Virus record (IMG/VR): IMGVR_UViG_3300020202_000061
Location: 248,001 to 312,000 of that record
Reading direction: 5' to 3' (one strand)
DNA: 64,000 bases
Part shown: positions 1-64,000 of the stretch, in pieces
Position numbering within the stretch: the first letter of the stretch is position 1
Layout: each line of letters begins with the position of its first letter
Program-made: the position numbers and the translations under genes
Notes under the pieces: generated by a model
What the model saw: only the letters and a program-made list of their open reading frames with translations
Database searches by the model: none
Told to the model about the DNA's origin: nothing

Positions 1-71
1 GAGGTATTCGCGTTCATGGATCAGGCCCTAAAATCGGGGATTGAACAAGCCACGAATCGTCGTCGTAACTC

Positions 72-100
72 TTGACATTCCCTCTGATCTGTCCTAAGTA
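72..100 (+). promoter_or_regulatory. sigma70-like promoter for Y-RNA-like element and tRNA-Pro
   Basis: TTGACA-N17-TAAGTA. Confidence 0.7.
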
Positions 101-110
101 GGATGTTGAT

Positions 111-232
111 GACGGGTCGTTAGAATTGGGTTATTGTTGCCTTGATAGCAAACGAGTGGGTTCGATTCCCACGCATCCTCGGAAGAGGGTGTCCTTGGCG
201 GTAGTTCTAGTCCGGTTCGCCTCTTATCCGTC
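111..232 (+). ncRNA. Y RNA (YrlA)-like structured RNA with internal T-arm
   Basis: Terminal stem GACGGG/TCCGTC. Second stem GAATTGGGTTA/TAGTCCGGTTC. 5' GGGTCG and 3' CCTCTTATCC resemble the Ro60-binding stem. Internal GTGGG-TTCGATT-CCCAC T-arm; no 3' CCA. Confidence 0.6.
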
Positions 233-238
233 TTCTTT

Positions 239-316
239 CTGGGATTAGCTCAGTCAGGTTAGAGTGTCGGTTTTGGAAGCCGAAGGTCGAGGGTTCAAAT
301 CCCTCATCCCAGACCA
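239..316 (+). tRNA. tRNA-Pro(TGG)
   Basis: Cloverleaf, anticodon loop TTTGGAA, 3' CCA. Confidence 0.95.
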
Positions 317-334
317 AAATTGGAAGACCAGTTG

Positions 335-376
335 AAAAATCCCCACGAAACTCCTATGTGAGTCGTGGGGATTTTC
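335..376 (+). terminator. intrinsic terminator after tRNA-Pro
   Basis: AAAATCCCCACGA...TCGTGGGGATTTT inverted repeat. Confidence 0.7.
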
Positions 377-377
377 G

Positions 378-611
378 TTGGGGGAATTCATGATCAGTAT
401 TTTGATTGTTTCGCTGGTGGCCGGTTTGGTCATCGCTATTGGTTTTTTGATCAACGACTCTCTTCCAGTGAAATACCCCTATCTGGGGTTCCTTGGCGTT
501 ACAGTGTTTTGGCCCCTCGGGCTGGTTGCGGCTGCAATCTTCGGGCTCGGGTATTTTCTGTTTCAGACTGGGCGTGAGATCGGCGTACTGCTGGGGATGG
601 TGAAGTCATGA
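378..611 (+). CDS. small 2-TM membrane protein (WP-motif family)
   Basis: Two hydrophobic segments, VFWPL motif, SD GGGGA. Confidence 0.8.
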   Translation: MGEFMISILIVSLVAGLVIAIGFLINDSLPVKYPYLGFLGVTVFWPLGLVAAAIFGLGYFLFQTGREIGVLLGMVKS

Positions 612-862
612 TCAGTGGGATTCTCGCATATATTTTGGTCGGTGGCTTATGCTGGGCATTCGGGGTTCTGGGGCTTGTTGCTTTCGATGAAAGTGATCAC
701 GGATTGTTTAGCCAATATCCGTATCTGATCTCGTTGATTCTATTGCTGGGATGGCCTTTGGTTATTCCGAGTGTTATATTGGGACTGATCTGTTATGCGC
801 TGTATCGCGCCACTAAGGAGATTCAACTGCTCTGGTCACGTCTTTCCGGGAAAGCCCTATGA
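608..862 (+). CDS. small 2-TM membrane protein (WP-motif family)
   Basis: ATGA overlap, LGWPL motif. Confidence 0.8.
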   Translation: MISGILAYILVGGLCWAFGVLGLVAFDESDHGLFSQYPYLISLILLLGWPLVIPSVILGLICYALYRATKEIQLLWSRLSGKAL

Positions 863-1104
863 ATTGGTTTTTTGTTGCACTTGCCTACTCGTTTATAGGA
901 GCATGCATCATTGCATTTTATTGGTCGGCGTATGACGATGCCCCACTCGATGCGAAACCACCCCTGCCGTTGTGGACCGGAACCCTACTATTTTTGGGCT
1001 GGCCAATTGCAGGAGTTATTGGTATAATTATCGGGTCGTATTTGTTCGGCCGCGCCCTCTACAGGGAAGCCGCAGAGTTCTTCTCCAAAAAGGGAACTAC
1101 CTGA
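859..1104 (+). CDS. small 2-TM membrane protein (WP-motif family)
   Basis: ATGA overlap, LGWPI motif. Confidence 0.8.
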   Translation: MNWFFVALAYSFIGACIIAFYWSAYDDAPLDAKPPLPLWTGTLLFLGWPIAGVIGIIIGSYLFGRALYREAAEFFSKKGTT

Positions 1105-1301
1105 TGCAGTATTTGGTGTTCTTGGTGGTCGGTCTGTTGTGGGGACTCTACGCCTGCTCGATCCAGGCCCACCGCAAACCCGATGTCGGCGCACTCCGTC
1201 AGACATGGACATTCGTGTTGAACTTTGTCGGCTGGTTCATCCTGATTCCAACCGCTGTGATCAGCCGCCTTATCTACAACCGTACCCTTATTGTTGGATG
1301 A
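1104..1301 (+). CDS. small 2-TM membrane protein
   Basis: TGATG overlap, start MQYLVFLVV, VGWFI motif. Confidence 0.75.
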   Translation: MQYLVFLVVGLLWGLYACSIQAHRKPDVGALRQTWTFVLNFVGWFILIPTAVISRLIYNRTLIVG

Positions 1302-1391
1302 TAAATTTAATCCACGGGGTTTTTCTCATAGGGAATTGACAAACCTCCTGACTGCTCCAAATTTCCTATATAGAGTATAGGGGGTGCGGTC

Positions 1392-1967
1392 ATGATTAAG
1401 AGTTTCTTTGAGAAAACGCAGAACCTTCCAATCTACTCGTGGCTGGTCTGGAATGTATTTGGCCTTGCGCTAATCGGTTATTCGGCTCTCCAGGGTTGGG
1501 TCCAGATGTTTCTGACCCAGGACAACACCCACATCACCAAGATCATTGTCGCGATCTTCCTGATTTTTCAAGGAATCGGTTTCTTCCGAATCCGTGACTT
1601 CTCGAACCAACTCGAAGACTTTCGTACCGGAAAAGTTGATCCGGCCGGGGTGAAGCTGTCTGCGTTGATGACGAGAATGGCCGGTAAGGTTCGTATCTTC
1701 CAGGATGCTGCCGTAGCCCTGGTCACGTTGGGCCTGATTGGAACCGCTGTGGGCTACAAAATCGCGATCTCCGAGGTTGATCCCAACGCGGTGAGTGATC
1801 CCAGTGCGTTGACCGGGATGATCACGACGATGTTCGCCGGAATGAACTACATGCTCTACACCACGATTGCCGGAATGGTGTTCGGAATGTGGTTGATGAA
1901 CACCTATTACATTCTGCGTGGTGCTGGCACGGAAATAGTCGCTCTGGTCCAGGAGAAACAGCCCTGA
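1392..1967 (+). CDS. MotA/TolQ/ExbB proton-channel family protein
   Basis: 4 TM segments; LVTLGLIGTAVG and GMNYMLYTTIAG match the LGLxGT / ALxTTxxG motifs. Confidence 0.8.
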   Translation: MIKSFFEKTQNLPIYSWLVWNVFGLALIGYSALQGWVQMFLTQDNTHITKIIVAIFLIFQGIGFFRIRDFSNQLEDFRTGKVDPAGVKLSALMTRMAGKVRIFQDAAVALVTLGLIGTAVGYKIAISEVDPNAVSDPSALTGMITTMFAGMNYMLYTTIAGMVFGMWLMNTYYILRGAGTEIVALVQEKQP

Positions 1968-2617
1968 TGTTCGACTCGAACAGCGATGAGTTTCTAGGAC
2001 TGGCGTGGCGTGATGTTCTTTGGAACATGGTGAGTGCGGTTACCCTGATTCTGGTCATGATGATCCCGCTCATCGCGATCCAACAGACCAAGAACAACAC
2101 CGACAATGAAGGTTCGATCAACCAGGACAACATGATCATCGTCGAGATCAGATGGCCTGATGTCCAATGTGATGATGTTGATCTCTGGCTGATGGCACCG
2201 AACGAGGAGAAACCCATTGGATTCTCGAATCGTGGTGGTCGCACCATGGACCTTCTTCGTGACGATCTGGGTTGCACCAGCGATGGTACCAAGATCAACT
2301 ACGAGACCCAATTCAGCCGTGGTATTCCCGATGGTGAATACATCGTGAATATCCAGTTGTACAACAAGTCATCAGTCGGTGATGTTCCGGTAAACGGTGC
2401 GGTTACGCTACGTCGTCCCAAGTCGAGCGGGGATAGCGCTCTGGAAGGGAAGAAGATGTCCGAGCAACTCGTCGTACGCGAGGTCGTGCTGACCAAGGAT
2501 GATGAGGAAGTCACACTGTTCCGATTCCGTATGAAGGGTGGGCAGTTGGTGCCGGGATCGGTCAACAACAACTTCAAGAGTATCTTCCAGAAGAACGAAA
2601 TTAGGATCATGCACTGA
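1967..2617 (+). CDS. single-TM partner of the MotA/TolQ-like protein (ExbD/MotB-like position)
   Basis: AWRDVLWN (Asp at TM start), then a periplasmic domain with WPD..DVDLW, LLRDDLG, GEYIVN. Confidence 0.65.
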   Translation: MFDSNSDEFLGLAWRDVLWNMVSAVTLILVMMIPLIAIQQTKNNTDNEGSINQDNMIIVEIRWPDVQCDDVDLWLMAPNEEKPIGFSNRGGRTMDLLRDDLGCTSDGTKINYETQFSRGIPDGEYIVNIQLYNKSSVGDVPVNGAVTLRRPKSSGDSALEGKKMSEQLVVREVVLTKDDEEVTLFRFRMKGGQLVPGSVNNNFKSIFQKNEIRIMH

Positions 2618-3165
2618 TGAATGAACTTATCTGGTTTGGAATCTCTCTGGTCCTGGTATTTCTGAGCACGATGATCGCGCTCACCGGTCAACTCTCGACG
2701 GTATCGCGTTGGTCTGTGATCCTGTTGTTCGCGGGATTCATCGGATGCGGCGGCCTCACTGCGGTGAACCTGCTGTCCCGTCCCATGCCCATCGCCTGGT
2801 ACCAGTCTCTGCCGTGGAATCCCGAACTCAACGGGGTTCAGGTCATCGGATACTCCCAGGATCAGGGCGAGGCCATCTACTTGGTCATCAAGGTTCCGGG
2901 CTCTGAGAAGCCCGTGAGCCTGATTCTACCCTGGTCCGATAAGACCGCCGAGAGCGGAGATTCCGCCATGGTCAACCTGGAGAAGGCCGGACCCGGCGCG
3001 GAATTGATGTTCTCCGCTGGCGGTCAGGGACCGGCTGGAGGCGTCGGCACGTTCCAGGTCGGATATCCCCAACCTCTTCCAGAGAAGGAACCCGTCCGGT
3101 CTGAGGAAACCATCAATCTGAACGCTCCGGCGGTGCCCGCACAGATGCCGAACGAAACCCCTTGA
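2617..3165 (+). CDS. membrane protein, third gene of the TolQ-like operon
   Basis: 2 N-terminal TM, LSRP.P, AIYL, LPWS; TGATG coupling. Confidence 0.7.
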   Translation: MNELIWFGISLVLVFLSTMIALTGQLSTVSRWSVILLFAGFIGCGGLTAVNLLSRPMPIAWYQSLPWNPELNGVQVIGYSQDQGEAIYLVIKVPGSEKPVSLILPWSDKTAESGDSAMVNLEKAGPGAELMFSAGGQGPAGGVGTFQVGYPQPLPEKEPVRSEETINLNAPAVPAQMPNETP

Positions 3166-3190
3166 CATTCCCGAGAGTATCATCTAAATA
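3162..3190 (+). promoter_or_regulatory. tRNA promoter
   Basis: TTGACA-N17-TAAATA. Confidence 0.75.
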
Positions 3191-3207
3191 CCCGTCACCA
3201 AACATAT

Positions 3208-3283
3208 TCCCCAGTAGCTCAGTTGGTAGAGCGTTTGACTGTTAATCAAAATGTCGGAGGTTCGAGACCTTCCTGGGGAGCCA
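3208..3283 (+). tRNA. tRNA-Asn(GTT)
   Basis: Canonical cloverleaf, loop CTGTTAA, CCA. Confidence 0.95.
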
Positions 3284-3293
3284 AATGTCCTAT

Positions 3294-3369
3294 TCCAGAC
3301 AACGCACCGGGTGTGCGGGCTGGCTGTTAACCAGTATCGAGCTAGGTTCGAGTCCTAGGTCTGGAGCCA
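3294..3369 (+). tRNA. atypical tRNA-Asn(GTT)
   Basis: Acceptor TCCAGAC/GTCTGGA, A8A9 connector, D-arm CGCA-CCGGGTG-TGCG, loop CTGTTAA, CCA. Confidence 0.85.
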
Positions 3370-3370
3370 A

Positions 3371-3478
3371 AATCCCATTAGTTCCGCGCTAGGGCCTATT
3401 GTCCCATCCCCACTGACAATAACAAGGTCGCAAACAAATCCTGATGATGGATCGGGAGAGGTCGGGTTCGCTCCGACT
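3371..3478 (+). ncRNA. candidate structured RNA in tRNA trailer
   Basis: Three hairpins; loops CCATC and GATGG are complementary. Confidence 0.4.
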
Positions 3479-3528
3479 GCTTGACATCCCTTGATTTGTT
3501 ACCATTTTCTCTCAGGGGAGAATCCATC

Positions 3529-3843
3529 ATGACAGAAGATTTCAAGTTCGGCTTTGGGCGTTTTCTGAGCGAGCCCGAGATGGTCACGGACCTGATCGAC
3601 AACAGGTTGACGACTCAGGACAGGGCGGAATTCCGTAAGACTCCGGAACAGGACCTGATCATACTCCACCACGGCCTGGGCATGTGGATCAGGAACTTCT
3701 ACGGGCTCTGGCGCGAGGATAACCCTTACACCAAGGTCAACGCTGGGCCTAATTCCGAAGGAATCATTGATGATCCGCTGTTTCCGGATCAGGTCAGCCA
3801 GCGCATCATCGAGGCAGCGTGGCGTAAACTCCGCATCGACTAA
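3529..3843 (+). CDS. DUF6794-like protein
   Basis: LHHGLGMWIRNFYGLW motif; SD GGGGAG. Confidence 0.7.
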   Translation: MTEDFKFGFGRFLSEPEMVTDLIDNRLTTQDRAEFRKTPEQDLIILHHGLGMWIRNFYGLWREDNPYTKVNAGPNSEGIIDDPLFPDQVSQRIIEAAWRKLRID

Positions 3844-3881
3844 TCCTTGACATTTCGAAACCTCAGGATTATGCTGGGGTT

Positions 3882-4061
3882 ATGAGTGATCCAGTTTTCC
3901 TTGCTGTGGTAGTGGTCACCTGTATGGTGATGATGAGCCTCGTGCTCTGGGTGCTGCTGCCCAAGACAATCAATCGGCTGATCCCCATCGCGATCTCGAA
4001 TCTTGTGTTCCTGATCATGATTGCGAATCCGGTGCTCCGCGCCCTTGAAGGGAGATTCTGA
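3882..4061 (+). CDS. small membrane protein (59 aa)
   Basis: Manually translated MSDPVFLAVVVV...EGRF*; below the ORF-track cutoff. Confidence 0.7.
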   Translation: MSDPVFLAVVVVTCMVMMSLVLWVLLPKTINRLIPIAISNLVFLIMIANPVLRALEGRF

Positions 4062-4240
4062 TGCGTGAACTGGTTCTGTCCGCACTCAAGAAGATGCCGG
4101 TCCGCTCGGGCGATCCGGAGTGGGAAACCTCCCTGGAGGCGATGCCCGACAATATCCTGGTGGACCTCCTGATCAAGCGGGCGCATACCGATGGGTATCG
4201 CCAGTGTATGATCGACTACCCCGACAACCAGTACATCTGA
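4061..4240 (+). CDS. hypothetical protein (59 aa)
   Basis: TGATG coupling; MRELVLSALKK...NQYI*. Confidence 0.7.
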   Translation: MRELVLSALKKMPVRSGDPEWETSLEAMPDNILVDLLIKRAHTDGYRQCMIDYPDNQYI

Positions 4241-4247
4241 GGCGGTT

Positions 4248-4511
4248 ATGGCCAAGCAGAAAAAGGAACGCGAACTGACAAAGCTGGAACGCTATCGCTT
4301 GGCCATGATCGAGCACAAACGTCGAATCGAATCCGGCTCGGTCACGACCGAGCACATGAACGAGTTGGTCGTGGTGATCGCCAACTCATTTCGGTTTGGG
4401 TCTGGCATCGTCTGGAGCCAATCCAACAAAGTTCTGGAAGAGGTATTCGGTGAAGTGCCTGCGTGGCACAACCGGGTCGAGGACCATGAGCAGATCGAGG
4501 GGCTGGCCTGA
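4248..4511 (+). CDS. hypothetical protein
   Basis: SD GAGG, in a coupled gene run. Confidence 0.75.
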   Translation: MAKQKKERELTKLERYRLAMIEHKRRIESGSVTTEHMNELVVVIANSFRFGSGIVWSQSNKVLEEVFGEVPAWHNRVEDHEQIEGLA

Positions 4512-4768
4512 TGGAACTTTACACAATCCTGGACGTGTGGGATCAGGTCACCGTGGTTACATCGACCACGGACATCGTCAACTACGTCCGTTATACATCG
4601 GCCGATGCTCTGCGGACCAAATACTTCATGGATCGTGAGTTCACCGTGCCGTTGTCGGTGGAGGCCCTGACCGAGACGTTCCAGAGTCCGACTCGCGGCG
4701 TGGTGCCGATCTACGTGCAGAACGTCTCGTATCGTCCCAGCTTCAAGGTGCAGCGTCATGCCGTATGA
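4511..4768 (+). CDS. hypothetical protein
   Basis: TGATG coupling. Confidence 0.75.
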   Translation: MELYTILDVWDQVTVVTSTTDIVNYVRYTSADALRTKYFMDREFTVPLSVEALTETFQSPTRGVVPIYVQNVSYRPSFKVQRHAV

Positions 4769-5115
4769 CCCATGGGATCGATTCTATGACTAGACCACAG
4801 GATGAGGGATTCGACGAGATCACTGGTGGTCTGGCACCGAGACTTGGTGTGGTTCTCCCGGCCGATGAGATACCCCTGGGTTCCCAGGTGACCAAGCGCA
4901 CCGGCCGCGCCCAATACACCCTAGGCGACCGCCTACGCGTGTTCAACGCGGGTGGTGAGAAGCAGGAGATCGTCGCCCAGGAGGGAACCCGCTTCCTCAT
5001 CGGCGACCGAGGCGATGCCAATGCGATCCCAGCCAGCACCGAACTCATCTGGTTGATCGAGGAAGAGGAACTCCTCTTCTGGCTCGAAGCCCGTCAGAAC
5101 GGAACGCCACAGTGA
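4765..5115 (+). CDS. hypothetical protein
   Basis: ATGA coupling. Confidence 0.75.
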   Translation: MTHGIDSMTRPQDEGFDEITGGLAPRLGVVLPADEIPLGSQVTKRTGRAQYTLGDRLRVFNAGGEKQEIVAQEGTRFLIGDRGDANAIPASTELIWLIEEEELLFWLEARQNGTPQ

Positions 5116-5433
5116 AGCGCCGCCGTAAAACCGATGCCTATATCTGCGATATCTGTGGTGTGGGCGGCTGCAAGCTCTGGAGAGAGTATCAGACGTTTGA
5201 TCCACGCCTGTTCTGTCGAGCATGCTTGTGAGGACCAGGGCAAGGATGCCTCACTGTTCACCGCAGCGGGACTTCGTCCGAGTGACGTGATCAACATTCC
5301 CGGCCACATGACCGATCAGATCGGCTGGCTCGTACCGGCGCTTCCCTCCGAGGGTGGTTATTGGGGCTACACAAGTTCTCCGGTCGAGTCCATTGCTGCC
5401 TGGAAAGCCCTACCTACGTATCCTCGGCGTTGA
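5112..5433 (+). pseudogene. frameshifted Zn-finger (CxxC) phage protein
   Basis: Coupled GTG at 5112 gives YICDICGVGGCKLWREYQTF..LFC with a stop at 5231. The +1 frame continues VEHACED...TDQIGWLVPALP...YWGYTS...W..LP. Confidence 0.65.
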
Positions 5434-5472
5434 AATCCCCAGGGTTTCCACCCACCTTCGTGTGGGGGAAAC

Positions 5473-5952
5473 ATGCTGGCGCACGTCGATTGGGGTGGAC
5501 CGAATCAGGAATACCGATACACCTTGTGGAGGATTTGGGACGATTCGCTCCCAATCGTTCAGTGGATCGGCCTGAATCCGAGCACCGCTGACGAACACCG
5601 GGATGACCCGACCATCCGTAAGTGCGTGGGATTCGCTCGCCGCTGGGGAGCGGGTGCGATTTGCATGACCAATCTGTTTGCGTGGCGCGACACCAAGCCC
5701 GCTAACATGATGCGAGTGGCCGATCCTGTGGGACCGGAGAATGACCGGATTCTCCAGGAAGTGGCAAAGCATGCCACGATCCGAGTGGCCGCCTGGGGTA
5801 ATCACGGAGTGCATCTGAATCGAGCGGAGATCGTCACCAAGATGATCCCCGATCTCAGCATGCTCCGTATCAACGAAGCTACCGGCCAGCCTGGACATCC
5901 CCTCTACATACCCTATGAAACGAGTCTGAGTCCGTATGAAATCCGTCGCTAA
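5473..5952 (+). CDS. DUF1643 family protein
   Basis: YRYTLWRIW, IGLNPSTAD, DDPTIRKC, NLFA, AAWG, HPLY. Confidence 0.9.
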   Translation: MLAHVDWGGPNQEYRYTLWRIWDDSLPIVQWIGLNPSTADEHRDDPTIRKCVGFARRWGAGAICMTNLFAWRDTKPANMMRVADPVGPENDRILQEVAKHATIRVAAWGNHGVHLNRAEIVTKMIPDLSMLRINEATGQPGHPLYIPYETSLSPYEIRR

Positions 5953-7072
5953 TATCATCCATAAATGGCCCAAGCTGAAAACTGATGGCGAACGCCTGGG
6001 AATGCTCCGCGCCATCGCCACGGATAGTGATTTTTGGTTCTGTCTCCATCTGAATTCGGAGAATCGTCCGACCAATCCCTATCAGATGGTATTCGGTCCG
6101 AATCCCACCTACGGAAGCGGTGTGGTTCACGGAGTGTTTCAGAAACTGGTTTATGCGTTGGAGCGGCAAGGACTCAAGCAGGAGCGCATGATCCAGGCCG
6201 TCCAGGCATTTGCCGGAGCCTGCACCCAAGAGGAATGGGAACTCTTCTACATGCCCATCCTCAATCAGATTCGTCCCTCGATCTATGTGCCGCCACATCT
6301 GTTTAATCGAGTTGCTCCAGAAGAGTTTCGAATCCGCTGGCCCAGGCTGATTCCGATGAAACCAGTCGATGAGAATTGGCGCTATGAGACCGAATACTAC
6401 GTGGAACCGTTACCCACCGAGGATTACCCCCGTCGAGAGATGTGGGTGATCGAGCCGGTGCGGGTATACGGTGTGGACGAGTTCGAGCAGACCGTGGATC
6501 GTCCGGAGGTCGTAGCGATCTTCGAGAAACTCCTACTCACGGATGAGATCGCGTTTCCGATCCTGTTGGAGGTCTACGCTGATCCCCTGGTGGTGCGTGA
6601 CGTGCATTTCCCTCGGGTCAATCTCCATCTGGAAGAACGCATGGAACTCCTGGAGGATATCCGTCATCGCTTGGAAGATACCGTGGAATTCTCCGAGGTT
6701 CACAAGGTTGAAACCGCAGCGATGAACGATCAACTCGCGATGTTCTGGGAGCAGGGTTATCGAGGGATGGTTTTGCGTTCGGCTCGCAGCGATATGTTGG
6801 TGCAGCCCACAGACCGGGTTTCGGTTCGAATAGACAACTATACGGAACAGAACAAAATCCTCGAATCCATTGATGTGCTCGTGCGGAATGGATTATCCCC
6901 GCATACGCAAATTGTCAAAGCAGGCTTGAAATCTCCCAACGCCCGTCAACTTTATGAGGGCGAGAATATCCCAAGACGGCAAACCGTGCGATTACTGACG
7001 TGCGGCACGGACCGACATGGGGATTTCATGTTTCCTGTATTTGACCAAGTGGAAGAGGACAAAAATGACTGA
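5936..7072 (+). CDS. degenerate ATP-dependent DNA ligase-like protein
   Basis: N-terminal helical domain (WELFYMPIL), GYRGMVLR, and GDFMFPVF resembling the ligase OB-domain motif; no KxDG. Confidence 0.5.
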   Translation: MKSVANIIHKWPKLKTDGERLGMLRAIATDSDFWFCLHLNSENRPTNPYQMVFGPNPTYGSGVVHGVFQKLVYALERQGLKQERMIQAVQAFAGACTQEEWELFYMPILNQIRPSIYVPPHLFNRVAPEEFRIRWPRLIPMKPVDENWRYETEYYVEPLPTEDYPRREMWVIEPVRVYGVDEFEQTVDRPEVVAIFEKLLLTDEIAFPILLEVYADPLVVRDVHFPRVNLHLEERMELLEDIRHRLEDTVEFSEVHKVETAAMNDQLAMFWEQGYRGMVLRSARSDMLVQPTDRVSVRIDNYTEQNKILESIDVLVRNGLSPHTQIVKAGLKSPNARQLYEGENIPRRQTVRLLTCGTDRHGDFMFPVFDQVEEDKND

Positions 7073-7334
7073 TGTAGGTGGCATTGCCAGCGAACGTTTG
7101 AAGAGCTTCATCGAGCGCATCGAACGTCTGGAAGAAGAGAAGTCTGGAATCTCCGGTGATATCAAGGCGGTCTATGACGAAGCGAAGAGCACAGGCTTCG
7201 AGACCAAGATCATGAAGGAGATCATCAAGCGCCGTAAGAAGGATCGCAAGACTCTTCAGGAAGAAGACGCGCTGCTCGAACTCTACCAGCATGCTCTGGG
7301 TATGACCTCCGAGGGGGAAGACCCCGAAGAATAA
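7065..7334 (+). CDS. gapR: GapR (DUF2312) nucleoid-associated protein
   Basis: LKSFIERIERLEEEK..I..DIK.VY.EAK..GF..K.M..II. Confidence 0.92.
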   Translation: MTDVGGIASERLKSFIERIERLEEEKSGISGDIKAVYDEAKSTGFETKIMKEIIKRRKKDRKTLQEEDALLELYQHALGMTSEGEDPEE

Positions 7335-7696
7335 TGGCTGTTGATCTGGTCATCTTTACGGGCGACCGAGGGGAGTATCGCCTGTGTAATCGAATCTGGC
7401 ATGGCGGTCCGGATCGTCCGGACTACGAGTTCATGCAGGAACTCACGTTGATGCAGGCGATCATCCTCTATCAGACGGGAGTCGCGGACGACTACACACC
7501 CGGTAAAGAACTGGAACGAGCAGAACCGGTCAAACCGGCCGATAGAAAGAAAAACAAACCGCGCTTCCGCGTGAAAGCGCTGATAAGAAAGATCGAGGGG
7601 GATCATGACTTGGGAGAAGCGTTGGATGGATGTGGCCGATCTGGTCGCATCCTGGAGCAAGGATCGCAGTCGCAAAACCGGGGCTGTGATTGTTGA
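7334..7696 (+). CDS. hypothetical protein
   Basis: TAATG coupling; overlaps the next gene by about 90 nt. Confidence 0.6.
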   Translation: MAVDLVIFTGDRGEYRLCNRIWHGGPDRPDYEFMQELTLMQAIILYQTGVADDYTPGKELERAEPVKPADRKKNKPRFRVKALIRKIEGDHDLGEALDGCGRSGRILEQGSQSQNRGCDC

Positions 7697-8063
7697 TGAT
7701 CGTCAAGTCGTCATCGCGGTGGGTTGGAACGGGTTCCCGCGTGGAATTGACGACAACGTAGAGCAGCGTCACGAGCGTCCGGCCAAGTATCAGTGGACCG
7801 AGCACGCCGAGCGCAATGCCATCTTCAATGCCGCCGCCAAGGGCATTTCCACTCGTGGAACCACCATGTATCTCACGTGGTATCCCTGCGCGGATTGCGC
7901 TCGCTCAGTGATCCAGGCGGGCATCTCCTATTTGGTCAGTGTTGAGCCGGACTGGAACGACCCGAAGTGGGGTCAGGACTTCGTCATGGTCAAGGACATG
8001 CTGTCCGAGGCCGGAGTCAACGTGCGTTTCGTCACGGATCGCACCGCACCAATCATGAAGTAA
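7605..8063 (+). CDS. dCMP deaminase
   Basis: SKD, GWNG.P, HAERNAI, PCADC. Confidence 0.95.
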   Translation: MTWEKRWMDVADLVASWSKDRSRKTGAVIVDDRQVVIAVGWNGFPRGIDDNVEQRHERPAKYQWTEHAERNAIFNAAAKGISTRGTTMYLTWYPCADCARSVIQAGISYLVSVEPDWNDPKWGQDFVMVKDMLSEAGVNVRFVTDRTAPIMK

Positions 8064-8072
8064 GGAGGAATT

Positions 8073-8270
8073 ATGACCACAGTAGCACATATTCAACTCA
8101 GTGACGGTACCGTCATGGAGCGTGTGTCCATCACGAGCCCAGCAGACGCGGATTTCGGCGACAACATTCAGAACGTGTTCAACGCGGGATGGATTCAGGT
8201 CCTCTTGGAGGCCAAGCCGGTATGGGTCCAGGTCCCGACCATTGCACTGATCGAGCCCGTTGCGGAGTAG
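8073..8270 (+). CDS. hypothetical protein
   Basis: Strong SD AGGAGG. Confidence 0.75.
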   Translation: MTTVAHIQLSDGTVMERVSITSPADADFGDNIQNVFNAGWIQVLLEAKPVWVQVPTIALIEPVAE

Positions 8271-8273
8271 TCC

Positions 8274-8807
8274 ATGACGCTTCTCGTAAACTTGTTTGGC
8301 GGCCCAGGATGTGGCAAAAGCACGACCCGCGCTGGAATCTTCCACAAACTAAAGCTGCGTGGTTACAACGTAGAGGAAGCGCCTGAGTACGCGAAACAAC
8401 TCACTTGGGAAAAGCGTGGGATGGCTCTGACCTGTCAGCCCTACGTCCTGGGCAAGCAGTTGTTTACGATCTACCGCTTGATGGGACAGGTCGAAGCAAT
8501 CATCACGGATTCTCCGATCATTCTGGGTTCGGTCTATGCACCGCCAGAGGAATTGCCATCGTTTCATCAGTTTGTGATCGACAAGTTCAACTCGTTTGAC
8601 TCGATCAATTTCTACATCAATCGCGTGAAACCCTATAACCCGGCCGGTCGTAACCAGGACCTGGAGGGGGCCAAGCAGATCGATGACGTGGTCTTGAAAT
8701 ACATCCAGGCCCACAATATTCCCTACGAGAATATTGATGGCGACGAAGGTGGTGCGATTGAGGCCGCCGCACTCGTCGGATATATGTTGGAACGCAGAAG
8801 AACCTGA
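8274..8807 (+). CDS. NadR/Ttd14-like P-loop nucleotide kinase (AAA_28)
   Basis: NLFGGPGCGKST, EYAK, ITDSP, GRNQ. Confidence 0.85.
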   Translation: MTLLVNLFGGPGCGKSTTRAGIFHKLKLRGYNVEEAPEYAKQLTWEKRGMALTCQPYVLGKQLFTIYRLMGQVEAIITDSPIILGSVYAPPEELPSFHQFVIDKFNSFDSINFYINRVKPYNPAGRNQDLEGAKQIDDVVLKYIQAHNIPYENIDGDEGGAIEAAALVGYMLERRRT

Positions 8808-11701
8808 TGTACATCGATGCCGCACAAATCCAAAAGGATGGGAATCGTATCTATGTGAGTGAGAGGGGCAAGGATGGTCAAAGGATCATCAAGTCCCAGA
8901 TGCCTCCATATGTGCTCTACTATACCGACCCGGATGGCAATTTCACCAGTATCTACGGGGACAAGCTAAAGCGCGTCCACAATACCTCACGCCGTGCCCA
9001 CGAGAACGATCTCCAATACTACAGGGATCGCGGGTGCAACATTTTCGAATCCGACGTGAAGCCGGTCTTCCGTGTGTTGGAGGAGAAATACGGGCATCTT
9101 GATGATTTGCCCAGTTTGAATGTGGGCATCATCGATATCGAGGCCGACAAGGACCCGAAGAAGGGCTTCACCCGCGTGCGTGATCCCTACGCGATCATCA
9201 ACGCGTTGACCATCTATAAGAAGCACCTGGACACCTACATCACTCTGATTGTGCCACCACCGAATCTCACGGTCGCACAGACCGAATCGATTCTGGCCAA
9301 TACCGGACATCAAGCAGAGGATGGTAGCTACGTCGAGGGGCCGGGCCGAGATGAGTTCTCCGATCTCACTGAGGAACATGGATACTTCGTCTGTGAGGAT
9401 GAGGCCGATCTTCTTCTGACGTTTCTGGAACTGATCGAGGATATCGACGTGCTGACCGGTTGGAACAGCACGTTCTTCGATATTCCCTATCTGATCCAGC
9501 GCATGCGTATCGTGTTGGGCGGAGAATCCATCAACAAACTCGCGATGGAAGACGGCACGGATCAGCATCCGTATGATCCAACGTCGGAGAGTGTCACCCA
9601 CATTCAGAGAATGAACCTGTTTCCGACCGTTCCCAAACAGCGCCATGTGGAACGTTTCGGCACGTTCGAGACCGTCTACGATCTGTGTGGTCGCGTCCAT
9701 CTGGACTATCTGGAACTCTACCAGAAGTTCCCCCATGAGGAGCTTCACTCCTATACCCTGGACTTCGTTCTGAAGCATGAGGTCAAGCAGTCCAAGGTTG
9801 TCTACGAGGGGAGCCTCGACCAGCTATACCGTCTGAACATTCGTAGATTCGCCGCCTATAACCGTCAGGATGTTGCCGGGTTGAAGGCGTTGGACGCGAA
9901 GAAGAAATACATCGATCTGGCCAACGTCATGGCGCACATGGCCAGTGTGACTCTGCGCGAAGTTCTGGGTTCGGTGGTGATCATCGAACAGGCCATCTTG
10001 AAGCGTCTGCACAAGGACAAGCTGATCTGTTTCGACAAGATGGAGAAGCAACACGACCTCCCAATTCCAGGTGCGTTCGTGGTCAACCCAGAGAAGGGTG
10101 ATTATCGCTGCGTAGCCTCATACGACTTCAACTCGCTGTATCCGACGACGATTCGTCTTGTCAATATCAGTCCGGAACAGATCATTGGTCAGTTCGATCT
10201 GAACCGTACCATCACGAAGTGGCGCAAACACTTTGTGGATTACGGTGGGGACACCGGCCGCAAGGATGCCGGAACCAAGGCATGGTCGCATTTCACCGGA
10301 GTGCTCGAATACCATGACGTGATCGATGAGACCGAGGAACAACTCACCCTGGTCTTCGAAGGCACTGGTGAAGAGATCACTCTGACCGGGAAGGAATGGA
10401 AAGAGGTCCTCAAGGAGAACAACTGGTCGATCAGCGGATTCGGCACGGTCTTCGATCTATCCCGAGAGGGTATCGTCACCAAGTGCATGACTGAGTGGTA
10501 TGCGGACCGCGTGAAGCTCCAGGATCAGAAGAAGAAATACGGCAAGGCCCAGGAGGGTGTAAACGATCCGGATAGACTGAAGGAGTTGAAGGAGCTTGAA
10601 GCCTATTACGACATGCTCCAGCAGGCGAAGAAGCTGTTCCTGAACTCCACTTACGGAGCCTACCTGAACTCGTATTTCCGCTTCAATGATCCCCGCTTGG
10701 GTGCGTCGGTCACGCTGAGTGGTCGTGTCATGACCAAGCACATGGTGAAGCAGACCTCCTATGTGATGACCGGGGTCTACGATTTTGATCGCCGCGCCAT
10801 CATCTATGGTGACACTGACTCCTGCTACGCTACCATGCACTGGTATATGCAGCAGAATGGTATCGAGATCACCGACCGCAACATGGTGAAGCTCGCGGAC
10901 GAACTGGGTGAGAAGATCAACGCCAGTATGCCTCCGTTCCTGGAAGGCGCGTTCCTGATCGACCAGAAGCGTGGTGAGATACTCGAAGCCGGTCGAGAGA
11001 TCGTCGGTCGCCGTGGTCTGTTTAAGGACAAGAAGAAACGCTACGCTCTGCACATCATCGACAAGGAAGGCAAAACGGTGGACGATCTCAAGATCGTCGG
11101 TATGGAAACGCGCCGCTCAGACACTCCCAAGCATATCCAGGAGTTTCTCATCCAGTGCCTTACCCAGACCATCAAGGAGAACAAATCTTATGCGGAGATT
11201 CGCCAGATCGTGGATGAATTCCGTGCAGGATTCCGCAAACTTGATCCCTGGCGCATCGGTTCGCCCGGCCGCGTCAAGAAGCTGGCCACCGCCACGAAGA
11301 AACACAACGTCTACAACAGTCGCACCGAGGATGGTGTGGTCGGGCTGGCCAAGCCAAACTCGCATTTCTACGTGAAGGCGGCACTCAACACGAATACCTT
11401 GATGACCCACTACAACGAGACCCGTTGGGACGTGATCCGTGACGGCGATAAGGTCGAGGTTCTTTACCTTAGTCCGAACGAATTCGATATGGACGTGGTT
11501 GGCATCCGCACGGGTGAAACCTATGTCCCGGAGTGGTTCAAAACCCTCCCGGTGGACCGCGCCCGAATGGAGCAGAAATTGATCGATCAGAAACTCCACA
11601 ACGTTCTTGGGGATGTTCTGGAGTGGGATTTTACCCCACAAACAAACTATGCATCTGAAGTATTTGAGGAAAACACGGATTTCTACTCCATGGCGGGTTG
11701 A
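8807..11701 (+). CDS. family B DNA polymerase (T4 gp43-like)
   Basis: Exo motifs DIE, GWNSTFFDIPY, YNRQDV. Pol motifs DFNSLYP, KLFLNSTYG, YGDTDS, KKRY. Confidence 0.98.
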   Translation: MYIDAAQIQKDGNRIYVSERGKDGQRIIKSQMPPYVLYYTDPDGNFTSIYGDKLKRVHNTSRRAHENDLQYYRDRGCNIFESDVKPVFRVLEEKYGHLDDLPSLNVGIIDIEADKDPKKGFTRVRDPYAIINALTIYKKHLDTYITLIVPPPNLTVAQTESILANTGHQAEDGSYVEGPGRDEFSDLTEEHGYFVCEDEADLLLTFLELIEDIDVLTGWNSTFFDIPYLIQRMRIVLGGESINKLAMEDGTDQHPYDPTSESVTHIQRMNLFPTVPKQRHVERFGTFETVYDLCGRVHLDYLELYQKFPHEELHSYTLDFVLKHEVKQSKVVYEGSLDQLYRLNIRRFAAYNRQDVAGLKALDAKKKYIDLANVMAHMASVTLREVLGSVVIIEQAILKRLHKDKLICFDKMEKQHDLPIPGAFVVNPEKGDYRCVASYDFNSLYPTTIRLVNISPEQIIGQFDLNRTITKWRKHFVDYGGDTGRKDAGTKAWSHFTGVLEYHDVIDETEEQLTLVFEGTGEEITLTGKEWKEVLKENNWSISGFGTVFDLSREGIVTKCMTEWYADRVKLQDQKKKYGKAQEGVNDPDRLKELKELEAYYDMLQQAKKLFLNSTYGAYLNSYFRFNDPRLGASVTLSGRVMTKHMVKQTSYVMTGVYDFDRRAIIYGDTDSCYATMHWYMQQNGIEITDRNMVKLADELGEKINASMPPFLEGAFLIDQKRGEILEAGREIVGRRGLFKDKKKRYALHIIDKEGKTVDDLKIVGMETRRSDTPKHIQEFLIQCLTQTIKENKSYAEIRQIVDEFRAGFRKLDPWRIGSPGRVKKLATATKKHNVYNSRTEDGVVGLAKPNSHFYVKAALNTNTLMTHYNETRWDVIRDGDKVEVLYLSPNEFDMDVVGIRTGETYVPEWFKTLPVDRARMEQKLIDQKLHNVLGDVLEWDFTPQTNYASEVFEENTDFYSMAG

Positions 11702-11726
11702 CAATCCTGGGGTTTTCCCCTAAGTG
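11698..11726 (+). promoter_or_regulatory. promoter with CC-x-GGG spacer box
   Basis: TTGACA-ATCCTGGGGTTTTCCCC-TAAGTG. Confidence 0.6.
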
Positions 11727-11742
11727 AAGTCTGGGGGTTTAG

Positions 11743-12528
11743 GTGAACTATCTGTTTTCGTCCATCACAGAGTTTCTGGAGAAGATCGCTCCATTCACGA
11801 AATCGATCTCTCACGTCCATCTGGCTAAGATGAAGGATGGTCGTGGAGTCTTGGCCGCTCCCAGTAGGGATCGTTCGGTCGAGGTTCAAGCCATCACCAA
11901 ACAACCACTGGAAGACCTCCAGGGAGTGGCGTGTCTGGGCAATCTCCTCTATTTGAGGCAAATCCTGAAATCCTCCTTTATCAGGGATTCCGAGATCACC
12001 CTCTCCTACAGGGATGCCAAGGACAATCGACCGGCCTCGGTCAATACCGTACAGTTCTCGGTTCCCAAGAAGTCCGCGATCCTCTATCAGGCGACGGACC
12101 CATTCATGGGGAATCTGGTGATGCCGGTCAAACAGAAGATCACGGAATGGCCGGTCAGTTTCATCCTGGAGGGGAAGGCGTTCGAAGAGATAACCGAGAT
12201 GAGCCAGATTCAGGCTGCGAGTTCGGTCACGGGTGAAATTCTCTTCGAGTTGATCGCGGACAAATCCGGAGTGATGACAGCGATGTTCGGCAAACGTAAC
12301 CAATCCAGTCTGGTCCTGACCGATCAGGTGGATCGTGACGATCCGAAGTCAGGATTCTCGGCGAAATTCATTACGGACCATTTCATCCGCCTCGGTGGGA
12401 TGACCAATTGGAAGGTCCACAAGGACGGGATGGTGTTCCAGTTCTGTGATAAGGCGGTGAAATCCATCTTTGAGACACCAAACCTGGAATACGAAATTAT
12501 CCTGACTGCAAAGAAGGCGGCCGAATAA
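11743..12528 (+). CDS. probable DNA polymerase sliding clamp (gp45-like)
   Basis: 261 aa, directly after polB, alpha/beta pattern; inferred from size and position only. Confidence 0.5.
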   Translation: MNYLFSSITEFLEKIAPFTKSISHVHLAKMKDGRGVLAAPSRDRSVEVQAITKQPLEDLQGVACLGNLLYLRQILKSSFIRDSEITLSYRDAKDNRPASVNTVQFSVPKKSAILYQATDPFMGNLVMPVKQKITEWPVSFILEGKAFEEITEMSQIQAASSVTGEILFELIADKSGVMTAMFGKRNQSSLVLTDQVDRDDPKSGFSAKFITDHFIRLGGMTNWKVHKDGMVFQFCDKAVKSIFETPNLEYEIILTAKKAAE

Positions 12529-13181
12529 TGTTGAAGTGGTTTGGAAAAAAAGAGACCCCTCCGGCACCTGCTCCGACTCCCGTGGTGGAACAGAAAAAGA
12601 TTTGGTTTCGGGTGGAGTTTCACCGCGCCGAGGATGGCTCGGTCTATCACGAGGTTCAGACGGATCGTCGTTTTTTCGAGGATTTGGACCGCAAGTTCAA
12701 GGATCAGGACATCGCCTATGATCCTCTCATGGACGAGAAAACCAAGGTGGCCGTGTTTCTGCACGACTACCTGATGAAGACCATGGAGTATGATCGTCTG
12801 GTCCGCAACTTCATGTCGATGATCGGTGAACCCTATTTTCGTGTGTTGGTCGGACGTAAAACAAAGTCCACCGAGGTCACGGTGGATTCCGATTACAACA
12901 AACACCTGATCTACGATCTGGATAAAATTTATGCCAAGAATAAGGCTCCGTATGATCCGAACGCCGAGGAGCACGTGAAGATTGCGGTCTACCTCTATGA
13001 CATCGTGAACCAGATCGCTCGTCAACACCTCCCCGAGGACGAGGAGGAATTCACCCCTGATGATCCCATGATCAACATTCCTGCCCTGGCCGTACGTGGT
13101 GGGCAGGAGGTTAGGACCGTGGTGGACCTTGGCAACATCAATCCCGAACAGACCGGAACCATAGTCGATGTCCGACAATAA
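12528..13181 (+). CDS. hypothetical protein with internal duplication
   Basis: Repeated DLD....YDP..E..K.AV.L.D unit. Confidence 0.8.
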   Translation: MLKWFGKKETPPAPAPTPVVEQKKIWFRVEFHRAEDGSVYHEVQTDRRFFEDLDRKFKDQDIAYDPLMDEKTKVAVFLHDYLMKTMEYDRLVRNFMSMIGEPYFRVLVGRKTKSTEVTVDSDYNKHLIYDLDKIYAKNKAPYDPNAEEHVKIAVYLYDIVNQIARQHLPEDEEEFTPDDPMINIPALAVRGGQEVRTVVDLGNINPEQTGTIVDVRQ

Positions 13182-13749
13182 GATCGTTTTCATCCGCCAT
13201 GGCGAATCCATGGGTAATGTGTGGGTGGGCGCTTACAAGAACGAAGCGGCAAATTTTCTGACCATCCGTGGGGTGAAACAGGTCGAGCTTGCTGCCATCG
13301 ATCTGATCCGCCGTAACATCCGATTCGATCACGTAGTTACGTCCGGCTTGACCCGCGCTCGCCAGACCGCAACCACCCTGATGCAGACCATGGACGATTG
13401 GCAACGTCATTACGTGGTCGAGCCGCGCCTGAATGAGTGGGTCAAAGTTGGATACGTTCATGATCCCAGCATTCTGGTTCAGGATCGCAAGGATTTCATC
13501 CAGCGCGTGACCGACGCCTACAAGGAGGTGATTGCCCCACTGGACGGGAATGTCCTAGTGGTCTCTCACTTCTTTGTGATGGAGGTGCTGTTCGAGCTTC
13601 TGGGATTCGGTGAGTACGGGAAAATCATTCACCAGCTTCCGAATGATTGGATTCCGAACGCTGTCCCCTACGTGTATGAACCGGGTAATTCCTGGCGTGT
13701 CCCTCGTCTGACCATGATCCACGCTTATGTGCCAGAGCCCCAGTACTAA
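13168..13749 (+). CDS. histidine phosphatase superfamily protein
   Basis: FIRHGES, LT..G..Q, S.L.RA.QT, LNE, VLVVSH. Confidence 0.92.
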   Translation: MSDNKIVFIRHGESMGNVWVGAYKNEAANFLTIRGVKQVELAAIDLIRRNIRFDHVVTSGLTRARQTATTLMQTMDDWQRHYVVEPRLNEWVKVGYVHDPSILVQDRKDFIQRVTDAYKEVIAPLDGNVLVVSHFFVMEVLFELLGFGEYGKIIHQLPNDWIPNAVPYVYEPGNSWRVPRLTMIHAYVPEPQY

Positions 13750-13770
13750 ATATTCACAGAGGAACACGAC

Positions 13771-13956
13771 ATGTTGATCGAAAACAACCAACCCAACAAA
13801 TTTTCCATCGGCGATTTTGTGCGCGTGAAATACACCGGACAGACCGGAAAAATCACGGGTTACGTCGATGGGAAGTGGATTGTGCAAGTGCAAAACGGTA
13901 GACCCCTCCAAGAGGTCGCCGAGAATCTCGTTCCCACGCAGGTGCTGCTGGGATGA
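13771..13956 (+). CDS. small KOW/SH3-like protein
   Basis: FSIGDFVRVK..GQTGKI; TAAATA upstream. Confidence 0.7.
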   Translation: MLIENNQPNKFSIGDFVRVKYTGQTGKITGYVDGKWIVQVQNGRPLQEVAENLVPTQVLLG

Positions 13957-14141
13957 GTGAGACTTGGCCCGGTTGGATCAGAGCGGTGTGGCCCGCCACA
14001 AAGCTTGTTCTCATTCGTAATGAAAATATGAACAAGGAAATCCGCGTCAGCAACGACCAGATCACTGGTCGAATCGTCATGCACGCTCATTGTCAAGTTA
14101 CGGAAACTCCGGATTCTCCGGTATCAGTTGTGATCAACTGA
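13953..14141 (+). CDS. hypothetical protein
   Basis: ATGA coupling. Confidence 0.5.
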   Translation: MSETWPGWIRAVWPATKLVLIRNENMNKEIRVSNDQITGRIVMHAHCQVTETPDSPVSVVIN

Positions 14142-14319
14142 ACATTTTTCCCACACTCCGAAAGTTATTTTTACATCGTGATCTAAAAGGTTTCTATGTT
14201 TAACGGAAACCCCTTGATGTGATCATTAAAGACCTTATGTTACGCTATATACTAAGAGGCACCGAGGGTTTCAGATGCCTCTATGGGGATTCCAAATCAA
14301 CAACGGGGTCGAACAACGA

Positions 14320-16254
14320 ATGTCTAATCTCTTCGCGGATTTCAAGACAACTTTCGAAAAAACCAGGAAAACCGAACTCTCTCTCCAGGAATACTTGGAC
14401 CTGTGCAAACAGGATCGAATGGCTTACGCCTGGGCGGTGGAGAGAATGCTGGCGGCTATCGGCGAGCCCAAGCTAGTTGACACGTCCGAGGACCCGCGCC
14501 ATTCCAGAATCTTCCTGAACCGCACCATCAAGGTGTATGACGTGTTCAAGGATTTCTACGGGATGGAGGCGACCATCGAAAAGATCGTCGCCTTCTTCAT
14601 GAAGGCCGCTCAAGGTCTGGAAGAGAAGAAGCAGGTTCTCTATCTGATGGGGCCGGTTGGATCGGCTAAGTCCTCTCTGGCAGAGCGTCTCAAGGCTCTG
14701 ATGGAGAAGATGCCGATCTACGTGCTCAAGGCGGGTGATCAAATCAGCCCGGTGTTCGAGAATCCCTTGGGTCTGTTCGATCCGAACGTGTGGAGTGATC
14801 GCCTCCAAGAGGAATACGGGATTCCTCGTCGTTATCTGACCGGGTTGATGTCGCCTTGGGCGGTAAAGCGCCTGAACGAGGACTTCGACGGGGATATCAG
14901 CAAGTTCAGTGTGGTGAAGCTCTACCCGAGCAAGCTCAAGCAGATAGCGATCTCCAAGGTCGAACCCGGTGACGAGAACAACCAAGACATTTCGTCTCTG
15001 GTCGGTAAGGTTGATATCCGCAAGCTGGCGGAGTTCTCCGCTCGTGATACCGATGCCTACAGCTACTCCGGTGGTCTCTGCTTGGCCAACCAGGGCGTGC
15101 TGGAGTTCGTCGAGATGTTCAAGGCACCGATCAAGATGCTGCATCCGATGCTCACCGCGACCCAGGAGGGCAACTACAACGGCACCGAGGCGATCTCTGG
15201 TATTCCGTTCCAGGGTGTGATTCTGGCCCACTCCAACGAATCCGAATGGGAGTCGTTCAAGAGCAACAAGAACAACGAGGCATTCCTCGACCGCATCAGC
15301 ATCATCAAGGTCCCTTACTGCCTGCGTGTCACGGACGAGACCAAAATTTACCAGAAGCTCTTGCGTGATTCGTCCCTGGACAAGGCTCCATGCACACCCA
15401 AGACGCTGGAATTGCTCTCCCAAATGAGCGTGCTTTCCCGTCTGATCTATCCGGAGAACTCTTCGATCCATTCGAAGATGAAGGTCTACGATGGTGAGAA
15501 CATCAAGGAAACCGATCCCTACGCCAAATCTGTTCAGGAATATCGTGAACTGGCCGGGGTCAACGAGGGTATGACCGGTCTCAGCACCCGCTGGGCTTTC
15601 AAGGTGCTGTCATCGGTGTTCAATTATGATCCGAACGAGATCGGCGCGAATCCGGTCCATCTGTTCCGTATCTTGGAGGACAAGATCACTGAGGAACAAT
15701 TCCCGAAGGAAGTCGAAGAGGACCTTCGTGAACACCTCCAGTGGATCAAGGCCAAGTACATCGATTTCATCGGCAATGAAATCCAGGTTGCCTACCTGGA
15801 GTCCTACACCGAATACGGCCAGAACATGTTCGACCGCTACATCGTCTATGCGGATCATTGGATCGAGGATCGGGACTATCGTGATTCCGAGACCGGCGAG
15901 ATGTACAACCGCGAAACCCTGAATAAGGAACTCGAAAAGATCGAGAAGCCCTCCGGTATCGCGAATCCCAAGGAATTCCGTAACGAGGTGGTCAACTACT
16001 CTCTCCGTTACAAGGCCAACCACGGCAAGTATCCGAGGTGGAACTCCTACGAGAAGCTCAAGGAAATCATCGAGAAGAAGATGTTCGCGAACATCTCTGA
16101 TCTCCTGCCGGTGATCTCGTTCGAGAAGAAATCCTCCGAGGAGCACGAGAAGAAGCACAAGGATTTTGTGCAGCGCATGAAAGAGAAGGGATACAGCGAG
16201 CGCCAGACCCGTATCGTCGTGGACTGGTTCATGAAGGTACAGAAGTCCAACTGA
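14320..16254 (+). CDS. prkA: PrkA/YeaG family AAA+ serine kinase
   Basis: GPVGSAKSS P-loop, EPGDENNQDIS, ANQGVLEFVEMFKAPIK.LHP, HSNESEW, NNEAFLDR; alternative start 14275. Confidence 0.97.
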   Translation: MSNLFADFKTTFEKTRKTELSLQEYLDLCKQDRMAYAWAVERMLAAIGEPKLVDTSEDPRHSRIFLNRTIKVYDVFKDFYGMEATIEKIVAFFMKAAQGLEEKKQVLYLMGPVGSAKSSLAERLKALMEKMPIYVLKAGDQISPVFENPLGLFDPNVWSDRLQEEYGIPRRYLTGLMSPWAVKRLNEDFDGDISKFSVVKLYPSKLKQIAISKVEPGDENNQDISSLVGKVDIRKLAEFSARDTDAYSYSGGLCLANQGVLEFVEMFKAPIKMLHPMLTATQEGNYNGTEAISGIPFQGVILAHSNESEWESFKSNKNNEAFLDRISIIKVPYCLRVTDETKIYQKLLRDSSLDKAPCTPKTLELLSQMSVLSRLIYPENSSIHSKMKVYDGENIKETDPYAKSVQEYRELAGVNEGMTGLSTRWAFKVLSSVFNYDPNEIGANPVHLFRILEDKITEEQFPKEVEEDLREHLQWIKAKYIDFIGNEIQVAYLESYTEYGQNMFDRYIVYADHWIEDRDYRDSETGEMYNRETLNKELEKIEKPSGIANPKEFRNEVVNYSLRYKANHGKYPRWNSYEKLKEIIEKKMFANISDLLPVISFEKKSSEEHEKKHKDFVQRMKEKGYSERQTRIVVDWFMKVQKSN

Positions 16255-16265
16255 GGGCTATCATA

Positions 16266-17555
16266 GTGACCACGGTCATTGACAGACGTAAGACCGACCG
16301 CCAGAAGAACCTCTCCAATAGGCAGAGGTTCATCAAAAGAGCCAAGGAAGCGATCAAGAAGTCGATCCGTGGAGCCATCCTCAATAAGGATCGCTCGATC
16401 AAAGACTCATCCGGCGGTAATGTTCGAATCCCCAACAAAGGGACGACAGAGCCGAATTTCCGCAATGGAGACGGTGGTCGTAAGATCATCGTTCGTCCGG
16501 GTAATCCAGGCACTGTGCCGGGTGACAAGATTCCACGTCCCAGAAAGGATCAGACTTCGGGCCGTGGTAACAGTGATCCATCCAAAGACCCCGCTGAGTT
16601 GATGGATGAGTTCGAGTTCACGCTGACCCGTGAGGAATTTCTGGACTTCTTCTTTGAGGACCTGGAATTGCCCAACTTGGTCAAGACCGCCCTCAAAGAG
16701 GTGGTCGAGTACAAATGGTCCCGTTCGGGATTTGCCTCGGTCGGTATGCCGTCGAATCTCGACATTACCCGAACCTTCATCAATTCGATGGGTCGCCATT
16801 TCGCTCTGGCCGGAGCCTACCAGAAAAAGATCGACGAACTTCGCGCTAATGGTGGATCGGAAGAGGATATCGCGCTCTGGGAGAAGAGGAAGCGGACCAT
16901 CCCGTTCATGGATGACGTGGACCTGCGCTATCGCCTGTTTGTGAAGCAGCCCAAGCCGATCACCAAAGCGGTAATGTTCTGTCTGATGGACGTATCTGGC
17001 AGTATGGGCGAGTACGAGAAGGACTTGGCCAAGCGTTTCTTCATGCTCCTCTACATGTTTCTGGAGCGCAAATACGAGTCGGTCACCGTGGTGTTCATCC
17101 GTCATACCACCGAAGCCAAAGAGGTGGACGAGCAGGAGTTCTTCTACTCGAAAGAATCAGGTGGAACCGTGGTCAGCACGGCTCTGGAAATGACTGCTGA
17201 TCTGATTCAGCGGCGCTTCAACAGTTCAGACTACAACATCTACGTGAGCCAGTGTTCGGACGGCGACAATGCCTACGATGACAACTCCGTGTGCACCCAG
17301 ATCATCCGTGAGGATATTCTGCCTTATGTCCAGTATTTTGCGTATGTCCAGGTCGGACATCAGCGCGATGAGATGGCCAACATGTGGGGTGTGTTTGCGG
17401 GTCGTCTTGGGAACACCACGAGCACGAATTCCCTCTACGAGGTTTATAAGGAGATCGAGAAGAATACCTCCCATTTCAAGGTGAAGAACCTGAATGGTCC
17501 TGCCGACATCTACCCGGTGTTTCGCGAACTCTTTGAGAAGGACATCAAGGTATGA
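16266..17555 (+). CDS. yeaH: YeaH/YhbH (DUF444) vWA-like protein
   Basis: IDRR, NRQRF, AVMFCLMDVSGSM, FIRHT, SGGT, SDGDN. Confidence 0.96.
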   Translation: MTTVIDRRKTDRQKNLSNRQRFIKRAKEAIKKSIRGAILNKDRSIKDSSGGNVRIPNKGTTEPNFRNGDGGRKIIVRPGNPGTVPGDKIPRPRKDQTSGRGNSDPSKDPAELMDEFEFTLTREEFLDFFFEDLELPNLVKTALKEVVEYKWSRSGFASVGMPSNLDITRTFINSMGRHFALAGAYQKKIDELRANGGSEEDIALWEKRKRTIPFMDDVDLRYRLFVKQPKPITKAVMFCLMDVSGSMGEYEKDLAKRFFMLLYMFLERKYESVTVVFIRHTTEAKEVDEQEFFYSKESGGTVVSTALEMTADLIQRRFNSSDYNIYVSQCSDGDNAYDDNSVCTQIIREDILPYVQYFAYVQVGHQRDEMANMWGVFAGRLGNTTSTNSLYEVYKEIEKNTSHFKVKNLNGPADIYPVFRELFEKDIKV

Positions 17556-19042
17556 GCCTGCTCTGGAATGATAATGAATGGACTTTCCCGCTCATCGACA
17601 AGGTCTACAAGGAGATCGAGCAGATCGGCGTGGGTGAGATGGGTCTGGACATCTTCCCGAATCAGATCGAGGTCATCAGCAGTGATCAGATGCTGGACGC
17701 TTATGCAAGCCATGCCATGCCAGTCATGTATAAGCACTGGTCCTTTGGCAAGTCGTATTCGGTCAACAAGAAACTCTATGAGAACGGTCAGCAGGGTCTG
17801 GCCTACGAGGTCGTAATCAACTCGAATCCCTGCATTGCCTATCTCATGGAGGACAACACCATGACCATGCAGGCTTTGGTCATGGCCCATGCCAGCATCG
17901 GTCACAACAACTTCTTCAAGACTAACTACCTGTTCCAGCAGTGGACCGATCCGGATGGGATCATCGACTACCTGATCTTCGCCAAGAATTATGTGGCGAA
18001 GTGTGAGGAGCGATACGGTGCCGAACGAGTCGAGGAAGTTCTCGATTCCTGTCACGCTCTCATGGACCAGGGTATGGACCGCTTTAAGCGAGCCCGCAAA
18101 CGTTCCCGTCAGGAGGAGAAGCTCCGTGCGGCCGAACGTGAAGCCTATCACCAAAGTCGTGTGAGTGAGCTTTGGCCGGACACCTGGAAGTCCGAGACCC
18201 CGGCCCAGAAGGAAGAACGCAAGAAGCGGATTCTTCCGGAGCCCGAGGACAACATCCTCTACTTCATCGAGAAGAACTCGCCGATCCTGGAGCCGTGGGA
18301 ACGAGAGATCGTTCGTATCGTCCGTAAGGTATCGCAGTATTTCTGGCCTCAGATGCAGACCCAGGTCGGTAATGAGGGCTGGGCCACCCATACCCATTAC
18401 TTCATTATGAATCGTCTCTACGAGAAGGGTCTGATCTCGGACGGTTCTCTGTTGGAGTTCTTCAAGTCCCACACGGGCGTTATCGCGCAGTATCGCATGC
18501 AGCGTCTGAACCCGTACTGCCTGGGATTCAACATTTTCCGCGACATCAAGCGTATGTGCGAGAAACCCACCGATGAGGATCGTGAATGGTTCCCCGATCT
18601 GGTCGGGATGAACTGGCTGGAAGCCGCGAAGGACGCGCGTGAGAACTACAAGGATGAGAGCCTGATCCTCCAGTACCTCAGCCCCAAGGTGATCCGCGAT
18701 CTTAAGCTTTTCTCGATCCTGGATGATTACGGCACGGACTCGATGAACTATATCGTCCAGAACATCCACGACCGGGAAGGCTACAAGGAAGTTCGTCGAT
18801 CCCTCTCTCGCAACTACGACATCAACATGAGAATTCCACAGATTCAGGTGTCGGATGTCAATGTGGATGGGGATCGCAAACTGATCCTTCGCCATACCCG
18901 TCACAACTATGTGCCGCTGGATCAGGCCGATCTCAAGGAAACTCTCCTCCATGTGAGGCGTCTCTGGGGGTTTGCGGTGCGTCTGGACTTCTACAATCCC
19001 GGCGCGGTCAGTCCCACGGATTGGGTAGCGGTGGGTGAATAA
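17552..19042 (+). CDS. spoVR: SpoVR/YcgB family protein
   Basis: HWSFGK, LAYEVVINSNPCIAYLME.N, AH...GHN.FFK.N, NEGWA, NPY.LG. Confidence 0.96.
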   Translation: MSLLWNDNEWTFPLIDKVYKEIEQIGVGEMGLDIFPNQIEVISSDQMLDAYASHAMPVMYKHWSFGKSYSVNKKLYENGQQGLAYEVVINSNPCIAYLMEDNTMTMQALVMAHASIGHNNFFKTNYLFQQWTDPDGIIDYLIFAKNYVAKCEERYGAERVEEVLDSCHALMDQGMDRFKRARKRSRQEEKLRAAEREAYHQSRVSELWPDTWKSETPAQKEERKKRILPEPEDNILYFIEKNSPILEPWEREIVRIVRKVSQYFWPQMQTQVGNEGWATHTHYFIMNRLYEKGLISDGSLLEFFKSHTGVIAQYRMQRLNPYCLGFNIFRDIKRMCEKPTDEDREWFPDLVGMNWLEAAKDARENYKDESLILQYLSPKVIRDLKLFSILDDYGTDSMNYIVQNIHDREGYKEVRRSLSRNYDINMRIPQIQVSDVNVDGDRKLILRHTRHNYVPLDQADLKETLLHVRRLWGFAVRLDFYNPGAVSPTDWVAVGE

Positions 19043-19082
19043 GTTTTGACAAACCCAAGGGTTTTGGGGTAGAATAGAATTC

Positions 19083-19334
19083 ATGATCTTCGATCTGGAA
19101 CACGCTCGAAAGGCTCGTAAGAAAGGCTCCGGAAGTCTGCTCAAGGAGTGGATTCCAACCTCGCCCCAAGTGGTGGAGGATTTCCGAGTCGGCGACAAGG
19201 TGAAGTTCCGCGACGGCAAGACCGGCACCATTCTGTGCTTCGGAGCGAGTTCCATGCGGGGACCATTACTGGCCCTGGTCGCTGTGAATGGTGTCAACTA
19301 CACCTGTCCGATCTCGGAACTCCGCTCGGCCTAA
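19083..19334 (+). CDS. small SH3/KOW-like protein
   Basis: FRVGDKVKF..GKTGTI; own promoter upstream. Confidence 0.65.
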   Translation: MIFDLEHARKARKKGSGSLLKEWIPTSPQVVEDFRVGDKVKFRDGKTGTILCFGASSMRGPLLALVAVNGVNYTCPISELRSA

Positions 19335-19337
19335 CCC

Positions 19338-19366
19338 TTGACAATTCCAAGATTGCGGAATAAATA
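19338..19366 (+). promoter_or_regulatory. tRNA promoter
   Basis: TTGACA-N17-TAAATA. Confidence 0.75.
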
Positions 19367-19372
19367 AGCGTT

Positions 19373-19447
19373 GGGCTTGTAGCTCAGTGGTAGAGCAGAG
19401 TGTTGATAACGCTAAGGTCGAAGGTTCGATCCCTTCCAGGCCCACCC
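19373..19447 (+). tRNA. tRNA-Ile(GAT)
   Basis: Cloverleaf, loop TTGATAA; 3' end reads CCC(A). Confidence 0.92.
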
Positions 19448-19458
19448 AATCAAAGAAT

Positions 19459-19543
19459 GCCCGTATGGCGAAACGGCTATACGCGGGACACTTAAAACGT
19501 CCTCCTGAAAGGGGTGTGGGTTCGAATCCCTCTACGGGCACCA
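19459..19543 (+). tRNA. tRNA-Leu(TAA)
   Basis: Class II cloverleaf, loop CTTAAAA, A73, CCA. Confidence 0.93.
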
Positions 19544-19560
19544 ATTCCGAGGAAATTCAT

Positions 19561-19713
19561 ATGTCCGTGTTATTTTGGATCATCGCGATTATTCTGGGTA
19601 TTTGGGCCTTAGGAACAATTTTCTGCTGGGCGACCATCGCTCAGTTCGAAAATGCTTCGCAATGGGGCAAATTCTGCAAGTCTCTGACTTGGCCGTTCAT
19701 GCTGTTTGACTGA
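19561..19713 (+). CDS. small membrane protein (WP-motif family)
   Basis: SD GAGG, MSVLFWIIAII...LTWPF. Confidence 0.75.
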   Translation: MSVLFWIIAIILGIWALGTIFCWATIAQFENASQWGKFCKSLTWPFMLFD

Positions 19714-19952
19714 TGCCGTTACCACCGATTCAACGCTATCAAGTCGCTGGAAATTGGGGTGTAGGTCAGCCCGGTATCTGGTGGTCCTCAGACGCCCTGA
19801 TCCAGGATATGCAAGCGGCTTGGAATCGCCTACCAGCGGACCCGGTCTACGACCGACTCATAGCCAAGTTCACCCATCGCGCCCGCCTAGACGCTCAGAA
19901 GCGGCAACAGCCTTCTCGTGGGAGGAGCCGATCTTCGCGTAGAGATCGTTAG
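19713..19952 (+). CDS. hypothetical protein
   Basis: TGATG coupling; converges on and overlaps the HNH gene. Confidence 0.55.
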   Translation: MPLPPIQRYQVAGNWGVGQPGIWWSSDALIQDMQAAWNRLPADPVYDRLIAKFTHRARLDAQKRQQPSRGRSRSSRRDR

Positions 19953-20193
19953 GGTGCATCCCAACGATACATTTATGCCCGTCTGAGATATGGAAGAGTT
20001 CCGCATCGTAATGGTGTTGAGGGCATAATGTGATTCCGTTCTCCTTCACGTAGCCTCCGTTCGGCATGAGGCTGCGATCCGTAATATGGTGAGCGTCGAG
20101 ATTCTTGGTTTCCGAACAGAATACGCACCTGTGGCCATCGCGGGCAAACACGGCGTCACGGAACTTCTGGCGGATCAGTTTCTTCTGGTTCAT
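19870..20193 (-). CDS. HNH endonuclease
   Basis: VFARDGHRCVFC, LDAHHI, NGITLCPQHH. Confidence 0.9.
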   Translation of the reverse strand: MNQKKLIRQKFRDAVFARDGHRCVFCSETKNLDAHHITDRSLMPNGGYVKENGITLCPQHHYDAELFHISDGHKCIVGMHPNDLYAKIGSSHEKAVAASERLGGRDG

Positions 20194-20417
20194 AACACGA
20201 TCCTCAAATCGGATTCACAGCATTCTTTCCAGGTCTTGTAATTGGCGTCGGGTGAACGTGGAGTTCCCCACCAATCCGGATGGTAAATCCCAAGAAACCG
20301 ACCATCGATTTCCGAATGCCCGTTGGTGGTATATCCCCAGGATCGGGCGATTCGCTCGTAGTCGGCCTCGATCAGTTTCTTCTTGGGCCGAGTAATCTGA
20401 TGGAGTTCGTGGACCAT
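20190..20417 (-). CDS. hypothetical protein
   Basis: SD GGGAG before MVHELHQ; coupled to HNH. Confidence 0.65.
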   Translation of the reverse strand: MVHELHQITRPKKKLIEADYERIARSWGYTTNGHSEIDGRFLGIYHPDWWGTPRSPDANYKTWKECCESDLRIVL

Positions 20418-20419
20418 GT

Positions 20420-20620
20420 CTATCTCCCGTTGATCTTTCCGCTGGTGAAGTCGTGGAACTGGAAGGTCCAGGCTACCGGGCAAACCCCGATCAGTGGGTG
20501 TGCCACACAATTGTGGGTGAACCACCAGAAATGATGCACCAGGAGTGATTTCTTCAACAGCTTGAACAAACGGATGCGATAGTGGAATCGTTCTTGTGAG
20601 GTCTGGTGAGCAAAATCCAT
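20420..20620 (-). CDS. hypothetical phage protein
   Basis: WWFTHNCVAHPL...FHDFTS; SD GGGGGA. Confidence 0.7.
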   Translation of the reverse strand: MDFAHQTSQERFHYRIRLFKLLKKSLLVHHFWWFTHNCVAHPLIGVCPVAWTFQFHDFTSGKINGR

Positions 20621-20661
20621 CTGGTCCCCCTTGGTTATTCCCAAGATATCCGAGAAACCTC

Positions 20662-20690
20662 TTGACTTCAAGCAGGGGATTCGCTAAATA
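20662..20690 (+). promoter_or_regulatory. tRNA promoter
   Basis: TTGACT-N17-TAAATA. Confidence 0.75.
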
Positions 20691-20713
20691 TCCCTCACAA
20701 CGGATTGCTTTGC

Positions 20714-20789
20714 AGGCGTGTAGCTCAATTGGAAGAGCAGCGGCCTCCAAATCCGAAGGTTGGGGGTTCGAGTCCCTCCTCGCCTGCCA
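20714..20789 (+). tRNA. tRNA-Trp(CCA)
   Basis: Cloverleaf, loop CTCCAAA, G73, CCA. Confidence 0.93.
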
Positions 20790-20880
20790 AGCAATCCCAT
20801 CTCGGGCCGCCTGCGTGACCGTTCCAGGAGGTAAGAGGCAAGGTCGTTAATATGCCCCGCCCGATCTGAAAGGTTTCCTG

Positions 20881-21087
20881 ATGATTCTTGGTCTGAACAC
20901 GAGCATTTCTGGAATGCTGGTGGGATTTACTCTGATCGGAATCGCATTGCTCGTGCCGGGTCCGGCCGGGTTTCATGCTCTCTGCATGATATTGGGAGCG
21001 GGTCTGGTTGGGGTTTGTGTCCTCCATTGGCTCGCTCTTGTCTTGGATCGATTGGTCAAACGCCTTCAAGGGAATCGTCCAAGATGA
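20881..21087 (+). CDS. small 2-TM membrane protein
   Basis: Hydrophobic ORF. Confidence 0.7.
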   Translation: MILGLNTSISGMLVGFTLIGIALLVPGPAGFHALCMILGAGLVGVCVLHWLALVLDRLVKRLQGNRPR

Positions 21088-21341
21088 GTGGGGTTCCCTA
21101 CTGGTTCAACGAACGTGTGAACAAGCCGATTCTGATCGAGGGGCGTGAAACGATCTTGCGCGATGCCTACTGCGTGGGATGCCGCTATCACAGCCCGAAC
21201 TCGGACGAACTCATCCTGGTCACCGACATGGGCGAGTTTAACACGTCCGACCACAAGTTCGAGCTTCCACCCCTGACCAGGAAGAAACCCCGCAATAACC
21301 GGGCACCGGTTCGCGGTCCTCGGTCGATTTTGGGGCGCTAA
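21084..21341 (+). CDS. hypothetical protein
   Basis: ATGA coupling. Confidence 0.7.
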   Translation: MSGVPYWFNERVNKPILIEGRETILRDAYCVGCRYHSPNSDELILVTDMGEFNTSDHKFELPPLTRKKPRNNRAPVRGPRSILGR

Positions 21342-21354
21342 CCCAAGAATCTCC

Positions 21355-21383
21355 TTGACATATCCCGGAGTTTCCTGTAGACT
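21355..21383 (+). promoter_or_regulatory. early sigma70-like promoter
   Basis: TTGACA-TATCCCGGAGTTTCCTG-TAGACT; near-identical copy at 28042. Confidence 0.75.
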
Positions 21384-21390
21384 TCTGGAC

Positions 21391-21744
21391 ATGGCAGACA
21401 CCTCCATCCGTAAGAGTTCCCATAAGAACGGCAAGATGCGAACCATTTACGTGGGCACGCTGGGCCACTACATCGGCTACGGCTACTCGTGGCGTCCCGA
21501 TAATGACGGGGGTCTGTTCTCGCGCAATTTCCGATACACCGACGTGGACGTGTATATCCGCGTGGGTCGCCCCATTGACGACCTGGGTCGTGTGGCCCAG
21601 GAGACGGTCTTTGAAAAGACCGTAGGCACCGCGTTGAAATCGGGTCCCGCCGACAAGCTCGGCCGCGCCGGTATCCGCGAGGTTATCCAACCGCTCCTGC
21701 CGGAAATTATGGCCAAACTCACGGCCGAGGTCGCGGCCCTATGA
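21391..21744 (+). CDS. hypothetical protein
   Basis: First ATG after the promoter (possibly leaderless). Confidence 0.75.
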   Translation: MADTSIRKSSHKNGKMRTIYVGTLGHYIGYGYSWRPDNDGGLFSRNFRYTDVDVYIRVGRPIDDLGRVAQETVFEKTVGTALKSGPADKLGRAGIREVIQPLLPEIMAKLTAEVAAL

Positions 21745-21989
21745 GGCTGGAAATGACCAAGATCGACCGTCATCTTGAAGCCCGCCATGCCCGCCGGTTA
21801 GCGGCGGAAGATCGGTATTTGGCTCGCCGGGAACGGCTCGAAGCCAAAGCCGAACCCATGATCGGCGAACTATGTCGGGAAGGCACGACGGTCTACTATG
21901 TGTGGCCCCAGGGTGGTCGCTATCGTGAGTCCGCCAGCGAAACCGAACTCATCGAGTTTCTGATCCGCCGAGGATATGTGCATGACTGA
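21741..21989 (+). CDS. hypothetical protein
   Basis: ATGA coupling. Confidence 0.75.
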   Translation: MRLEMTKIDRHLEARHARRLAAEDRYLARRERLEAKAEPMIGELCREGTTVYYVWPQGGRYRESASETELIEFLIRRGYVHD

Positions 21990-22374
21990 AATCCCTAAGA
22001 TTGAGGTCGTGCGCGAGCACTATCGTATCCAACGCGAGAAGCAGAAGGCCGCGAGAGATCGCTATCTGTCCGACCGCTATGAAGCCGTACGAAAGGATCA
22101 GGCAGAAATTCGCCGCGATATAGGCGACCAGATTACTTACTACCTGAATGAGGCTACCGAGCGCGGTGAGCCCATCACCTATATCATCTATCGGCGCTGG
22201 AAAGTTCACATGGATGAGGGCACTACTCTCGCCATGATGAAGATTTTTGGACCCGAATTGGAAGCAGCCGGATACGAAGTGATGCCGGTCGATGGCGGAC
22301 TCCGAATTGATTGGCTGATCCAGGTCCAACCGGATCAGGCCGCTGATTGGGAAAAGGACAAGGTGCTACCATGA
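21982..22374 (+). CDS. hypothetical protein
   Basis: SD GAGG. Confidence 0.75.
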   Translation: MTEIPKIEVVREHYRIQREKQKAARDRYLSDRYEAVRKDQAEIRRDIGDQITYYLNEATERGEPITYIIYRRWKVHMDEGTTLAMMKIFGPELEAAGYEVMPVDGGLRIDWLIQVQPDQAADWEKDKVLP

Positions 22375-22871
22375 GCAAGCTGCTCGAAGGCAGTCTGGTT
22401 ACTTGGAATGTGGAACCCCCGGTCCAAGGGCGGGTCATCGAGGTCACCATCGATCTGGACGGCGATCTATGGGCAAGCCTGTCGTTCCGAGGCAATGACA
22501 AGGACGTGAAGGTTCTGGTCGAAGAAGATGTCCTCCTCCTCGACGGAACCCCGACCGATGAAATGCTCTGGGATGGCTCCCTGACCACCAACGTGGGCAA
22601 GCGGTTCTACGGCTGGGACGGCGCGACCTACCGGTGCATCGCCCACAATGATCGTGGCTACCTGATGGAGCCCGAGATCATCACCGGGAGCAATCCCACC
22701 CCTCGGTCCATCACCGAACGCGCCATCGGCGGCACTTTCTTCGAGATCGCCAAGGACGGCCGGGTCAAGGGCCTGCTTGGTGCACCGAACTGCCTGGAGT
22801 CGCGCCCGCTGTCCCGTGAGAATTTCCAGGTCGCCTGCAAGGTCCGGAAGGACAACGGAGTCACCGCATGA
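22371..22871 (+). CDS. hypothetical protein
   Basis: ATGA coupling; ITERAIGGTF motif. Confidence 0.75.
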   Translation: MSKLLEGSLVTWNVEPPVQGRVIEVTIDLDGDLWASLSFRGNDKDVKVLVEEDVLLLDGTPTDEMLWDGSLTTNVGKRFYGWDGATYRCIAHNDRGYLMEPEIITGSNPTPRSITERAIGGTFFEIAKDGRVKGLLGAPNCLESRPLSRENFQVACKVRKDNGVTA

Positions 22872-23038
22872 GCAAGTACACGTTCCAGGTCGAAAAGACC
22901 ATCTACCCGTTTGGTCCGAAGGACCCGGTCGAGGAGAAATTCGAGATCGTCATCGAGGCACGGACGTTGGAGGCCGCCGGTATTCGTGCCTCCAATATCG
23001 GGAAGGAACTCGGCCTGATGCTGGTCTACCACGGCTGA
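22868..23038 (+). CDS. hypothetical protein (56 aa)
   Basis: Manually translated MSKYTFQVEK...VYHG*; ATGA coupling. Confidence 0.65.
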   Translation: MSKYTFQVEKTIYPFGPKDPVEEKFEIVIEARTLEAAGIRASNIGKELGLMLVYHG

Positions 23039-23042
23039 GCCA

Positions 23043-23192
23043 ATGGTAGAACGAGGCGACAAGATCACCCTGAAAGAGGCGATTGCGGAAGCGCAACGCG
23101 GAACTCTGAAACAGCGAGTCGCCCGACATCGCAAACGCCTGAAACGCAAGTATGGACTCGGACCCAAGCCGAAACGCTCCAAAACCCCTTGA
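23043..23192 (+). CDS. small basic protein (49 aa)
   Basis: MVERGDKIT...RHRKRLKRKYG...TP*. Confidence 0.55.
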   Translation: MVERGDKITLKEAIAEAQRGTLKQRVARHRKRLKRKYGLGPKPKRSKTP

Positions 23193-23217
23193 CATCCTCG
23201 GGGTTATCCTCTAAATA
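23189..23217 (+). promoter_or_regulatory. tRNA promoter
   Basis: TTGACA-N17-TAAATA. Confidence 0.75.
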
Positions 23218-23226
23218 CCCCGTTAT

Positions 23227-23312
23227 GCCGGGATGGCTGAGTGGTCGAAAGCAGGCGTTTCGTAAGCGTCCGAAGCAATTCCTCGCAGGTTCGAATCCTG
23301 TTCCCGGCTCCA
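23227..23312 (+). tRNA. tRNA-Thr(CGT) with long variable arm
   Basis: Acceptor GCCGGGA/TCCCGGC, loop TTCGTAA, 14-nt variable region CGAAGCAATTCCTC, U73, CCA. Confidence 0.85.
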
Positions 23313-23450
23313 ATCCATGATCATCAGGATCAAATCCCCCATATTGTTGCGGATTTTCGGTTGGAATAATCCAACCCTGCCGAGCCACGTCACGGCCAGT
23401 CATCGGCTGTGGTGGTTCTGGCTGCTCCGGCGTGACAAAAGGAAACGCAA

Positions 23451-23975
23451 ATGAACGTGATCAAACCACCGCGTCCACTGACAGGGATTGATGAGTTTTT
23501 ACCCATCTTGTTCCTGGCCGGGACCATCGACATGGGCGATTCCGTGGATTGGCAGGCTGATACCGCCACCCGTCTCAAGCAGTATCCGGGCACCATCCTG
23601 AATCCGCGTCGTGACGCCTGGGACAAGTCCTGGAACCAGGACATTAACAATCCTGAGTTTGCGTATCAGGTCAATTGGGAACTCGATGGTCTGGACATGG
23701 CCACGCTGATCCTGATCAACTTCGAACCGGATTCGAAGTCCCCGATCTCATTGTTGGAGCTAGGGCTCCACGCGAATGACCGTGGTCTGATCGTGCGCTG
23801 CCCCAAGGGCTATTGGCGTAAGGGTAACGTGGACATCGTCTGCGCCCGCCATCGTGTGCCGGTCTATGAGGACCTGGATCAAGCCGTGGCCGAGATCACG
23901 GTGCGTCTGCAAGCCCAACAGAAATCAATTACCAGTTTCTACCACCAGATGGCCGTGGACACAGGTCAGGCATAG
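23451..23975 (+). CDS. nucleoside 2-deoxyribosyltransferase-like protein
   Basis: FLAGTID, WQ, LNPRR..WD, QVNWE, SPISLLELG, YWRKGNV. Confidence 0.88.
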   Translation: MNVIKPPRPLTGIDEFLPILFLAGTIDMGDSVDWQADTATRLKQYPGTILNPRRDAWDKSWNQDINNPEFAYQVNWELDGLDMATLILINFEPDSKSPISLLELGLHANDRGLIVRCPKGYWRKGNVDIVCARHRVPVYEDLDQAVAEITVRLQAQQKSITSFYHQMAVDTGQA

Positions 23976-24940
23976 ACCTCGGCATCGTGATTCGGTGCGG
24001 TGTCGAAGATCGACAACTCCGTGATCGTCTTGAGCACGGTCAGACCGAGGTCCTCTCTCAGGTGATAGAGCATGGTCTTGAGGTTGTCATCGTAGGCCGA
24101 CTTCGTGATTCCCGCGTGCCTATAGGTGAGGATCAGCGGAGCGTTCTGCTTGGCACGGTTGACCGACATGAACAGGGCGTAGCGTTCCTGATCTTCATCC
24201 TTGAAGGAGAGATCGACAGCCTGTCGGATGATATCCTCCGCTCCGGGCGTGACGATCTCGATATGGGTTTCCAGATACACACCGGGCTCTCCGCCCACGG
24301 GCTTCCCCTCGGTCTCTAACTGCTTGATGATGGGATGCCAGGGTAGAGTCTCGATCTTTTGTCGAACCACATTGAGCATGGTATGGCGAGTGAGATCGTA
24401 GACCAGCTTCGTCATCACATCCATGGCTTCCTGCTGGGTTCCGAACACCACCTTCGAACACATCACATCGGCCTTGAACGGGTCATACCCACGAAGCACA
24501 TGATAGGGCTCGATATCCAGGCATTTCATCTCGTTTCGGAAACAGAAGTCTCGGAACGCAAATAACACCTCTTCGTGATTCAACACTTCCGAACCCACCG
24601 TGATGTGAATCTCGAACGGGATGGGAAACTTGACGGTGCCTTCCTGTGCCTGTAAACCGCTCCACTTATTCATTTTTGTGCGAAGCATGTCGTCGAGGTC
24701 TTGATCGTTGAACCCGAGCGAGTATCCGATGCTGAGTGCGGCCAGGATCACATCCGCAACTTCATCCAGGACGTGATGACGTGAGGTCAATCGGTGCAGG
24801 GTGTCGGGTGCGCCCTCCAGTGGGAGAATGGCCTGATTGAGTTCACCAGTTTCGGCCGCCAGCTTGTTACCCTTCTGACCGAGTGTCTTACGGTCGCGCT
24901 CGGTGAGAACCTTGATGAAATCCAGAGTTTCCTGACGCAT
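23966..24940 (-). CDS. MazG-like NTP pyrophosphohydrolase fused to an unknown domain
   Basis: ETGEL...DEVADVIL; C-terminal FEIHITV, RQKIE, LETHI. Confidence 0.75.
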   Translation of the reverse strand: MRQETLDFIKVLTERDRKTLGQKGNKLAAETGELNQAILPLEGAPDTLHRLTSRHHVLDEVADVILAALSIGYSLGFNDQDLDDMLRTKMNKWSGLQAQEGTVKFPIPFEIHITVGSEVLNHEEVLFAFRDFCFRNEMKCLDIEPYHVLRGYDPFKADVMCSKVVFGTQQEAMDVMTKLVYDLTRHTMLNVVRQKIETLPWHPIIKQLETEGKPVGGEPGVYLETHIEIVTPGAEDIIRQAVDLSFKDEDQERYALFMSVNRAKQNAPLILTYRHAGITKSAYDDNLKTMLYHLREDLGLTVLKTITELSIFDTAPNHDAEVYA

Positions 24941-25048
24941 ATTTGTTTCCCCTTCTGGAGGAAACTGTTCGAAACTCTCGAAGAGTCAAGTTGACGCCTA
25001 GGGATTTCATCTGATAGGATCGGAATTCAACAATTGGGGGAGGTTCAA

Positions 25049-25225
25049 ATGGAGCTTCAAGGCGGGGTTCGTGTTCGCACCCGAAACGGTGCGTACCTGA
25101 TCGAGCAGGGCAACACCACCAGGATAGTCAAGTTGAAACCGGGCGAATCCGTCGAGGTTGTTCCGGGTTTCACCATCTCGGCTCCGGCCGAGATCGACGT
25201 GGTGATCCATGAGGCTCATCAATGA
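25049..25225 (+). CDS. hypothetical protein
   Basis: SD GGAGG before ATG. Confidence 0.65.
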   Translation: MELQGGVRVRTRNGAYLIEQGNTTRIVKLKPGESVEVVPGFTISAPAEIDVVIHEAHQ

Positions 25226-25449
25226 AACGACCCCAGACGTGGGTCATCCTGGGTCTGATCGGTGCGATTGCGGTCTACCTCTATCAGAGCCAGAACAGTT
25301 ACATGCTGGACCCCGACAACATCCGCTATACGCGTGATTCCCGCACTGGACTCTGCTACGCCTATGTGGGAACCAGCCTCGGCTTTCAGAAATCCGTGGG
25401 ACTGACCCAGGTTCCGTGCTCAGTTCTGACGGACCAGAGCAGCCGCTGA
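25222..25449 (+). CDS. small membrane-anchored protein
   Basis: N-terminal TM; Y..D.RTGLCYA...LT.VPC motif. Confidence 0.75.
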   Translation: MKRPQTWVILGLIGAIAVYLYQSQNSYMLDPDNIRYTRDSRTGLCYAYVGTSLGFQKSVGLTQVPCSVLTDQSSR

Positions 25450-26090
25450 TCGAGTATCTGGCACGGACTTATTGATGGTCCCGTTGGGCTGATGTATCTC
25501 AAACACAAAACCTACGGCTGATTCTTCCAGATACTGGATTAACTGGATGAGGACCTTCTTCACCTGGGGTGTAATCTTACCCTGAATGAACTCCAGATCG
25601 AGTTCACCACGAGTCGTATAGATGCCACGAACCCAGCCATGCTCCATGGCAATACGGTTCCAATCGGTGCCATCCTCGTTGTAGTCGTCATCTCCGTATC
25701 CGAATGCCTGAAATGCCGCATCCTCGTGGTGACCAGCCGGAGGAACCCAACCGTATGTTCCCTGCGCGGTAATCCAAAACATACCATGGTCCATGACACG
25801 ATGGATATCCTCGAACCCAGATTGCGCAATCTGACGGTCGTGCCAATCAACTCCTCCCAATGCGGCGATGCGCCTTTCGAGTTGAATGATCTTTCGAGTT
25901 GAATGATCATTGATTTGTAGTAGTCGATCTTGTTCTGATCGCGTGTTGGTATGATCTTCTCGATCATCTCACTACGATACGCTCGCAGCGCGTTTTTGAT
26001 CACGGCTTCATCCTCCCGCCTCAGAATTTCCTGAAAGGTTGGACGATTAGGCAAAAACTGTTCGGTTAGGTCACGAAGTTCCATGCTCAT
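25420..26090 (-). pseudogene. late gene split by a 17-bp tandem duplication
   Basis: Removing one repeat copy fuses ORFs 25560..26090 and 25420..25860 (…IIQLERRIAALGGVDWH…). Confidence 0.8.
25874..25907. repeat. perfect 17-bp tandem direct repeat
   Basis: CTTTCGAGTTGAATGAT x2. Confidence 0.95.
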
Positions 26091-26134
26091 ATTTATGCTT
26101 GAAACCCCAGGGTAAATCCGCTAAGTATTCCCCG

Positions 26135-26455
26135 ATGCGGTATAGCCTTTTCCTGGACGACGAACGACATCCTCCTGCCGGACGGTGGGAGATCGCCCGT
26201 ACTGTGGCCCAGGCCATCGAAATCGTCAAACAAAAGGGATTTCCGCAGTTCGTGAGCTTTGACCACGATCTGGGGTATGATGCCAACCTGGGTCTGCAAA
26301 GGACCGGTATGGACTTCGCCCGCTGGCTGGTGGAGCTTGATCTCGAAACCAACCGAATGCCGGACGGTTTCCAGTACTACGTTCACTCTCAGAATCCCGT
26401 GGGTGTAGAAAACATCCGTGGTCTACTGGATTGCTATCTGAGAGTGCGCGGATGA
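26135..26455 (+). CDS. cyclic-phosphate-processing receiver domain protein
   Basis: LFLDDER.P, SFDHDLG, TGMDFA.WL, HSQNPVG. Confidence 0.85.
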   Translation: MRYSLFLDDERHPPAGRWEIARTVAQAIEIVKQKGFPQFVSFDHDLGYDANLGLQRTGMDFARWLVELDLETNRMPDGFQYYVHSQNPVGVENIRGLLDCYLRVRG

Positions 26456-26468
26456 AAGCGAGGTTATC

Positions 26469-27083
26469 ATGGGTACGCGTCATTCAATTCTGGTTCAGGT
26501 GAACGACGATTACAAGGTGGCCAATTACGGTCAATGGGATGGTTATCCGAGCGGTCAAGGAACGGGTATCCTCCATTTCCTCGCGGAGGAAATGGACCTG
26601 GAGAAGTTCACCGAAGCGGTTCGACACTGCACCGAGATCACCCATGAACGTCTTGAGGAAATCTGGCTCTCGATGGGTGCTCGCAAAGACGGTGATAGTT
26701 ACATGATGGGATCGAATGCGAGCGACAAGTTTCAGCTCGAATATCCACATCTGCACCGTGACTGTGGTTCCGACATCCTCAAGATGATCCAGGATGCGGG
26801 CGGACTCGAACTCAAAATCGACAAGACATTCCCGGCCGATTCCCTGTTCTGCGAGTGGGCCTACGTGATCGATTTGGACAAGGGCACGTTCGAGGTCTAC
26901 GAGGGCTTCAACGAAACACCCCTTGACCCGCAGGAGCGATTTGCCACCCTGGTGGGTCCGCAAGATCGTCGCAGTGAATACCACCCGTGTCGATTCAAGT
27001 ACGCATGGCCACTCTCGGCCTTGCCCACTCAGGAGGAGTTCCTCGCCATTCTGGAACCACCCGAGGAAGAGACAACGGAATAA
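26469..27083 (+). CDS. conserved phage hypothetical protein
   Basis: MGTR...YGQWDGYPSGQG...DSLFCEWAYVIDLD. Confidence 0.85.
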   Translation: MGTRHSILVQVNDDYKVANYGQWDGYPSGQGTGILHFLAEEMDLEKFTEAVRHCTEITHERLEEIWLSMGARKDGDSYMMGSNASDKFQLEYPHLHRDCGSDILKMIQDAGGLELKIDKTFPADSLFCEWAYVIDLDKGTFEVYEGFNETPLDPQERFATLVGPQDRRSEYHPCRFKYAWPLSALPTQEEFLAILEPPEEETTE

Positions 27084-27086
27084 TCT

Positions 27087-27806
27087 ATGCCTGATCAGGA
27101 CGTTCCGTATCCGGGCTGGCCCGAGTTCGAGTATGTCTGTGATAGCGCCAACTCGGGCAGTCACGGACCTGCTTTCTGCGGGCTTGGTCCGGGGCCGGAT
27201 TGTCCCTGGTGCCAGCGCAAGGTCGTGATGACGCCGGAATGGGAAGCATTCATCGCGGACACCCCAAATCGCCATCAGCGTATCGCTGAGGCCGTGCTGG
27301 GAAATCCCGAGGTCAAAGCCTCACTCCGTCGTCATTCCCGTTTCAACCGTGGTGAATCCCAGGAGCGCATGATGAATGCCGCAATCGACAGCACCGATAT
27401 TCAACCAATCGCCATCGGCACACCATCAACCAACATCACCAAGGCCGATCTTCAACGTGAGGAAGCGAAGTTCCAGCAGTTCAAGAAGGATCGCGGCATC
27501 AATAACGAGGTCGAGGCGTTGATCGCAAGCATCCAAGAGAGTCATACTGCGGCGGTGACGTTCGACGACTCCATGAAACCCTCAACCGAGGAACGCATGA
27601 ATCGCATCCGCAAGAGTCGTGCGGAAATGGCCAGCTATGATCTGGACATCGAGGCATTAACCCGACAGATCACCGATGACATCGCCGCTCGTCAGGACAA
27701 GGCCGCCGCCATCACCCGAACGGCTCAGAAAGAACTTCGTCGGATGCAACGCCGAGTGTTCTGGACCCTTGTTAAGGACACGATCATCCGCTGGTTCCGT
27801 CGATGA
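27087..27806 (+). CDS. hypothetical protein with Zn-ribbon N-terminus and coiled coil
   Basis: C...H...C...CPWC motif; helical C-terminus. Confidence 0.75.
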   Translation: MPDQDVPYPGWPEFEYVCDSANSGSHGPAFCGLGPGPDCPWCQRKVVMTPEWEAFIADTPNRHQRIAEAVLGNPEVKASLRRHSRFNRGESQERMMNAAIDSTDIQPIAIGTPSTNITKADLQREEAKFQQFKKDRGINNEVEALIASIQESHTAAVTFDDSMKPSTEERMNRIRKSRAEMASYDLDIEALTRQITDDIAARQDKAAAITRTAQKELRRMQRRVFWTLVKDTIIRWFRR

Positions 27807-27910
27807 TCACCGCTAACGATAACCACCGATCTCTGGCGGAAATCCTCAATGATATCCACACCAGAAGGCGACGTGAATCTCTGACCCAACGCGTTCTGGG
27901 AAGATTCCTC

Positions 27911-27939
27911 TTGATTTTGAGCCGGATCACGCGTAAATA
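27911..27939 (+). promoter_or_regulatory. tRNA promoter
   Basis: TTGATT-N17-TAAATA. Confidence 0.65.
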
Positions 27940-27947
27940 AGAACTGC

Positions 27948-28033
27948 GCCAGGATGGCTGAGTGGCCGAAAGCAGAGCCTTTGTAACGCTCCGGGGAAAC
28001 CCCACGCAGGTTCGAATCCTGTTCCTGGCTCCA
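27948..28033 (+). tRNA. tRNA-Thr(TGT) with long variable arm
   Basis: Acceptor GCCAGGA/TCCTGGC, loop TTTGTAA, variable arm GGGG-AAA-CCCC, U73, CCA. Confidence 0.87.
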
Positions 28034-28041
28034 ATATTCCC

Positions 28042-28070
28042 TTGACATATCCTAGGGTTTCTGGTAGACT
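28042..28070 (+). promoter_or_regulatory. early sigma70-like promoter
   Basis: TTGACA-TATCCTAGGGTTTCTGG-TAGACT. Confidence 0.75.
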
Positions 28071-28095
28071 CCTCTTGCAATTCAGGAGGATACCG

Positions 28096-28380
28096 ATGGT
28101 CACCGAAGCCCAACTCAACGACTTCATCGCGGGTTGCAGCCGGATTTCCGGCTCGGACTATTCCTTCTCTTTCGACAACTCCAAGGGTTCCAAGTTCGTT
28201 CGGATCGTTCGCGAGGGCGGATGCCAGCGTTCGGTCCACTGCTTCATCGACCGCCAAACCGGCGACGTGCTCAAGGCGGCGGGCTGGAAGGCCCCGGCCA
28301 AGCATGCCCGTGGCAACCTGTTCGACGCCAAGCAGGGCCTGGGCCTGATGGGTCCGTATGGCCCGGCCTATCTGAGGTAG
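28096..28380 (+). CDS. conserved phage protein
   Basis: SVHCFID..TGDVLKAAGWKAPAKHARGN; SD AGGAGG. Confidence 0.85.
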   Translation: MVTEAQLNDFIAGCSRISGSDYSFSFDNSKGSKFVRIVREGGCQRSVHCFIDRQTGDVLKAAGWKAPAKHARGNLFDAKQGLGLMGPYGPAYLR

Positions 28381-28382
28381 CC

Positions 28383-28613
28383 ATGGCCCGAACCCCCACC
28401 GATGATCAATTCAACACGGCCATTGCGTGGCTCCAGGCGAACGAAGCCGACACCAACGATGGTTACGATGAGAAGGCCGCCTGCGAGGCAGTCGCGGCGT
28501 GGCTCGACGAGTACCGGTTCAACCAGATGCTCCGGGAGAAGGCCCGCGAATTGGGCGTTCCCGTGTCGGCGGTCCGGAAGCGGATCAAGGAAATGGAAAA
28601 GGCGAAAGGATAA
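28383..28613 (+). CDS. hypothetical protein, C-terminal HTH-like
   Basis: ARELGVPVSAVRKR. Confidence 0.7.
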   Translation: MARTPTDDQFNTAIAWLQANEADTNDGYDEKAACEAVAAWLDEYRFNQMLREKARELGVPVSAVRKRIKEMEKAKG

Positions 28614-28617
28614 AGCC

Positions 28618-28788
28618 ATGTACCGGCATGAACCCGAACGCCACTACCTGAGCCAGTCCCTGGGTCTGTGGTGGGTCCGCAAAGGCGACATCAATCCGGC
28701 TCTGGAAGGGCCGTTCATGGACGCGGCGGATGCCCGCGAGCAGACGGACGAGCCCGGTCGGGTTCTGATCAACCAGGGACCGCGCTGA
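28618..28788 (+). CDS. hypothetical protein
   Basis: SD AGGA; MYRHEPERHY. Confidence 0.65.
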   Translation: MYRHEPERHYLSQSLGLWWVRKGDINPALEGPFMDAADAREQTDEPGRVLINQGPR

Positions 28789-29189
28789 TGCTGACCTGGG
28801 TCAAGAACGGCGACACCATGGAGGGCACTTTCGAGGGCCGACTCCGGTTCACTGTCCAGAAAGAGGGCAAAATCTGGACAATGTGGCGCTGGCGTTACCT
28901 GCCGGGCGGGTCAGATCGTCCAGATGGCGCTGTGTTCCAGGCCAAGGAAAAGGTCAACTCCCAGCAGGACGGCATCGAGTACGCGAATGTCTTGCACAAG
29001 AACGCCTATGGGCCGGAACGCGACAAGCAAGAGAAGGCCAAGGTGGAATTCTACGACCAGTGGGATCGGCTGCACACGGCGATCCAGAGCATGCTCTGTG
29101 CGAACGTCGAGAACATGACGGCGCGGGCTGAGAAGCTCGAACAGGAGCGGCAGGCCATGGTCAAGGTGATCAATACGAGGAAGTCATGA
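28788..29189 (+). CDS. hypothetical protein
   Basis: TGATG coupling. Confidence 0.7.
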   Translation: MLTWVKNGDTMEGTFEGRLRFTVQKEGKIWTMWRWRYLPGGSDRPDGAVFQAKEKVNSQQDGIEYANVLHKNAYGPERDKQEKAKVEFYDQWDRLHTAIQSMLCANVENMTARAEKLEQERQAMVKVINTRKS

Positions 29190-29461
29190 AGGCTGGTATG
29201 CTCAGGAATACTGCAACCGGACGGTTCCATCCGATCCTGTTCCACCCCGCGCCGTTCCCTGGCCAGACCGGTGATCTGCCCATCGGCAGCGTCATGCGTT
29301 ATCGATCCATCGGTCATCACACCGAGGGGTTTTCGACCTTGGATGAGGCACTGGCCCACGTCAAGACGACCTACCCCGGCTATACCCTGCTGGAGGGTAT
29401 CGACGAGTGGGACGGCCAGGATGTTCCGGCCTCAACCATATTCCTTCCGGTGCTCACATGA
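29186..29461 (+). CDS. hypothetical protein
   Basis: RFHPI...P.PG...RY.SIGHHT.GF. Confidence 0.75.
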   Translation: MKAGMLRNTATGRFHPILFHPAPFPGQTGDLPIGSVMRYRSIGHHTEGFSTLDEALAHVKTTYPGYTLLEGIDEWDGQDVPASTIFLPVLT

Positions 29462-29784
29462 CTGGCATTCTGGTGATGGACCCCAAGTTCCCCCTGGGAC
29501 AGCTTGTCTGGACCAGAGCGGTGAACGAGCGAATCGCGAACATCGCAGAGTTCGCCGCGTTCGTCCTGGTGGCGTTGCAACGTCACGCCCACGCGGATTG
29601 GGGCGACATGGACGCCGAGGACAAGCAGAGCAACGACGAAGCTCTGGCGGCTGGAGATTTGCGCATTTTCAGCAGCTACAAGCTGCCGGAATCGCTGGCC
29701 GCCGAAAGCCCGGACAAACAGGTCTGGGTGATCACCGAGGCCGACCACAGCGTGACCACCGTGCTGTTTCCCTCGGATTACTGA
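29458..29784 (+). CDS. conserved plasmid/phage mobile-element protein
   Basis: L.RH...DWGD...ED...N...S.Y...VWVITEAD.S.TTVLFPSDY. Confidence 0.8.
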   Translation: MTGILVMDPKFPLGQLVWTRAVNERIANIAEFAAFVLVALQRHAHADWGDMDAEDKQSNDEALAAGDLRIFSSYKLPESLAAESPDKQVWVITEADHSVTTVLFPSDY

Positions 29785-29785
29785 C

Positions 29786-30046
29786 GTGAACCATCTGACC
29801 GAACGCGATCTGGAAGTGCTTGGCGAACTGGAGGCGGCTTGTCGCAACTACCAGCAGGTGACCGGTGAGGATTGGGTTCAGCCGATAGACTGCGGAGGTA
29901 CGAACAGTTCCCACCACTCCTACACCCTGTCCAAGCTGGTCCGGAAGGGGCTGGCCGAGCGCCGCCGCCGGGGTGGCTACTCCAGAGGGTCCTGGTCCTA
30001 CCGGATCAACGATGCAGGTCGTCAACGATTGCAGGAGGTAAAGTGA
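29786..30046 (+). CDS. winged-helix protein
   Basis: LT.R....L, HS..L.KL.RKGL.E, YRIN.AG. Confidence 0.7.
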   Translation: MNHLTERDLEVLGELEAACRNYQQVTGEDWVQPIDCGGTNSSHHSYTLSKLVRKGLAERRRRGGYSRGSWSYRINDAGRQRLQEVK

Positions 30047-30489
30047 CCAAGTTTCCGTTTCAGTTCGATGACGGCGGCCGAGCCGCCGCCGGATATAAGG
30101 GGCAGACCGGTGACTGCGTGACCCGGTCCATCGCCATCGTCACGGGCCTGCCCTATCAGGAGGTCTACGATCTGGTGAACGAGCACGCCCAGGGCGAGCG
30201 CCGTGGCCGTCGCAAGAAGGGCGTCTCCCGCGCCCGCACGGGTGTCTACAAGCGCACCATCCACAAGGTGATGGAACGCTTGGGCTTCATCTGGAAACCC
30301 ACCATGGCCATCGGGACTGGCTGCACCATGCACCTGCGCCGGGATGAGCTTCCCGCGCATTCGCGCATGATCGTCTCCGTGAGCCGTCATCTGACCGCTG
30401 TGATCGACGGCGTCATCCACGACACCCATGATCCGAGCCGTGACGGCACTCGTTGCGTCTACGGGTACTGGTTCAAAACGGAGGCATGA
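30043..30489 (+). CDS. conserved phage hypothetical protein
   Basis: DGGR..AG.KG..GDCV.R.IAI...Y.EVY; H..AVIDG..HDT. Confidence 0.8.
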   Translation: MTKFPFQFDDGGRAAAGYKGQTGDCVTRSIAIVTGLPYQEVYDLVNEHAQGERRGRRKKGVSRARTGVYKRTIHKVMERLGFIWKPTMAIGTGCTMHLRRDELPAHSRMIVSVSRHLTAVIDGVIHDTHDPSRDGTRCVYGYWFKTEA

Positions 30490-30668
30490 TGGATTGGGTT
30501 CACATGGTGGTGGTCGAGGACCAATGGGGTCTGGTTCAGGCCACCCGCCGAGTCTGGCGGAGTGAGTTCCTGGCCCAGGCTTATGCCGACACCTGTGCAC
30601 CCTCCCGCAAACCCCGTGTGGTTCAGGCATTTGCGGATTCGGTAAAACCCGAGTTCATCCAGGATTAG
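30486..30668 (+). CDS. hypothetical protein
   Basis: ATGA coupling. Confidence 0.6.
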   Translation: MMDWVHMVVVEDQWGLVQATRRVWRSEFLAQAYADTCAPSRKPRVVQAFADSVKPEFIQD

Positions 30669-30720
30669 CTTGAAATCCCCGTAGCCCTGCCTAGATTCCC
30701 TCTGAACCTAAGGGGGAAAT

Positions 30721-30888
30721 ATGGATATCAACGATATTGGTCGTCGCGTTCGTTCAACCGCGATAAATGACCGCTACGGGGAAGTCGTTTCGATCTCACA
30801 TCGTGGCCACGTCTATAAGGTCCAATACGAGGATCAACCCACCAATTCTCCCATCGCTCAAGAAGAGCACGAATTCGAATTCGTCTAA
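30721..30888 (+). CDS. small SH3-like protein (55 aa)
   Basis: Manually translated MDINDIGRRVR...GEVVSI...YKVQY...EFV*; SD GGGGG. Confidence 0.65.
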   Translation: MDINDIGRRVRSTAINDRYGEVVSISHRGHVYKVQYEDQPTNSPIAQEEHEFEFV

Positions 30889-30904
30889 ACCCAGGGAGAA
30901 TCCA

Positions 30905-31852
30905 TTGTATATCGATAATCGCGTTCGCGATCCCGAGATCAGCTTTGCCTTGAACATCAACGGGGAACCCCAGACCGTCCTTACCCTGGGTGTGGACCAG
31001 GGTAAGTTCCACGTGGAAATCCCCGAAGGGGTCGAGGCCACTGAGGCGGCCAAGAATTTCCTAACCGTGCTGACGGAGATTTATCCGGCGTGGCAGACAG
31101 AGCGTCAGCCCAAGGTCAAGACCACGGACTTTCACGATCCTTGGTATGTGGGGAACGACAGTGGAATGCCTGCGAGTGCATTCTTCCTGGACGCTGAGGA
31201 CACAGTGAAGGTGATTCACCAACCGGTGAAGATTAGTGACCTTCCCAGTTTGCCCAAGGGTAATGAACTGTTCTACGTGCATTATAATCCAAATACGGAT
31301 ACCCTCTCCAAGGTTCCCACAAAGAGCCGTGAAGTTGATTTTGCTCCAGAAGAAATCAGCGATCCGGAGCAATCCCCGATTTGGTTTAATTCAACCCTGT
31401 TTGACACCACTAATTTTCAGGCGTCGGATCGAGGGGCTCAACAAACCAAAATGCTGGAGGACGCCGTCAAGGTCTATGCTCTTCATCGTCCGGCCACACT
31501 CGAACAACAAGCCGATATCGAATATTTCACGAATATCGATATCAAGCTGGAATATGGCAACGCCATCTTCGGCAAGGAATCGGTTCGTTTACCCAGCATG
31601 GACGAAGACGGAGGCGAACTCTTCTCGGATGGTGCAAAAATTGGCACCTGGGAAAAGATAACACCGGATTTCGAGTTGGAAATTCAACCGATCACTCCGG
31701 TCGTGCGCTCGGTGGAGAAACCCGTGATGACCTCTGGCCATTACATGCGACCGGAGAGCGCCAAGCGCCTAGATAGTATCATGAGCCGTTATGAGGCGGC
31801 CAACCCCAAGCCCGAGGTCACCATGACCTCCGGCACATACGAGAAGGAATAA
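30905..31852 (+). CDS. hypothetical protein
   Basis: TTG start after SD AGGGAG; ends MTSGHY...MTSGTYEKE. Confidence 0.75.
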   Translation: MYIDNRVRDPEISFALNINGEPQTVLTLGVDQGKFHVEIPEGVEATEAAKNFLTVLTEIYPAWQTERQPKVKTTDFHDPWYVGNDSGMPASAFFLDAEDTVKVIHQPVKISDLPSLPKGNELFYVHYNPNTDTLSKVPTKSREVDFAPEEISDPEQSPIWFNSTLFDTTNFQASDRGAQQTKMLEDAVKVYALHRPATLEQQADIEYFTNIDIKLEYGNAIFGKESVRLPSMDEDGGELFSDGAKIGTWEKITPDFELEIQPITPVVRSVEKPVMTSGHYMRPESAKRLDSIMSRYEAANPKPEVTMTSGTYEKE

Positions 31853-31858
31853 ATCCCA

Positions 31859-32548
31859 ATGTGGGCAATTGAAATCATGAAGGCCGATCAGGGCCTGGAT
31901 CGTTGGATCGCTATGGTCGAGGATTCTGGTGTGGCAAACCGCGCCAACCTGTATATCTTGAAGAATCCGTTCGCGTTCGAAACCCGACTCGAAGCCATGC
32001 TGGCGAGCGCCGTGATATACGGATCGGACAATGCTATTCTGGGCGAGGACATGCACCTGGAACTGGTCTCGCTGATTGACGAAGCCGAGTTGCCGCCGGA
32101 ATTCGATGAGGACGAACTCGGCCTCAGTGACGCGGTTCTGCATGACCTCGACGAGGATACCATCAGTTATACCGAGTGGTGCCAGGAACACGGCATCACC
32201 ATGGCCCAGGGCCGCACGCCGGTCACGACCAACCTGACCCCGATTGTGGAACTCGCGAAGTCCACCGCTGAGGTCCTGGAAGGAATCGCGAATACCCTGG
32301 AATCAATGCGCCTGACCGTGGCCGAGATGAAAGCGAACGAACTCAAGAAATTGTTCGTCACAGATACCGGTTCAATGACTCCGGAGCGTGCACGTGATGT
32401 TGTGAGTGTGTTCGCGGCCGAAGGACTGACTGTCACGGATACCAAGAAGGCTCAGGAGTTCCTGAATCAGGCTCGATCCAACGGAGGTTTTCTGGACCCG
32501 GTCGAGTCGCCCTCCGACACTCCATTCATGTCGAGCGGAACCTATTAG
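31859..32548 (+). CDS. acidic hypothetical protein
   Basis: Ends MSSGTY. Confidence 0.75.
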   Translation: MWAIEIMKADQGLDRWIAMVEDSGVANRANLYILKNPFAFETRLEAMLASAVIYGSDNAILGEDMHLELVSLIDEAELPPEFDEDELGLSDAVLHDLDEDTISYTEWCQEHGITMAQGRTPVTTNLTPIVELAKSTAEVLEGIANTLESMRLTVAEMKANELKKLFVTDTGSMTPERARDVVSVFAAEGLTVTDTKKAQEFLNQARSNGGFLDPVESPSDTPFMSSGTY

Positions 32549-32559
32549 TCGGAAACTTC

Positions 32560-32588
32560 TTGACACCCGAGGGGTATTCACCTAAATA
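32560..32588 (+). promoter_or_regulatory. tRNA promoter
   Basis: TTGACA-N17-TAAATA. Confidence 0.75.
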
Positions 32589-32598
32589 CCCCTCACTC

Positions 32599-32686
32599 GG
32601 AGAGTAAACCCCTGAGGTTGGGGTGCCGCCTGGAAAGCGGTCAGGACCTGAAAGGGTCTACGGTTCGAGTCCGTTGCTCTCCTCCA
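32599..32686 (+). tRNA. 8/4-fold tRNA-Ser(GGA), allo-tRNA-like
   Basis: 8-bp acceptor GGAGAGTA/TGCTCTCC, 4-bp T-stem ACGG/CCGT, long V-arm, loop CTGGAAA, U73, CCA. Confidence 0.8.
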
Positions 32687-32694
32687 AGCCTTTT

Positions 32695-32785
32695 GGAAGA
32701 TTGGCAGAGTCTGGTAATGCGCCCGCCTCGAAAGCGGTGGCCTACCTCATGGGTAGCGGGGGTTCAACTCCCTCATCTTCCGCCA
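32695..32785 (+). tRNA. tRNA-Ser(CGA)
   Basis: Class II cloverleaf, loop CTCGAAA, G73, CCA. Confidence 0.93.
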
Positions 32786-32879
32786 GCATGGCCGTTCCTG
32801 GAACCCTTGAAGTTCCGATTGGTGGCCGTCAAACCGCTCGGGAGCGGGCTGAATCTGAAAAGGACCAGCGAACACCCAT

Positions 32880-32971
32880 GGAGGGTTGACAGAAAGGCTA
32901 TTGTGCCGGTCTTGAAAACCGTGGCTGACCTCAGAAGGGTCATGGGAGTTCGAATCTCTCACCCTCCGCCA
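32880..32971 (+). tRNA. tRNA-Ser(TGA)
   Basis: Class II cloverleaf, loop CTTGAAA, G73, CCA. Confidence 0.93.
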
Positions 32972-32972
32972 A

Positions 32973-33377
32973 ATGGATCAATTCTCTATCGGCTGGCTCG
33001 CTGGAATTATTGACGGTGAAGGCACTGTCACAATTGACAAAGAATCCAATCGTTATCGCCGACCAGTCATAAGCGTATCATCTACAGACATCGAGATTTT
33101 GAACCGTATTCAGGGAATGATCGGTGGCAGTATAACTGTGAAAAATCGTGAACGAGCGCCACATCACAAACTAGCATATATGTGGAAGATGCATGGTTCT
33201 CAAAAAGTGATTGAGGTTTTGAAAATCATTGCTCCGCATATGAGTTGTCCGAAGAAAAAGAATCGAGCAAATTTCATCCTTGAGAATTACCGAACGCTAA
33301 CACCTCGTAATGGAAAATATACCGAACAAATGAGAATAGATCGTCTCCAATTTGAAGAACAGTTTTTTCATGTCTGA
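32973..33377 (+). CDS. free-standing single-motif LAGLIDADG homing endonuclease
   Basis: GWLAGIIDGEGT; AT-rich; starts 1 nt after the tRNA CCA. Confidence 0.88.
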   Translation: MDQFSIGWLAGIIDGEGTVTIDKESNRYRRPVISVSSTDIEILNRIQGMIGGSITVKNRERAPHHKLAYMWKMHGSQKVIEVLKIIAPHMSCPKKKNRANFILENYRTLTPRNGKYTEQMRIDRLQFEEQFFHV

Positions 33378-33738
33378 GTTAGGAGATCAGATAATTGCTG
33401 GCATCATTAGTGGTGTGATTACCGTTATTATATTAGGTCTTTCGAATTATCTATTTGCCACGAAGATTCATATCTACGATTGGTTATATCCATTCCCACT
33501 CGAATTCCAATTACTACAATCAATGACGTGGGATAAAATGACTCTTCCGGCCGGGCAAATCATTCGCCTTCGTCTTACTGCATGGGAATTACGCTCGATA
33601 CCTCCTGATGAATGGATTGACTTTTTACTATGGGACCCATATCTAAACCAATACAACCATCATCCTGATCTACGACATCCGGCAACATATTTCAAAACGG
33701 GATCGTTGATGAAAAGGATTGATTGGAGATTTTGTTAA
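33370..33738 (+). CDS. membrane-anchored hypothetical protein
   Basis: N-terminal TM, AT-rich. Confidence 0.7.
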   Translation: MSELGDQIIAGIISGVITVIILGLSNYLFATKIHIYDWLYPFPLEFQLLQSMTWDKMTLPAGQIIRLRLTAWELRSIPPDEWIDFLLWDPYLNQYNHHPDLRHPATYFKTGSLMKRIDWRFC

Positions 33739-34073
33739 TGCCAATCATCGTTGAAACTATAATCATCGGAATCATCGTGTTTGTGATCGGTTCGCTCATT
33801 CTGAGTGGAATCCAAGCCCTGTTCAAGAAAAAGCAATGACCTCGGTGATCCTCTTCCTGGGTCTGATCGGGATCATTTACTCGGCCGCGACTCTCATCGA
33901 CCAACCCTATCGCACGTGGTGGGGGAATCTCGTTCTGTTTGGTGTGCTCATGGGATCGCTCTGTGCGATTATCTACGGGATTTCTGGTTCGCAAAATATT
34001 CCGCATTGATCATTGACACCGGGTAACCCTGGGATTACATTTGAGACCGTAGTGTAATCCGTGGGGGAATCTA

Positions 34074-35849
34074 ATGGGTGGTTTGCTATTTCTGGCATTT
34101 GGGCTCGTTGCCCTTCTTTTGATCGGAGCATTCGCTCCGAATTTCATTCACAAAATCCTTACCAGCAAAGAATCGGAGCCGAGCAAGCTCCTGGTTCAGG
34201 CTCCGCGTGTCATCGCGTGGGGTGTGATGGTGGTGTGGGTTCTCAGTCTCTCGTTCGTGCACGTACCGATTGGTCAAGTCGGTATGTTGAACCTGATCTG
34301 GGGTGCCGAGCGTGAGCAGGGCGCGATCCTCGCTCGTAGTGGAAGTCAGCGTGGTCCGCAGACCGATCTTCTCGGACCCGGAACCAAATTCATCCCGTTC
34401 GTGCACGTGCTGTATGACGTGGAGACGGCCGATCAGTTCGTGGTGCCGGATGGCTTCTACGGCCTATTGACGGCCAAGGATGGCGCTCCGATGCCAGCGG
34501 GTCAGTATGTGGCTCCGGCCTGGAAGGAAGGCACAGAGAGCGAAATGCTCGACGCCGCCACGTTCCTCACCAAGGGCGGGATCAAGGGTCCGCAACTCTA
34601 CGTGCTGACGCCGGGTATCTACCCGCTGAACACCTACCTGTGGGACGCTCGCACCGAGGCTGCTTCCGATACCAATTCCGGAACAAGGGCCACAATCATC
34701 CCGGCTGGTTCCGTGGGTGTGGTGAAGTCGAACGTGACCGATCCCGGTATCGTCTGCAAGCAGGTCGAGGAAAAGGTGGACACAACCGTGGCCCACGATT
34801 CGAACGCGCTCTCCGCGCTACTCGTTCCGAAGGGTTGCACCGGTATCTGGAATGAAGTGCTGACGCCGGGTGCGTATTACCTGAACCGTCTCGCCTATCA
34901 GGTGACCATCGTCGATACGCGTGTTCAAACTCTCCAGTACGCTGGTGGTTACGACTCGCGCAAGATCGAACTGAATGTCGGCCTGGACGGCAAGATCGAG
35001 CAAGCCGAGTCCGCGTCCAAGATCAGCACGCCCGAAGGTGCAGCGGATTCCGCGATCAACGTGAAGGTTGGTTCCTGGGTGGTTCATCAGGACCTCAGGA
35101 TGGTGATCCAGGTCAGTCCGGAAAACGCCCCCATCGTGGTGGGTGCGGTCGGTGGACTCAAGCAGATCGAGGATTCCATCGTGACCCCGGCGGTGCAGTC
35201 GGTCGTGCGTGACGTGATGGGCGGCCTGCTGTTGTTCCCGAGCGAAACCGTCGCACGTCAGGTTGAGATCAACGATCTGATCGTGAACCGCGAATTCATC
35301 CAGAGCGTGATCGAGGATCGTATCCGCGCCGAGGGGGCCAAGGCGGGTTTGTCCGTGCGTGAGGTTCGTCTGGCCAATCCGGACATTCCGCCCGAAATGC
35401 TTCTCGGCAACAAGCGTGAGCAGCTTGCCCAGCAGATGAAGCAGGCGTTCGAGCAGGAAGAAGTTACGCAGACCCAGCGTATCAAGGTGGAGCAGGCCAA
35501 GGCCACTGCCGATCAGCAGGAATCCCTGGTGACCGCGCAGATCGGCGTGGAAGTCTCCAAGCTGACCATCAACAAGCGCACCAACGAGGGTCAGGCCGAA
35601 CAGGCTTACCTGGAAGCGCTCGCTGCGGGTCAGAAGGCCCAGGCTTTGGTCCTGGGCGAAGAGAACGTGCTGATCCTGAATATGGTCGATAAGGTCCTGG
35701 CTAGTCTCGGAAAGAACCCGGAAATCCTGGGCTCGATCAAGCTGCCCTCGACCATGGTCATGGGAGGCGGTTCGTTTGAGGGGGTGGCGGCAATCGTGAA
35801 GGACGCGCTCGGGGGAGCGCCTCGTTCCGAAGCGAAGCTGCCACAGTAA
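34074..35849 (+). CDS. SPFH/Band-7 (flotillin-like) domain protein
   Basis: 2 TM, GPQ...L.PG repeats, PAVQSVVRD, IP..., C-terminal coiled coil. Confidence 0.85.
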   Translation: MGGLLFLAFGLVALLLIGAFAPNFIHKILTSKESEPSKLLVQAPRVIAWGVMVVWVLSLSFVHVPIGQVGMLNLIWGAEREQGAILARSGSQRGPQTDLLGPGTKFIPFVHVLYDVETADQFVVPDGFYGLLTAKDGAPMPAGQYVAPAWKEGTESEMLDAATFLTKGGIKGPQLYVLTPGIYPLNTYLWDARTEAASDTNSGTRATIIPAGSVGVVKSNVTDPGIVCKQVEEKVDTTVAHDSNALSALLVPKGCTGIWNEVLTPGAYYLNRLAYQVTIVDTRVQTLQYAGGYDSRKIELNVGLDGKIEQAESASKISTPEGAADSAINVKVGSWVVHQDLRMVIQVSPENAPIVVGAVGGLKQIEDSIVTPAVQSVVRDVMGGLLLFPSETVARQVEINDLIVNREFIQSVIEDRIRAEGAKAGLSVREVRLANPDIPPEMLLGNKREQLAQQMKQAFEQEEVTQTQRIKVEQAKATADQQESLVTAQIGVEVSKLTINKRTNEGQAEQAYLEALAAGQKAQALVLGEENVLILNMVDKVLASLGKNPEILGSIKLPSTMVMGGGSFEGVAAIVKDALGGAPRSEAKLPQ

Positions 35850-35855
35850 GGGGGA

Positions 35856-35894
35856 GAGCCAGGGCGGACTGGGGGAGTCCGCTCTGGTTCCTTT
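35856..35894 (+). terminator. intrinsic terminator-like hairpin
   Basis: GAGCCAGGGCGGACT-GGGGG-AGTCCGCTCTGGTTC then CTTT. Confidence 0.6.
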
Positions 35895-35904
35895 AGAGGG
35901 AAAC

Positions 35905-36159
35905 ATGTTGAAATCCAGCCGTATTCGAATCTCATACGAGACCACCAAGGGCTATTCCGGTCGTTGGTCGCTGGATTCCAAGAATATTCGTGCAGACATT
36001 TCCGAGCCCGGTGTTGAGGCCGCACTCCAGGCTCTGGTCGAAATCACCAGGATTTTGTCCGTCGCAGGTCGAGGCACAGAGGCCGTGTCCAAGGTTAATC
36101 AAACCCATATCGAAACCAGCAACATCATTGCTTCCTATCGAAAGGCAACATCATCATGA
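35905..36159 (+). CDS. hypothetical protein
   Basis: SD GAGGG. Confidence 0.65.
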   Translation: MLKSSRIRISYETTKGYSGRWSLDSKNIRADISEPGVEAALQALVEITRILSVAGRGTEAVSKVNQTHIETSNIIASYRKATSS

Positions 36160-36389
36160 TCATGACCATTCTGGTTTGCGCTGCTGGCCTTGTGGCGGCC
36201 GATTGCCAATCGAACACTGCCAAGCGGATGTTTCCCGGCGTCGAAGTGAAAAATGAGTTAGAGTGCATGTTCGCCGGAATCCAGTATGCGGCGAGCCTCC
36301 CGGCCGTGCAGGAACTCGTCAAGGATCGAGAATACTACGTGAAGGTTCAGTGCACAGAAACAACCATAGGCATCGAAAATCATGGATGA
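36156..36389 (+). CDS. small Cys-containing protein
   Basis: ILVC....DC...C...C pattern. Confidence 0.7.
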   Translation: MIMTILVCAAGLVAADCQSNTAKRMFPGVEVKNELECMFAGIQYAASLPAVQELVKDREYYVKVQCTETTIGIENHG

Positions 36390-36570
36390 CGCATTCGGTC
36401 CACTGTTCCTACTCGGGATGATATTCACCCTAGGCGGGGCCACCCTCGGGAAGGTCGTGCTCGGATTTTCGTGGTGGGGTGGATTTGGTATTCTGGTGGC
36501 ACTCTTGGTGTTCATCGGAATGATCATCGTATTCTTGTACACCACCGCGAATAAGTCCGAAACCGATTGA
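36382..36570 (+). CDS. small 2-TM membrane protein
   Basis: Hydrophobic. Confidence 0.7.
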   Translation: MDDAFGPLFLLGMIFTLGGATLGKVVLGFSWWGGFGILVALLVFIGMIIVFLYTTANKSETD

Positions 36571-37352
36571 TGTTCTACGTGATCCAGAGGAATCTTCTGA
36601 ATGAGGCGGACTTTGCCCGTCTGGTCGAGGCGGTAACCCGCTATGATCTGGATCATTGTTTTGTCGATATCATCCCGTTCACGAGCAGCCTCCAGGAGGA
36701 GATCGAACCGAAGCAGCCCTGCATGATCTTCGGTTCGACTACGTTGGCCAGGATCGCATCCGAGCGCGATTGGACTCCGGGATCATTCCTGAATGAGAAT
36801 CATGACGCACGTGTTTGGATTCCCGCTTATGGACCACATGCGTTGAACGCGGATGCGATCTTCTGCACATTCGGTGATGTCCCGGAACAATGGGACCCCT
36901 TCTTCATCCGTCCCTGCTTGGACTCGAAGAGCTTTACCGGAGAAGTATTGGACCGTAAGGAATTCGCGGAATGGCAGGACAAGGTTTTGCGTAGTGGAGC
37001 GACCATCGACGGGAATACCCCGGTAATGATCGCTGAGCCCACTCAGATCAATGCGGAGTACCGTTTCTTCATCGTAGATGGTCAGGTCATTACCGGGTCC
37101 ATCTACAAGCTCGACGGCCGAGCCATGACGCTACCCTGGAACCGCAACACCACTGTTCCGCTCGACACGGATGTCACAGAGTTTGCGAGGGAGCGAGCCG
37201 CCCAATGGAGTCCAGCCCGTGGATATGTGCTGGACATCGCACGTACGCCCATGGGGTTGAAGGTGATCGAGATCAACAACCTGAACAGTGCGGGATTCTA
37301 CAAGTCAGATATCAGTCTGATCCTGCAAGCCATCGAGGTCATGGAATGGTGA
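36567..37352 (+). CDS. ATP-grasp protein, R2K clade
   Basis: FGST, LN, FFIRP..D.KSFTG, EYRFFIV.G, VLDIA....KVIEIN..N.AGFY. Confidence 0.85.
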   Translation: MMFYVIQRNLLNEADFARLVEAVTRYDLDHCFVDIIPFTSSLQEEIEPKQPCMIFGSTTLARIASERDWTPGSFLNENHDARVWIPAYGPHALNADAIFCTFGDVPEQWDPFFIRPCLDSKSFTGEVLDRKEFAEWQDKVLRSGATIDGNTPVMIAEPTQINAEYRFFIVDGQVITGSIYKLDGRAMTLPWNRNTTVPLDTDVTEFARERAAQWSPARGYVLDIARTPMGLKVIEINNLNSAGFYKSDISLILQAIEVMEW

Positions 37353-37942
37353 AGAAGATTGATCGATCCTGGACGTTCAACGGACGTTATCACGATGAGA
37401 CCTACCATATCACCGTGAAGAAACTTCCGGAAGAACTCGATCAGAAGCACCTGAAAGGGTTGCTCACGCTCTATGTGCATCGTCTGCGTGAGTTCTATGG
37501 AGACGGTACCTATCCGGTGAGTTCGAAAATTGGCTATGGTTTGCGAGACCTCGGTCTGGTCGAGCAGGCCGGGAATGCATGGAATTCGTATCTGGTCTGG
37601 TCCCCACAGGTTAAGAGGTTCATGGAGGCACGTCAGCGGAAGTGCACGCATGAATGGAGGCGTTGTCACATTCCGAGTGTCTACCTCAGGGAAATATACT
37701 GCAAACACTGCGGGAAGAACTTGCCCGAGAACAAGCGGACCATCAACCCGTATGAGGTTCGCGACCTCCTGGGCGAGCACTACAATCACACCTTCAAGAG
37801 AGCAGTGGATGTGCTCTGGAACGATCCACTGCCGTTGCGTGAGCGCAAGGCCAAGCTTCAAGAGTGGGCCACTCAGGTAAAGCAGAAGAACGAATCCTAC
37901 AAGCACAGCAAGCACGAATCTCGTGCCGAATACGGAGCCTGA
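37346..37942 (+). CDS. hypothetical protein with Zn ribbon
   Basis: C.HEW...YCKHCGK. Confidence 0.7.
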   Translation: MVKKIDRSWTFNGRYHDETYHITVKKLPEELDQKHLKGLLTLYVHRLREFYGDGTYPVSSKIGYGLRDLGLVEQAGNAWNSYLVWSPQVKRFMEARQRKCTHEWRRCHIPSVYLREIYCKHCGKNLPENKRTINPYEVRDLLGEHYNHTFKRAVDVLWNDPLPLRERKAKLQEWATQVKQKNESYKHSKHESRAEYGA

Positions 37943-37944
37943 TC

Positions 37945-38268
37945 ATGGACAACAGAATGACCTGGGAAGAGATAGGCGAAATCTTCGGGGGTAAGCTCAT
38001 CCCGATGGATGTGGCCAAACTCATCTACGAGGATAAGCACGATCTCACATCAGAGCAACTCCGCGATAAGCTCAAGGGGATCGCTGCGACTCGTGAACAC
38101 TTCCAGAGCTACACGGACTGGGACTATCTGACCTCATTGGCCGAGAGCATCGGCAAGAACCGGGCGGGGGAGTTCAACAAGTACGACACGGGTCGTCTCC
38201 TGGAGATCGCGCGTCGAATCAATCCTCAGCACTTTGTCGTGCCCAAGAAAGAAGGGATGCGCTGCTAG
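37945..38268 (+). CDS. hypothetical protein
   Basis: SD GGAG. Confidence 0.7.
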   Translation: MDNRMTWEEIGEIFGGKLIPMDVAKLIYEDKHDLTSEQLRDKLKGIAATREHFQSYTDWDYLTSLAESIGKNRAGEFNKYDTGRLLEIARRINPQHFVVPKKEGMRC

Positions 38269-38663
38269 ACCACCCAGGTCTGGCTGGGGGTGTGGAAGTC
38301 GCGCTTGCGGATGACCGTCTTGGCGATGATCTTCAAACGGCGGTCACGGCGATCCACATCCAGGACGAATGGCACATTCAGGTCGTTCCGGGTGTCCTTG
38401 AACACGCCCTGAGCGCCCGGCTCCAATAGAGCGATCTGACGCCCGTGCTGGGCGATCTCCTGCTGGAATAGATGGATGATCTCCTGAACGCCTATAGGAG
38501 CCTTGTTGCGGGCGTCCCCAAGGCGTTCCTTCCAATGCCGGGACATAACCAGCCCCAAGCCCACAGCCTGCCACAGGCGATCCAGATAGCGCTCCAACTG
38601 AGTCAGCCCGGACGCACCGAGGTTGCTCATTGGATTATCTTCGAGGAGAGCCAGCAATCGCAT
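38265..38663 (-). CDS. late protein, possible internal head protein
   Basis: TAAATA 4 nt upstream of the ATG; N-terminus MRLLALLE; H..ERL.D.RN, KT..RK motifs. Confidence 0.75.
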   Translation of the reverse strand: MRLLALLEDNPMSNLGASGLTQLERYLDRLWQAVGLGLVMSRHWKERLGDARNKAPIGVQEIIHLFQQEIAQHGRQIALLEPGAQGVFKDTRNDLNVPFVLDVDRRDRRLKIIAKTVIRKRDFHTPSQTWVV

Positions 38664-38673
38664 GGAAATATTT

Positions 38674-38827
38674 AGGCCCCCTGAAGAGGAGGGCTTCAGG
38701 GGGCCTTATGGCCGTCAGCGGAAAGCTTCAGGCAGGTTCTGGGTTCTTCCTGACCGACCACCATCAACCCAGAAGGTTGGCCCGGACATCGCACACGGCC
38801 AGGAGGGCAAACTCACAGCGCGGCGAT
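38674..38827 (-). ncRNA. candidate rod-shaped sRNA with CCUCCU motifs
   Basis: Own promoter. Stems TGGCCGT/ACGGCCA and TTCTGGGTT/AACCCAGAA. Ends in a 13-bp hairpin with loop CCCTCCT. Confidence 0.55.
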
Positions 38828-38833
38828 AGGATA

Positions 38834-38862
38834 CTTATAGCAAATTCCGAGATGGTCGTCAA
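38834..38862 (-). promoter_or_regulatory. sigma70-like promoter on the minus strand
   Basis: TTGACG-N17-TATAAG. Confidence 0.7.
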
Positions 38863-38897
38863 GACAATAATATCCTTAAATATCGGGGAGGTGAATT

Positions 38898-39644
38898 ATG
38901 GAGAAAACCCGCTACCGTACCGTGTTTGTTCGGGATACACACCTCGGAACCCGTGGGTGCAAAGCGGTGGAATTGGGAAATTTTCTCAGTCGGGTTCAGT
39001 GCGACACCCTCTATCTGATCGGCGACATAATCGATTTCTGGAAGTTTCGTTCCGGGTGGTATTGGCCGAAGGCTCATTCCGAGGTGATTCGTTGTCTCCT
39101 GCGTATGCGGATGGACGGAACCCGCCTGATTTACATACCGGGTAATCATGACGATCTCCTCCGTCATCTCGACGGAGTTGAGTTCGGCGGATTACGAATT
39201 GATGAATCCGTCATTCATGAGTGTCTGGACGGTCGTCGTCTCTGGATCACCCACGGAGATCAGTTCGATCCGGTGGTCCGGAACTATCCCTGGCTTGGCA
39301 TCCTCGGTACGCAACTTCTCGATTTGCTGATCCAGTTCAGTCAATGGCTGCGCAAGAACAAGCTGATTCCAAAGCTAGGCAAGTTCTCCCTGGCCAATTA
39401 CGTCGCCGACAAGGGCAAGACCAATACCCGAGTGATCGACAATTTCGAACGGGCCATTACCGCCGCGACCAAACGCAAACGCCTGGATGGTGTGGTGTGT
39501 GGTCATACCCATCAACCGAAAATTCTTGAAATTAACGAGGTTGTTTACTACAATGATGGTGATTGGGTGGAGTCGAATACTGCGCTGGTCGAGCACGTCG
39601 ATGGGCGTTTCGAATTAACATGCCCGAATGGAAGGAACGCCTGA
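38898..39644 (+). CDS. plcP: PlcP-type metallophosphoesterase (phospholipase C / LpxH-like)
   Basis: RYRT...D.HLGTRGCKA, LYLIGDIID.W, WYWP..H, YIPGNHD, HGD.FD, DGVVCGH.H, NDGDWVES.TALVEH. Confidence 0.8.
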   Translation: MEKTRYRTVFVRDTHLGTRGCKAVELGNFLSRVQCDTLYLIGDIIDFWKFRSGWYWPKAHSEVIRCLLRMRMDGTRLIYIPGNHDDLLRHLDGVEFGGLRIDESVIHECLDGRRLWITHGDQFDPVVRNYPWLGILGTQLLDLLIQFSQWLRKNKLIPKLGKFSLANYVADKGKTNTRVIDNFERAITAATKRKRLDGVVCGHTHQPKILEINEVVYYNDGDWVESNTALVEHVDGRFELTCPNGRNA

Positions 39645-39645
39645 C

Positions 39646-39759
39646 ATGGTATCGCTAATTTGTGTGATATTGTTTGCGTGGTGGCTGTGTGATCTCGGCC
39701 TTCGAATTCTGGAGCATCGTCGCCAGAACAAATTCTGGGAAACTCGTAGATCATGGTGA
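39646..39759 (+). CDS. 37-aa single-TM microprotein between plcP and agt
   Basis: MVSLICVILFAWWLCDLGLRILEHRRQNKFWETRRSW*; fills the gap and overlaps the next start. Confidence 0.5.
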   Translation: MVSLICVILFAWWLCDLGLRILEHRRQNKFWETRRSW

Positions 39760-40745
39760 AGATCGCCATCGTCACCGACGCGTGGGCTCCGCAGATCAAC
39801 GGGGTTGTCCGCACGCTCCAGGCCACGGTTGAGCACCTGCGAGCGCGAGATCATCAAGTCATGGTGATTGAGCCCTCCACATTCCACCAGATCGGTATGC
39901 CCACCTACAACGAGATCGCGATCTCATTGTTTCCGGCCGAACAAGTGCATCGTCGCCTGGACCAGTTCGAACCTGATCGGATTCACATCGCCACCGAAGG
40001 CACGCTGGGTTGGGCTGCACGCGAATATTGTGGACTTGCGGGAATCTCCTTCACGACGAGTTTCCACACGAACTTTCCCGACTACGCGTGGCATCGTATC
40101 CGATTCCCCCGAGCAATTTCCTGGGCGATCCTCCGTGCGTTCCATTCGATGGCCCGCAAGGTCCTGGTGAACACTCCGGCTATGGTGGAGGAACTCCATC
40201 GTAACGGGATCACCAACACCGCGATGTGGTCACGTGGATCGGATTTCATCGGTTACCGCAATCTTCCAGCGGACTTCGAGGTTCTCGCCCTGCCAGCACC
40301 CAGGTTTGTTTATGTGGGACGCGTGAGCGTGGAAAAGAACATCGAAGCATTCCTCGACGCGAAACTCCCCGGCACCAAGGTGGTGGTCGGGGATGGACCG
40401 GCCCGAGAGAAGCTCCAACAGAAATACCCCACGGTGCATTTCCTTGGCTACCGCACTGGTCTTGATCTGGCTGGGGCCATCAAGGCGTGCGAGGTCATGG
40501 TGTTTCCGAGCCGCACCGACACGTTCGGTTTGGTCATGATCGAGGCCATGAGCCTGGGGGTGCCCGTGGCGGCTTATCCCGTGATCGGACCCAAGGATGT
40601 GGTCGATCATGGAGTGACCGGGTTCCTCAATGAGGACCTCCGTCTGGCCGCCCTAAACTGTCTCTGGATGAAGCGTCCGATCCAGTATCCAGAACGTTTC
40701 ACCTGGGAAACCGCTACGGATCAGTTCGAGGCGGCTTTGGCGTAA
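39753..40745 (+). CDS. agt: GT4 glycosyltransferase, Agt-type diacylglycerol glycosyltransferase
   Basis: IAIVTDAW.PQ.NGVVRTL, PTY.EI, HIATEG.LG, FTTSFHT.FP.Y, WSRG, YVGRV..EKNI, VFPS.TDTFG.V..EA. Confidence 0.8.
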   Translation: MVKIAIVTDAWAPQINGVVRTLQATVEHLRARDHQVMVIEPSTFHQIGMPTYNEIAISLFPAEQVHRRLDQFEPDRIHIATEGTLGWAAREYCGLAGISFTTSFHTNFPDYAWHRIRFPRAISWAILRAFHSMARKVLVNTPAMVEELHRNGITNTAMWSRGSDFIGYRNLPADFEVLALPAPRFVYVGRVSVEKNIEAFLDAKLPGTKVVVGDGPAREKLQQKYPTVHFLGYRTGLDLAGAIKACEVMVFPSRTDTFGLVMIEAMSLGVPVAAYPVIGPKDVVDHGVTGFLNEDLRLAALNCLWMKRPIQYPERFTWETATDQFEAALA

Positions 40746-40814
40746 ATATTGGAAACCACTCGGTATTCCTGTAAAATGCTTGACATTTTCGACATTTTCG
40801 AGTATAATCCTCCG

Positions 40815-41246
40815 ATGCCGTTGAAGCTGATCCCGGACACCGATCCCGTATTGCATGAGAAGGCCGAACCCGTTCAGAACGTGAACGAGGAAGTCGAGCC
40901 CGTGCTGATGGAAATGATCGCGATCATGGTCCGCGCCGGGGGCGTCGGTTTGGCCGCGCCCCAGGTCGGAATCAAGAAGCGTTTCTTCATCATCGCCTAC
41001 GGCGGTCTGACCAACGTCTACATCAATCCGGAGATCGTCAAGTCGGAGCCCAAAACCGTCAATATGGTGGAGGGTTGCCTGAGTTATCCCGGTCAGAATC
41101 GTGAAATTGTTCGTCACGAGCGCATCCGCGTGGCCTACACCACGATCACTGGAGAGCACAAGTCTCACTACGTGAATGGGATGATGGCCCGCATCTTCCA
41201 GCACGAACTCGATCACCTTGATGGAATTGTTTTCTTGGAACGATAA
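40815..41246 (+). CDS. def: peptide deformylase
   Basis: GVGLAAPQVG, EGCLS, QHELDHLDG. Confidence 0.97.
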   Translation: MPLKLIPDTDPVLHEKAEPVQNVNEEVEPVLMEMIAIMVRAGGVGLAAPQVGIKKRFFIIAYGGLTNVYINPEIVKSEPKTVNMVEGCLSYPGQNREIVRHERIRVAYTTITGEHKSHYVNGMMARIFQHELDHLDGIVFLER

Positions 41247-41286
41247 AACTCTTGACAACCTAGGGGTCTGAGAGTATCTCGGGGTT

Positions 41287-42168
41287 ATGAGAAGAGCACA
41301 AGGCGGTCAATTCGTCTACGAGGGTGGGCAAGTCATCGGCTTGGAGTTCGGCGCGGATTACGTGGCCGAACACGAATGCGGGATCGAGGACCTACAGCAC
41401 GAATTCGGTATCCCACTGAGACCGACCTGGACCGAATTCGGAATCGAGGCTCGTCGTATCACCAATGTCCCGGAACGTCTGTCCTTGCTGGACTGGGACG
41501 CGAGGGGGACGATGCATCGAGGCATCATCTTCGACGACTACCGCTCCTACAAGCATCGCCTGGACAAGGCTCAGATCGATTCCCTGCAACTGTCCGACCC
41601 CAAGGACAACTGGTGGAGGAACTCGCCTCCGCCGGAATCCCGATTGATCACGGCTTGGAAACGAAATTCGTTTGGATTTCTCGTTCATACCGAAACGCTA
41701 GGTCGGGACATCCTCGCAATCAGTGATCTCTACGACGCGTTCCTGACCATGGACCTTGCCATGTGGGCCAGTGGTAACCAACTCAGCGGCTCCATGCTCC
41801 GTGGGGGTCTGGTCCTGGCCATCGTGAGTCGAGTGCCCGAGAAGTTTCGCGAACACCTAAAGGATCAGGATCAGAACCAACTCGCCCTGGATGAGGCCGC
41901 GCACCTGACCGGTCTGGTCCAACGTGTGAATGAGGCCCGAGGGCAGCGTCAATGGCCGGATTGGTCACCATTCGCCCATTTCTCACTACGCCCTGCATGG
42001 GTTGCGCAGAAGCAATCCGCACTGAACGGAGCCGAAACCACCTACCCGGTGTGTTTCTGGTTGAATCCGCTCGATCAGAAAAACCAGAAGGCCGGATACT
42101 ACACAGTGGAGCAACTCGATGAGTGGCTTGCCGGTCGTGGTCCGGTCTACAGAGAGGTCACCCAGTGA
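41287..42168 (+). CDS. conserved phage hypothetical protein
   Basis: GADY.AEHE.GI, FWLNP..Q, G..TVE.L..W..G.GP. Confidence 0.8.
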   Translation: MRRAQGGQFVYEGGQVIGLEFGADYVAEHECGIEDLQHEFGIPLRPTWTEFGIEARRITNVPERLSLLDWDARGTMHRGIIFDDYRSYKHRLDKAQIDSLQLSDPKDNWWRNSPPPESRLITAWKRNSFGFLVHTETLGRDILAISDLYDAFLTMDLAMWASGNQLSGSMLRGGLVLAIVSRVPEKFREHLKDQDQNQLALDEAAHLTGLVQRVNEARGQRQWPDWSPFAHFSLRPAWVAQKQSALNGAETTYPVCFWLNPLDQKNQKAGYYTVEQLDEWLAGRGPVYREVTQ

Positions 42169-42632
42169 AGGTTGAAGTCATCCACGAGGACAAGTTTTGG
42201 ATCGAGCTACCCACCCGTGACGGTAATGTCCGAGTGGATGCCATGGCTCTGTTCGAGGACCTACCGAATGTTCCGGCCGGTCAGAAGCGTCAGGAGTGGA
42301 CCACGAAGAACTTCCTCGATGACGAGCAACTGTACGCGTTGGATCAGAATGGTATTATCGAGTGGTCTGAATATTCCTGCACGTGTCGTCGTGGCCTCTG
42401 GTTCGACATGTTCCTGCGGGACCTCGGCAATGCCCTGCGCGAGAAGCGCAACCTCCACACTCATGATGGGGGGCCGAACGATTTCACCAACGCCGTGCAC
42501 TGTCTGATCGTGAGCATGATCGAGCGCGGTGTGGATGAGAAGGAACCCTGGTTCGGACAGGACTTCCTGCACGTGCAGAAGCTGCTCGAATCCATGGGTC
42601 GCCCCTGTAAGGTTGAGGAGCGCACCGAGTGA
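42165..42632 (+). CDS. hypothetical protein
   Basis: GTGA coupling. Confidence 0.7.
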   Translation: MKVEVIHEDKFWIELPTRDGNVRVDAMALFEDLPNVPAGQKRQEWTTKNFLDDEQLYALDQNGIIEWSEYSCTCRRGLWFDMFLRDLGNALREKRNLHTHDGGPNDFTNAVHCLIVSMIERGVDEKEPWFGQDFLHVQKLLESMGRPCKVEERTE

Positions 42633-42886
42633 AGTTCTACGATCCCATCCGAGAGAAGCCCAAGGTGTCTGAGTGGCATCGCGTGTTTGCGTGGTTGCCC
42701 ATCCGCATCCAGGATTATTGGGTCTGGATGGAAACCTACGAGCAACGTCTGTGTTCGTTCAGGAAACCCGATCATTACTCCACCACGTATTGGTGGGAAT
42801 TCCGCACCGTCGTGAAACCCTACGCGACCAGCCAGCCGAGGGTAATCGTCACGTCTGGTCCTTCCCAGGAATGCAGTGATTTCTGA
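42629..42886 (+). CDS. hypothetical protein
   Basis: WHR.FAWLP....WVW.E motif. Confidence 0.7.
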   Translation: MKFYDPIREKPKVSEWHRVFAWLPIRIQDYWVWMETYEQRLCSFRKPDHYSTTYWWEFRTVVKPYATSQPRVIVTSGPSQECSDF

Positions 42887-43224
42887 TGCTGGTAAACCTG
42901 ATCGATGCGCGGTCGAATCGCTACGATGTCCATTGTGATGCGGAGCTTCGACCATCCTGGTTGGACAACGGATTGCCCGGCGCAACGCAATTCCCGGTGA
43001 TCCGACCGAACACGGACATGGCCAAGCCCATGTTGTCTCTGCACATGCCCAACACCTGCTTGATCGAGATCATCAACCTCTGCCAGACCCTGGGATTTCC
43101 GGTCACCGCATATCTCTATGATCGGGGAACTCAGACCCGAATCCAGACCGAATACAAGCAGGTCGAAACCCTTCTGGAGCAGACAACCACAGAGAAAATC
43201 AACGCTCCAGAAAAAACCTCTTGA
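42886..43224 (+). CDS. hypothetical protein
   Basis: TGATG coupling. Confidence 0.7.
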   Translation: MLVNLIDARSNRYDVHCDAELRPSWLDNGLPGATQFPVIRPNTDMAKPMLSLHMPNTCLIEIINLCQTLGFPVTAYLYDRGTQTRIQTEYKQVETLLEQTTTEKINAPEKTS

Positions 43225-43249
43225 CTTCCCGAACGGTTTCCCCTAAATA
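43221..43249 (+). promoter_or_regulatory. promoter of the Arg/Lys tRNA cluster
   Basis: TTGACT-N17-TAAATA. Confidence 0.75.
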
Positions 43250-43343
43250 CCCATCACAAGCGGTGCCCAGCGGAGATGGTTGGGAGTAATTAAATGGTGA
43301 GTAATCATCAGCCGCTTCAACTTTTGAGGAACGAGTTACCACA

Positions 43344-43382
43344 ATGACCCTGATTCGACGCAAACGAAAGATTAGCGCCTAA
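43344..43382 (+). CDS. candidate leader peptide MTLIRRKRKISA
   Basis: GAGGA SD; codons CGA CGC AAA CGA AAG; followed by alternative hairpins. Confidence 0.55.
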   Translation: MTLIRRKRKISA

Positions 43383-43491
43383 TCACTCCGTCAGTCCACG
43401 GAGTGGTTCTAGGCTCCGTGGGTAATGGTACTCTCCCTAACTCCCACCTAAATCTGAGATAGGACGCCCCCACAAGGGGTTGTTGCTGTTT

Positions 43492-43568
43492 GTTCCCGTA
43501 GCTCAACTGGATAGAGCACCAGACTACGAATCTGGCGGTTGGGGGTTCGACTCCCTCCGGGAACGCCA
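43492..43568 (+). tRNA. tRNA-Arg(ACG)
   Basis: Loop CTACGAA, CCA. Confidence 0.95.
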
Positions 43569-43587
43569 CAGCACCTATCGACCACAT

Positions 43588-43664
43588 GATCCTGTAGCTC
43601 ATCGGACAAGAGCGCCGTCGTGCGAAGGCGGAGGTAGTGGGTTCGATTCCCACCTGGATCGCCA
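43588..43664 (+). tRNA. tRNA-Arg(GCG)
   Basis: Stem CCGTC/GGCGG, loop GTGCGAA, CCA. Confidence 0.9.
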
Positions 43665-43674
43665 AGTAAACCGA

Positions 43675-43750
43675 GACCCAGTAGCTCAATGGAGAGAGCA
43701 CCGTCGTTCGAAGGCGGGAGATAGAGGTTCAAGTCCTCTTTGGGTCGCTA
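43675..43750 (+). tRNA. tRNA-Arg(TCG)
   Basis: Stem CCGTC/GGCGG, loop GTTCGAA; 3' end CTA. Confidence 0.9.
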
Positions 43751-43765
43751 ACGAGGAATAGTCCC

Positions 43766-43981
43766 GTGTACAACATCAAGGAGATGGTCAAAGACAAACG
43801 CGTGAAGTTCGATTTCTACAGGGCCGGAGAACTCTGGTACATCACGGAGTGTGGCTTCCGCTTTCCGGTTCCGATCAGCGACACCGGAGATGCGGTGTTC
43901 AAGTCGGAGGATAAGGCGATCTTGTTCATGCGTTGGATCAGAAAGCACGTCGCGTCGTGTGAGGAAGGCGCGAAAGGGTAA
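43766..43981 (+). CDS. conserved phage protein within the tRNA cluster
   Basis: F..YR.G.LWY....F.FPVPI.DTGDA.F...DKA..FMRWIRK. Confidence 0.8.
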   Translation: MYNIKEMVKDKRVKFDFYRAGELWYITECGFRFPVPISDTGDAVFKSEDKAILFMRWIRKHVASCEEGAKG

Positions 43982-43988
43982 TTGGAGT

Positions 43989-44063
43989 GGGCCGGTAGCT
44001 CAGAGGCAGAGCAGCATCCTCTTAAGTTGACGGTCGTGGGTTCGATTCCCACCCGGCCCTCCA
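43989..44063 (+). tRNA. tRNA-Lys(CTT)
   Basis: Loop CTCTTAA, weak anticodon stem, U73, CCA. Confidence 0.85.
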
Positions 44064-44068
44064 AATTC

Positions 44069-44144
44069 GCCAGATTACAGTTTAGTGGTAGAACACGCGG
44101 CCGATAACCGTGGAGCGGGGGTTCGATTCCCTCATCTGGCACCA
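44069..44144 (+). tRNA. atypical tRNA-Ile(GAT) with C33
   Basis: Loop CCGATAA, 4-nt acceptor/D connector, CCA. Confidence 0.75.
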
Positions 44145-44145
44145 A

Positions 44146-44228
44146 GGGCACGGAGCTTTAGAGCCGACAGGAAAGGCAAGAGACTCTTACTCTCCCAGCA
44201 TGGGGTTCGACTCCTCCCGTGCCCGCCA
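44146..44228 (+). tRNA. 8/4-fold tRNA-like RNA, anticodon CTT
   Basis: Acceptor GGGCACGG/CCGTGCCC, 9-nt connector, D-loop GACAGGAAA, loop CTCTTAC, G73, CCA. Confidence 0.7.
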
Positions 44229-44229
44229 A

Positions 44230-44304
44230 GGTGGATTCTGTCTAATGGTAGGACGCGCGCCTGATGAGCGTGAAGTAGAGGTTCGATTCCTCTATCCACC
44301 ACCA
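44230..44304 (+). tRNA. atypical tRNA-Ile(GAT) with G37
   Basis: Loop CTGATGA, 3-nt connector, CCA. Confidence 0.8.
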
Positions 44305-44305
44305 A

Positions 44306-44381
44306 GGACCTGTAGCTGAGAGGTTTAGCGGCTGGCTTTTACCCAGCGTCAACGGGAGTTCGATTCTCTCCAGGTCCACCC
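44306..44381 (+). tRNA. tRNA-Lys(TTT)
   Basis: Stem GCTGG/CCAGC, loop CTTTTAC; 3' end CCC(A). Confidence 0.88.
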
Positions 44382-44395
44382 AGTTTCCCAGTAAT

Positions 44396-44479
44396 GGGCC
44401 GCGAGAGTATAGCAGTACAGGAATCTGCACCGGGCTTTTAATCCGGCCTCAAGGGGTTCGACTCCTCCGTGGCTCGCCA
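44396..44479 (+). tRNA. 8/4-fold tRNA-like RNA with irregular anticodon loop (TTA-like)
   Basis: Acceptor GGGCCGCG/CGTGGCTC, 8-nt connector, D-loop TACAGGAAT, CCGG-GCTTTAAT-CCGG, G73, CCA. Confidence 0.65.
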
Positions 44480-44483
44480 ATTG

Positions 44484-44527
44484 AAAAACCCCCGAAGTTT
44501 CCCATCTTGGAAACACGGGGGTTTTCT
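44484..44527 (+). terminator. terminator ending the tRNA cluster
   Basis: AAAACCCCCG...GTTTCC-CATCTT-GGAAAC...CGGGGGTTTT. Confidence 0.7.
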
Positions 44528-44528
44528 C

Positions 44529-44852
44529 ATGACCTGGAAAACATTTTGGATTTGCATGACCGTTTGTGTCTGCGGCGTGCTCGGAGTGACTGCGTGGACT
44601 ATAAGGGCAGAGCGTTCTGACCCGGTGGAGCAGAACGTGAAATGCCTCAACGTAATGGATCAACTCGACTCACTCGCCCAACAGGGTCAGCGAAAGATCG
44701 TCATGTTCCAGATCGGCAAACCCATGACCGACGTGGAGATGATCGTGGGCGATCCCGAGGAGGGCGACTGGACCCGCGTAATCGTGCACCAGGATGCGTC
44801 CGCGTGTATTGTCGAGTCGGGGAGGGGTTTGCTTTTGCCAACCCCAGAATAA
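44529..44852 (+). CDS. secreted or membrane-anchored hypothetical protein
   Basis: Signal-like N-terminus; G.WT....AC.V.SG. Confidence 0.7.
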   Translation: MTWKTFWICMTVCVCGVLGVTAWTIRAERSDPVEQNVKCLNVMDQLDSLAQQGQRKIVMFQIGKPMTDVEMIVGDPEEGDWTRVIVHQDASACIVESGRGLLLPTPE

Positions 44853-44891
44853 AGCCTTGACAGAACTCCGGGGAATCCCCATAATTCAGGC

Positions 44892-44969
44892 GTCCTCGTA
44901 GCTCAATTGGATCAGAGCGTTACTTTCCGAAGGTAGAGGTTGTGGGTTCGAGCCCCGCCGAGGACGCCA
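44892..44969 (+). tRNA. tRNA-Arg(CCG)
   Basis: Loop TTCCGAA, CCA; own promoter TTGACA-N17-CATAAT at 44857. Confidence 0.92.
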
Positions 44970-44970
44970 A

Positions 44971-45294
44971 ATGATCAAGTTGATTCTCACCTGCGGCGCA
45001 TGCCCCGAACAGTATGACGCATTCCTGGGCGAAGAGCGCGTAGGTTACCTCCGTCTGCGCCATGGCCGTTTCTACGTGGAATGCCCGGACTCGGGCGGTC
45101 TGCGCGTGTATGAGGCCACACCCAAGGGCGATGGCCTCTTCGACTCGGACGAGCGCGACTATTATCTGGCCCACGCCGTGGCCGCCATCGAGGGCTGGAT
45201 TGCCAGCGGCAAACCGACCCAGATCGGACAGCCCCCGCGCCCGAACGTGCAGTATGAGATCGTGGGTGTTGCTGAGGAATGGGGCATCTATTGA
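44971..45294 (+). CDS. conserved phage hypothetical protein
   Basis: TC.ACPEQYD...VGYLRLRHG...GDG.F...ER. Confidence 0.85.
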   Translation: MIKLILTCGACPEQYDAFLGEERVGYLRLRHGRFYVECPDSGGLRVYEATPKGDGLFDSDERDYYLAHAVAAIEGWIASGKPTQIGQPPRPNVQYEIVGVAEEWGIY

Positions 45295-45521
45295 TGACCT
45301 GGGCAAATCGACTTGGTATTCCAACCGCAGTGATTCTGTTCCTGTTAGCGCAGTGGGCCAACTACGATTACCTGCACGATGTACCGGTCTCGCATTGGGG
45401 CGCGATCAACGGGTGGTTCGTCCTGATTTACACGACCATCGCATTTCCTGGATTTGGGTATCTAATGCTCGGTCTGCTTGGACACTGCATTGACCTTTAC
45501 CTACAAAGGAAATCCAAATGA
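45294..45521 (+). CDS. small membrane protein
   Basis: 2 TM; TGATG coupling. Confidence 0.7.
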   Translation: MTWANRLGIPTAVILFLLAQWANYDYLHDVPVSHWGAINGWFVLIYTTIAFPGFGYLMLGLLGHCIDLYLQRKSK

Positions 45522-45754
45522 TGTGGTTCCGTGATAGCCTCTCAGCCATCGGGTTTGGTGCTGGTCTGGGTCTGAGCATCATCATGGTTTCTCTGATCTA
45601 CCCGCAGATTCCACAGGGATCACCGGATGAGATTCGTCCCCAACTGGTTCTGACCATGGTCGCTCTCGCCGTGGGTCCGGCTATCGTCCTGAGCATCACC
45701 GGATGGTTTTTGGGCTGGATCGGGGACAAGCTCCTGGGTCTATTCACGCGATGA
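45518..45754 (+). CDS. small membrane protein
   Basis: 2 TM. Confidence 0.7.
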   Translation: MMWFRDSLSAIGFGAGLGLSIIMVSLIYPQIPQGSPDEIRPQLVLTMVALAVGPAIVLSITGWFLGWIGDKLLGLFTR

Positions 45755-46314
45755 GAATCTACACGATCAAAGAGGTTCCAGTCACCCAGGAGCACGGAAA
45801 CTGGCATCGAGTTTTCCATATCAGTTTCAACGAGGTCTCGATCCCCAATTATGGTGAATTCGACGACTGGCTTCGTCGTGTTGTCGCGGCCAAGCGTGAT
45901 GGCGGCATCATAGGTCCGATGGATTACTACTATGTGCTGCTGGCCCACTATCAGGGTTGGGTTTCCTGCAATGGATATTCGGGATCATTAGGTGATAGCG
46001 GACCTCGCTTGACCCATTACGAACTTCGCTGTCACCAACCACTGGCTGAGTTGTTCCTCCAGGTCTACTCACTTCCACAGGAAGAGTATGATCGGAATAT
46101 CAAATACCTCAGGGATCGAGAGAATCGTGGTCGTGGATATTTTGACACCAACGAGGAGGTATTCTCATACGGTGATGTGGAGAAACTCGTGGCCGCCCAT
46201 CGTGGGGAAATCCGAACCCTGGAGGAACAGCGTGCGGATTACGAAGCGGCCGAGAAGATTCGCCGCAAAAACGCTCGAAAACCCCGCAAAAAATCCCGTA
46301 GACAATCCCGATAA
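45751..46314 (+). CDS. hypothetical protein
   Basis: ATGA coupling. Confidence 0.7.
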   Translation: MRIYTIKEVPVTQEHGNWHRVFHISFNEVSIPNYGEFDDWLRRVVAAKRDGGIIGPMDYYYVLLAHYQGWVSCNGYSGSLGDSGPRLTHYELRCHQPLAELFLQVYSLPQEEYDRNIKYLRDRENRGRGYFDTNEEVFSYGDVEKLVAAHRGEIRTLEEQRADYEAAEKIRRKNARKPRKKSRRQSR

Positions 46315-46333
46315 TCTGTGTTAGGATCGGGAA

Positions 46334-46636
46334 ATGATCCAGGCAGAGGACCTCATCCAGGAAGGATATTGGCGGAAGCACTACCATACGTTGGTGGATG
46401 ACTTCTACGGCCGAGTTGCCCATTCCAACGACACTTTGGGCCGCATCAAGAAGCAGGCCCGCGAGGACGGCATCGATCCACGTCCGTTGCTGGCTCCGCT
46501 GCTCACGGAGAACACTCAGTTCGATATCGAGTGCAAGGCCCGCGCTCTGCGGGTTGTCCAGATCGGCGCAGATGCGCTGACCCAGCTTGGTTTCACCCTG
46601 GAACAGGTGCGAGAGGCATACAAGTCATGGGCATGA
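46334..46636 (+). CDS. hypothetical protein
   Basis: ORF in gene run. Confidence 0.7.
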   Translation: MIQAEDLIQEGYWRKHYHTLVDDFYGRVAHSNDTLGRIKKQAREDGIDPRPLLAPLLTENTQFDIECKARALRVVQIGADALTQLGFTLEQVREAYKSWA

Positions 46637-46821
46637 GTTCAGCCGAAATGGATTGGCAACCCATCGAGACTGCACCCGAAGGGGTGCTGCTCTGGACCAA
46701 GATCGGTGACGCGATAGGTGTGCGTAACGAGCAGCACCTGATCCGCCAGGGCAATCTCTGGTTCATCCCGGACAGGTCGATGTACGTCTACTATACCCCA
46801 ACGCACTGGAAAATCAGATGA
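46633..46821 (+). CDS. DUF551-like small phage protein
   Basis: WQPIETAP...PTHW. Confidence 0.8.
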   Translation: MSSAEMDWQPIETAPEGVLLWTKIGDAIGVRNEQHLIRQGNLWFIPDRSMYVYYTPTHWKIR

Positions 46822-47219
46822 GCGTGGAACTCGACTTCCTGATCCATCGTATGCCGGGCGTGCCTCCGAAGGGTCTCTGGCTGTGCCACGAGAACATGTA
46901 CGTGGGCACCACCTACAACGCATTCGTCAAGTCATGCGACACCGACGCTCTGCCCAAACAGGTGATCCCGGAGCCGATCTGTTGCCACTTCGACCGGATC
47001 AAGGACGGACCAAACGAGTCCGAATACTGCTACGGCAAGCAGGGCGAGTCCAACTACGGCGGTCCGCTTTACTGGACTTGTGCCAAGGACATCCTGAACC
47101 TCGCCCGAATGCATGTCGAGGACATCAAGGACAACACCCGAATTCAGGCTGCGCTGGCCTATCTCAAGGTTCTCGCCGACAAGGACCCGGATTGGCGTGT
47201 CGTTCTGTGGTGGCACTGA
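46818..47219 (+). CDS. hypothetical protein
   Basis: YG.....YG.PL, AA.AYL..L, V.L.WH. Confidence 0.75.
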   Translation: MSVELDFLIHRMPGVPPKGLWLCHENMYVGTTYNAFVKSCDTDALPKQVIPEPICCHFDRIKDGPNESEYCYGKQGESNYGGPLYWTCAKDILNLARMHVEDIKDNTRIQAALAYLKVLADKDPDWRVVLWWH

Positions 47220-47229
47220 GAGGACCCCA

Positions 47230-47694
47230 ATGACACTCGAAGATGGCTATGTGCCGGTAGCGAAGTTCGGTAAGGATCACTGGTCCACCCTGGCCTATGC
47301 CGAAACCGTCATGGTGGACTGCGGCGGCTTCCAGGTCGGTCTCGATCCGCACATGCGCCAGGGACGCCGCCATTACCGGGTGATGCGGGAGCAGTGCATC
47401 CGTCCGAAACGAATGGGTCGGGTCAGCCCGGACATGGCCATGATCATGGACATGAAATATTCGACCCGTCTCAACGACGGCACCATGGTCGAGAGTCATG
47501 ACGATTGGCACTGTGTGCAGGACATGGCTGAGGCCGGATACTTCCGAGTCGGTGCCGAACCCGCCACAGCAGATCGTGTGGAACCCGGCGTGATCCTGCA
47601 CCTTTCTCCCCTGGGTCGCACTGTGGCCGATGCTCTTCGTCAGCACAAGGCGAACGGCGGCACCTTCTCCACCTTCGTTCCCCCAACCGTCTGA
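47230..47694 (+). CDS. hypothetical protein
   Basis: FGKDHWSTLAY.E, Y.TRL, HDDW.C..D, LR.HKA.GG. Confidence 0.8.
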   Translation: MTLEDGYVPVAKFGKDHWSTLAYAETVMVDCGGFQVGLDPHMRQGRRHYRVMREQCIRPKRMGRVSPDMAMIMDMKYSTRLNDGTMVESHDDWHCVQDMAEAGYFRVGAEPATADRVEPGVILHLSPLGRTVADALRQHKANGGTFSTFVPPTV

Positions 47695-47700
47695 GGTTCT

Positions 47701-48702
47701 ATGGGTCAGTATCACATGCCGGTCAGTTTGACCGCGAAAGAATTCCTCTACAGCCACGAACTGGATTGCGGGCTGAAAGCCTGGGAGATCATCGCCAACG
47801 GCGAATCGATCTGTGCCGCCGTAGCCGGATTGATCGCGGTGAATCCCGGCAATGCCCCGGCCGATCTCTCCAACAACCTCTATGTCGGGCGTTGGGCCGG
47901 TCATCGGCTGCTCTGCGTCGGAGACTACGCGGAGAATTCGGACGCCGCCAACATCCCCAACTATGATGGGCCGCCCCTGGGCGATCTCTACGGGATGTGC
48001 GACACGGACAATCTTTTGCCCAAGCCCACCCGGAAGGGCGACGGGCGTGACCCGAATATGTTCTACAACATCACGCCCCAATTGCGCGGGCTGATCGAGC
48101 AAGCGTGTTCGGTTCGCTTCGTTCCGCACGATTGGTCCCTCAAGAACACTGAGACCGGCGAGATCACCACCAACACCAGTTTCACCCGTGTGCAGGTGAA
48201 ATCACGGGCACGCCGTGGTGAGGATGAATTCGGTCACTATGATCTGCTCGGCATCGAGGACAAGAACACTCTGGACTACTATAAGCGGGTGATGCCGAAC
48301 TTCGCCGACTCACCCTGGGATCGAGCGCCCGGTGATGGCTCCAGCCATGGCATCGGTGATGACGAGATCGACCAGGGTCAGACCCGCGTGTTCGCGAACC
48401 TCGACACCCACGAGTTCATTGATCCCATCGCGTTCGGTGAGGTCGCCACATTGGCCGGGATTATGCGCGGCGATTGGGGCTCCGCCAGTGCGTTGCTCGG
48501 CATGTTGTTCGAACCAGACCGGCGCGGGGGTGGCGATCTCTACTCGGAGTCCCGCCTGATCGGTCACTGGCGGAACGGTCGGCTGATCGCGTCGAGCGAA
48601 TACGAGTCCAAGGATTTTCCCTCGACCGATTTCATCCGGAAGAACTGGACAAATCTCTCCAAGGACGCGGTCAAATTCATCGCCAAAGAGAAGAAATCCT
48701 GA
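47701..48702 (+). CDS. conserved phage protein (MGQY family), two-repeat architecture
   Basis: MGQY..V.L..KE, GLK..E, GRWAG.R...GDY; second repeat NLD..EF...GGGD...GHW.NGRL. Confidence 0.75.
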   Translation: MGQYHMPVSLTAKEFLYSHELDCGLKAWEIIANGESICAAVAGLIAVNPGNAPADLSNNLYVGRWAGHRLLCVGDYAENSDAANIPNYDGPPLGDLYGMCDTDNLLPKPTRKGDGRDPNMFYNITPQLRGLIEQACSVRFVPHDWSLKNTETGEITTNTSFTRVQVKSRARRGEDEFGHYDLLGIEDKNTLDYYKRVMPNFADSPWDRAPGDGSSHGIGDDEIDQGQTRVFANLDTHEFIDPIAFGEVATLAGIMRGDWGSASALLGMLFEPDRRGGGDLYSESRLIGHWRNGRLIASSEYESKDFPSTDFIRKNWTNLSKDAVKFIAKEKKS

Positions 48703-48726
48703 GGACCACACTCGACTTCTTTTGAA

Positions 48727-48927
48727 ATGAGTCGGAAAGATAAACAACGAGAGACATTCAAAGCCGCATACGGCTATCTGTTCCTGCCGTCCAACGCAGC
48801 CAACCAACGAGCCTGGATCGCGGTGAAAGAGGTTCCGGAACCAGAACGGTCTAATCTGATCTCCGCGATGATGGCAGCGTGTTACGCCAAACTCGACATC
48901 AAGAAATCAAAACTCAAAGAGACCTAA
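48727..48927 (+). CDS. hypothetical protein
   Basis: ORF in gene run. Confidence 0.6.
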   Translation: MSRKDKQRETFKAAYGYLFLPSNAANQRAWIAVKEVPEPERSNLISAMMAACYAKLDIKKSKLKET

Positions 48928-48971
48928 TCTGACCGGAATCCCCGCCTATATACCGGGTGGGGGTGGCGTGG

Positions 48972-49457
48972 ATGAGGGACGATCAGCGCAGTAAAATTTA
49001 CACCTGGGAATGGGCCGTCGTTCCGCATTGGGATACGACAAAGGTTTTCTATAAGAACGCGCAGGAAATAGTAAATTTAATCTGGCTGGAAGAGGGATTC
49101 AAATATCCTCCGACGATCACGACGCTTCGTCCGAACGCCACGGCGACCGCAGCGAAAGCAGTTCGAGAGGGCAACACGTTAACGATTCAGATCAAGAGGA
49201 AGCGGCGTACCCGCGCGTTCATCCTGATTCACGAAATCGCCCACCACATGCTGGAGAAGTCCAAGTGGGTGGATACCGAACCCGACCACGGACCGAAATT
49301 CGTGGGAATCTACATGAAATTGCTGCGGAAATACCTCAATATCCCCCTGATTCATCTGATGGTTCGGGCTCATCAACACGGGGTTCGTTACAATCTCCGC
49401 GCCAAACCCACCGTGGGGCGGTTAGAACGCGCCAGAGACCGCAAGAAGGCGGCCTAG
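48972..49457 (+). CDS. zincin (SprT-like) metallopeptidase-domain protein
   Basis: RD.QRS..Y.WE, LIHEIAHH, HGPKF. Confidence 0.8.
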   Translation: MRDDQRSKIYTWEWAVVPHWDTTKVFYKNAQEIVNLIWLEEGFKYPPTITTLRPNATATAAKAVREGNTLTIQIKRKRRTRAFILIHEIAHHMLEKSKWVDTEPDHGPKFVGIYMKLLRKYLNIPLIHLMVRAHQHGVRYNLRAKPTVGRLERARDRKKAA

Positions 49458-49876
49458 AGCTTCCACCCATTCAGGGTGGCCAAATAGGTCAGGAGGCGCT
49501 GGCGGTCAGAATTCCCCGCTATGGGGATATCCTGGTGGAATCGGTCGGGCCGTGCGTATCCGAGCATGACCATGAGGTCCTTGAACCCGGTCTGAACCTG
49601 GATGTTGCCGTGGACACCCATTTGGTGGGCCATGCGGACCAACCCCATGAAGGTGCGGGTGCGCTCGTATTCGGTCTCCCTGGGAAGGCGACGGTGTTCC
49701 AGGTCCCAGTAAGCCTGTCGGGCGTCGGGTTTAGCCATGATGAGGCGGAATTTCGGACGGATTTGGCGGAAGGTCAACGCGACCGGACCCGGCACAGGAA
49801 TCTTGCGGGCGATGGTTTGTCGAACACGACCGGGAACTTCCGCATCAGGGCGGCTATAAATCTCAAACAGATTCAT
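49454..49876 (-). CDS. hypothetical late protein
   Basis: Coupled to the amidoligase gene; N-terminus MNLFE. Confidence 0.7.
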   Translation of the reverse strand: MNLFEIYSRPDAEVPGRVRQTIARKIPVPGPVALTFRQIRPKFRLIMAKPDARQAYWDLEHRRLPRETEYERTRTFMGLVRMAHQMGVHGNIQVQTGFKDLMVMLGYARPDRFHQDIPIAGNSDRQRLLTYLATLNGWKL

Positions 49877-51321
49877 TCTGCTGCTTTCGGATAGAATTGC
49901 TTGGCACGGTAGAGTTGCTCGAAATGCTTGCGGCCGGTCTCGACCGCGACCTTATAGAGCTTGGTCAGAAACTCCTTGCGATAGACCTCGGGAGTGGTGG
50001 CCACGTACATCATCACGATCAGTTGTAGACAAGTGTCCTCGATCTCGGACCAACGATCCTCGTAGTCGGAGTTGCCTGCGGCACGAAACTCGATGTAGCC
50101 CTGATCTAGTTTGGTCAGGTTGACCCGGAAGTATTTCTGTTTGGGTACGGCACGACGAAACAATTCGATCACCTTTTGGATGTCCTGCTGGTTCAGTCTG
50201 ATCCGACCACCAAGATTCGAGAGCACGCGCATAAGCTCGGCTTTGTTCCGGGCGAAGTTCTGCACCATTTGGTAATAGGTCTGTGCGGCCATTACCCCGC
50301 TGTTCACGGCGTGACCCTCACCCTTATTGAATTGGAGACGGTCGTAATTCTGTGCGATGTAGGCGTCTCCCATCAGGAACAACAGCTTCACGTAATCCAC
50401 ATCAGCACCAGCCTTGCCAATGTTGATGTGCAAACCCGTAGCCTGATTCGTCTCGGCTTGAGTTCCAGGAATGTGCCGACCGATGTTCTGGATGAACAGG
50501 AGCACCTTGTGCAAGGCTTTCAAACCTTCTGCCGCAGGCTTAATCGGTGAGACCACCTCGACACCGACCATGCCTTGTTCCCATAGCTCGTTGATGTCCA
50601 GTGAGTTGTCCATGGTAACGGCCCAGGTCGAGTAGTTGTGGGTCTTCGTCTTGGTATCGCCCCGCATCAACCGCACCACCACGGGTTCACCCAGATACTC
50701 CTCAAGCGCCTCGGCGATTACCTGATAGAGAACCTCGATCTGAACATGACTGTCATTGGGATCGAAATTCTGATCCTCCTCACCGATCATGAACTGCCTG
50801 TAGCTCTCATCATCGAGGTTCTTATAGGCGACCATCCCCACACGATCACCTTTCGCGATAAGACGTTTGATCTTGCGCAGGGCAGTTTCATCCTCGATGT
50901 CGAAACCCTCATCCGGCCACACACGAAGAGCCGTGATCAAGCCGTAGGGTTTGAACTTCTTGACCAACGCCCCAAACATATCCCGGAACTTGGTCTGTCC
51001 GGCCTCGGGGAAATTGGCCTGAAATAGACGGTCCATGCGCTCGCGGACGATCTCTTGATTGTCCTGTCCCAGACCTTCCGCACCGAGCGGGGTGAAACTC
51101 TTCAACAGATCGTACCACCGGAGGTCTCCCAGCTTCTTCACGTACCAGAAACGATCCTTGCTGCGACTGGAATTCTTCTTGTAGAGACCGGCCATTCTCT
51201 TGGCCGCGTTCAACACGTAGAACTCCGTCTCGAATCCCATCGTCATGTTGGGATCGGCCAGAGCCTGATTGATTAGGGCTTGCCGGACCTTGGCCCCCTC
51301 GAAGAGAATCGGGTTTGTCAT
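49873..51321 (-). CDS. amidoligase-family (COOH-NH2 ligase) protein
   Basis: GFETE, DNSL, GVEVVSP, TGLHINIG, KY..VN, YIEFR.AG; TAAATA upstream. Confidence 0.8.
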   Translation of the reverse strand: MTNPILFEGAKVRQALINQALADPNMTMGFETEFYVLNAAKRMAGLYKKNSSRSKDRFWYVKKLGDLRWYDLLKSFTPLGAEGLGQDNQEIVRERMDRLFQANFPEAGQTKFRDMFGALVKKFKPYGLITALRVWPDEGFDIEDETALRKIKRLIAKGDRVGMVAYKNLDDESYRQFMIGEEDQNFDPNDSHVQIEVLYQVIAEALEEYLGEPVVVRLMRGDTKTKTHNYSTWAVTMDNSLDINELWEQGMVGVEVVSPIKPAAEGLKALHKVLLFIQNIGRHIPGTQAETNQATGLHINIGKAGADVDYVKLLFLMGDAYIAQNYDRLQFNKGEGHAVNSGVMAAQTYYQMVQNFARNKAELMRVLSNLGGRIRLNQQDIQKVIELFRRAVPKQKYFRVNLTKLDQGYIEFRAAGNSDYEDRWSEIEDTCLQLIVMMYVATTPEVYRKEFLTKLYKVAVETGRKHFEQLYRAKQFYPKAAE

Positions 51322-51354
51322 TGAACATATTTAGGATTTCCCTACATAGGAACC

Positions 51355-51786
51355 ATGACTAGAGAACCCGTATTCTCGTTGACCCGAAAGGATTTTCGCC
51401 TGGAATGGTTTAGTGGCACCGGACCGGGCGGTCAAAACCGCAACAAGGTTCAGGCGTGTTGCCGAATCACCCATATCGCCACGGGTATCCAGGCGACCTG
51501 CCAGGAACACCGTGAACGCTCCAAAAACCAAAAAGCCGCGTTCAAGGTCCTGGTTGAGCGTCTGATGCCGTGGATCGAGGAACAGGTCAACGGGAAACGT
51601 CCCGATTATAACCCCCAGACCGATACGATTCGCACCTATCACGTCGCGGATAATCGTGTGAAGGATCACGATTCGGGTTATCGTCAGACCTGGGATGAGG
51701 TCGAACGCGATCTATCCAAGATGATTGAGGCTCGCCTTCAACAAAAAGTCCGCACCGAACTTGAAAAACAACAGGACGAATCCTAA
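51355..51786 (+). CDS. class I release-factor-like peptidyl-tRNA hydrolase (GGQ domain only)
   Basis: SGTGPGGQNRNK, RITH..TGI, N...A...L, IRTY....NRVKDH. Confidence 0.9.
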   Translation: MTREPVFSLTRKDFRLEWFSGTGPGGQNRNKVQACCRITHIATGIQATCQEHRERSKNQKAAFKVLVERLMPWIEEQVNGKRPDYNPQTDTIRTYHVADNRVKDHDSGYRQTWDEVERDLSKMIEARLQQKVRTELEKQQDES

Positions 51787-51816
51787 TATTCATGGGGATA
51801 CGTGAGGTGGGGAAAC

Positions 51817-52149
51817 ATGAAGCTGACTCGTCGAGGCACCCGAGCGGGGACCAAGCCGGAAACTGAAAGGCCGGAAGAGCCTACGGTTTCGGTTCACAAG
51901 CATGCGTCGATGACACTGTCGATTCCGGGCGAGCAGATCGTCAACCTCCTCAAGGAGGTCCTTCTCGAACACCTTCCCGAAGGTGTGATGCCACCTGTCG
52001 CTCTTAGCGATGTGAACCTGGAATTCCATATCGAGGATTCCGAGGGGAATCAGACCTGCGGCACCCTGGATACGTTGGAGTTCTCCTACCACATCTACGA
52101 GAACACCAAGGGTGAGGTCGTGTTCAAGTTTCCGTTGGTGAAGAAATGA
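51817..52149 (+). CDS. hypothetical protein
   Basis: SD GGGG before MKLTRRG. Confidence 0.65.
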   Translation: MKLTRRGTRAGTKPETERPEEPTVSVHKHASMTLSIPGEQIVNLLKEVLLEHLPEGVMPPVALSDVNLEFHIEDSEGNQTCGTLDTLEFSYHIYENTKGEVVFKFPLVKK

Positions 52150-52364
52150 CCTTCACCGTCACACTGATTGATTTATGGTGGGTTCTGCCCACGTTGGTGA
52201 CCCTGATCTCTTGGGGTGTAGCCATTTGGTTCTATAACGACGAAATGAAGGGAGCCCGTTTTACTCTCCCCTGGTTCGTCAATCCAATCTTTTGGTTCGG
52301 TGCTCTTATTGCCTCGGTCCTGAGCCTGGGTTCGTGGATCATTTATCTCCTGGTGCATTCATGA
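52146..52364 (+). CDS. small 2-TM protein (paralog 1)
   Basis: WWVLPTLVT...W..Y. Confidence 0.75.
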   Translation: MTFTVTLIDLWWVLPTLVTLISWGVAIWFYNDEMKGARFTLPWFVNPIFWFGALIASVLSLGSWIIYLLVHS

Positions 52365-52567
52365 CGAATACTCCCGCGATCCTCGATTATGTTTGGGTGA
52401 TTCCCACCCTGATCACCATCAGCATGTGGGCCTGGGTTATTTTGACTCCGGCCGAAGAAACGAAGAGCGATGTGATGTGGCTTCCCGATCCTATGCCGTT
52501 GGTTCGTGGTGCAGTCGCAGCAATCGTCAGTCTCGCGGTATGGCTGATCTACTTCATCATTTTCTGA
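52361..52567 (+). CDS. small 2-TM protein (paralog 2)
   Basis: WVIPTLIT...WLIY. Confidence 0.75.
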   Translation: MTNTPAILDYVWVIPTLITISMWAWVILTPAEETKSDVMWLPDPMPLVRGAVAAIVSLAVWLIYFIIF

Positions 52568-52743
52568 TGTCATCCATTGTATTCCCGATTGTTCTGACCG
52601 TGCTCCTCTGGCTTTGGGCCTGGACACAACCCCGATTGGACATGCAGTCACTCGTCTCCATGGTGATAGCAATCAACGGGACCATTGGTATCTGGGTGAT
52701 CTATTTCGTCACCCTCGGCATTTACCATCTGAGCATTACATGA
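52567..52743 (+). CDS. small 2-TM protein (paralog 3)
   Basis: IVFPIVLT...WVIY. Confidence 0.7.
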   Translation: MSSIVFPIVLTVLLWLWAWTQPRLDMQSLVSMVIAINGTIGIWVIYFVTLGIYHLSIT

Positions 52744-52979
52744 ACCACATCTTCAACATGAATGATGTATTTCGGGTCGCTCGGGCCTGGGCCGATATGG
52801 ATGGAAAACTCCAAGAATTCGATACTGAACGCGACCGGTTCCATGCGGAATTCGTGGATTTTCTAACCGATGATCTTCAAATGCCGGTCTATGATGAGTA
52901 CACCGATAAGGCTCAGGAATTGCTGGAAAAAGCCTACGGTCCCGAATCCATTCGGTTGATCGAAGTGATCATGCACTAA
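52740..52979 (+). CDS. hypothetical protein
   Basis: VARAWA..DGK...F. Confidence 0.7.
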   Translation: MNHIFNMNDVFRVARAWADMDGKLQEFDTERDRFHAEFVDFLTDDLQMPVYDEYTDKAQELLEKAYGPESIRLIEVIMH

Positions 52980-52982
52980 TCC

Positions 52983-53011
52983 TTGACATTTCCTGGAGTT
53001 TCCAGTATAAA
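52983..53011 (+). promoter_or_regulatory. early promoter
   Basis: TTGACA-TTTCCTGGAGTTTCCAG-TATAAA. Confidence 0.75.
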
Positions 53012-53033
53012 TGGGGTTCAGATAGGAGCCCCG

Positions 53034-53222
53034 ATGAAGACCACGGACATTGAAAGCCTGACCAACTCTGTGCTCCAGGCTATCGAGAAGGAGTTCCGAA
53101 AGAACGACATGGGTGGTGCTTTCCACCGCCAGTCGGCGATACTCCGGACGATGATCCGTGCCAATGTCTCCATCGTCGTGGCCGACCACAAGGCCCATAC
53201 CCGGAAACAGGTGAAGAAATGA
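53034..53222 (+). CDS. hypothetical protein
   Basis: SD AGGAG. Confidence 0.7.
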   Translation: MKTTDIESLTNSVLQAIEKEFRKNDMGGAFHRQSAILRTMIRANVSIVVADHKAHTRKQVKK

Positions 53223-53458
53223 GCGGCGAGAACCGCGTAGCCCTGCTCCGGGCGGTCGGCGGCGATCCCAGCGCCGTTGTGGTGCGGACACCCGAGGCGG
53301 CGCTCCAGGTCCTACTCCGGGCCAAGGTCACCGTGACGTTCGGGAGCGAGTCCATCACGACCACGGCCGGTGACGAAGTGTTTTACGACCAGTTCGGTTG
53401 GGATGTCACGTCGGCGCTGGAAGCGCTGGCCCAACAGGTGGCCAATCGGAGGACCTAG
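53219..53458 (+). CDS. hypothetical protein
   Basis: ATGA coupling. Confidence 0.7.
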   Translation: MSGENRVALLRAVGGDPSAVVVRTPEAALQVLLRAKVTVTFGSESITTTAGDEVFYDQFGWDVTSALEALAQQVANRRT

Positions 53459-53459
53459 G

Positions 53460-53630
53460 ATGACACCGGTTCGTGAACTGCAACAGCAGTGTCGGCTGTT
53501 CCACGCCGATATGGAGCAGCGCAAGGCTGAGGTTTGCCGCGAGCGCCGCACCATGACGGTCGGCGTGTTCATCATCACGGCGCTCCTGCTCGGGGCGTTC
53601 GGGGCCAAACTACTGACGGGGTTATTCTGA
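53460..53630 (+). CDS. small C-terminal TM protein
   Basis: SD GGAGG. Confidence 0.65.
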   Translation: MTPVRELQQQCRLFHADMEQRKAEVCRERRTMTVGVFIITALLLGAFGAKLLTGLF

Positions 53631-54148
53631 TGCTTGGTCTGTTCTATCCCACTGCGTTGGCGAATCTCTTCCGGGGTTCCACCTTGGACCCGGACCTGCC
53701 CGCGCCGAAACCCGTCCCGAGTCCGCAGCCACTGACCTATGAACGGGCGGAACCCGCCGTGACCTACGCTCGCCACAGCTTCAAGCCGAAGAGCCTGGAG
53801 CAGCATCGCGAGGAATTTCGCACAGCGTTTCAAACCGTTCTGACCCGCGTGGAGTCGGAACTGCGCTCACACCCCCACGAGCAGCCCAACCAGATCATGG
53901 TGATTCCCGGTGTCCCGGCGCGGCTCAAGGGATCGAGTCGCAAGACCAGCACGCCGGTCGGGGTTCTTCGGGATTTCCGCCACGGTCCGACCGACATGGT
54001 CCAATTCACCCGCACCATCAATGGGGTGGAGAAGATCGTCTCGGTTCCACTGGAACGCCTGGATCAGGCCCAGGCGAAGCTGGTCGCACACATTGCGCGG
54101 CTTGCACCAACACCGGTCGCCGAACCCCTTCCCATCGCAGCGGAGTAG
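53630..54148 (+). CDS. hypothetical protein
   Basis: TGATG coupling. Confidence 0.7.
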   Translation: MLGLFYPTALANLFRGSTLDPDLPAPKPVPSPQPLTYERAEPAVTYARHSFKPKSLEQHREEFRTAFQTVLTRVESELRSHPHEQPNQIMVIPGVPARLKGSSRKTSTPVGVLRDFRHGPTDMVQFTRTINGVEKIVSVPLERLDQAQAKLVAHIARLAPTPVAEPLPIAAE

Positions 54149-54151
54149 ACC

Positions 54152-54532
54152 ATGAGCGGGATCACCATCAGCGTCGAGTTGACCCCGTACAAGGTCAATC
54201 AGACCAAGAAGTTCATCAAGAAGCGGTTCGGTCTGATCGCCACGGATGAACTCCTCACGGCGTTCCTCCAACAGCATCCGGATTTGGCCGTGGTCATTCA
54301 TGAGTCGATTGATCCCACGCGTATGGACACGTACGACCGTGACAATTTCGTGGATGGGCTGACCCAGCATATCCTCGGTAAGGGTCGGTATTGGCCGTCC
54401 AACTCCGACATCTTCAAAGGCGTCGATCCGAAGGATTTCATCCAGGAAATCTTCGTCATGGGCGAGGCCAAAGGCTGGAAGGTCGCCAAGTTGAAGGTGA
54501 AGAAGAAGGTCAAGAAAAAGGCGAAGAAGTGA
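54152..54532 (+). CDS. hypothetical protein with Lys-rich tail
   Basis: DT.DR, WP; KVKKKVKKKAKK. Confidence 0.75.
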   Translation: MSGITISVELTPYKVNQTKKFIKKRFGLIATDELLTAFLQQHPDLAVVIHESIDPTRMDTYDRDNFVDGLTQHILGKGRYWPSNSDIFKGVDPKDFIQEIFVMGEAKGWKVAKLKVKKKVKKKAKK

Positions 54533-54822
54533 GCGAGGACAAGCACGAACACGGCAACGTTCACTTTGCCTGGGCTCTAGGTGGGACGGGCGAGCGCGTG
54601 CACTACCGACTGGAGAGTGAAGGACGCAAGGGGCCTATCCGTGAACTCACTCTCCAGCAGGCCGAATCCTTTATGTTGAATCCGGACCGGGATTACACCC
54701 CGAAGGATGGTGTGCTGAACCTAGAGAAATGGGTCGCCGCGAAGAAACTCCTGACCGAGACCATGTTCAAGCTGGAAAAGACCAAGCCCGGCACCATTGT
54801 CAGACCCGCCGCAAATCCCTAG
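54529..54822 (+). CDS. hypothetical protein
   Basis: GTGA coupling. Confidence 0.65.
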   Translation: MSEDKHEHGNVHFAWALGGTGERVHYRLESEGRKGPIRELTLQQAESFMLNPDRDYTPKDGVLNLEKWVAAKKLLTETMFKLEKTKPGTIVRPAANP

Positions 54823-54831
54823 ATTATCCCT

Positions 54832-55779
54832 ATGAATTTGGATAGGGCCGTTATCGCACTCCAGAAGGCCACGGGGTGGCCGGACATTTTCAGGACCAGA
54901 TATGACGAGGTCTGCTTGCGTTTCAATATGCATCAGGCCATGTCGATCACGGGCCTGGAAATCCGCAATTTTCCCGAGCGTATGAATTACTACTTGAATT
55001 TCCCCGGTTTGGAGGAGATTCCGTTGAGTTTCCTCGTCATGGAAGTGCCGACCAATAACAGCACGGTTCTGCATCGCACCCTGGCCGGACAATTCCACTC
55101 CTACCAGGGATTGCCATCGAAGGTTGTGATGAGCCCAATGGTGGACCCCACTGGCGTGTCCAAATATCTCACCATGCAGGAATGGCACTGGAACGGGGTG
55201 CTCCACAACACCGAGGGGCCAGCCAGAATCACCTATCAGGGTTATCATTGTGACGAAACCCACCCGACCACACTAGACCCGATCAAGCCCTCGCAGGTGG
55301 TTCAGTTTTGGGATTCTGCGATTCTTGGTTGGTTCATCAACGGCACGAGAAAGGTGTGGCCGTTCCCGGCCACGGTTCAGCTAGAGGCGGGATGGTCCCT
55401 GCGCGAACGCGAGTCACCCTACTCGATGATCCGCCAAGAAGGGGTGAGATCGTACTGGTGCCAGTCCGGCATGTTTCTGTTCCAGCGCGATCCCGACGAC
55501 AAGGACACCAACACGGAATTCCTGGTCTCCAAGTTGCTCATCCATCAGCACCAGGAGGAGATCGAGCAGGGCCGAATGATTCGCACTGGTCCCTGCATGT
55601 TCGAGTGGAACTTCAACGGGACCAACTACAGCGGAATCGAGAAGGAAGAAGCCTGCGTGAGGATGATGCGCTGGTTCGAGCAGGACATGCTCTCGCGTAT
55701 CGATCCGTGGGGTCCGTTCTTCCAATCCCAACAGGACAAAATGATCCTGCTATCGAAGATCAAGGAGTTCGGATTTTGA
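54832..55779 (+). CDS. LHxxxGPA-repeat family protein 1
   Basis: W.WNGVLHNTEGPARI; C-terminal FF.S..D. Confidence 0.75.
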   Translation: MNLDRAVIALQKATGWPDIFRTRYDEVCLRFNMHQAMSITGLEIRNFPERMNYYLNFPGLEEIPLSFLVMEVPTNNSTVLHRTLAGQFHSYQGLPSKVVMSPMVDPTGVSKYLTMQEWHWNGVLHNTEGPARITYQGYHCDETHPTTLDPIKPSQVVQFWDSAILGWFINGTRKVWPFPATVQLEAGWSLRERESPYSMIRQEGVRSYWCQSGMFLFQRDPDDKDTNTEFLVSKLLIHQHQEEIEQGRMIRTGPCMFEWNFNGTNYSGIEKEEACVRMMRWFEQDMLSRIDPWGPFFQSQQDKMILLSKIKEFGF

Positions 55780-56570
55780 TCAAGAACTGGACGGACTTCG
55801 CGTCCTGCTATCCTCTAATGAAGGCTCTGGTCGATCTCATGCCGGGTGGGGAGAAGATCGCGGAAATGAGCTACGAGCCCATCCAGAACGATACCTCGTT
55901 CCGAGTAGATCGGCACTCCTATCTGGATGCGGAAAAGCTTCCAGAGGAACTCCGCAAATACGCACCCAAGCAGGTGTTCTGGTGGAGGGACGGCCTTCGT
56001 CATCGAGCCCATGCACGACACGAGACGTTCCACGGCTCTGTGCTGCTCGCCTACGGCAACATCGCGATTGAACCGGCTCCACATCGGTCCTGGAGCACAG
56101 GCTCTTCCTGGGCCGCCAATTCGCCCATATTCAGCTACCCTCGTAGTCAGCCTTCATGGAAGGATGTTCCGGACGATTACCTGCATCGCGAAGATGGGTT
56201 TCCGGCACTAATCGGACTATTTGGGTATCATGGCAAGTTCAACCCCCTGACCCAACTCCCCTATGGGGATGTGCGCAAGCGCACGATCACCTGCACCCAT
56301 CTGACCGGTTCCTGGTGCCGCCACGGTCGTCCCTATCGCGCATTTGGACCCTGTGGTATGATCATCCACTCCTACCGGGAATTCTGGGAGGACGGTAAGC
56401 GATCCAATTGCAGGCATTCCAGCGTGGACACGTATTGGCGTCCGACTCCGGAGAAGGACCTGGACGAGTTCAAAGCGTTCCGGGCTCGAATCCGAAAGAC
56501 CGATCCCTACCAGAACATTTATTTCCTGGATTCGGTGAATCGCACGGAGTACGTGACCAGATTTGCTTGA
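55776..56570 (+). CDS. LHxxxGPA-repeat family protein 2
   Basis: WW.DGLRHR, YLHREDGFPALI, YRAFGP; TTGA coupling. Confidence 0.75.
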   Translation: MIKNWTDFASCYPLMKALVDLMPGGEKIAEMSYEPIQNDTSFRVDRHSYLDAEKLPEELRKYAPKQVFWWRDGLRHRAHARHETFHGSVLLAYGNIAIEPAPHRSWSTGSSWAANSPIFSYPRSQPSWKDVPDDYLHREDGFPALIGLFGYHGKFNPLTQLPYGDVRKRTITCTHLTGSWCRHGRPYRAFGPCGMIIHSYREFWEDGKRSNCRHSSVDTYWRPTPEKDLDEFKAFRARIRKTDPYQNIYFLDSVNRTEYVTRFA

Positions 56571-56601
56571 CAAAACTCAGTGAAATCCTTAAGATATTAG
56601 G

Positions 56602-57501
56602 ATGTTCACGAGCATTCTCGACTATATCCGTTCGGACCTCTACCACACGCTGGCGTACCGGCACCCGCGCAGTCAGGTCCGGCATGATCCGCTCGCTCTG
56701 TTCCAGAGTATCGATGGTGTGAGCCTCGGCAAGCACTTCTGGGGTGATCGCGAGATCGAGACGAACCTTGCCAAGACCAAGCCGGGTTCGTTCACCACGT
56801 TCGATCATTTCTGGTTCATTCCGGATCGCGCCAACTACCAGAACTACATCCTCGGCCTCGCCCAGAACGAGATCGAAATCGCCGCTGATGATATCCCCGA
56901 TCTGATCGGGTTCGAAAGCGAATTTGGTTGTCGTCAGCATCAGATCGACGGGCTCATCAATACCCAACTGGATGGTTCTCCCTCGGTGGAAATGCACAAC
57001 CTCTACCTCTACTGGGGCTATTGGGATGGGGAGATCGATCACAAAGAGAAGCGTCGGAAGAAATTCGTCTGCCACCGTGAGAATGGCCCGGCTCGGGTCT
57101 ATATGAGCAAGCTCAAGAAGTGGCACAAGGATGGCAAACGGTATCGGGTCGGGAGTCAATCCACGATCACCTGCGACCGGTTCCATGCCTTGTGGATGCA
57201 CAAGGGTGAACTGATCGAGGGGCAACACCAGGAACGGCCCCAATCCGTGTGTGTGACCGACTTTCGAGAATGGGAAAGCGTGAAGTCGAAGAAGAGAGGG
57301 CTTGAGGTTCAACAGACCGCCAAGATCGATTACATCTGGCGGATGAACCAACGGACCTATCACACGAAGGTTCTCGAACCGATCTACAAAGAACTATCCC
57401 GCCGGGGATTGGATTTCAACCTGCTCGCCACGGGTTCGGTCTACGGATCATCTGTCGCTCGCATGGCGTTCTATTCGGAGTTGTCCAAGCATGTCGGGTA
57501 G
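56602..57501 (+). CDS. LHxxxGPA-repeat family protein 3
   Basis: CHRENGPARV, WHKDGKRYR. Confidence 0.75.
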   Translation: MFTSILDYIRSDLYHTLAYRHPRSQVRHDPLALFQSIDGVSLGKHFWGDREIETNLAKTKPGSFTTFDHFWFIPDRANYQNYILGLAQNEIEIAADDIPDLIGFESEFGCRQHQIDGLINTQLDGSPSVEMHNLYLYWGYWDGEIDHKEKRRKKFVCHRENGPARVYMSKLKKWHKDGKRYRVGSQSTITCDRFHALWMHKGELIEGQHQERPQSVCVTDFREWESVKSKKRGLEVQQTAKIDYIWRMNQRTYHTKVLEPIYKELSRRGLDFNLLATGSVYGSSVARMAFYSELSKHVG

Positions 57502-58360
57502 TATCGTAGAGTATCTGGCCCAGGCCGACATCTACTACTTGTTGTTCCACGAGGCGGCCTCGCGTGGTCAATCCGTGCCTTTGGGCAAGACCTTTCCGAT
57601 CTACTCGGTGAAGGTCAGTAAGGGTAAGGTGGCGGATTTCGACTACACCGATTTCATGGGAATCGAACGGGCAGACTTCAATCCAACTCTGGCCTCGTTG
57701 GTTCCGGAGCATGATCTACCCGACCTCATCCTGGTGCAGAGCCGTCCGGAGTACCACTTCAACAAGGACGGACTCCTGCACGGTCCTCATGGTGGTGGAC
57801 AGAGCAATCCCTCGCTCAAGATTCGCAGCATGATCCTGTTGTGGGGCTCGATTTCCTCCGCAATCACCGGAACAATGGAACGGATCAACAAGGCCAAACC
57901 CAGAGGAACCGAAACCACACCAAACCGCTACATTCAGGTACGCCGAGTTAATGCTCCGGCTATCGTTCGTATGGATCACGTCCGATTCTGGCACAATTGT
58001 GCTGAGGTCCAGTGGATCAACTGCGGCAAACTCATGTGCCATTGGGTCCACAAGGAACGACTCCTCCGAGACAACGGTGGTCCCCACACGACTCTACTGG
58101 AGGAGATCAGGATTCTCCCTCAGAACGAAGGGGAGGGATTGGTCCTCAACGATCACACCGTTACCATTGACGTTGTCGATCATACCTGGAACACCATGGG
58201 TGGCAAAAACATCGCTCAAAAAACAGTGCAGCGGGTTCTCGACGCCAAAAACATCCGCTATGAAGAGTTCTCAAAGGACCAATTCTTCAAAAGCCAACAG
58301 GAGTTCATGATCTTCCTCCAAGGCATGCAGGACGAACTCGCTCGGGATCGAATCGTATAA
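57491..58360 (+). CDS. LHxxxGPA-repeat family protein 4
   Basis: DGLLHG..G..PS, RVNAPAIV, LRDNGGP; C-terminal FFKSQQE. Confidence 0.75.
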   Translation: MSGSIVEYLAQADIYYLLFHEAASRGQSVPLGKTFPIYSVKVSKGKVADFDYTDFMGIERADFNPTLASLVPEHDLPDLILVQSRPEYHFNKDGLLHGPHGGGQSNPSLKIRSMILLWGSISSAITGTMERINKAKPRGTETTPNRYIQVRRVNAPAIVRMDHVRFWHNCAEVQWINCGKLMCHWVHKERLLRDNGGPHTTLLEEIRILPQNEGEGLVLNDHTVTIDVVDHTWNTMGGKNIAQKTVQRVLDAKNIRYEEFSKDQFFKSQQEFMIFLQGMQDELARDRIV

Positions 58361-58950
58361 TGACGAATTCACATCCCGCTCATGACCTGGATTGGTACGT
58401 CTGCAATCTCAAAGGTCTCCAGACCGAGGTCTATGCCGGAATCAAATGCACGTCCAACGCGAACCTCGATATAAAAACGAACAACCCCGAAAGGGGGAGT
58501 GTGGCAGAGATTACCTACCGCGATCTGATCCTACACTTCTACCGTGAGAACGAACACATCAAGGCGATCCTCCGTGGTGGCCGACATCGCTTCGAGCATG
58601 GCCAACTCCATGATGGGGTCCGACCGGCTGTAGAAATCGAATACATCGAACTGGTCTGGCAGAACGAGTTGGGCGAAAAGTTCCGCAAATTCGGTCCGGT
58701 CAGTGTAAGCATTTGGGATTATCGCGCCAATTGGTCCAACGGCACTTTTCTGATGGACCAATCCTCCATGGTGAAGGAACAGTTCCTCAACTATGATAAT
58801 CGTGAAATTTTTCACGAAGCAGTAGATGCCTGGAAGAAACAGAGTAAGATCAAGGCGGATCATTTCTCGTTCGACTACATCACGGACGGTATCCACAAAC
58901 TGTCTATAAGCGCGGAACTCTTCAGGTCGCAAGATACCATTAGCAAATAA
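58360..58950 (+). CDS. LHxxxGPA-repeat family protein 5
   Basis: HGQLHDGVRPAVE, FRKFGP. Confidence 0.7.
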   Translation: MTNSHPAHDLDWYVCNLKGLQTEVYAGIKCTSNANLDIKTNNPERGSVAEITYRDLILHFYRENEHIKAILRGGRHRFEHGQLHDGVRPAVEIEYIELVWQNELGEKFRKFGPVSVSIWDYRANWSNGTFLMDQSSMVKEQFLNYDNREIFHEAVDAWKKQSKIKADHFSFDYITDGIHKLSISAELFRSQDTISK

Positions 58951-58975
58951 ATACGGGGGAACAGGAGAATCCCCC

Positions 58976-59602
58976 ATGGTATTGAGCGCAACATCCGCAG
59001 CCACCCTTACTCAAAACGTCATCAACGTCCAGGAGAACCGTCTCCTCGTGGACGAGATCGGTGGTGCCGAGTCTGCCATCCGCAACGCTGCGCGGCGTCA
59101 GCATTATAAGGTTGCTTACAACGCGACGAAAATCGGCAATCCGCCACTGGATGATCTCGATCAGGGTCTGACGGTGGTTCAGGAGGAGTTCTACGACGCC
59201 TTCAAGAATGCCGGATACATTGTGCGGCGCGACGAAGATTCTGGATATTGGCTCCTACGGTGGGCCGTGTCCGGGGCTGAGGAACTGGTGCGGCTCTATT
59301 CGGTGCGTACGATTGTGTCGCCCGGCACCAACGAGTCTCAGACGCTCACCGCAATCGACGCGTTCTTCACCACCCAGATTGCCCCGAAAGCGACCGTACG
59401 CTCACTCTTGGTCAATCCGATGGGATCGGGTGGAAACATCGACGAGACCCAGTTCGGGGCGACCGCGAGCACCTTCTACGAGTACGTGGCTATTGTCCAG
59501 CAAGGTACCGATCTGGACCATGCTGCGGCCCTGAAGTCTTACTTGGTGAATTCGGCGATTGGGTTTGCCACGAACAATGTGGCCGTCTACAAGATCGCTT
59601 AA
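58976..59602 (+). CDS. late protein, probably structural
   Basis: TAAATA at 58947, SD AGGAG, A/T/V/N-rich. Confidence 0.7.
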   Translation: MVLSATSAATLTQNVINVQENRLLVDEIGGAESAIRNAARRQHYKVAYNATKIGNPPLDDLDQGLTVVQEEFYDAFKNAGYIVRRDEDSGYWLLRWAVSGAEELVRLYSVRTIVSPGTNESQTLTAIDAFFTTQIAPKATVRSLLVNPMGSGGNIDETQFGATASTFYEYVAIVQQGTDLDHAAALKSYLVNSAIGFATNNVAVYKIA

Positions 59603-60015
59603 CGCTTCAGATTGAATTTTTCGCGAACGTCGTTAGCGAGCCTTGCCAGTTTTTCCTTGATCGTCTTGGGGTCGCCTTCGGACTCAACGATGATCTTGGC
59701 CTTGGCCAAGTATTCTACCGTGGCCTGAGCACCTAACTGGCATATCTTGGCGATGTCGTAGAAGTTCACCGCGATCAATGAGGCTTCCCGACCCAAGTGC
59801 ACGGGGGTTTCCGGATAAGCGCTGAGGAAATCTCGATTCACACAGTTCTTGGAGAAATCCTCCGGGACCTCAACCATTTGATACTTGTACTCGGTGACTA
59901 AGACCTTCTTGGTCCCGGCGCAACCCGTGGCCAGAAATAGAACAGTGATGATCAACAACATCCAAAGCAAAATCTTGAATGCTCTCTTCGAGTTGTAAGG
60001 AGAAACTTTGATCAT
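59599..60015 (-). CDS. putative outer-membrane spanin (Rz1-like lipoprotein)
   Basis: Signal peptide with lipobox-like LATG-C; downstream P....C and second Cys. Confidence 0.6.
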   Translation of the reverse strand: MIKVSPYNSKRAFKILLWMLLIITVLFLATGCAGTKKVLVTEYKYQMVEVPEDFSKNCVNRDFLSAYPETPVHLGREASLIAVNFYDIAKICQLGAQATVEYLAKAKIIVESEGDPKTIKEKLARLANDVREKFNLKR

Positions 60016-60482
60016 GGCTGAACCTCCGGCTTCAATTCGGGCTGTAGGGTCGGTACCGGGGCTGGCGTCACCGGAATGTTGAGTTCGAGTTTGCGGATGT
60101 CCTCCAGAGTCTTCTGCAAGACTTCGGGAATCTCACCATCCTTCAGTTGACCCTCTTTGATCTGCTCAGTCAGATTACGGACGTTGCGGAGGAGCTTCTC
60201 CTGCTTCTGCATGAAATCCTGGATCGCCTGCTCACGCGCCTGCATGACCTCTTCCATCGTCTCCAGATGCTCCTGCTGCTGTTTCAGATGGTTTTCGACC
60301 TGCTCCTGAAATACCTTGTTCACAGCTTCGGTTTCGATAGACTTCTTCCACCACATATATCCGAGGAACAAACCTAGGGCGACGACGCCAACCAGAAGGA
60401 GCTTTCCACCAATTCCCTTCAGGAATCCGAAGAACGGAAACATCGCAAGTAATTTGGCACCCAAAAAGGCAAACGGGAGCAT
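60012..60482 (-). CDS. putative inner-membrane spanin (Rz-like)
   Basis: N-terminal TM, long coiled coil, DG..P..L, Pro-rich tail; TAAATA upstream. Confidence 0.6.
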   Translation of the reverse strand: MLPFAFLGAKLLAMFPFFGFLKGIGGKLLLVGVVALGLFLGYMWWKKSIETEAVNKVFQEQVENHLKQQQEHLETMEEVMQAREQAIQDFMQKQEKLLRNVRNLTEQIKEGQLKDGEIPEVLQKTLEDIRKLELNIPVTPAPVPTLQPELKPEVQP

Positions 60483-60547
60483 GGTTGAAAATCCTCAATC
60501 GTATACTCATTTATTTAGGGGAACCCGAGGATTTCATAAATATTAAC

Positions 60548-61354
60548 ATGAGAGTCATCGTCTGCGGTGGTAGGGATTTTGAGGACGTAGAATTCGTCAT
60601 CCACTACCTAAACCACGTCCACAACTGGAATCCGATCACCTGTGTGATTGCCGGAGCCGCTCGGGGTGTGGACACGTTTGCGGAGCTTTGGGCGGACGAG
60701 ATGGGTATTCCCAAGGAGGTATATCCGGCTGACTGGGACAAACACGGGAAGTCTGCGGGACCCATCCGTAATCAGGAAATGCTCGACAAGTCCAATCCGG
60801 ATATGATCATGGCCTTCCCTGGTGGTCGTGGAACCGCCCACATGTTCAAGATTGCCGAGGCCCATGGAGGTGTCGATCTATGGCAGTCCAAGCAGATTCT
60901 CTTCCGTAAGCGCGATCCCAAATACGGGTTCATGTCGAATTTTGCCGAGGGGTTTGAATTCGTCGATCAGGATGGTCTGATTTGGTCCACCAGCGAGCAC
61001 CACTATCAGGCTCAAAAAGCCACAAACGAGGAGGATCGCAGCCGGGTCCAGATGGCCCGTACCGCATTCGATTCGAAGCAGATTGGTGGTTCTATTACCC
61101 TGCGTCCGGACTGGGACGAGGTCAAGATAGACTGCATGCGTCAAACCCTGGCTCTGAAGTTCGCTGAAGGTTCGAAGGCGGCCGATCGCCTCATGGACAC
61201 CCAGGCGGCCTATCTCGTAGAGGATACGCCCTGGGGCGATCAATTCTGGGGGAAAACCTATGGTGTCGGAGAGAGTCATCTGGGAAAACTCTTGATGGAA
61301 CGTCGTGAATCCCTTATTCTGGGGACTCCTGTGAGGATTTGGTATCCCGAGTGA
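60548..61354 (+). CDS. SLOG (DUF2493/YspA-like)-NADAR fusion protein
   Basis: VCGGR.F, G.A.G.D..A, ADW..HGK.AGPIRN, AFPGG.GT; then SNF, SEH.YQA.K, R.DW...K...M..KF, LVE...D..WG, LG..LM..R. Confidence 0.9.
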   Translation: MRVIVCGGRDFEDVEFVIHYLNHVHNWNPITCVIAGAARGVDTFAELWADEMGIPKEVYPADWDKHGKSAGPIRNQEMLDKSNPDMIMAFPGGRGTAHMFKIAEAHGGVDLWQSKQILFRKRDPKYGFMSNFAEGFEFVDQDGLIWSTSEHHYQAQKATNEEDRSRVQMARTAFDSKQIGGSITLRPDWDEVKIDCMRQTLALKFAEGSKAADRLMDTQAAYLVEDTPWGDQFWGKTYGVGESHLGKLLMERRESLILGTPVRIWYPE

Positions 61355-61587
61355 CTTATCCACAACTTACACCACTAAACGGCACGAAAACGCATCCGCT
61401 GAGCAAGCATGCGCTTGAAGTGATTGAACGTTTGCGCCTAGGCCCATTGCCACGCACAGAAATCAATCCGGGCGTATGGAACCGTTTACTTCGCGAGCCG
61501 GATTTGGTAGAGGAAGTGTGGTTGCCGAGCCCGTACAAAACGGTTCGTGGCAACGTCCTTTTCCTCAAGCTTAAAGAGGCATCCTGA
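61351..61587 (+). CDS. hypothetical protein
   Basis: GTGA coupling. Confidence 0.65.
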   Translation: MTYPQLTPLNGTKTHPLSKHALEVIERLRLGPLPRTEINPGVWNRLLREPDLVEEVWLPSPYKTVRGNVLFLKLKEAS

Positions 61588-61772
61588 TGAAACAGGTCTC
61601 CATCCGAATCGGTGGACTGTTGAGGTGTTGCACCACCACAATACGGGAGGACGCGGAGACCCGCGTGAGTAAACCGCAGGAGGGAGAACGTCTCACCTGC
61701 AAATATTGCAACAATGAAGATATCATCTTTCATAAAGGAGCCTGGGAGTGGGTTCGTGAAAAAGCTCACTGA
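61587..61772 (+). CDS. small Zn-ribbon protein
   Basis: GGL.RCC, CKYC, W.W. Confidence 0.7.
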   Translation: MKQVSIRIGGLLRCCTTTIREDAETRVSKPQEGERLTCKYCNNEDIIFHKGAWEWVREKAH

Positions 61773-62022
61773 CAAACAGGCTATTCGAGTGGCTTTGAGT
61801 TTGGCCATCGACTACGAAGAATCCCTGATCGATTCCTACAGTAGTGTGTCCGATTCGGCCGAGAAAGAAGATGTTGTGGGTCGTGCACAGAAACGAATCG
61901 ACGCGTTCAAGCGTGTCCTACAACGCTACTACGGGGTGAAGTATCAACACCCCATGTTGAAGGACGTGGGCAAACCAATACCAGTGTTGACATTTTTGAA
62001 GGGAAAACAAGACAATGAGTAA
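61756..62022 (+). CDS. hypothetical protein
   Basis: SD GGAG before GTG. Confidence 0.65.
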   Translation: MKKLTDKQAIRVALSLAIDYEESLIDSYSSVSDSAEKEDVVGRAQKRIDAFKRVLQRYYGVKYQHPMLKDVGKPIPVLTFLKGKQDNE

Positions 62023-62215
62023 GGTTGTGAGTCCGATCTGCATGTCTCGCGACAAATACGGCAACTACTGTCTCACCGGCACTGCTCTTGATGATGAGTT
62101 CCACAAAGACATCACCAAGGAAGAGGCAAGGAAGATTCTGAGCGACCGCAAGTGCCCACCTGATCTACTTGAAGAGATCATGTCCCAGACAGGCGCTGGC
62201 GTGGTGATGTGTTAG
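62015..62215 (+). CDS. hypothetical protein
   Basis: Coupled ORF. Confidence 0.6.
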   Translation: MSKVVSPICMSRDKYGNYCLTGTALDDEFHKDITKEEARKILSDRKCPPDLLEEIMSQTGAGVVMC

Positions 62216-62628
62216 CGGCGAAGTGATTTCCGCGTCAGATAATTGATCACCGAATCGGTCAGCGCTTCCATGCGATCCTGGAGGCGCTGGATCGACCGCT
62301 TCACCTCGATGATCTGGCTCTCGACGTTCTTGATCTGCACCCGCACGGTGCCATCCAGGGTCTCCTGAAGCACTGCAAGCTTCTGTTCGAGGTCGGCGAG
62401 TTCCCTCTGGACCTCCTCAATCTCTTGCTCAGTCTTGGGATCAGCATGCTGAACGGGGTCCTTTTCCTTCTCCCCATCCACACGATTCTCGATCCACATA
62501 CGAGCGACCTGAACCACACCAAGAACCACGGTGGTGACCGCACCCAAAACGGATGCGACTAGGCCAAAAGCTCCGGCCCAGGATAAAGGTTTGAAAACCT
62601 CTACAATATCAACCAACAAGTCCATCAT
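62212..62628 (-). CDS. membrane-anchored coiled-coil protein
   Basis: N-terminal TM, heptad-rich C-terminus. Confidence 0.75.
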   Translation of the reverse strand: MMDLLVDIVEVFKPLSWAGAFGLVASVLGAVTTVVLGVVQVARMWIENRVDGEKEKDPVQHADPKTEQEIEEVQRELADLEQKLAVLQETLDGTVRVQIKNVESQIIEVKRSIQRLQDRMEALTDSVINYLTRKSLRR

Positions 62629-63163
62629 GACGGAATTCTGCCTTTAGGCGATACAGGTCTTTAAGAACCGTGTACTCGGCTGTTACATCTCGAATGATCC
62701 CCACGGTGCCCAGGTACTCCCCGTTTCTGATCGGGTAATAATTGATATGCAGGGTATGACCCCGATCCAGGGTCACCTCAAATTCTCCTTCTTCTCCTTT
62801 CGTGGCCAGGGTCCAGTGATCCTTCACGAACTCTCGCCACCGACGCCCAAAGATGAGTTCACCCTGCTCGGGCAACTTCATCTGAGTTGATTCCTTCGGG
62901 GTAAATCCTAGAAGCGTGCAGGCAGAGGGGTTGACAAACTCGATACGGCCATTGGGGTCCGTCTTGAACAGACCGATATTGATCCGCTCGGCTATGATTC
63001 GCAGAGATTCTTGTGCCTCGAACAAAGGCTTTTCATATGCTTCCATCGCCAAAGGTCCAAAATCGTTATGACCAGCATATTTATGCCATGCACGATCCGT
63101 GAGGCGTTCCACCGGGAACAACACGACGTTTTTGACGAGCGCAACATTTTCCCTGGTGTACAT
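62609..63163 (-). CDS. stand-alone PAS-domain protein
   Basis: LRIIAE....G....D..GRI.FVN..AC.LLG.T..E; G.VG..RDVT; TAAATA upstream. Confidence 0.85.
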   Translation of the reverse strand: MYTRENVALVKNVVLFPVERLTDRAWHKYAGHNDFGPLAMEAYEKPLFEAQESLRIIAERINIGLFKTDPNGRIEFVNPSACTLLGFTPKESTQMKLPEQGELIFGRRWREFVKDHWTLATKGEEGEFEVTLDRGHTLHINYYPIRNGEYLGTVGIIRDVTAEYTVLKDLYRLKAEFRHDGLVG

Positions 63164-63270
63164 GAGAGTTTTCCTCCGGGGTTATTTACGACCTCGAAGG
63201 ATTAGACAACCCGTGTGGGTTGTAAATTTTGGATTAAATTACAACGTGTTATAACAAAAGTGTTAGGCTA

Positions 63271-63675
63271 TTATTCTGAAAAGTAAAAAGCTTCCGGACC
63301 GTAAAGGACCCAGTTGCAAACCATCAACACGTTGACCACGACCATCGCCCATAGCAGCCAACGGCCCCAGTTGTTTTTGAACAATTTGAATCGTTCATGG
63401 ACCGCGACCAAAGCCAGAACCACACCTGCGCCCCCGGCTGAGAAAATTCTCCACCTGGAATGACCGTCCTCGGCGAGTTGCACGGGATCGGAGAAGTAGA
63501 GCAGGGCAATCCACCCAAGCAGTCCCACGACGAACATCGTGAGAAGGCTCCATCCCTTGGCCCCGCTCAGATCGAGTGAGACCTCTTTGGACTCGGTGAT
63601 CGAATTCAGCGTGCCGGGGAACGACACAAGGAGTCCGCAGAAGAACGCCAGGAGAAGAATCAGTTGAGTGCTCAT
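63271..63675 (-). CDS. 4-TM membrane protein
   Basis: Four hydrophobic segments. Confidence 0.75.
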   Translation of the reverse strand: MSTQLILLLAFFCGLLVSFPGTLNSITESKEVSLDLSGAKGWSLLTMFVVGLLGWIALLYFSDPVQLAEDGHSRWRIFSAGGAGVVLALVAVHERFKLFKNNWGRWLLWAMVVVNVLMVCNWVLYGPEAFYFSE

Positions 63676-64000
63676 GAAAATTTGATCCTCATGCGCAGGG
63701 CGATGATGACGATAGCAGAGTAGGGACTGCGACTGGCCAACACCTTGTAGTACCGGTACGGGTCATCCTGGCGCAGAGCCGCGCCCCACCACGGACGATC
63801 CTTCGGAACAACCGATTGCCAGAGTTCAGCCAGATGCCACCCCTCGGGGATCACCTTCTGGGCATCCTCGAAATCGCTGAGGTAACGAGGTGCCTTGTAG
63901 ACGAACTCCTGCTGGGTCAGTTTCCAGTAGATGGCCTGCTCAATATCACGGAGTTCTTGATCGTCCAGAAGGATCGGAGGATTCTTCTTGGGGTCCTCCG
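63672..64000 (-). CDS. hypothetical protein (5' end outside the window)
   Basis: Frame open to the window edge (…PRYLSDFEDAQKVIPEGW…SPYSAIVIIALR). Confidence 0.65.
   Translation of the reverse strand, partial: EDPKKNPPILLDDQELRDIEQAIYWKLTQQEFVYKAPRYLSDFEDAQKVIPEGWHLAELWQSVVPKDRPWWGAALRQDDPYRYYKVLASRSPYSAIVIIALRMRIKFS

Follow-up and report, generated by a model that had tools for sequence, protein, structure and literature searches.

A Y RNA-like (YrlA-type) gene of a giant soil phage in whose record no Ro60 gene was found

In this work, we provide evidence that a 122-nt stretch in the genome of a giant soil phage is a gene for a small non-coding RNA of the bacterial Y RNA (YrlA-like) family. 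It is one of five copies scattered among the phage tRNA genes, while no gene for Ro60, the usual protein partner of Y RNAs, could be found in the phage record. The window analysed is a stretch of 64,000 nt, positions 248001-312000 of the IMG/VR virus record IMGVR_UViG_3300020202_000061, and the element, here named P1, occupies window positions 111-232 on the + strand. The initial annotation had described here two end-pairing helices separated by an internal loop, a perfect T arm and two more hairpins, and everything it described is indeed present. It had interpreted the element as a YrlA-like RNA co-transcribed with tRNA-Pro, and this interpretation is supported, though for the identity of the RNA the support comes from homology and not from the search with YrlA models that had been proposed as the test, and for the co-transcription it comes from sequence signals alone. 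Its remark that no Ro60 gene lies in the window extends to the whole record, whereas its suggestions that the RNA pairs with a phage or host Ro60 or serves as a tRNA decoy remain hypotheses.

The record is linear, 347,504 bp long, lacks terminal repeats, is estimated by CheckV to be 90% complete, and comes from a soil metagenome. ARAGORN finds 55 tRNA genes and a tmRNA in the genome, and eighteen of the tRNAs lie in the window. The family-B DNA polymerase of the phage is about 32-34% identical to those of jumbo phages such as Sinorhizobium phage Phosso, Ralstonia phage RsoM2USA, Salicola phage SCTP-2 and Escherichia phage 121Q. A PolB peptide search in IMG/VR found nothing, and a megablast of the first 3.4 kb against cultured phages matched only tRNA-Asn.

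The ends of P1 form helix 1, in which 111-117 (GACGGGU) pairs with 226-232 (AUCCGUC) through 7 standard pairs. This is followed by an asymmetric internal loop with CGUUAGA (118-124) on the 5′ side and UCGCCUCUU (217-225) on the 3′ side, the latter having the same 9-nt length as the family consensus UCGUUUCUU. The loop strings given by the initial annotation (5′ GGGTCG, 3′ CCTCTTATCC) overlap the inner end of helix 1 but are otherwise right. In helix 2, 125-130 (AUUGGG) pairs with 211-216 (UCCGGU), as seen both in the covariance-model alignment and in the minimum-free-energy fold. Next comes UUAU (131-134), the conserved YUAY that begins the V region in YrlA RNAs (PMC4201824) and that is invariant in all 64 sequences of one of our alignments of the family (A2). 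It is followed by a V hairpin at 137-151 (UUGC-CUUGAUA-GCAA), anticodon-arm-like with a 7-nt loop, by a perfect T arm at 156-172 (GUGGG-UUCGAUU-CCCAC) bearing the T-loop consensus UUCGAnU, and by an acceptor-like (AS) hairpin at 173-192 (GCAUCCUC-GGAA-GAGGGUGU), whose 8 bp are closed by a GNRA tetraloop. The stretch 193-210 (CCUUGGCGGUAGUUCUAG) is a D-arm remnant, which keeps a D-loop-like GG..GGUAG but has no D stem and no clear third helix. Thus, P1 carries the long interrupted stem, the YUAY, the V hairpin, the T arm and the AS hairpin of YrlA, but not its D-arm stem-loop.

The folding energy alone does not exceed chance: the MFE of P1 is −41.9 kcal/mol (z = −1.72), and 11 of 200 shuffles fold as well. 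The Rfam YrlA model (RF02553) gives no hit on P1 at E ≤ 10. ARAGORN and the Rfam tRNA model (RF00005) make no call either, and the only Rfam match, to tRNA-Sec (RF01852), reaches 20.8 bits against a gathering score of 47, with many mispairs, so that the tRNA-Sec reading was rejected. The models of metazoan Y RNA (RF00019) and nematode stem-bulge RNA (RF01656) show no match at E ≤ 1 anywhere in the phage genome. The significance of P1 comes from comparison.

A DNA search of the phage genome together with a T-loop scan revealed two similar elements between the tRNA-Leu genes, P2 (genome 229976-230111) and P3 (230204-230338). Both have the order T arm, closed hairpin, canonical D arm (GCAU-AACGGUA-GUGC in P2 and GCC-AAGUGGUUAA-GGC in P3), which is the permuted tRNA-like layout that defines YrlA (PMC4201824). 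RF02553 matches P2 over its whole length at 36.8 bits (E about 1e-6) and the T-AS-D part of P3 at 19.1 bits, both below the gathering score of 69 bits. However, the value for P2 is within about a bit of the 37-41.5 bits scored by Ro60-adjacent bacterial members of the family described below. A MAFFT alignment of the three paralogs alone was too poor in the middle to use, and blastn of P2 against cultured phages gave only T-arm-sized matches, one of which led to Microbacterium phage Zooman.

To find relatives elsewhere, we performed pattern scans that used no protein information. Two scans of IMG/VR returned only chance matches, with no T arm or no stem, and a scan of metagenome contigs gave one true relative (locus L029), whereas a scan of 185,579 species genomes with GGGTCG-N4-8-TTGGGTTAY-N10-36-GGTTCRA gave 86 loci, most of which were true relatives. 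In total, 71 elements from bacterial genomes and metagenome contigs were extracted, chiefly from Verrucomicrobiota, with some from Chloroflexi, a myxobacterium and others. Of these, 57 have a TROVE (Ro60) gene on the same strand within the fetched locus of 8 kb or less, usually 0-2 kb away, and seven of the 14 without one have under 400 nt of sequence on that side. These are therefore Ro60-adjacent Y RNAs in the operational sense of Chen et al. 2014 (PMC4201824). In Verrucomicrobiota they usually lie at the end of tRNA arrays. RF02553 scores them at only 36.6-41.5 bits, so the whole subfamily lies below the threshold of that model.

On an independent MAFFT alignment of 55 bacterial members (A3), we tested a 32-pair structure comprising helix 1, helix 2, a 3-bp third helix, the T arm, the AS hairpin and the D arm. 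The results showed 98.4% of cells paired and 14 pairs changing on both sides, which none of 500 shuffles reached, while slid controls collapsed to 30-45% paired. A covariance model (R1) built from these bacterial sequences only, without any phage sequence, was then run over the phage genome. It scored P2 at 94.3 bits (E 3.5e-20), P3 at 63.2 bits (E 1.5e-12), P1 (window 111-233) at 45.9 bits (E 2.4e-8) and P4 (genome 237980-238055) at 33.4 bits (E 2.8e-5); P5 (about 238300-238401) scored 25.7 bits (E 4.8e-6, in a search of 801 nt only). All five matches span model positions 1-130, whereas tRNA genes give only partial matches of 37 bits or less. In P1, the model skips the D stem. P4 is 76 nt long and consists of the stem module around a short insert, with no tRNA-like domain, and P5 lies between two tRNA-Gln genes and carries a T-like arm.

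The five copies are conserved in a related uncultured phage. A PrkA homolog 92% identical to that of the window lies on a 409-kb contig with the same gene order, but this contig ends just where P1 would be. A second relative, the Logan contig L147, shares 89% identity in a neighbouring protein and carries all five orthologs in the same order and positions, with the P1 ortholog (P1′, L147:18483-18606) 4 nt upstream of tRNA-Pro(UGG). Between P1 and P1′, the promoter-like motif is conserved and the stem module is identical apart from two loop substitutions. The V hairpin (GUUUG...CAAGC in P1′), the T stem and the AS hairpin differ in sequence but, as read by eye from the alignment, can still pair, with the GNRA loops GGAA and GUGA, respectively; the stemless D remnant (CCGUGGUGGUAGGAUUAG in P1′) keeps its length and its GG..GGUAG. 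Across the ten phage copies, 96.4% of cells are paired and 18 pairs change on both sides, which none of 500 shuffles reached, although this alignment was fitted to the model and so leans toward the structure. In helix 1, 100% of cells are paired and 4 of the 7 pairs change on both sides, as do 6 of the 7 modelled pairs of the AS hairpin. P1 is therefore a maintained variant and not fresh decay.

The signals around P1 make its co-transcription with tRNA-Pro likely. A promoter-like motif lies at 72-100, CTTGACA (−35 hexamer TTGACA at 72-77) followed by a 17-nt spacer and TAAGTA (−10, 95-100). The motif TTGACA-N17-TAA[AG]TA occurs 12 times in the genome, all on the + strand (shuffled genomes give 0.05), and at least ten of the sites lie directly in front of the tmRNA, seven tRNA clusters, P4 or P1. 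A generic sigma-70 scan does not list it, because the −10 hexamer ends in A. P1 is followed after 6 nt by tRNA-Pro(UGG) at 239-316 (+), detected by ARAGORN and by the Rfam tRNA model (69.7 bits), and then by an intrinsic terminator hairpin at 336-375 (+) with UUUUCGUU (−26.4 kcal/mol, z = −5.58, 0 of 200 shuffles fold as well); a terminator-like site was also listed by the generic scan, which showed no other promoter-like site in between. The likely unit is thus promoter, P1, tRNA-Pro, terminator, as inferred from DNA alone: among sequencing runs, the sequence was found in two soil DNA runs and in no RNA run, and the reads aligned to window positions 1-1200 showed no variants and no ends. P2, P3 and P5 are flanked by tRNAs on both sides, at 1-7 nt.

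Searches for the protein partner in the 347.5-kb record were all negative. No TROVE match was obtained with Pfam at E ≤ 1, with tblastn using six Verrucomicrobial Ro60 proteins, or at E < 1 with a custom profile that also included Ro60 from Phosso, RsoM2USA and Zooman, run with --max on all 1745 open frames. Neither RtcB nor an RNase PH/PNPase core was found in the record, which does encode two Rnl2-type RNA ligases. The 765-aa vWA protein downstream of P4 was considered as a divergent Ro60 but rejected, since its vWA domain is N-terminal, it belongs to phrog_2426, and it has no TROVE signal. Cultured phages tell a different story. Phosso has five R1 hits (29-69 bits) in unannotated gaps and a Ro60 gene more than 250 kb from the nearest of them, RsoM2USA has two R1 hits and a weak TROVE match, and Zooman has two R1 hits (89 and 72 bits) after a tRNA array, 2.7 kb upstream of Ro60, while 121Q and SCTP-2 have neither. 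The R1 hits of Phosso, a phage of S. meliloti, lie at 19155-19290, 24188-24322, 24425-24561, 420756-420880 and 434477-434622, and its Ro60 gene at 290343-291407. The ancestral state in this phage neighbourhood is therefore plausibly Y RNAs together with a phage Ro60, and the present phage has either lost Ro60 or carries it in the missing 10% or so of the genome.

The motif thought to contact Ro60 in YrlA, GNCGAAN0-1G (PMC4201824), deviates in P1: together with G116-U117, the 5′ side of the internal loop reads GUCGUUAG, so that GNCG is kept but AA is replaced by UU. At the same alignment position, the family reads GUCGAAG (canonical) in Chloroflexi, GUCGCAGG in Verrucomicrobia, GCCGAU in Phosso, GCCGAAAG and GCCGAC in Zooman, GUCGUU in P1-P3, GCCGCU in P4 and GCCGAC in P5. 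GUCGUU also occurs in the bacterial loci L054 and L029, which lie 371 and 195 nt from Ro60 genes. GNCG is constant and the next two bases are free, so the deviation does not exclude Ro60 binding.

Taken together, sequence comparison establishes the homology to Ro60-adjacent Y RNAs, the secondary structure, the five conserved copies, and their placement in tRNA units behind a shared promoter motif. All five copies share the Y RNA stem module, i.e., a terminal helix, an asymmetric internal loop carrying GNCG.. on the 5′ side and a U-rich 3′ side, a second helix, and then UUAU; P2 and P3 also carry the full permuted tRNA-like domain, P1 keeps the T arm, the AS hairpin and a V hairpin, and P4 is the stem module alone. 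What we infer is the rest. Probably, P1 is transcribed from the stable-RNA promoter of the phage together with tRNA-Pro, and RNase P cleavage at the tRNA 5′ end would release it with a short U-rich tail, whereas P2, P3 and P5 would be cut out on both sides by tRNA-end processing. Least certain is the inferred role: because no Ro60 gene is present in the record, the mature RNAs would act on host proteins, occupying or redirecting the host Ro60 ring and, through it or directly, the 3′-5′ exonuclease PNPase. This would shield the very large set of phage tRNAs from the host's decay of structured RNA, or re-aim that decay, and a phage that floods the cell with about 55 tRNAs has an obvious interest in controlling it. 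Such a role finds precedents: Y RNAs tether Ro60 to PNPase (PMC4201824), and the Yrl RNAs of Thermus phage phiLo bind host PNPase with or without phage Ro60 and attenuate its activity (PMC12135203). In addition, according to earlier structural work, Y RNA binding blocks access to the Ro60 cavity. We hold this explanation as a whole with moderate confidence; the family membership is highly probable, the co-transcription with tRNA-Pro is likely, and a Ro60- or PNPase-directed role, with a hypothetical partner, is about as likely as not.

An alternative, which we regard as unlikely though not excluded, is that the RNAs work without Ro60, as tRNA-shaped decoys or inhibitors of host enzymes that recognise tRNA elbows or structured RNA, such as PNPase, tRNA-modifying or processing enzymes, or tRNA-targeting defence nucleases, the Y RNA ancestry then being only history. 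The negative searches for Ro60 in the record, the Ro60-independent binding of PNPase by the phiLo RNAs (PMC12135203), the fact that YrlA RNAs are substrates of tRNA-recognising enzymes (PMC4201824), and the investment of the phage in tRNA upkeep (about 55 tRNAs, a tmRNA and two Rnl2-type RNA ligases) speak for it. However, the part conserved in all five copies, and nearly invariant between the two phages, is the stem module and not the tRNA-like domain, which P4 lacks entirely, and no anticodon arm sits in tRNA position, so that anticodon nucleases are unlikely targets. It is somewhat more doubtful still that the phage encodes its own Ro60 in the missing part of the genome, such that P1-P5 would be ordinary phage Y RNAs serving a phage Ro60, as in Phosso, RsoM2USA, Zooman and phiLo. 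The incompleteness of the record, the 409-kb contig of a close relative, and the distance of more than 250 kb between Ro60 and the Y RNA genes in Phosso leave room for this, while against it stand the negative searches of the 347.5 kb in hand and, as weak negative evidence only, a search with Phosso Ro60, which listed many homologs on jumbo-phage-sized contigs but none on a contig of 409,210 bp or 347,504 bp among the best 120. Finally, that P1 is a decaying tRNA or Y RNA pseudogene, or merely a leader or spacer helping to process tRNA-Pro, is very unlikely: despite the loss of the D stem and third helix, an R1 score well below those of P2 and P3, the weak tRNA-Sec-like match and the position directly against a tRNA gene, the stemless layout, the promoter and an almost unchanged stem module are kept in the related phage while the inner hairpins change and, by eye, stay paired, D-arm-less members also occur beside Ro60 in Chloroflexi (at locus L055, 71 nt from Ro60, and as the second copy at locus L052), and P4 has the same module with no tRNA directly downstream.

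A more far-reaching possibility, which we consider speculative and rather unlikely, is that this phage lineage has given up its own Ro60 but kept, and multiplied to five, a graded set of Y RNAs, produced as by-products of tRNA-array transcription and processing, which would form an RNA-only counter-measure that blinds or redirects the host's Ro60/PNPase surveillance of structured RNA. More broadly, Y RNAs may be functionally tied to tRNA arrays, since the same linkage (tRNA array, then Y RNA, then Ro60) appears in dozens of Verrucomicrobial genomes; that would point to a Ro60/Y RNA role in the quality control of array-encoded tRNAs.

[quoted passage not shown] To these we add the unannotated members in the cultured phages Phosso, RsoM2USA and Zooman, which are hit full length by R1 and are available for testing the idea at the bench. 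These phage-borne RNAs have the same architecture and occur in several copies per genome, but those phages encode their own Ro60, whereas in the present record there are five copies, graded from a full tRNA-like domain down to the stem module alone, and no detectable Ro60. If their release by tRNA-processing enzymes holds, the phage offers a natural system to ask what Y RNAs do on their own or against a host Ro60. Compared to YrlA of Salmonella Typhimurium and many other bacteria, P1 shares the stem with its GNCG.. loop and the permuted order of YUAY, V hairpin, T arm, AS hairpin and D-arm position, but scores below the RF02553 threshold, reads GUCGUU, lacks the D stem, has no Ro60 or rtcBA genes nearby or anywhere in the record, and is embedded in tRNA clusters under a tRNA-type promoter. 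Further features of YrlA are Ro60 binding, tRNA-type modifications and its use as a substrate by tRNA enzymes. Deinococcus radiodurans Yrn1 and the Ro60-Y RNA-PNPase (RYPER) machine, in which a Y RNA combines a Ro60-binding stem with a T-arm-containing effector module, provide the functional model for what such an RNA does, although there is no sequence match, the order of the arms differs, and both PNPase and Ro60 would have to come from the host. With ordinary tRNA or tRNA-Sec genes, P1 shares the T arm with the UUCGAnU loop, a D-loop-like GG and the placement in tRNA clusters, but it has no acceptor end and no anticodon arm in tRNA position.

A recent transfer of a host tRNA-array/Y RNA island into the phage was also considered and rejected, since the similarity is limited to about 78% over 78 nt. 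As to the host, only a hint is provided by the phage PrkA, which is about 65-67% identical to proteobacterial PrkA, and by the tmRNA, which ARAGORN calls as a permuted type.

Four more Y RNA-like genes were found in the same phage genome outside the window, at positions 229976–230111 (P2), 230204–230338 (P3), 237980–238055 (P4) and about 238300–238401 (P5). These copies range from those with a full tRNA-like domain (P2, P3) to the stem module alone (P4), and all of them are conserved in a related phage contig (L147). Just downstream of P4, the phage genome encodes a 765-aa protein (238644–240941; L146:9645–11942) with an N-terminal vWA domain, which belongs to phrog_2426, a family of unknown function. 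Its homologs are widespread in metagenomes and in Burkholderia, and the protein is not Ro60-like.

A phage promoter motif, CTTGACA-N17-TAA[AG]TA, occurs 12 times in the genome, and only on the + strand. In the window the sites lie at 72–100, 3162–3190, 19338–19366, 23189–23217 and 32560–32588, while further sites are located elsewhere in the genome. At least ten sites lie in front of stable-RNA genes, namely the tmRNA, tRNA clusters and Y RNAs. The tmRNA at genome 128216–128552 is reported by ARAGORN as a permuted type. In addition, the Rfam tRNA model finds at window 44070–44139 a tRNA (41.4 bits) that was missed by ARAGORN, and several other T-loop-bearing stretches in tRNA clusters, at genome positions about 229735–229815, 178740–178840, 292150–292225 and 292400–292470, are not called by ARAGORN either.

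We also examined the surroundings of the bacterial relatives (loci L042–L127, taken from bacterial genomes). In Verrucomicrobiota, the Y RNA and Ro60 genes sit at the 3′ end of large same-strand tRNA arrays, as exemplified by the loci L051 (1273–2940), L071, L058 and L050. Of the 71 elements, 44 have at least 2 tRNAs within 3 kb upstream, and some 8-kb loci hold up to 19 tRNAs. We did not find this linkage of a tRNA array, Y RNA and Ro60 described in the papers we consulted. Furthermore, in four cases (L109:4095–4163, L072:1380–1449, L096:3610–3679 and L052:1447–1516) an element of roughly 70 nt, located at or just upstream of the Ro60 start codon, matches the model of the nematode stem-bulge RNA (RF01656), a Y RNA homolog. 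The scores are 36.8–40.4 bits against a gathering score of 38, which is reached by three of the four. Another element (L072:532–665) matches Deinococcus_Y_RNA at 47 bits against 80. Judged from these model matches, the elements may represent further short Y RNAs or a Ro60-binding leader.

The covariance model R1, built from bacterial sequences, finds members of this RNA family in cultured phages that also encode Ro60. The hits are at 19155–19290, 24188–24322, 24425–24561, 420756–420880 and 434477–434622 in Phosso (PV764938.1), at 75202–75342 and 49861–49990 in RsoM2USA (MG752970.1), and at 96677–96813 and 96940–97074 in Zooman (OK040793.1). At the sites where the annotation was checked (three in Phosso and both in Zooman), they lie in unannotated gaps. 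These phages are usable as laboratory models.

Two Rnl2-type RNA ligase genes (PF09414, 67 and 62 bits) are present in the phage genome at 181143–181769 and 37479–37970, and one of them lies about 2 kb from the tRNA cluster at 178 kb. Finally, the phage carries at window 14275–19042 a complete gene trio PrkA/DUF444 (YeaH)/SpoVR (YcgB), the PrkA being about 65–67% identical to proteobacterial PrkA.

What the first reader, a model, noticed from the sequence alone, without database searches (positions are those of the whole stretch)
14320..19042. Complete PrkA(YeaG)-YeaH-SpoVR module in a phage
Seen: three intact coupled genes after an AT-rich gap of about 180 nt. Established: this AAA+/vWA/SpoVR trio is a bacterial stress and nitrogen-starvation or dormancy module with a poorly known mechanism. 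Inference: the phage reprograms starved hosts. This fits a starvation theme with PlcP-Agt and the MazG-like gene.
Basis: partly seen in the sequence, partly recalled or inferred. Interest (0 to 1): 0.62.

Follow-up and report, generated by a model that had tools for sequence, protein, structure and literature searches.

The report
Phage-borne starvation proteolysis operon (PrkA-YeaH-SpoVR)
A 347-kb soil jumbo phage carries an intact, strongly conserved copy of the bacterial PrkA-YeaH-SpoVR operon, which recent work ties to bulk protein breakdown in starving cells, and the same operon turns up in many unrelated phages, so phages may use it to digest their host's proteins for raw material.

Summary
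prkA (14320-16254), yeaH (16266-17555) and spoVR (17552-19042) are intact, tightly coupled and pass curated equivalog cut-offs. They follow a 178-nt, 40% GC gap.

The carrier is a real T4-like jumbo phage with a Gp23 capsid protein, T4 portal, PolB and many tRNAs. An independent soil sample holds the same sequence across both junctions, so it is not a chimera.

The operon is under purifying selection as strong as the phage's own polymerase (dN/dS 0.05-0.09). It sits in an all-phage clade with no close bacterial donor (at most 67% identity). The same gene order occurs in 71 of 80 IMG/VR loci, in at least four phage backbones from 47 kb to about 640 kb.

Literature from 2024-2026 makes YeaG the key to non-specific starvation proteolysis and shows that pure PrkA has no protease activity of its own.

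New here:
- SpoVR's predicted fold resembles zinc metallopeptidases. This rests on structure only and the catalytic Glu is missing.
- Phage YeaH and SpoVR are predicted to bind (0.81 against 0.00 in the best control).

Best reading (about 45%): the phage fires host proteome recycling from its own promoter to feed virion synthesis. This window is a new member of a known kind, in an understudied viral context.

The parts
14124..14150 (+). Terminator-like hairpin plus T-run that closes the upstream transcription unit
   Evidence: stem TCAGTTGTGATCAACTGA followed by ACATTTTTCC. It lies at the end of the conserved 62-aa ORF 13953-14141.
14142..14319 (+). AT-rich intergenic region and leader of the operon (178 nt, 40.4% GC)
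   Evidence: for length and composition; only a few blocks are conserved with the sibling phage L086.
14207..14222 (+). Conserved upstream box AAACCCCTTGATGTGA. It shares its first part with the phage's strong promoter family AAACCCCTTGACA-N17-TAAATA.
   Evidence: TTGATGTGA is conserved in G000, L086 and L174. The AAACCCCTTGA word recurs in the intergenic regions of the genome.
14246..14252 (+). Conserved TATATAC element, a candidate -10, lying 25-26 nt after the TTGATG box in all three related phages
   Evidence: The promoter class and timing are unresolved. The simple sigma-70 scan found no site here.
14252..14286 (+). Leader hairpin directly after the TATATAC element. A hairpin of different sequence sits at the same place in L086 and L174.
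   Evidence: The fold of the whole 90-nt leader is not better than shuffles (z -0.45), so the case rests on conserved position only.
14320..16254 (+). prkA (yeaG/spdA homolog), 644 aa: AAA+ domain plus helical C-terminal domain. The P-loop is GPVGSAKSS (nt 14650-14676).
   Evidence: It keeps 236 of 259 positions that are near-invariant in bacteria. dN/dS is 0.091 against L086.
16266..17555 (+). yeaH (DUF444/YhbH family), 429 aa, GTG start: vWA domain with MIDAS residues D242, S244, S246 (nt 16989-17003), T301 and D334
   Evidence: It keeps 83 of 88 near-invariant positions. dN/dS is 0.065.
17552..19042 (+). spoVR (ycgB homolog), 496 aa, with invariant AHAxxGH (residues 112-118, nt 17885-17905) and further invariant His/Glu/Asp residues. 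The predicted fold is zincin-like.
   Evidence: It keeps 105 of 113 near-invariant positions. dN/dS is 0.045.
19046..19075 (+). Strong sigma-70-like promoter (TTGACA-N18-TAGAAT, 11 of 12 matches) that starts the next unit and so marks the 3' end of the operon
   Evidence: The next ORF starts at 19083.

Best explanation
This is a functional, virus-adapted copy of the bacterial PrkA(YeaG/SpdA)-YeaH-SpoVR(YcgB) operon, carried by a T4-like soil jumbo phage as a host-takeover module.

Proposed mechanism:
1. The phage transcribes the three genes as one unit from its own promoter, so expression does not depend on the host's RpoS/NtrC starvation signalling.
2. The three proteins assemble. PrkA is an ATP-driven AAA+ unfoldase. 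YeaH is a vWA/MIDAS adaptor. SpoVR is a metal-dependent partner that may be the missing hydrolase.
3. Together they switch on the bulk, non-specific breakdown of cytoplasmic host proteins that bacteria normally reserve for starvation.
4. The released amino acids and the ATP from their catabolism feed the very large protein demand of the phage in nutrient-poor soil hosts. This would be the protein counterpart of host-DNA degradation by T4.

Shown here: the genes are intact, viral, selected, inherited as a unit and widespread in phages, and YeaH and SpoVR are predicted to bind.
Taken from the literature: YeaG is required for starvation-induced bulk proteolysis, pure PrkA is not itself a protease, and the three genes act in one pathway.
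Inferred: the operon does the same job when expressed by a phage, SpoVR is the catalytic partner, and the benefit to the phage is a supply of resources.
For: The genes are intact and viral.

Not a chimera:
- GC3 is 0.69-0.75 against 0.70 for polB.
- Syntenic relatives L086 (409 kb, 93% identity) and L174 (75%) share the arrangement.
- An independent soil run tiles flank, trio and downstream junction with 0 mismatches.

Selection: dN/dS is 0.091, 0.065 and 0.045 at dS 0.6-0.9, against 0.069 for polB. The proteins keep 91-94% of the residues that are near-invariant in bacteria, including the Walker A Lys-Ser, the MIDAS motif and the SpoVR His/Glu cluster.

Long residence in phages:
- No bacterial protein is above about 67% identity.
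- The window falls in an all-phage clade with 99-100% support in all three single-gene trees and in the concatenated ML tree.

Breadth:
- 71 of 80 IMG/VR loci have the full trio in order, and the other 9 are cut by contig ends.
- 18 of 49 records also carry Gp23, among them complete genomes with terminal repeats of 363 kb and 176 kb.
- Contexts include T4-like replication genes, terminase/Acb1/ClpS/NAD salvage and a 47-kb PolA phage with a ClpP-like gene right after spoVR.
- It is also in Ralstonia phage RsoM2USA and in huge phages.

Neighbours typical of auxiliary genes: PhoH follows spoVR in 15 of 88 viral loci and 0 of 81 bacterial loci, and NAD-salvage genes flank the trio in viral loci only.

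Regulation: conserved phage-type upstream elements, a terminator before the operon and a promoter after it.

Mechanism from the literature:
- YeaG-dependent non-specific proteolysis supplies amino acids and ATP (PMC13684143).
- Bulk recycling is not due to ClpP, Lon, HslV or FtsH (PMC11246515).
- Pure PrkA is a clade-III AAA+ protein with neither protease nor kinase activity (PMC13001217).
- yeaG, yeaH and ycgB are co-fit in six bacteria (10.1101/072470).

New structural hints:
- The SpoVR model (pLDDT 84) returns an almost uniform list of MA-clan metallopeptidases, Z 12.7 to 6.7.
- The helical PrkA C-domain returns nothing coherent.
- YeaH-SpoVR complex: score 0.81 against a best control of 0.00. 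That mark was reached by 58 of 80 solved complexes and 2 of 110 mismatched pairs. The runs share at least 82% of contacts and the partner pLDDT is at least 83.
Against: - There is no expression data. No RNA run holds the sequence, and the promoter class and timing are unresolved.
- The SPD paper tested only yeaG, in E. coli, and does not say which protein cuts.
- SpoVR as the peptidase is weak. Foldseek finds nothing significant. The profile-profile comparison with the top structural family is null, at 0.3% probability. The zincin catalytic Glu position is an invariant Ala. Helical models can give inflated Z-scores.
- Reported SPD flux is only a few percent of the proteome per hour, which may be too slow to matter within a lytic cycle.
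- Non-specific proteolysis would also hit phage proteins.
- The host is unknown.
- The bacterial sample for the trees is limited to the 80 best-matching proteobacterial species, so the deeper viral clades could have unsampled bacterial relatives.
Confidence: 0.45

Rival explanations
1. Signalling kinase. PrkA acts as a Ser/Thr protein kinase, as its name says, and the phage uses it to phosphorylate host proteins and rewire metabolism, in the way T7 uses its Gp0.7 kinase. YeaH and SpoVR would be accessory regulators.
For: This is the historical annotation. E. coli YeaG was reported to autophosphorylate and to phosphorylate isocitrate lyase AceA (as cited in PMC9512850, and in 10.1101/072470). 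The Pfam and NCBIfam names say 'serine protein kinase'.
Against: No kinase activity was found for B. subtilis or B. anthracis PrkA, and the putative kinase P-loop is degenerate (PMC9512850; PMC13001217). The model of the window's C-terminal domain is an all-helical bundle with no kinase match (best Z 5.1, heterogeneous list). The bulk-proteolysis phenotype of a yeaG deletion is not easily explained by one kinase substrate.
Confidence: 0.13
2. Keeping the host alive. The module is used to keep a starved, infected cell viable and energised through a very long latent period, or to hold the infection in a dormant or pseudolysogenic state until nutrients return, and not mainly to harvest building blocks.
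For: The main measured benefit of SPD in E. coli is survival and energy balance during starvation (PMC13684143). The cultured relative RsoM2USA has the longest latent period reported for a jumbo phage, 270 min (PMC8504454). The phage comes from soil. The operon is linked with PhoH and NAD salvage in other phages.
Against: This overlaps the main explanation and cannot be separated from it by sequence. No lysogeny genes were seen next to the operon. The 47-kb PolA phage that carries the trio looks like a lytic type.
Confidence: 0.17
3. Interference. The phage copies mix with or out-compete the host's own PrkA/YeaH/SpoVR and damp down host starvation proteolysis, which protects phage proteins from non-specific degradation in already-starved cells.
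For: SPD is non-specific and would also degrade phage proteins. The window's P-loop differs from all 81 bacterial copies at two otherwise invariant glycines (GGGKS to GSAKS), and 30 other viral-contig copies carry such variants.
Against: The same GSAKS P-loop occurs in the solved PrkA homolog 9xip, so it is a natural state and not a defect. About two thirds of the viral copies (58 of 88) keep GGGKS. All three full-length genes are kept under strong purifying selection, with the Walker Lys, MIDAS and SpoVR invariant residues intact. That is more than a poison subunit would need.
Confidence: 0.08
4. Sporulation manipulation. As viromics papers read 'spoVR', the phage would push its host into or out of endospore formation.
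For: The family names (SpoVR, YhbH) come from Bacillus sporulation. An OMZ virome study read viral spoVR this way (PMC8940887). Bacillus phages carry YhbH-like fragments.
Against: The nearest bacterial homologs are all non-sporulating Proteobacteria. The cultured carrier infects Ralstonia. The proteins match the proteobacterial equivalogs and not the sporulation ones: TIGR02877 scores 229 against a cut-off of 468.
Confidence: 0.02
5. Artefact or passenger. The trio is host DNA joined to phage DNA by mis-assembly, or a recent neutral pick-up with no role.
For: IMG/VR does contain such cases. L013, L014, L028 and L034 nest inside bacterial clades. In the deposited Enterobacter phage LAU1 record, yeaG-yeaH sit at the very end of the record.
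Against: For this window the composition matches the phage, three related phages share the synteny, an independent sample holds the same sequence, dN/dS is 0.05-0.09, and there is no close bacterial donor.
Confidence: 0.02

Closest known systems
Bacterial yeaG(spdA/prkA)-yeaH-ycgB(spoVR) starvation operon of Proteobacteria
   Same: It has the same three families in the same order, with similarly short spacers (72 of 80 bacterial loci have this arrangement). All three proteins pass the NCBIfam equivalog cut-offs. They are about 65% (PrkA), 45% (YeaH) and 52% (SpoVR) identical to bacterial copies and keep 91-94% of the near-invariant residues.
   Different: It is encoded by a virus and lies in an all-phage clade outside both bacterial crown clades. 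The upstream region carries phage-type conserved elements in place of the RpoS-dependent control reported for E. coli (PMC13684143). The P-loop is GSAKS, whereas GGGKS is invariant in the 81 bacterial copies.
Ralstonia jumbo phage RsoM2USA ORF30-ORF29-ORF28 (MG752970)
   Same: It is a cultured 344-kb T4-related jumbo phage with the same trio in the same order (55%, 37% and 50% identity) and the same GSAKS P-loop. PolB is among the window's nearest (33.6%).
   Different: It is only distantly related. Its trio falls in a different, deeper viral clade. GenBank annotates the genes as hypothetical. The paper lists ORF28 and ORF30 only as BLAST rows and does not discuss them.
Thermus phage PrkA/vWA/SpoVR sets (phiYS40, TMA, MN1, phiLo, Lalka)
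   Same: These are cultured phages that carry homologs of all three families close together.
   Different: They are very distant (23-33% identity, partial coverage) and the gene order differs (vWA-SpoVR-PrkA in Lalka8). They were not included in the trees.
Classic phage auxiliary genes for starved hosts (PhoH, MazG, NAD-salvage NAMPT/NMNAT; T4 host-DNA degradation)
   Same: These are host-derived physiology genes kept by large lytic phages. PhoH and NAD-salvage genes are direct neighbours of the trio in many viral loci. The logic is the same: recycle host macromolecules for phage synthesis.
   Different: Those are single enzymes acting on nucleotides or cofactors. This is a three-gene machine that would act on the proteome. 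That role is inferred and not shown.
AAA+ metalloproteases FtsH/YME1 and MoxR-vWA pairs (RavA-ViaA type)
   Same: PrkA was modelled as a clade-III AAA+ protein like YME1 (PMC13001217). It is paired with a vWA/MIDAS protein, as MoxR ATPases are (from my own knowledge). SpoVR's model resembles zinc peptidase folds.
   Different: The parts are three separate proteins. SpoVR lacks HExxH: the motif is AHAxxGH, with Ala where the catalytic Glu would be. There is no sequence-profile link to zincins. Membership is not claimed.

Membership tests
PrkA/YeaG family (NF011999; PF08298 + PF06798) | Full-length match above the curated equivalog cut-off, with both domains present | tested here: met
   The NF011999 score is 1116.3 against a cut-off of 576, over model positions 2-643 of 644. 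PF08298 E 4e-170 and PF06798 E 3e-63.
PrkA/YeaG family (NF011999; PF08298 + PF06798) | Walker A P-loop with the catalytic Lys (B. subtilis K108 is needed for ATPase activity and function) | tested here: met
   The P-loop is GPVGSAKSS at residues 111-119, with Lys-Ser kept. The two preceding Gly of the bacterial GGGKS are Ser-Ala, as in the solved homolog 9xip (PMC9512850).
PrkA/YeaG family (NF011999; PF08298 + PF06798) | ATPase activity and a requirement for bulk starvation proteolysis | not testable with these tools
   This needs biochemistry or genetics. It is known for E. coli YeaG (PMC13684143) and B. subtilis PrkA (PMC9512850).
YeaH/YhbH (DUF444, PF04285; NF003707) | Full-length match above the curated cut-off | tested here: met
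   PF04285 E 9e-143 over positions 2-417 of 418. NF003707 scores 507.3 against a cut-off of 396.
YeaH/YhbH (DUF444, PF04285; NF003707) | vWA domain with MIDAS residues (DxSxS ... T ... D) | tested here: met
   D242, S244, S246, T301 and D334 are invariant across 45 viral and bacterial sequences. The vWA fold itself was not modelled.
SpoVR/YcgB (PF04293 + PF24755; NF008737) | Full-length match above the curated cut-off | tested here: met
   PF04293 E 5e-161 and PF24755 E 4e-21. NF008737 scores 736.5 against a cut-off of 679.
prkA-yeaH-spoVR operon (one pathway) | Three genes on one strand in this order with short spacers | tested here: met
   An 11-nt spacer and a 4-nt overlap. The same order is found in 72 of 80 bacterial and 71 of 80 viral loci.
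prkA-yeaH-spoVR operon (one pathway) | The three products work together | tested here: inconclusive
   All three genes give the same nearest-neighbour order in trees. The YeaH-SpoVR complex prediction passes at 0.81 against a best control of 0.00. PrkA's contacts were not tested. Co-fitness is known from bacteria only.
prkA-yeaH-spoVR operon (one pathway) | Starvation control by host RpoS (and NtrC/sigma-54) | tested here: not met
   The upstream region holds elements conserved among the related phages (TTGATGTGA ... TATATAC). The -35-like half is shared with the phage's own promoter family. No conserved sigma-54 element is present, and the GGCAC-like word in G000 is deleted in L086. RpoS dependence cannot be read from sequence with certainty.
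Phage auxiliary / host-takeover gene | Encoded inside a genuine virus genome, not in a host flank | tested here: met
   Gp23 capsid protein, T4 portal, PolB and tRNAs, viral genes on both sides, syntenic relatives and an independent sample.
Phage auxiliary / host-takeover gene | Maintained by selection in the virus | tested here: met
   dN/dS is 0.045-0.091 at dS 0.6-0.9, like polB. The viral clades are deep.
Phage auxiliary / host-takeover gene | Expressed during infection, with an effect on host physiology | not tested
   No RNA run holds the sequence, and the phage is uncultured.
MA-clan zinc metallopeptidases (considered for SpoVR) | Zincin catalytic-domain fold | tested here: inconclusive
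   In the exhaustive VIA search, nearly all of the top 50 are MA-clan peptidases, Z 12.7-6.7, with 160-200 residues aligned. Foldseek finds nothing significant. The model is helical, and Z can be inflated for helical folds.
MA-clan zinc metallopeptidases (considered for SpoVR) | HExxH (or HExxGH) zinc-binding and catalytic motif | tested here: not met
   The invariant motif is A-H-A-x-x-G-H. The two His are spaced as in M49 HExxGH (from my own knowledge), but the Glu position is an invariant Ala.
MA-clan zinc metallopeptidases (considered for SpoVR) | Sequence-profile similarity to a zincin family | tested here: not met
   hhalign of the SpoVR alignment against DUF885, the top structural hit family, gives 0.3% probability and E 0.23.
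Known anti-phage defence systems (PADLOC) | A match to any defence-system protein model | tested here: not met
   No hit at E <= 0.01 for the three proteins or the three upstream ORFs.

The most novel reading that the evidence does not exclude
PrkA, YeaH and SpoVR together form a previously unrecognised three-part ATP-dependent protease: an AAA+ unfoldase, a vWA/MIDAS adaptor that plugs into SpoVR, and a zincin-like metal hydrolase. This would be the 'missing' bulk proteolysis pathway of bacteria. Phages from 47 kb to about 640 kb have carried their own lineages of it for a long time and fire it on demand to cannibalise the host proteome for amino acids and energy.
Probability: 0.22. Interest if true: 0.85.

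Novelty: new member of a known kind. Interest (0 to 1): 0.64.

Why it matters
There are two reasons.

First, it bears on how lytic phages build hundreds of large virions inside starving, non-growing cells, the normal state of soil and ocean bacteria. T4-type phages are known to recycle host DNA, but no equivalent is known for host protein. A portable operon that is now tied to non-specific starvation proteolysis, kept under strong selection in many unrelated phages and sitting next to PhoH and NAD-salvage genes, is a concrete candidate.

Second, the bacterial pathway itself is only half solved. YeaG is required, pure PrkA does not cut, and the four classical ATP-dependent proteases are not responsible. 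The phage versions are compact, free of host regulation and self-contained, so they are convenient reagents for finding which protein is the protease. The predicted YeaH-SpoVR complex and the peptidase-like model of SpoVR give direct, inexpensive experiments.

It also corrects a common viromics habit of counting viral 'spoVR' as a sporulation gene.

Tried and rejected
- Megablast of the locus against deposited phages found no match. The close relatives are only in metagenomes.
- Terminase_6N and Phage_sheath_1 Pfam models gave no hit in the genome. I used the Gp23 and T4 portal models instead.
- The genome has no ClpS or ClpP, so there is no extra proteolysis gene in this phage.
- PADLOC found nothing.
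- The simple sigma-70 scan found no promoter in the gap. My first reading, TTGATG-N16-TATGTT as the promoter, was dropped because L174 does not conserve the TATGTT part.
- The fold of the whole 90-nt leader is not better than shuffles.
- I first took the GSAKS P-loop for a virus-only state. I rejected that when the solved homolog 9xip turned out to have it.
- For SpoVR, Foldseek against the PDB gave nothing significant. The protein atlas by features gave nothing outside the family. hhalign against DUF885 was null. No paper links SpoVR to peptidases.
- For the PrkA C-domain there was no coherent structural match.
- No RNA run was found, so expression is untested.
One record, L027, was not held.
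- I did not use the large representative-protein search (as the operators advised) or any alternative genetic code.
- Read laying was kept to 6,000 letters.
- PrkA-YeaH binding was not tested. The pair exceeds the size limit uncut and only one complex job was allowed.

Full report
**1. What is in the sequence**

The window holds three same-strand ORFs at 14275/14320-16254, 16266-17555 and 17552-19042.
- They match AAA_PrkA + PrkA_C, DUF444 and SpoVR + SpoVR_C over their full lengths.
- Each passes the curated NCBIfam equivalog cut-off: 1116 against 576, 507 against 396, and 736 against 679.
- prkA and yeaH are separated by 11 nt that contain GAGGG. yeaH and spoVR overlap in ATGA.
- The gap in front (14142-14319) is 178 nt at 40.4% GC, in a genome of 54.5%. 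A terminator-like hairpin with a T-run lies just before it, and a near-consensus promoter (TTGACA-N18-TAGAAT, 19046-19075) lies just after spoVR. The trio therefore looks like a transcription unit of its own.
The 45 nt between the upstream ATG (14275) and 14320 are conserved as DNA in the sibling phage, but two compensating 1-nt indels change the encoded peptide. Three further relatives begin at the equivalent of the second ATG.

**2. It is a phage, and the join is real**

- The window is G000:248001-312000 of a 347,504-bp IMG/VR record rated 90% complete by CheckV.
- The genome encodes a T4-type major capsid protein (E 2.7e-81) and a T4 portal (1.2e-63).
- The window has a phage family-B DNA polymerase 2.6 kb upstream of prkA (phrog_262, E 7e-170) and 18 tRNA genes.
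- GC (0.53-0.54) and GC3 (0.69-0.75) of the trio match the polymerase (GC3 0.70).
- A 409-kb metagenomic contig (L086, PrkA 93% identical) and a 15.7-kb contig (L174, 75%) share the same gene order: GapR, PolB, two ORFs, a histidine phosphatase, two small ORFs, then the trio.
- The sequence is found in soil metagenomes of two studies. In the one that may be the source, a single 76-kb contig spans 13400-19399 with no difference. In the independent one, small contigs with no mismatches tile the flank, the three genes and the downstream junction at an even depth of about 4-6x.

**3. Selection and integrity**

- Against L086, dN/dS is 0.091 (prkA), 0.065 (yeaH) and 0.045 (spoVR) at dS 0.6-0.9. The phage polymerase gives 0.069.
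- Of the positions that are at least 98% invariant in 71-81 bacterial homologs, the window keeps 236 of 259, 83 of 88 and 105 of 113. Most changes are conservative.
- YeaH keeps the MIDAS residues D242, S244, S246, T301 and D334.
- The PrkA P-loop is GPVGSAKSS, whereas all 81 bacterial copies and 117 of the 120 best database hits have GPVGGGKSS. Variants (SA, SS, AA) occur in 31 of the 88 viral-contig copies, the window's included, across several clades.
- I first read this as a viral peculiarity. However, the only solved relative (PDB 9xip/9xiq/9xir, E 2e-52) has the same GSAKS, so it is a natural state of deep PrkA lineages and not a defect.

**4. Where it came from**

- The best bacterial PrkA is about 66-67% identical, spread evenly over alpha-, beta- and gammaproteobacteria. 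Only five database proteins are closer, and the four whose contexts I read (P0001-P0004) lie on phage contigs.
- In FastTree trees of each protein, and in an IQ-TREE tree of the concatenation (62 rows, 1,538 columns), the bacterial sequences fall into two tight crown clades and need only 2-5 label changes.
- The viral sequences form several deep clades. The window sits with L086, L087 and L089/L004 in an all-phage clade with 99-100% support. All three genes give the same order of nearest neighbours, so the operon has been inherited as a unit.
- A few IMG/VR contigs (L013, L014, L028, L034) do nest inside bacterial clades and are probably host contamination. In the deposited record of Enterobacter phage LAU1, yeaG-yeaH sit at the very end of the record and look like a host flank.
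- Caveat: the bacterial sample is the 80 species closest to the query, all but one labelled Proteobacteria. This is adequate for the window's clade but not for the deeper viral clades.

**5. How widespread it is in phages**

- A pattern scan of IMG/VR found 103 contigs with a PrkA relative. Of the 80 that were fetched, 71 carry all three genes in the same order and the other 9 end too soon.
- Of 49 records searched, 18 have a Gp23 capsid gene above the cut-off on the same contig. These include genomes with terminal repeats (362,810 bp and 176,134 bp) and a 363,531-bp record rated 100% complete. Most of the rest are fragments rated below 30% complete.
- The surroundings differ between phages:
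 - T4-like clamp, clamp loader, RegA and dUTPase (L087);
 - terminase, RecA, Acb1, ClpS and RNase T on one side with NadE, NAPRTase, Nudix and NMNAT on the other (L089);
 - a 47-kb record rated complete, with Dam, a Gp2.5-like SSB, a family-A polymerase and a YqaJ exonuclease before the trio and a ClpP-like gene right after spoVR (L064).
- Among deposited phages the full trio is in Ralstonia jumbo phage RsoM2USA (genes 30-29-28, annotated hypothetical) and in three huge-phage records of about 640 kb. Thermus phages carry a distant vWA/SpoVR/PrkA set.
- PHROGs already holds families for all three proteins, labelled 'unknown function'.
- PhoH follows spoVR within 0.2-1.9 kb on the same strand in 15 of 88 viral loci and in none of 81 bacterial loci. 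NAMPT and NMNAT-Nudix genes flank the trio in viral loci only. The bacterial flanks were shorter (4.5 kb against 8 kb), which weakens the NAD-salvage comparison.

**6. Regulation**

- The genome has a promoter family, AAACCCCTTGACA-N17-TAAATA, which often lies in front of tRNA genes.
- The prkA leader shares the first half (AAACCCCTTGATGTGA, 14207-14222). It also has a TATATAC element (14246-14252) 25-26 nt further on. Both are conserved in G000, L086 and L174 while the rest of the gap has diverged.
- A hairpin of different sequence follows directly in each of the three phages.
- The class and timing of this promoter are unresolved. What can be said is that the control region is the phage's own and does not look like the host arrangement. 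In E. coli, yeaG is under RpoS control (PMC13684143).

**7. What the module does, from the literature**

- E. coli recycles bulk cytoplasmic protein under nitrogen limitation. None of ClpP, Lon, HslV or FtsH is responsible, and the authors conclude that 'a major proteolysis pathway ... remains to be discovered' (PMC11246515).
- In October 2026, YeaG (renamed SpdA) was shown to be required for starvation-induced, largely non-specific degradation of more than a third of cellular protein. This supplies amino acids and ATP for new protein synthesis. The paper does not mention YeaH, YcgB or phages (PMC13684143).
- B. subtilis PrkA was reported to be a slow ATP-dependent, Lon-like protease (PMC9512850). 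Highly purified B. anthracis PrkA, however, has no protease or kinase activity. It forms oligomers with ATP and is modelled as a clade-III (YME1-like) AAA+ protein with a pore loop, and the earlier activity may have been a contaminant (PMC13001217).
- Taken together, PrkA looks like an unfoldase that lacks its peptidase.

**8. New structural hints obtained here**

- *SpoVR fold.* An AlphaFold2 model of the window's SpoVR from a 45-sequence alignment is confident (pLDDT 83.9, pTM 0.82). Foldseek finds nothing significant. The exhaustive VIA search returns a nearly uniform list of MA-clan zinc metallopeptidases: DUF885 Z 12.7, M1 aminopeptidases 11.1-10, LTA4H 10.7, M49 9.6, M32, M3, thermolysin 8.7 and LasB 8.0.
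- *SpoVR topology and motif.* Beta strands lead into a long helix that carries the invariant A-H-A-x-x-G-H, which fits a zincin layout. But the catalytic Glu position is an invariant Ala, and a profile-profile comparison with DUF885 is null. I therefore do not file SpoVR as a zincin. It is a candidate metal hydrolase.
- *Control.* The helical C-terminal domain of PrkA, modelled the same way (pLDDT 78.5), gives only weak and mixed hits (best Z 5.1), with no kinase and no protease.
- *YeaH-SpoVR complex.* The complex test for the window's YeaH and SpoVR passes. The score is 0.81 against a best control of 0.00. That mark was reached by 58 of 80 solved complexes and 2 of 110 mismatched pairs. The runs share at least 82% of contacts and the partner pLDDT is at least 83. 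My own alignments were used, so the calibration counts hold only roughly.
- *Interface.* The conserved N-terminal part of YeaH (1-26, 60-91) is placed against SpoVR, including residues next to its invariant His/Glu/Asp cluster (100, 115, 161, 165, 168-173). Neither family has a solved structure, so recall of a known complex is unlikely. The model supports binding but does not show it.

**9. Best explanation and rivals**

- *Best explanation (about 0.45).* The phage expresses the operon from its own promoter to set off bulk host proteolysis independently of host starvation signalling, and so gains amino acids and energy for virion production in nutrient-poor hosts.
- *Points against.* There is no expression data. 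SPD flux in E. coli is only a few percent of the proteome per hour. Non-specific proteolysis would also hit phage proteins. The identity of the protease is unknown.
- *Rivals.* A signalling kinase (0.13). Keeping a starved host alive through a long latent period, which overlaps the main reading (0.17). Damping host proteolysis (0.08). Sporulation control (0.02). Artefact or passenger (0.02).
- PADLOC gives no defence-system match.

**10. Novelty and score**

- The operon itself is a plain member of a known bacterial family. Phage copies already sit in databases and in one table of a phage genome paper. A broad comparative study of jumbo phages does not mention them, and a virome study counted viral spoVR as a sporulation gene.
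- For this window the rating is therefore 'new member of a known kind'.
- Three things are not in the literature I could search: the picture of old, selected, widely spread viral lineages of the whole operon; their linkage with PhoH and NAD salvage; and the link to the newly described starvation proteolysis.
- This makes two open questions testable with simple experiments. One is what the bulk protease is. The other is how phages provision themselves in starved cells. Interest: 0.64.

Noticed in passing
window 3149-3195, 19325-19371, 23176-23222 (also G000 128207, 237934, 176220, 206017): A phage promoter family, AAACCCCTTGACA-N17-TAAATA, recurs in the genome. Three copies in the window lie just upstream of tRNA genes (tRNA-Asn 3208, tRNA-Ile 19372, tRNA-Thr 23227). 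The 11-mer AACCCCTTGAC would be expected about 0.2 times by chance in this genome.
   Followed up: partly
window 239-44969: 18 tRNA genes are scattered through the window, including clusters of Ser (32599-32971) and Arg/Lys/Ile (43492-44969). This is typical of XacN1/RsoM2USA-like jumbo phages.
   Followed up: no
window 38898-39644 and 39753-40745: A Metallophos phosphoesterase is followed by a GT4 glycosyltransferase. Only the domain families were confirmed.
   Followed up: partly
window 23966-24940 (-): A MazG-like pyrophosphatase (phrog_1247, E 1e-15). The Pfam MazG-like hit is below its cut-off.
   Followed up: no
G000 317616-318728, 320508-322124, 323699-324448 (outside the window): The same phage encodes NMNAT-Nudix, NAMPT and PhoH about 55-60 kb from the trio. 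In other phage lineages their homologs are the direct neighbours of the trio.
   Followed up: yes
L008/L009 10153-11145: In a 135-kb and an 89-kb viral contig, a second Gp23-like capsid-protein gene lies between prkA and yeaH (a 1.7-kb insert). This is an odd place for a structural gene paralog.
   Followed up: no
L064 12269-13048 and 15203-15865: In a 47-kb PolA phage rated complete, a Metallophos gene is inserted between yeaH and spoVR, and a ClpP-like gene (phrog_1827, E 2e-15) follows spoVR directly. It could be a proteolysis partner or simply the prohead protease.
   Followed up: partly
LR756502.1 (642 kb): prkA-yeaH at 273882-277130, spoVR at 519989-521401: In this huge phage the operon is split, with spoVR about 243 kb away from prkA-yeaH. 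In its relatives LR745206 and LR756504 the three genes are close together.
   Followed up: no
MN688132.1 (Enterobacter phage LAU1) 1-3308: This deposited 'complete genome' of a 30.8-kb lambdoid phage starts with yeaG-yeaH, and its PrkA groups with Vibrio and enterobacterial copies. This is most likely a host flank of a prophage and not phage cargo.
   Followed up: partly
window 13168-13749: A histidine phosphatase superfamily (branch 1) gene lies upstream of the trio. It is conserved in that position only in the three closest relatives (G000, L086, L174), and only its N-terminal half matches the family.
   Followed up: no
window 33001-34000: There is a local drop in GC to 0.42 in a 54.5% GC genome, just after the tRNA-Ser cluster and before an SPFH/Band-7 gene (34074-35849). 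It is unexplained.
   Followed up: no
window 49873-51321 (-): A 482-aa protein with an Amidoligase_2 domain (E 8e-7). Such domains are linked to peptide tagging or modification systems.
   Followed up: no

What the first reader, a model, noticed from the sequence alone, without database searches (positions are those of the whole stretch)
23227..28033. Two threonine-anticodon tRNAs with class II long variable arms
Seen: 23227-23312 (CGT) and 27948-28033 (TGT) are paralogous 86-nt tRNAs, each with its own promoter. They have a Thr-type G1-C72/C2-G71 acceptor, U73, a Ser/Tyr/Leu-type D-arm (TGGCTGAGTGG.CGAAAGC) and a paired 14-nt V-arm. Established: bacterial long V-arms are confined to Ser, Leu, Tyr and Sec, and SerRS recognises the V-arm. 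Inference: either nuclease-resistant chimeric tRNA-Thr, or missense tRNAs inserting another residue at ACA/ACG codons.
Basis: partly seen in the sequence, partly recalled or inferred. Interest (0 to 1): 0.78.

Follow-up and report, generated by a model that had tools for sequence, protein, structure and literature searches.

The report
Long-armed threonine tRNAs in a phage
A soil jumbo phage carries two working-looking threonine tRNAs that have the extra long arm normally reserved for serine, leucine and tyrosine tRNAs, and they belong to a wider, apparently undescribed family that is also the chromosomal ACA-reading threonine tRNA of a whole bacterial phylum (Eremiobacterota).

Summary
ARAGORN and Rfam-nt tRNAs with CGT and TGT anticodons and 14-nt paired variable arms at exactly the stated coordinates.

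Pattern scans found the same architecture in:
- at least 12 unrelated phage contigs;
- 39 species-level Eremiobacterota (Vulcanimicrobiota) genomes, where it is chromosomal;
- scattered other MAGs.

The shared architecture is a Ser-type 3-bp D-stem, a 7–15-nt V-region, an NGU anticodon, G1-C72/C2-G71 and usually U73.

Several results point to threonine charging:
- G1-C72 and C2-G71 are invariant in 40 of 40 unique sequences, while the other acceptor pairs covary.
- G2-C71 and G73, the serine determinants, are absent. A73, needed for Leu and Tyr, is also absent.
- ACA in Eremiobacterota, and ACA and ACG in the phage, evolve as Thr codons.
- A sister phage keeps the CGT gene with compensatory changes. 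At the TGT site, behind an identical promoter, it carries an ordinary 75-nt tRNA-Thr(UGU).

Best reading: these are genuine Thr isoacceptors. The missense reading is not supported, and nuclease resistance was not tested. I found no prior description in the searchable literature.

The parts
23189..23217 (+). Promoter-like element TTGACA-N17-TAAATA, ending 9 nt before the tRNA 5' end
   Evidence: Motif search: the same TTGAC(A/T)-N17-TAAATA motif precedes 7 tRNA units in the window. The motif is conserved in the sister phage although the spacer has diverged. The strict sigma-70 scan does not flag it because the second hexamer ends in A.
23227..23312 (+). tRNA-Thr(CGU), 86 nt including CCA. The anticodon is at 23261-23263 and the 14-nt V-arm at 23271-23284 (3-bp stem GAA/TTC with a GCAA loop). 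Identity positions: G1-C72, C2-G71, G4-C69, G5-C68, U73.
   Evidence: ARAGORN; Rfam 51.8 bits; parse. The ortholog in the sister phage differs by two double compensatory changes, at pairs 6-67 and 7-66, plus one V-arm base.
27911..27939 (+). Promoter-like element TTGATT-N17-TAAATA, ending 8 nt before the tRNA 5' end
   Evidence: The sister phage has 38 identical bases here, up to and including the TAAATA.
27948..28033 (+). tRNA-Thr(UGU), 86 nt including CCA. The anticodon is at 27982-27984 and the 14-nt V-arm at 27992-28005 (GGG/CCC stem with a GAAA loop, or 4 bp with AAA). Identity positions: G1-C72, C2-G71, A4-U69, G5-C68, U73. There is a C31·C39 mismatch.
   Evidence: ARAGORN; Rfam 49.5 bits; parse. 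In the sister phage the same slot holds a 75-nt class I tRNA-Thr(UGU).
28042..28070 (+). Sigma-70-like promoter TTGACA-17-TAGACT of the next gene. It marks the downstream edge of the tRNA cassette.
   Evidence: Promoter scan, 10 of 12 matches. Conserved in the sister phage immediately after the tRNA 3' end.

Best explanation
Both genes are functional threonine isoacceptors. One reads ACG (CGU). The other (UGU) reads ACA and, depending on the U34 modification, further ACN codons. They are transcribed from the phage's own tRNA-type promoters and charged by the host threonyl-tRNA synthetase.

Recognition would rest on what bacterial ThrRS is known to read: the top of the acceptor stem (G1-C72, C2-G71, and G4-C69/G5-C68) and anticodon bases G35 and U36. 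The class II-like body, meaning the 3-bp D-stem, long D-loop and short hairpin V-arm, is a lineage trait of a distinct long-arm tRNA-Thr family. It is not a signal for SerRS. The family lacks G2-C71 and G73, carries the SerRS antideterminant C2-G71, and has a V-stem of only 2-4 bp followed by 3-4 unpaired bases. It also lacks the A73 required by LeuRS and TyrRS.

The family is the chromosomal tRNA-Thr(UGU) of Eremiobacterota and has spread among unrelated phages. In this phage lineage it is interchangeable with an ordinary class I tRNA-Thr(UGU).

Shown here: the structure, the conservation pattern, the distribution, the codon behaviour and the positional swap. Inferred: charging by ThrRS, rejection by SerRS, and the decoding range.
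For: 1. Both are real tRNAs. Across 40 unique family members the cloverleaf is 96.9% paired, against 75% in shuffles, and 16 pairs show compensatory changes.

2. G1-C72 and C2-G71 are invariant in 40 of 40, while acceptor pairs 3-7 covary. G35, U36 and A37 are invariant. These are the bacterial Thr determinants listed in PMC9976931 Table 1.

3. All ~50 phage tRNA-Ser(GCU/ACU) genes that share the identical 21-nt D-arm have G73 and 16-26-nt V-arms, and all but three (A1 in place of G1) have G1-C72/G2-C71. Only the NGU-anticodon genes have C2-G71, U73 and a 14-nt arm. C2-G71 is a documented negative element against E. coli SerRS. The window's own tRNA-Ser(CGA) and tRNA-Ser(UGA) have G2-C71 and G73.

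4. Class I and long-arm tRNA-Thr genes in the same genome share G1-C72 and C2-G71, and usually C3-G70 and U73: L064, L071, L095, L033 and the sister phage.

5. In 39 Eremiobacterota genomes the gene is chromosomal, on contigs up to 5.6 Mb. In 4 of the 8 Eremiobacterota loci scanned it sits beside the tRNA-Tyr/Gly cluster, joined by tRNA-Thr(GGU) in one of them. There, ACA aligns opposite Thr 42% and Ser 10%. This matches ACC, ACT and ACG and is unlike Ser codons.

6. Between the window and its sister phage, ACA changes to Thr 60% and Ser 7%, and ACG to Thr 49% and Ser 10%.

7. The sister phage (409 kb, PrkA 92% identical) keeps the CGU gene with two double compensatory changes. At the UGU site it has a 75-nt class I tRNA-Thr(UGU) between identical flanks.

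8. In several phage arrays the long-arm gene is the only tRNA-Thr(UGU) (L065, L068, L119).
Against: - There is no biochemical evidence of charging for any family member.
- The V-arm hairpin is maintained by compensatory changes, so something selects for it. That could be a protein partner, and SerRS of an unknown host cannot be excluded. The review notes that G73 is dispensable for E. coli SerRS on unmodified transcripts in vitro.
- The UGU copy lacks G4-C69 and has a C31·C39 mismatch.
- I could not scan whole Eremiobacterota genomes, so a second, class I tRNA-Thr(UGU) there is not excluded.
- The host of this phage is unknown.
Confidence: 0.8

Rival explanations
1. Missense tRNAs. SerRS recognises the long variable arm and Ser-type core regardless of the anticodon, so these tRNAs insert serine at ACG and ACA codons, giving deliberate or tolerated Thr-to-Ser mistranslation of host or phage proteins.
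For: [quoted passage not shown] The D-arm 21-mer is otherwise found only in tRNA-Ser(GCU/ACU) in IMG/VR, apart from one GTT-anticodon gene in L042. C11-G24 is present in both genes, and G30-C40 in the CGU copy. The V-arm hairpin is conserved. Natural Ser-bodied tRNAs with a GGT anticodon do exist in metagenomes (L105, L153, L154, L163, L165), so this kind of tRNA is not impossible.
Against: Those Ser-bodied GGT tRNAs keep G2-C71, G73 and 5-6-bp V-stems. The window genes have lost exactly these features and carry the SerRS antideterminant C2-G71. G1-C72 and C2-G71 are invariant across the family. ACA and ACG evolve as Thr codons in the phage and in Eremiobacterota. A phylum-wide chromosomal gene cannot be a mistranslator without a code change, and none is seen. 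A class I tRNA-Thr occupies the same slot in the sister phage. From my own knowledge, not tested here: the ThrRS editing domain hydrolyses Ser-tRNA-Thr, so any Ser mischarge on a ThrRS-bound tRNA would tend to be cleared.
Confidence: 0.05
2. Counter-defence isoacceptors. The tRNAs are Thr-charged, but the unusual body is kept in phages because it escapes a host tRNA-targeting defence (an anticodon nuclease, acceptor-modifying toxin or similar) that disables ordinary tRNA-Thr. This adds a selective reason to the best explanation rather than replacing it.
For: Phage tRNAs are known to rescue infection from tRNA-targeting defences (PMC10264068; the PARIS preprint 10.1101/2024.01.02.573894, listed). 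A toxSAS that targets tRNA-Thr and tRNA-Gly is documented (PMC11245113). Two related contigs with the same array (L055, L070) carry both a class I and a long-arm tRNA-Thr(UGU), which hints at non-redundancy. Long V-arms also recur in other class-I isotypes in phage arrays.
Against: There is no defence gene or target in evidence. The FaRel2 determinants (G1-C72, C2-G71, G4-C69, Pu5-Py68) are all retained in the CGU copy, so that toxin class would still hit it. The anticodon loops are ordinary. The same architecture is a housekeeping gene in Eremiobacterota, where counter-defence is not an explanation. The sister phage manages with a class I UGU gene.
Confidence: 0.12
3. Decaying or non-translational tRNA-like genes: pseudogenes, recombination sites, or tRNA-derived regulators with no decoding role.
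For: The UGU copy has a C31·C39 mismatch. MFE z-scores of the single sequences are unremarkable at -1.0 and -1.7. Some family members have unpaired V-regions (L064, L068, L069).
Against: All four stems are intact and CCA is encoded. The tertiary-core bases U8, A14, G15, G18, G19, C48 and the T-loop are invariant. There are compensatory changes between paralogs and between orthologs. A dedicated promoter motif is shared with the phage's other tRNAs. The family is conserved across a bacterial phylum.
Confidence: 0.03

Closest known systems
Canonical bacterial tRNA-Thr (class I, e.g. E. coli thrU/thrW products)
   Same: NGU anticodon with U33 and A37-A38. The acceptor determinants G1-C72, C2-G71 and G5-C68 are present, plus G4-C69 in the CGU copy. 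Structure is 7/5, with a standard T-arm and CCA. The long-arm gene occupies the tRNA-Thr(UGU) slot in arrays and swaps with a class I gene in the sister phage.
   Different: The D-stem is 3 bp with an 11-nt D-loop, rather than 4 bp. The hairpin V-arm is 14 nt instead of 5 nt. Overall identity to class I tRNA-Thr is only ~0.63-0.67, which is background level.
Bacterial and phage tRNA-Ser(GCU)
   Same: The 21-nt D-arm string is identical. There is a 3-bp D-stem with C11-G24, a long V-region, a similar T-arm, and the U36-A37-A38 loop context.
   Different: C2-G71 replaces G2-C71 and U73 replaces G73. The V-arm is 14 nt with 3-4 bp and 3 unpaired 3' bases, against 16-26 nt with 5-8 bp. The anticodon is NGU, not GCU. 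Whole-sequence similarity is at background level, so common descent is suggested only by the D-arm.
Type I tRNA-Leu(CAA) of Streptomyces coelicolor (PMC6614811)
   Same: [quoted passage not shown] This precedent shows that V-arm class is not locked to identity.
   Different: The direction is opposite: there a class II identity acquired a class I body. That case is also backed by aminoacylation biochemistry, which is missing here.
allo-tRNAs and tRNA-Sec-like tRNAs with sense anticodons (reviewed in PMC7609411)
   Same: Long-V-arm tRNAs from metagenomes that carry anticodons outside the Ser/Leu/Tyr set.
   Different: Those have 8/4 or 9/3 acceptor/T geometries and Ser identity elements (G73). 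The window genes have the canonical 7/5 geometry, U73 and C2-G71.
Alloacceptor-shifted tRNAs such as yeast mitochondrial tRNA-Thr(UAG), derived from tRNA-His (PMC7609411)
   Same: A tRNA body of one lineage that works with a different identity after changes in its identity elements.
   Different: Here the codon meaning is unchanged (ACR stays Thr), and the Ser ancestry is only suggested, not demonstrated.

Membership tests
tRNA (Rfam RF00005) | Cloverleaf with conserved core; score above the gathering threshold | tested here: met
   51.8 and 49.5 bits against 29. ARAGORN also calls both. In the family alignment 96.9% of cells are paired.
Bacterial tRNA-Thr (identity set, PMC9976931 Table 1) | G1-C72 and C2-G71 | tested here: met
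   Both genes have them, and they are invariant in 40 of 40 family members.
Bacterial tRNA-Thr (identity set, PMC9976931 Table 1) | G4-C69 and G5-C68 | tested here: inconclusive
   The CGU copy has both. The UGU copy has A4-U69 and G5-C68. The Eremiobacterota genes have G4-C69 and A5-U68.
Bacterial tRNA-Thr (identity set, PMC9976931 Table 1) | Anticodon G35, U36 | tested here: met
   CGU and UGU anticodons. The register is fixed by covariation of all five anticodon-stem pairs.
Bacterial tRNA-Thr | Aminoacylation by ThrRS with threonine | not testable with these tools
   The evidence is indirect only: codon behaviour and the positional swap with a class I tRNA-Thr.
Bacterial tRNA-Thr | Class I architecture (4-5-nt variable loop, 4-bp D-stem). 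This is typical of the family but is not an identity element. | tested here: not met
   14-nt V-arm and 3-bp D-stem.
Bacterial tRNA-Ser (identity set) | Discriminator G73 | tested here: not met
   U73 in both genes. It is U in 38 of 40 family members and A in 2.
Bacterial tRNA-Ser (identity set) | G2-C71 | tested here: not met
   C2-G71 in all cases. This pair is a negative element for E. coli SerRS.
Bacterial tRNA-Ser (identity set) | Large variable region of Ser type, and C11-G24 | tested here: inconclusive
   C11-G24 is present. The V-arm is present but short, at 14 nt with 3-4 bp and 3 unpaired 3' bases. tRNA-Ser genes with the same D-arm have 16-26 nt.
Bacterial tRNA-Leu / tRNA-Tyr | Discriminator A73 (plus G34 and U35 for Tyr) | tested here: not met
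   U73. The anticodon is NGU in the covariation-supported register.
tRNA-Sec / allo-tRNA | 13-bp acceptor domain (8/5, 9/4, 8/4 or 9/3) and G73 | tested here: not met
   7-bp acceptor plus 5-bp T-stem, with U73.
Long-arm tRNA-Thr family (delimited here) | Ser-type D-arm (GCYGAG.GG..GAARGC), NGU anticodon, G1-C72/C2-G71, usually U73, V-region of 7-15 nt ending in C48 | tested here: met
   Both window genes align with 38 other unique members from phages, Eremiobacterota and other MAGs.

The most novel reading that the evidence does not exclude
Threonine is a further class II tRNA identity in Bacteria. A long-arm tRNA-Thr lineage arose from a tRNA-Ser(GCU)-like gene by an identity switch: the anticodon changed from GCU to NGU, G2-C71 changed to C2-G71, G73 changed to U73, and the V-arm shortened. 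It became the fixed ACA decoder of the phylum Eremiobacterota and is mobilised among soil phages. In phages it may be retained because its odd body escapes a tRNA-Thr-directed host defence. The Ser-bodied GGU-anticodon tRNAs seen in metagenomes would then be living intermediates of such a switch.
Probability: 0.3. Interest if true: 0.8.

Novelty: new variant of a known kind. Interest (0 to 1): 0.62.

Why it matters
The textbook rule is that only Ser, Leu, bacterial Tyr and Sec tRNAs carry a long variable arm, and that SerRS uses that arm as its main handle. A family of long-arm tRNAs that by all indirect evidence accept threonine breaks the first rule. It also gives a natural test bed for the second. 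How does SerRS reject a class II tRNA? How does ThrRS, a class IIa enzyme that faces the variable side of the tRNA, accommodate an extra hairpin?

The family also matters for annotation. Isotype calls made from structure would mislabel these genes, and calls made from the anticodon would hide how unusual they are. It is relevant to synthetic biology, where class II scaffolds are used as orthogonal tRNAs. It offers a possible real example of a tRNA identity switch between amino acids that are neighbours in the code (AGY Ser and ACN Thr).

For phage biology, the precise cassette-like swap of a class I for a long-arm tRNA behind an unchanged promoter shows how tRNA complements turn over.

Tried and rejected
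1. Alternative anticodon register giving GUA (Tyr). Both loops contain GTAA. Rejected: the shifted stems do not pair, all five anticodon-stem pairs covary in the canonical register, and U33 and A37 are invariant.

2. Derivation from the phage's own tRNA-Ser genes. The alignment shows no special similarity.

3. Close relatives among deposited phages. None were found. There were only short hits, none over the tRNAs.

4. The strict sigma-70 scan did not flag the tRNA promoters. A custom motif search did.

5. Whole-sequence similarity as a way to show Ser ancestry. It gave only background similarity to every isotype. The Ser-origin claim is therefore downgraded to 'suggested by the D-arm'.

6. Search for a nearby aaRS or tRNA-repair gene by Pfam on 20 ORFs. 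None was found.

7. Six literature searches with different phrasings, plus a seventh for the broader phage pattern, found no description of a long-arm tRNA-Thr. The library lacks most subscription-journal papers, so this is not proof of novelty.

8. The PrkA homolog search was meant for a codon-column test, but PrkA has only 5 ACR codons. The search instead revealed the sister phage, which was used for the codon test.

9. RNA evidence. Only two DNA soil-metagenome runs hold the sequence.

Full report
**Observation.** ARAGORN finds 18 tRNA genes in the window. They include tRNA-Thr(cgt) at 23227-23312 and tRNA-Thr(tgt) at 27948-28033, both on the + strand with CCA encoded. Rfam's tRNA model scores them 51.8 and 49.5 bits against a threshold of 29.

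Read directly, each gene has:
- a 7-bp acceptor stem starting G1-C72, C2-G71, C3-G70;
- discriminator U73;
- the D-arm TGGCTGAGTGG(T/C)CGAAAGC, with a 3-bp stem;
- a 5-bp anticodon stem and the loop UU-NGU-AA;
- a 14-nt variable region that forms a 3-4-bp hairpin (GAA[GCAA]TTC in one gene, GGG[GAAA]CCC in the other);
- a canonical T-arm.

**Promoters.** The 'own promoter' claim holds in modified form. The strict sigma-70 scan missed both sites. A motif TTGAC(A/T)-N17-TAAATA, however, ends 8-10 nt before seven tRNA units of the window: Asn, Ile-Leu, Trp, Thr-CGT, Thr-TGT, the Ser cluster and the Arg cluster.

**What the window is.** It is 100% identical to IMG/VR contig UViG_3300020202_000061, also recorded as Ga0196964_10000008, which is 347,504 bp long. 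The source is a soil metagenome. The window encodes a family-B DNA polymerase, a PrkA/DUF444/SpoVR trio and a nucleoside deoxyribosyltransferase-like protein. No aaRS or tRNA-repair gene was found among the 20 ORFs scanned. It has no close relative among deposited phages.

**The D-arm points to tRNA-Ser, but the identity positions do not.** The exact 21-nt D-arm string occurs in 53 stretches of IMG/VR. Apart from this phage's own two genes, almost all of them are a tRNA-Ser(GCT) or tRNA-Ser(ACT), and one has a GTT anticodon. All the parsed Ser genes have discriminator G73 and V-arms of 16-26 nt, and nearly all have G1-C72/G2-C71 (three start with A1). The two window genes alone have C2-G71, U73, NGT anticodons and the shortest arm, at 14 nt.

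The identity review (PMC9976931) lists the relevant determinants:
- Bacterial Ser: G73, C72, G2-C71, R4-Y69, C11-G24, the large variable region and G30-C40.
- C2-G71 is a negative element against E. coli SerRS.
- A73 is the determinant for bacterial Leu and Tyr.
- Bacterial Thr: G1-C72, C2-G71, G4-C69, G5-C68 and the anticodon (G35, U36).

The CGU gene has all four Thr acceptor pairs. The UGU gene has three, with A4-U69 in place of G4-C69. The phage's own tRNA-Ser(CGA) and tRNA-Ser(UGA) carry G2-C71 and G73, which serves as an internal control.

**The pair belongs to a family.** A pattern requiring a Ser-type D-arm plus an NGT anticodon found nine further viral contigs. They carry 82-87-nt tRNA(TGT) genes with G1-C72 and C2-G71, and eight of the nine have U73. 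These contigs share nothing with the window except the tRNA.

The same kind of pattern on one genome per GTDB species returned 80 loci, which is the cap. Of these, 46 are real tRNAs. Thirty-nine of the loci are Eremiobacterota/Vulcanimicrobiota genomes, with taxonomy checked. They carry a nearly invariant gene: GCCGACG..., V-region about 13 nt, U73, on contigs up to 5.6 Mb. In 4 of the 8 Eremiobacterota loci scanned it sits beside the tRNA-Tyr/tRNA-Gly cluster, with tRNA-Thr(GGU) as well in one (L071). The remaining hits lie in Thiotrichales, Alcaligenaceae, Legionella, Planctomycetota, Thermoleophilia and Verrucomicrobiia MAGs.

A metagenome scan for the CGT and GGT variants added a second contig of the sister phage (L166) and an independent long-arm tRNA-Thr(CGT) (L157/L159). 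An 85-nt tRNA-Thr(TGT) with a different D-arm (L033/L049) shows that the family is wider than my pattern. The premise that bacterial long arms are confined to Ser, Leu, Tyr and Sec is therefore not correct as stated.

**Conservation pattern.** On an alignment of 40 unique members (A2), the cloverleaf is 96.9% paired, against 75.4% in shuffles. Sixteen of 23 pairs show changes on both sides. G1-C72 and C2-G71 never vary, whereas acceptor pairs 3-7 covary freely. All five anticodon-stem pairs covary. This fixes the 7-nt loop and the NGU register and excludes the GUA (Tyr) reading. U8, A14, G15, G18, G19, U33, G35, U36, A37, A38, C48 and most of the T-loop are invariant.

The V-region is 7-15 nt long. 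Most often it consists of one base, a 2-4-bp stem, a GNRA-like loop and 3-4 unpaired bases ending in C48. The stems vary in a compensatory way: CTC/GAG, CCC/GGG, GGA/TCC, ATC/GAT, GAA/TTC. A few phage members have no convincing stem.

**What the codons mean.** Among orthologous ORFs of the 39 Eremiobacterota loci, ACA aligns opposite Thr in 42% of changed positions and opposite Ser in 10%. This matches ACC (37/11), ACT (41/9) and ACG (29/12). TCN codons show Ser 30-46% and Thr 7-11% (AGC 18/12, AGT 33/10).

In the phage, Thr codon usage is ACC 56%, ACG 25%, ACT 10% and ACA 9%. Between the window and its sister phage, ACA changes to other Thr codons in 60% of cases (Ser 7%) and ACG in 49% (Ser 10%). 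That is at least as Thr-like as ACC and ACT.

**A natural swap.** A PrkA search found a 92%-identical protein on a 409,210-bp JGI contig. That contig is syntenic with the window at 67-87% nucleotide identity.
- The sister phage keeps the long-arm tRNA-Thr(CGU) at the same place, with the same promoter motif. It differs by two double compensatory changes in acceptor pairs 6-67 and 7-66 and by one V-arm base.
- At the UGU site the flanks are identical: 38 bases up to the TAAATA element, and identity resumes at ...CTCCA-ATATT and continues into the next promoter. But the cassette is a 75-nt class I tRNA-Thr(UGU) with G1-C72, C2-G71 and U73. It scores 41.8 bits in Rfam.

The two architectures are thus interchangeable in the same expression slot. 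In other genomes, long-arm and class I tRNA-Thr genes share the same acceptor identity set. In several arrays the long-arm gene is the only tRNA-Thr(UGU).

**Interpretation.** The best-supported reading is that both genes are true threonine isoacceptors of a long-arm tRNA-Thr family. The host ThrRS would charge them through the acceptor top and G35/U36. SerRS would reject them because of C2-G71, U73 and the short arm. LeuRS and TyrRS would reject them for lack of A73. None of these charging steps was tested; they are inferred from the sequence and the published identity rules.

The missense reading is not supported. A useful contrast comes from full tRNA-Ser bodies with a GGT anticodon found in a MAG and in metagenomes (L105, L153, L154, L163, L165). 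These keep G2-C71, G73 and long 5-6-bp arms, which is how a Ser-charged Thr-decoder would be expected to look.

Descent of the family from tRNA-Ser(GCU) is suggested by the D-arm alone. Whole-sequence similarity to every isotype is at background level.

The idea that the odd body protects against a tRNA-directed defence remains open but has no support. The one documented tRNA-Thr-selective toxin, FaRel2 (PMC11245113), reads G1-C72, C2-G71, G4-C69 and Pu5-Py68. The CGU gene retains all of these.

**Novelty and limits.** Six literature searches found no description of a long-arm tRNA-Thr. The nearest precedents are:
- allo-tRNAs and alloacceptor shifts (PMC7609411).

The library omits most subscription-journal papers, so prior description cannot be excluded.

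Noticed in passing
window 14275-19042 (+): A PrkA (AAA+ Ser kinase) / DUF444 / SpoVR-like trio, equivalent to the bacterial yeaG-yeaH-ycgB stress operon, sits inside the jumbo phage. PrkA is 65-67% identical to Gamma- and Alphaproteobacteria proteins. The trio is conserved in the 409-kb sister phage.
   Followed up: partly
L105 6813-6897(-); also L153, L154, L163, L165 (coordinates not resolved here): Complete tRNA-Ser bodies (G1-C72, G2-C71, G73, 5-6-bp V-stem, 85-94 nt) that carry a GGT (Thr) anticodon. They look like C35G variants of tRNA-Ser(GCU). Candidates for natural Thr-to-Ser mistranslators, or for intermediates of a Ser-to-Thr identity switch.
   Followed up: partly
L055 4735-4826; L008 2565-2655; L009 2362-2455; L013 10941-11029; L054 2963-3051; L055 112-195; L068 7025-7110 and others: Among 440 unique tRNAs in the fetched phage arrays, long genes (82 nt or more) with class-I anticodons recur: Ile(TAT) in 7 cases at 90-94 nt, Asn(GTT) 3, Trp(CCA) 3, Lys(TTT) 2, Gln(TTG) 1. 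At least the Ile(TAT) example has a class-I 4-bp D-stem plus a V-arm of about 21 nt.
   Followed up: no
L042 1663-1749 (+): A tRNA with the same Ser(GCU)-type D-arm but a GTT (Asn) anticodon and G73. It lies next to tRNAs with tca and cta (stop-reading) anticodons, which suggests a recoded phage.
   Followed up: no
L092, L100, L146, L148, L155, L158, L162, L167, L171 (pattern-hit sites): Sequences that match the 5' half of a tRNA-Ser-like gene up to ...TTTGGTAA... and then stop resembling a tRNA. Possible explanations are anticodon-loop introns or integration-site remnants.
   Followed up: no
window 32599-32686, 3294-3369, 44070-44139: The callers disagree. tRNA-Ser(GGA), which has U73 and an odd 5-bp D-stem, and the second tRNA-Asn are called by ARAGORN only. 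A 70-nt tRNA at 44070-44139 is called by Rfam only, at 41.4 bits.
   Followed up: no
L033 4680-4764; L049 2210-2294: An 85-nt tRNA-Thr(TGT) with G1-C72, C2-G71, U73 and a hairpin V-arm but a different, non-Ser D-arm. Long-arm tRNA-Thr genes are therefore more diverse than the search pattern captured.
   Followed up: partly
L095 3126-3204 (Verrucomicrobiia MAG): A 79-nt tRNA-Thr(TGT) with the Ser-type D-arm but only a 7-nt variable region, sitting beside a tRNA-Tyr/Gly/Thr(GGU) cluster. It looks like an intermediate between the class I and long-arm forms.
   Followed up: no
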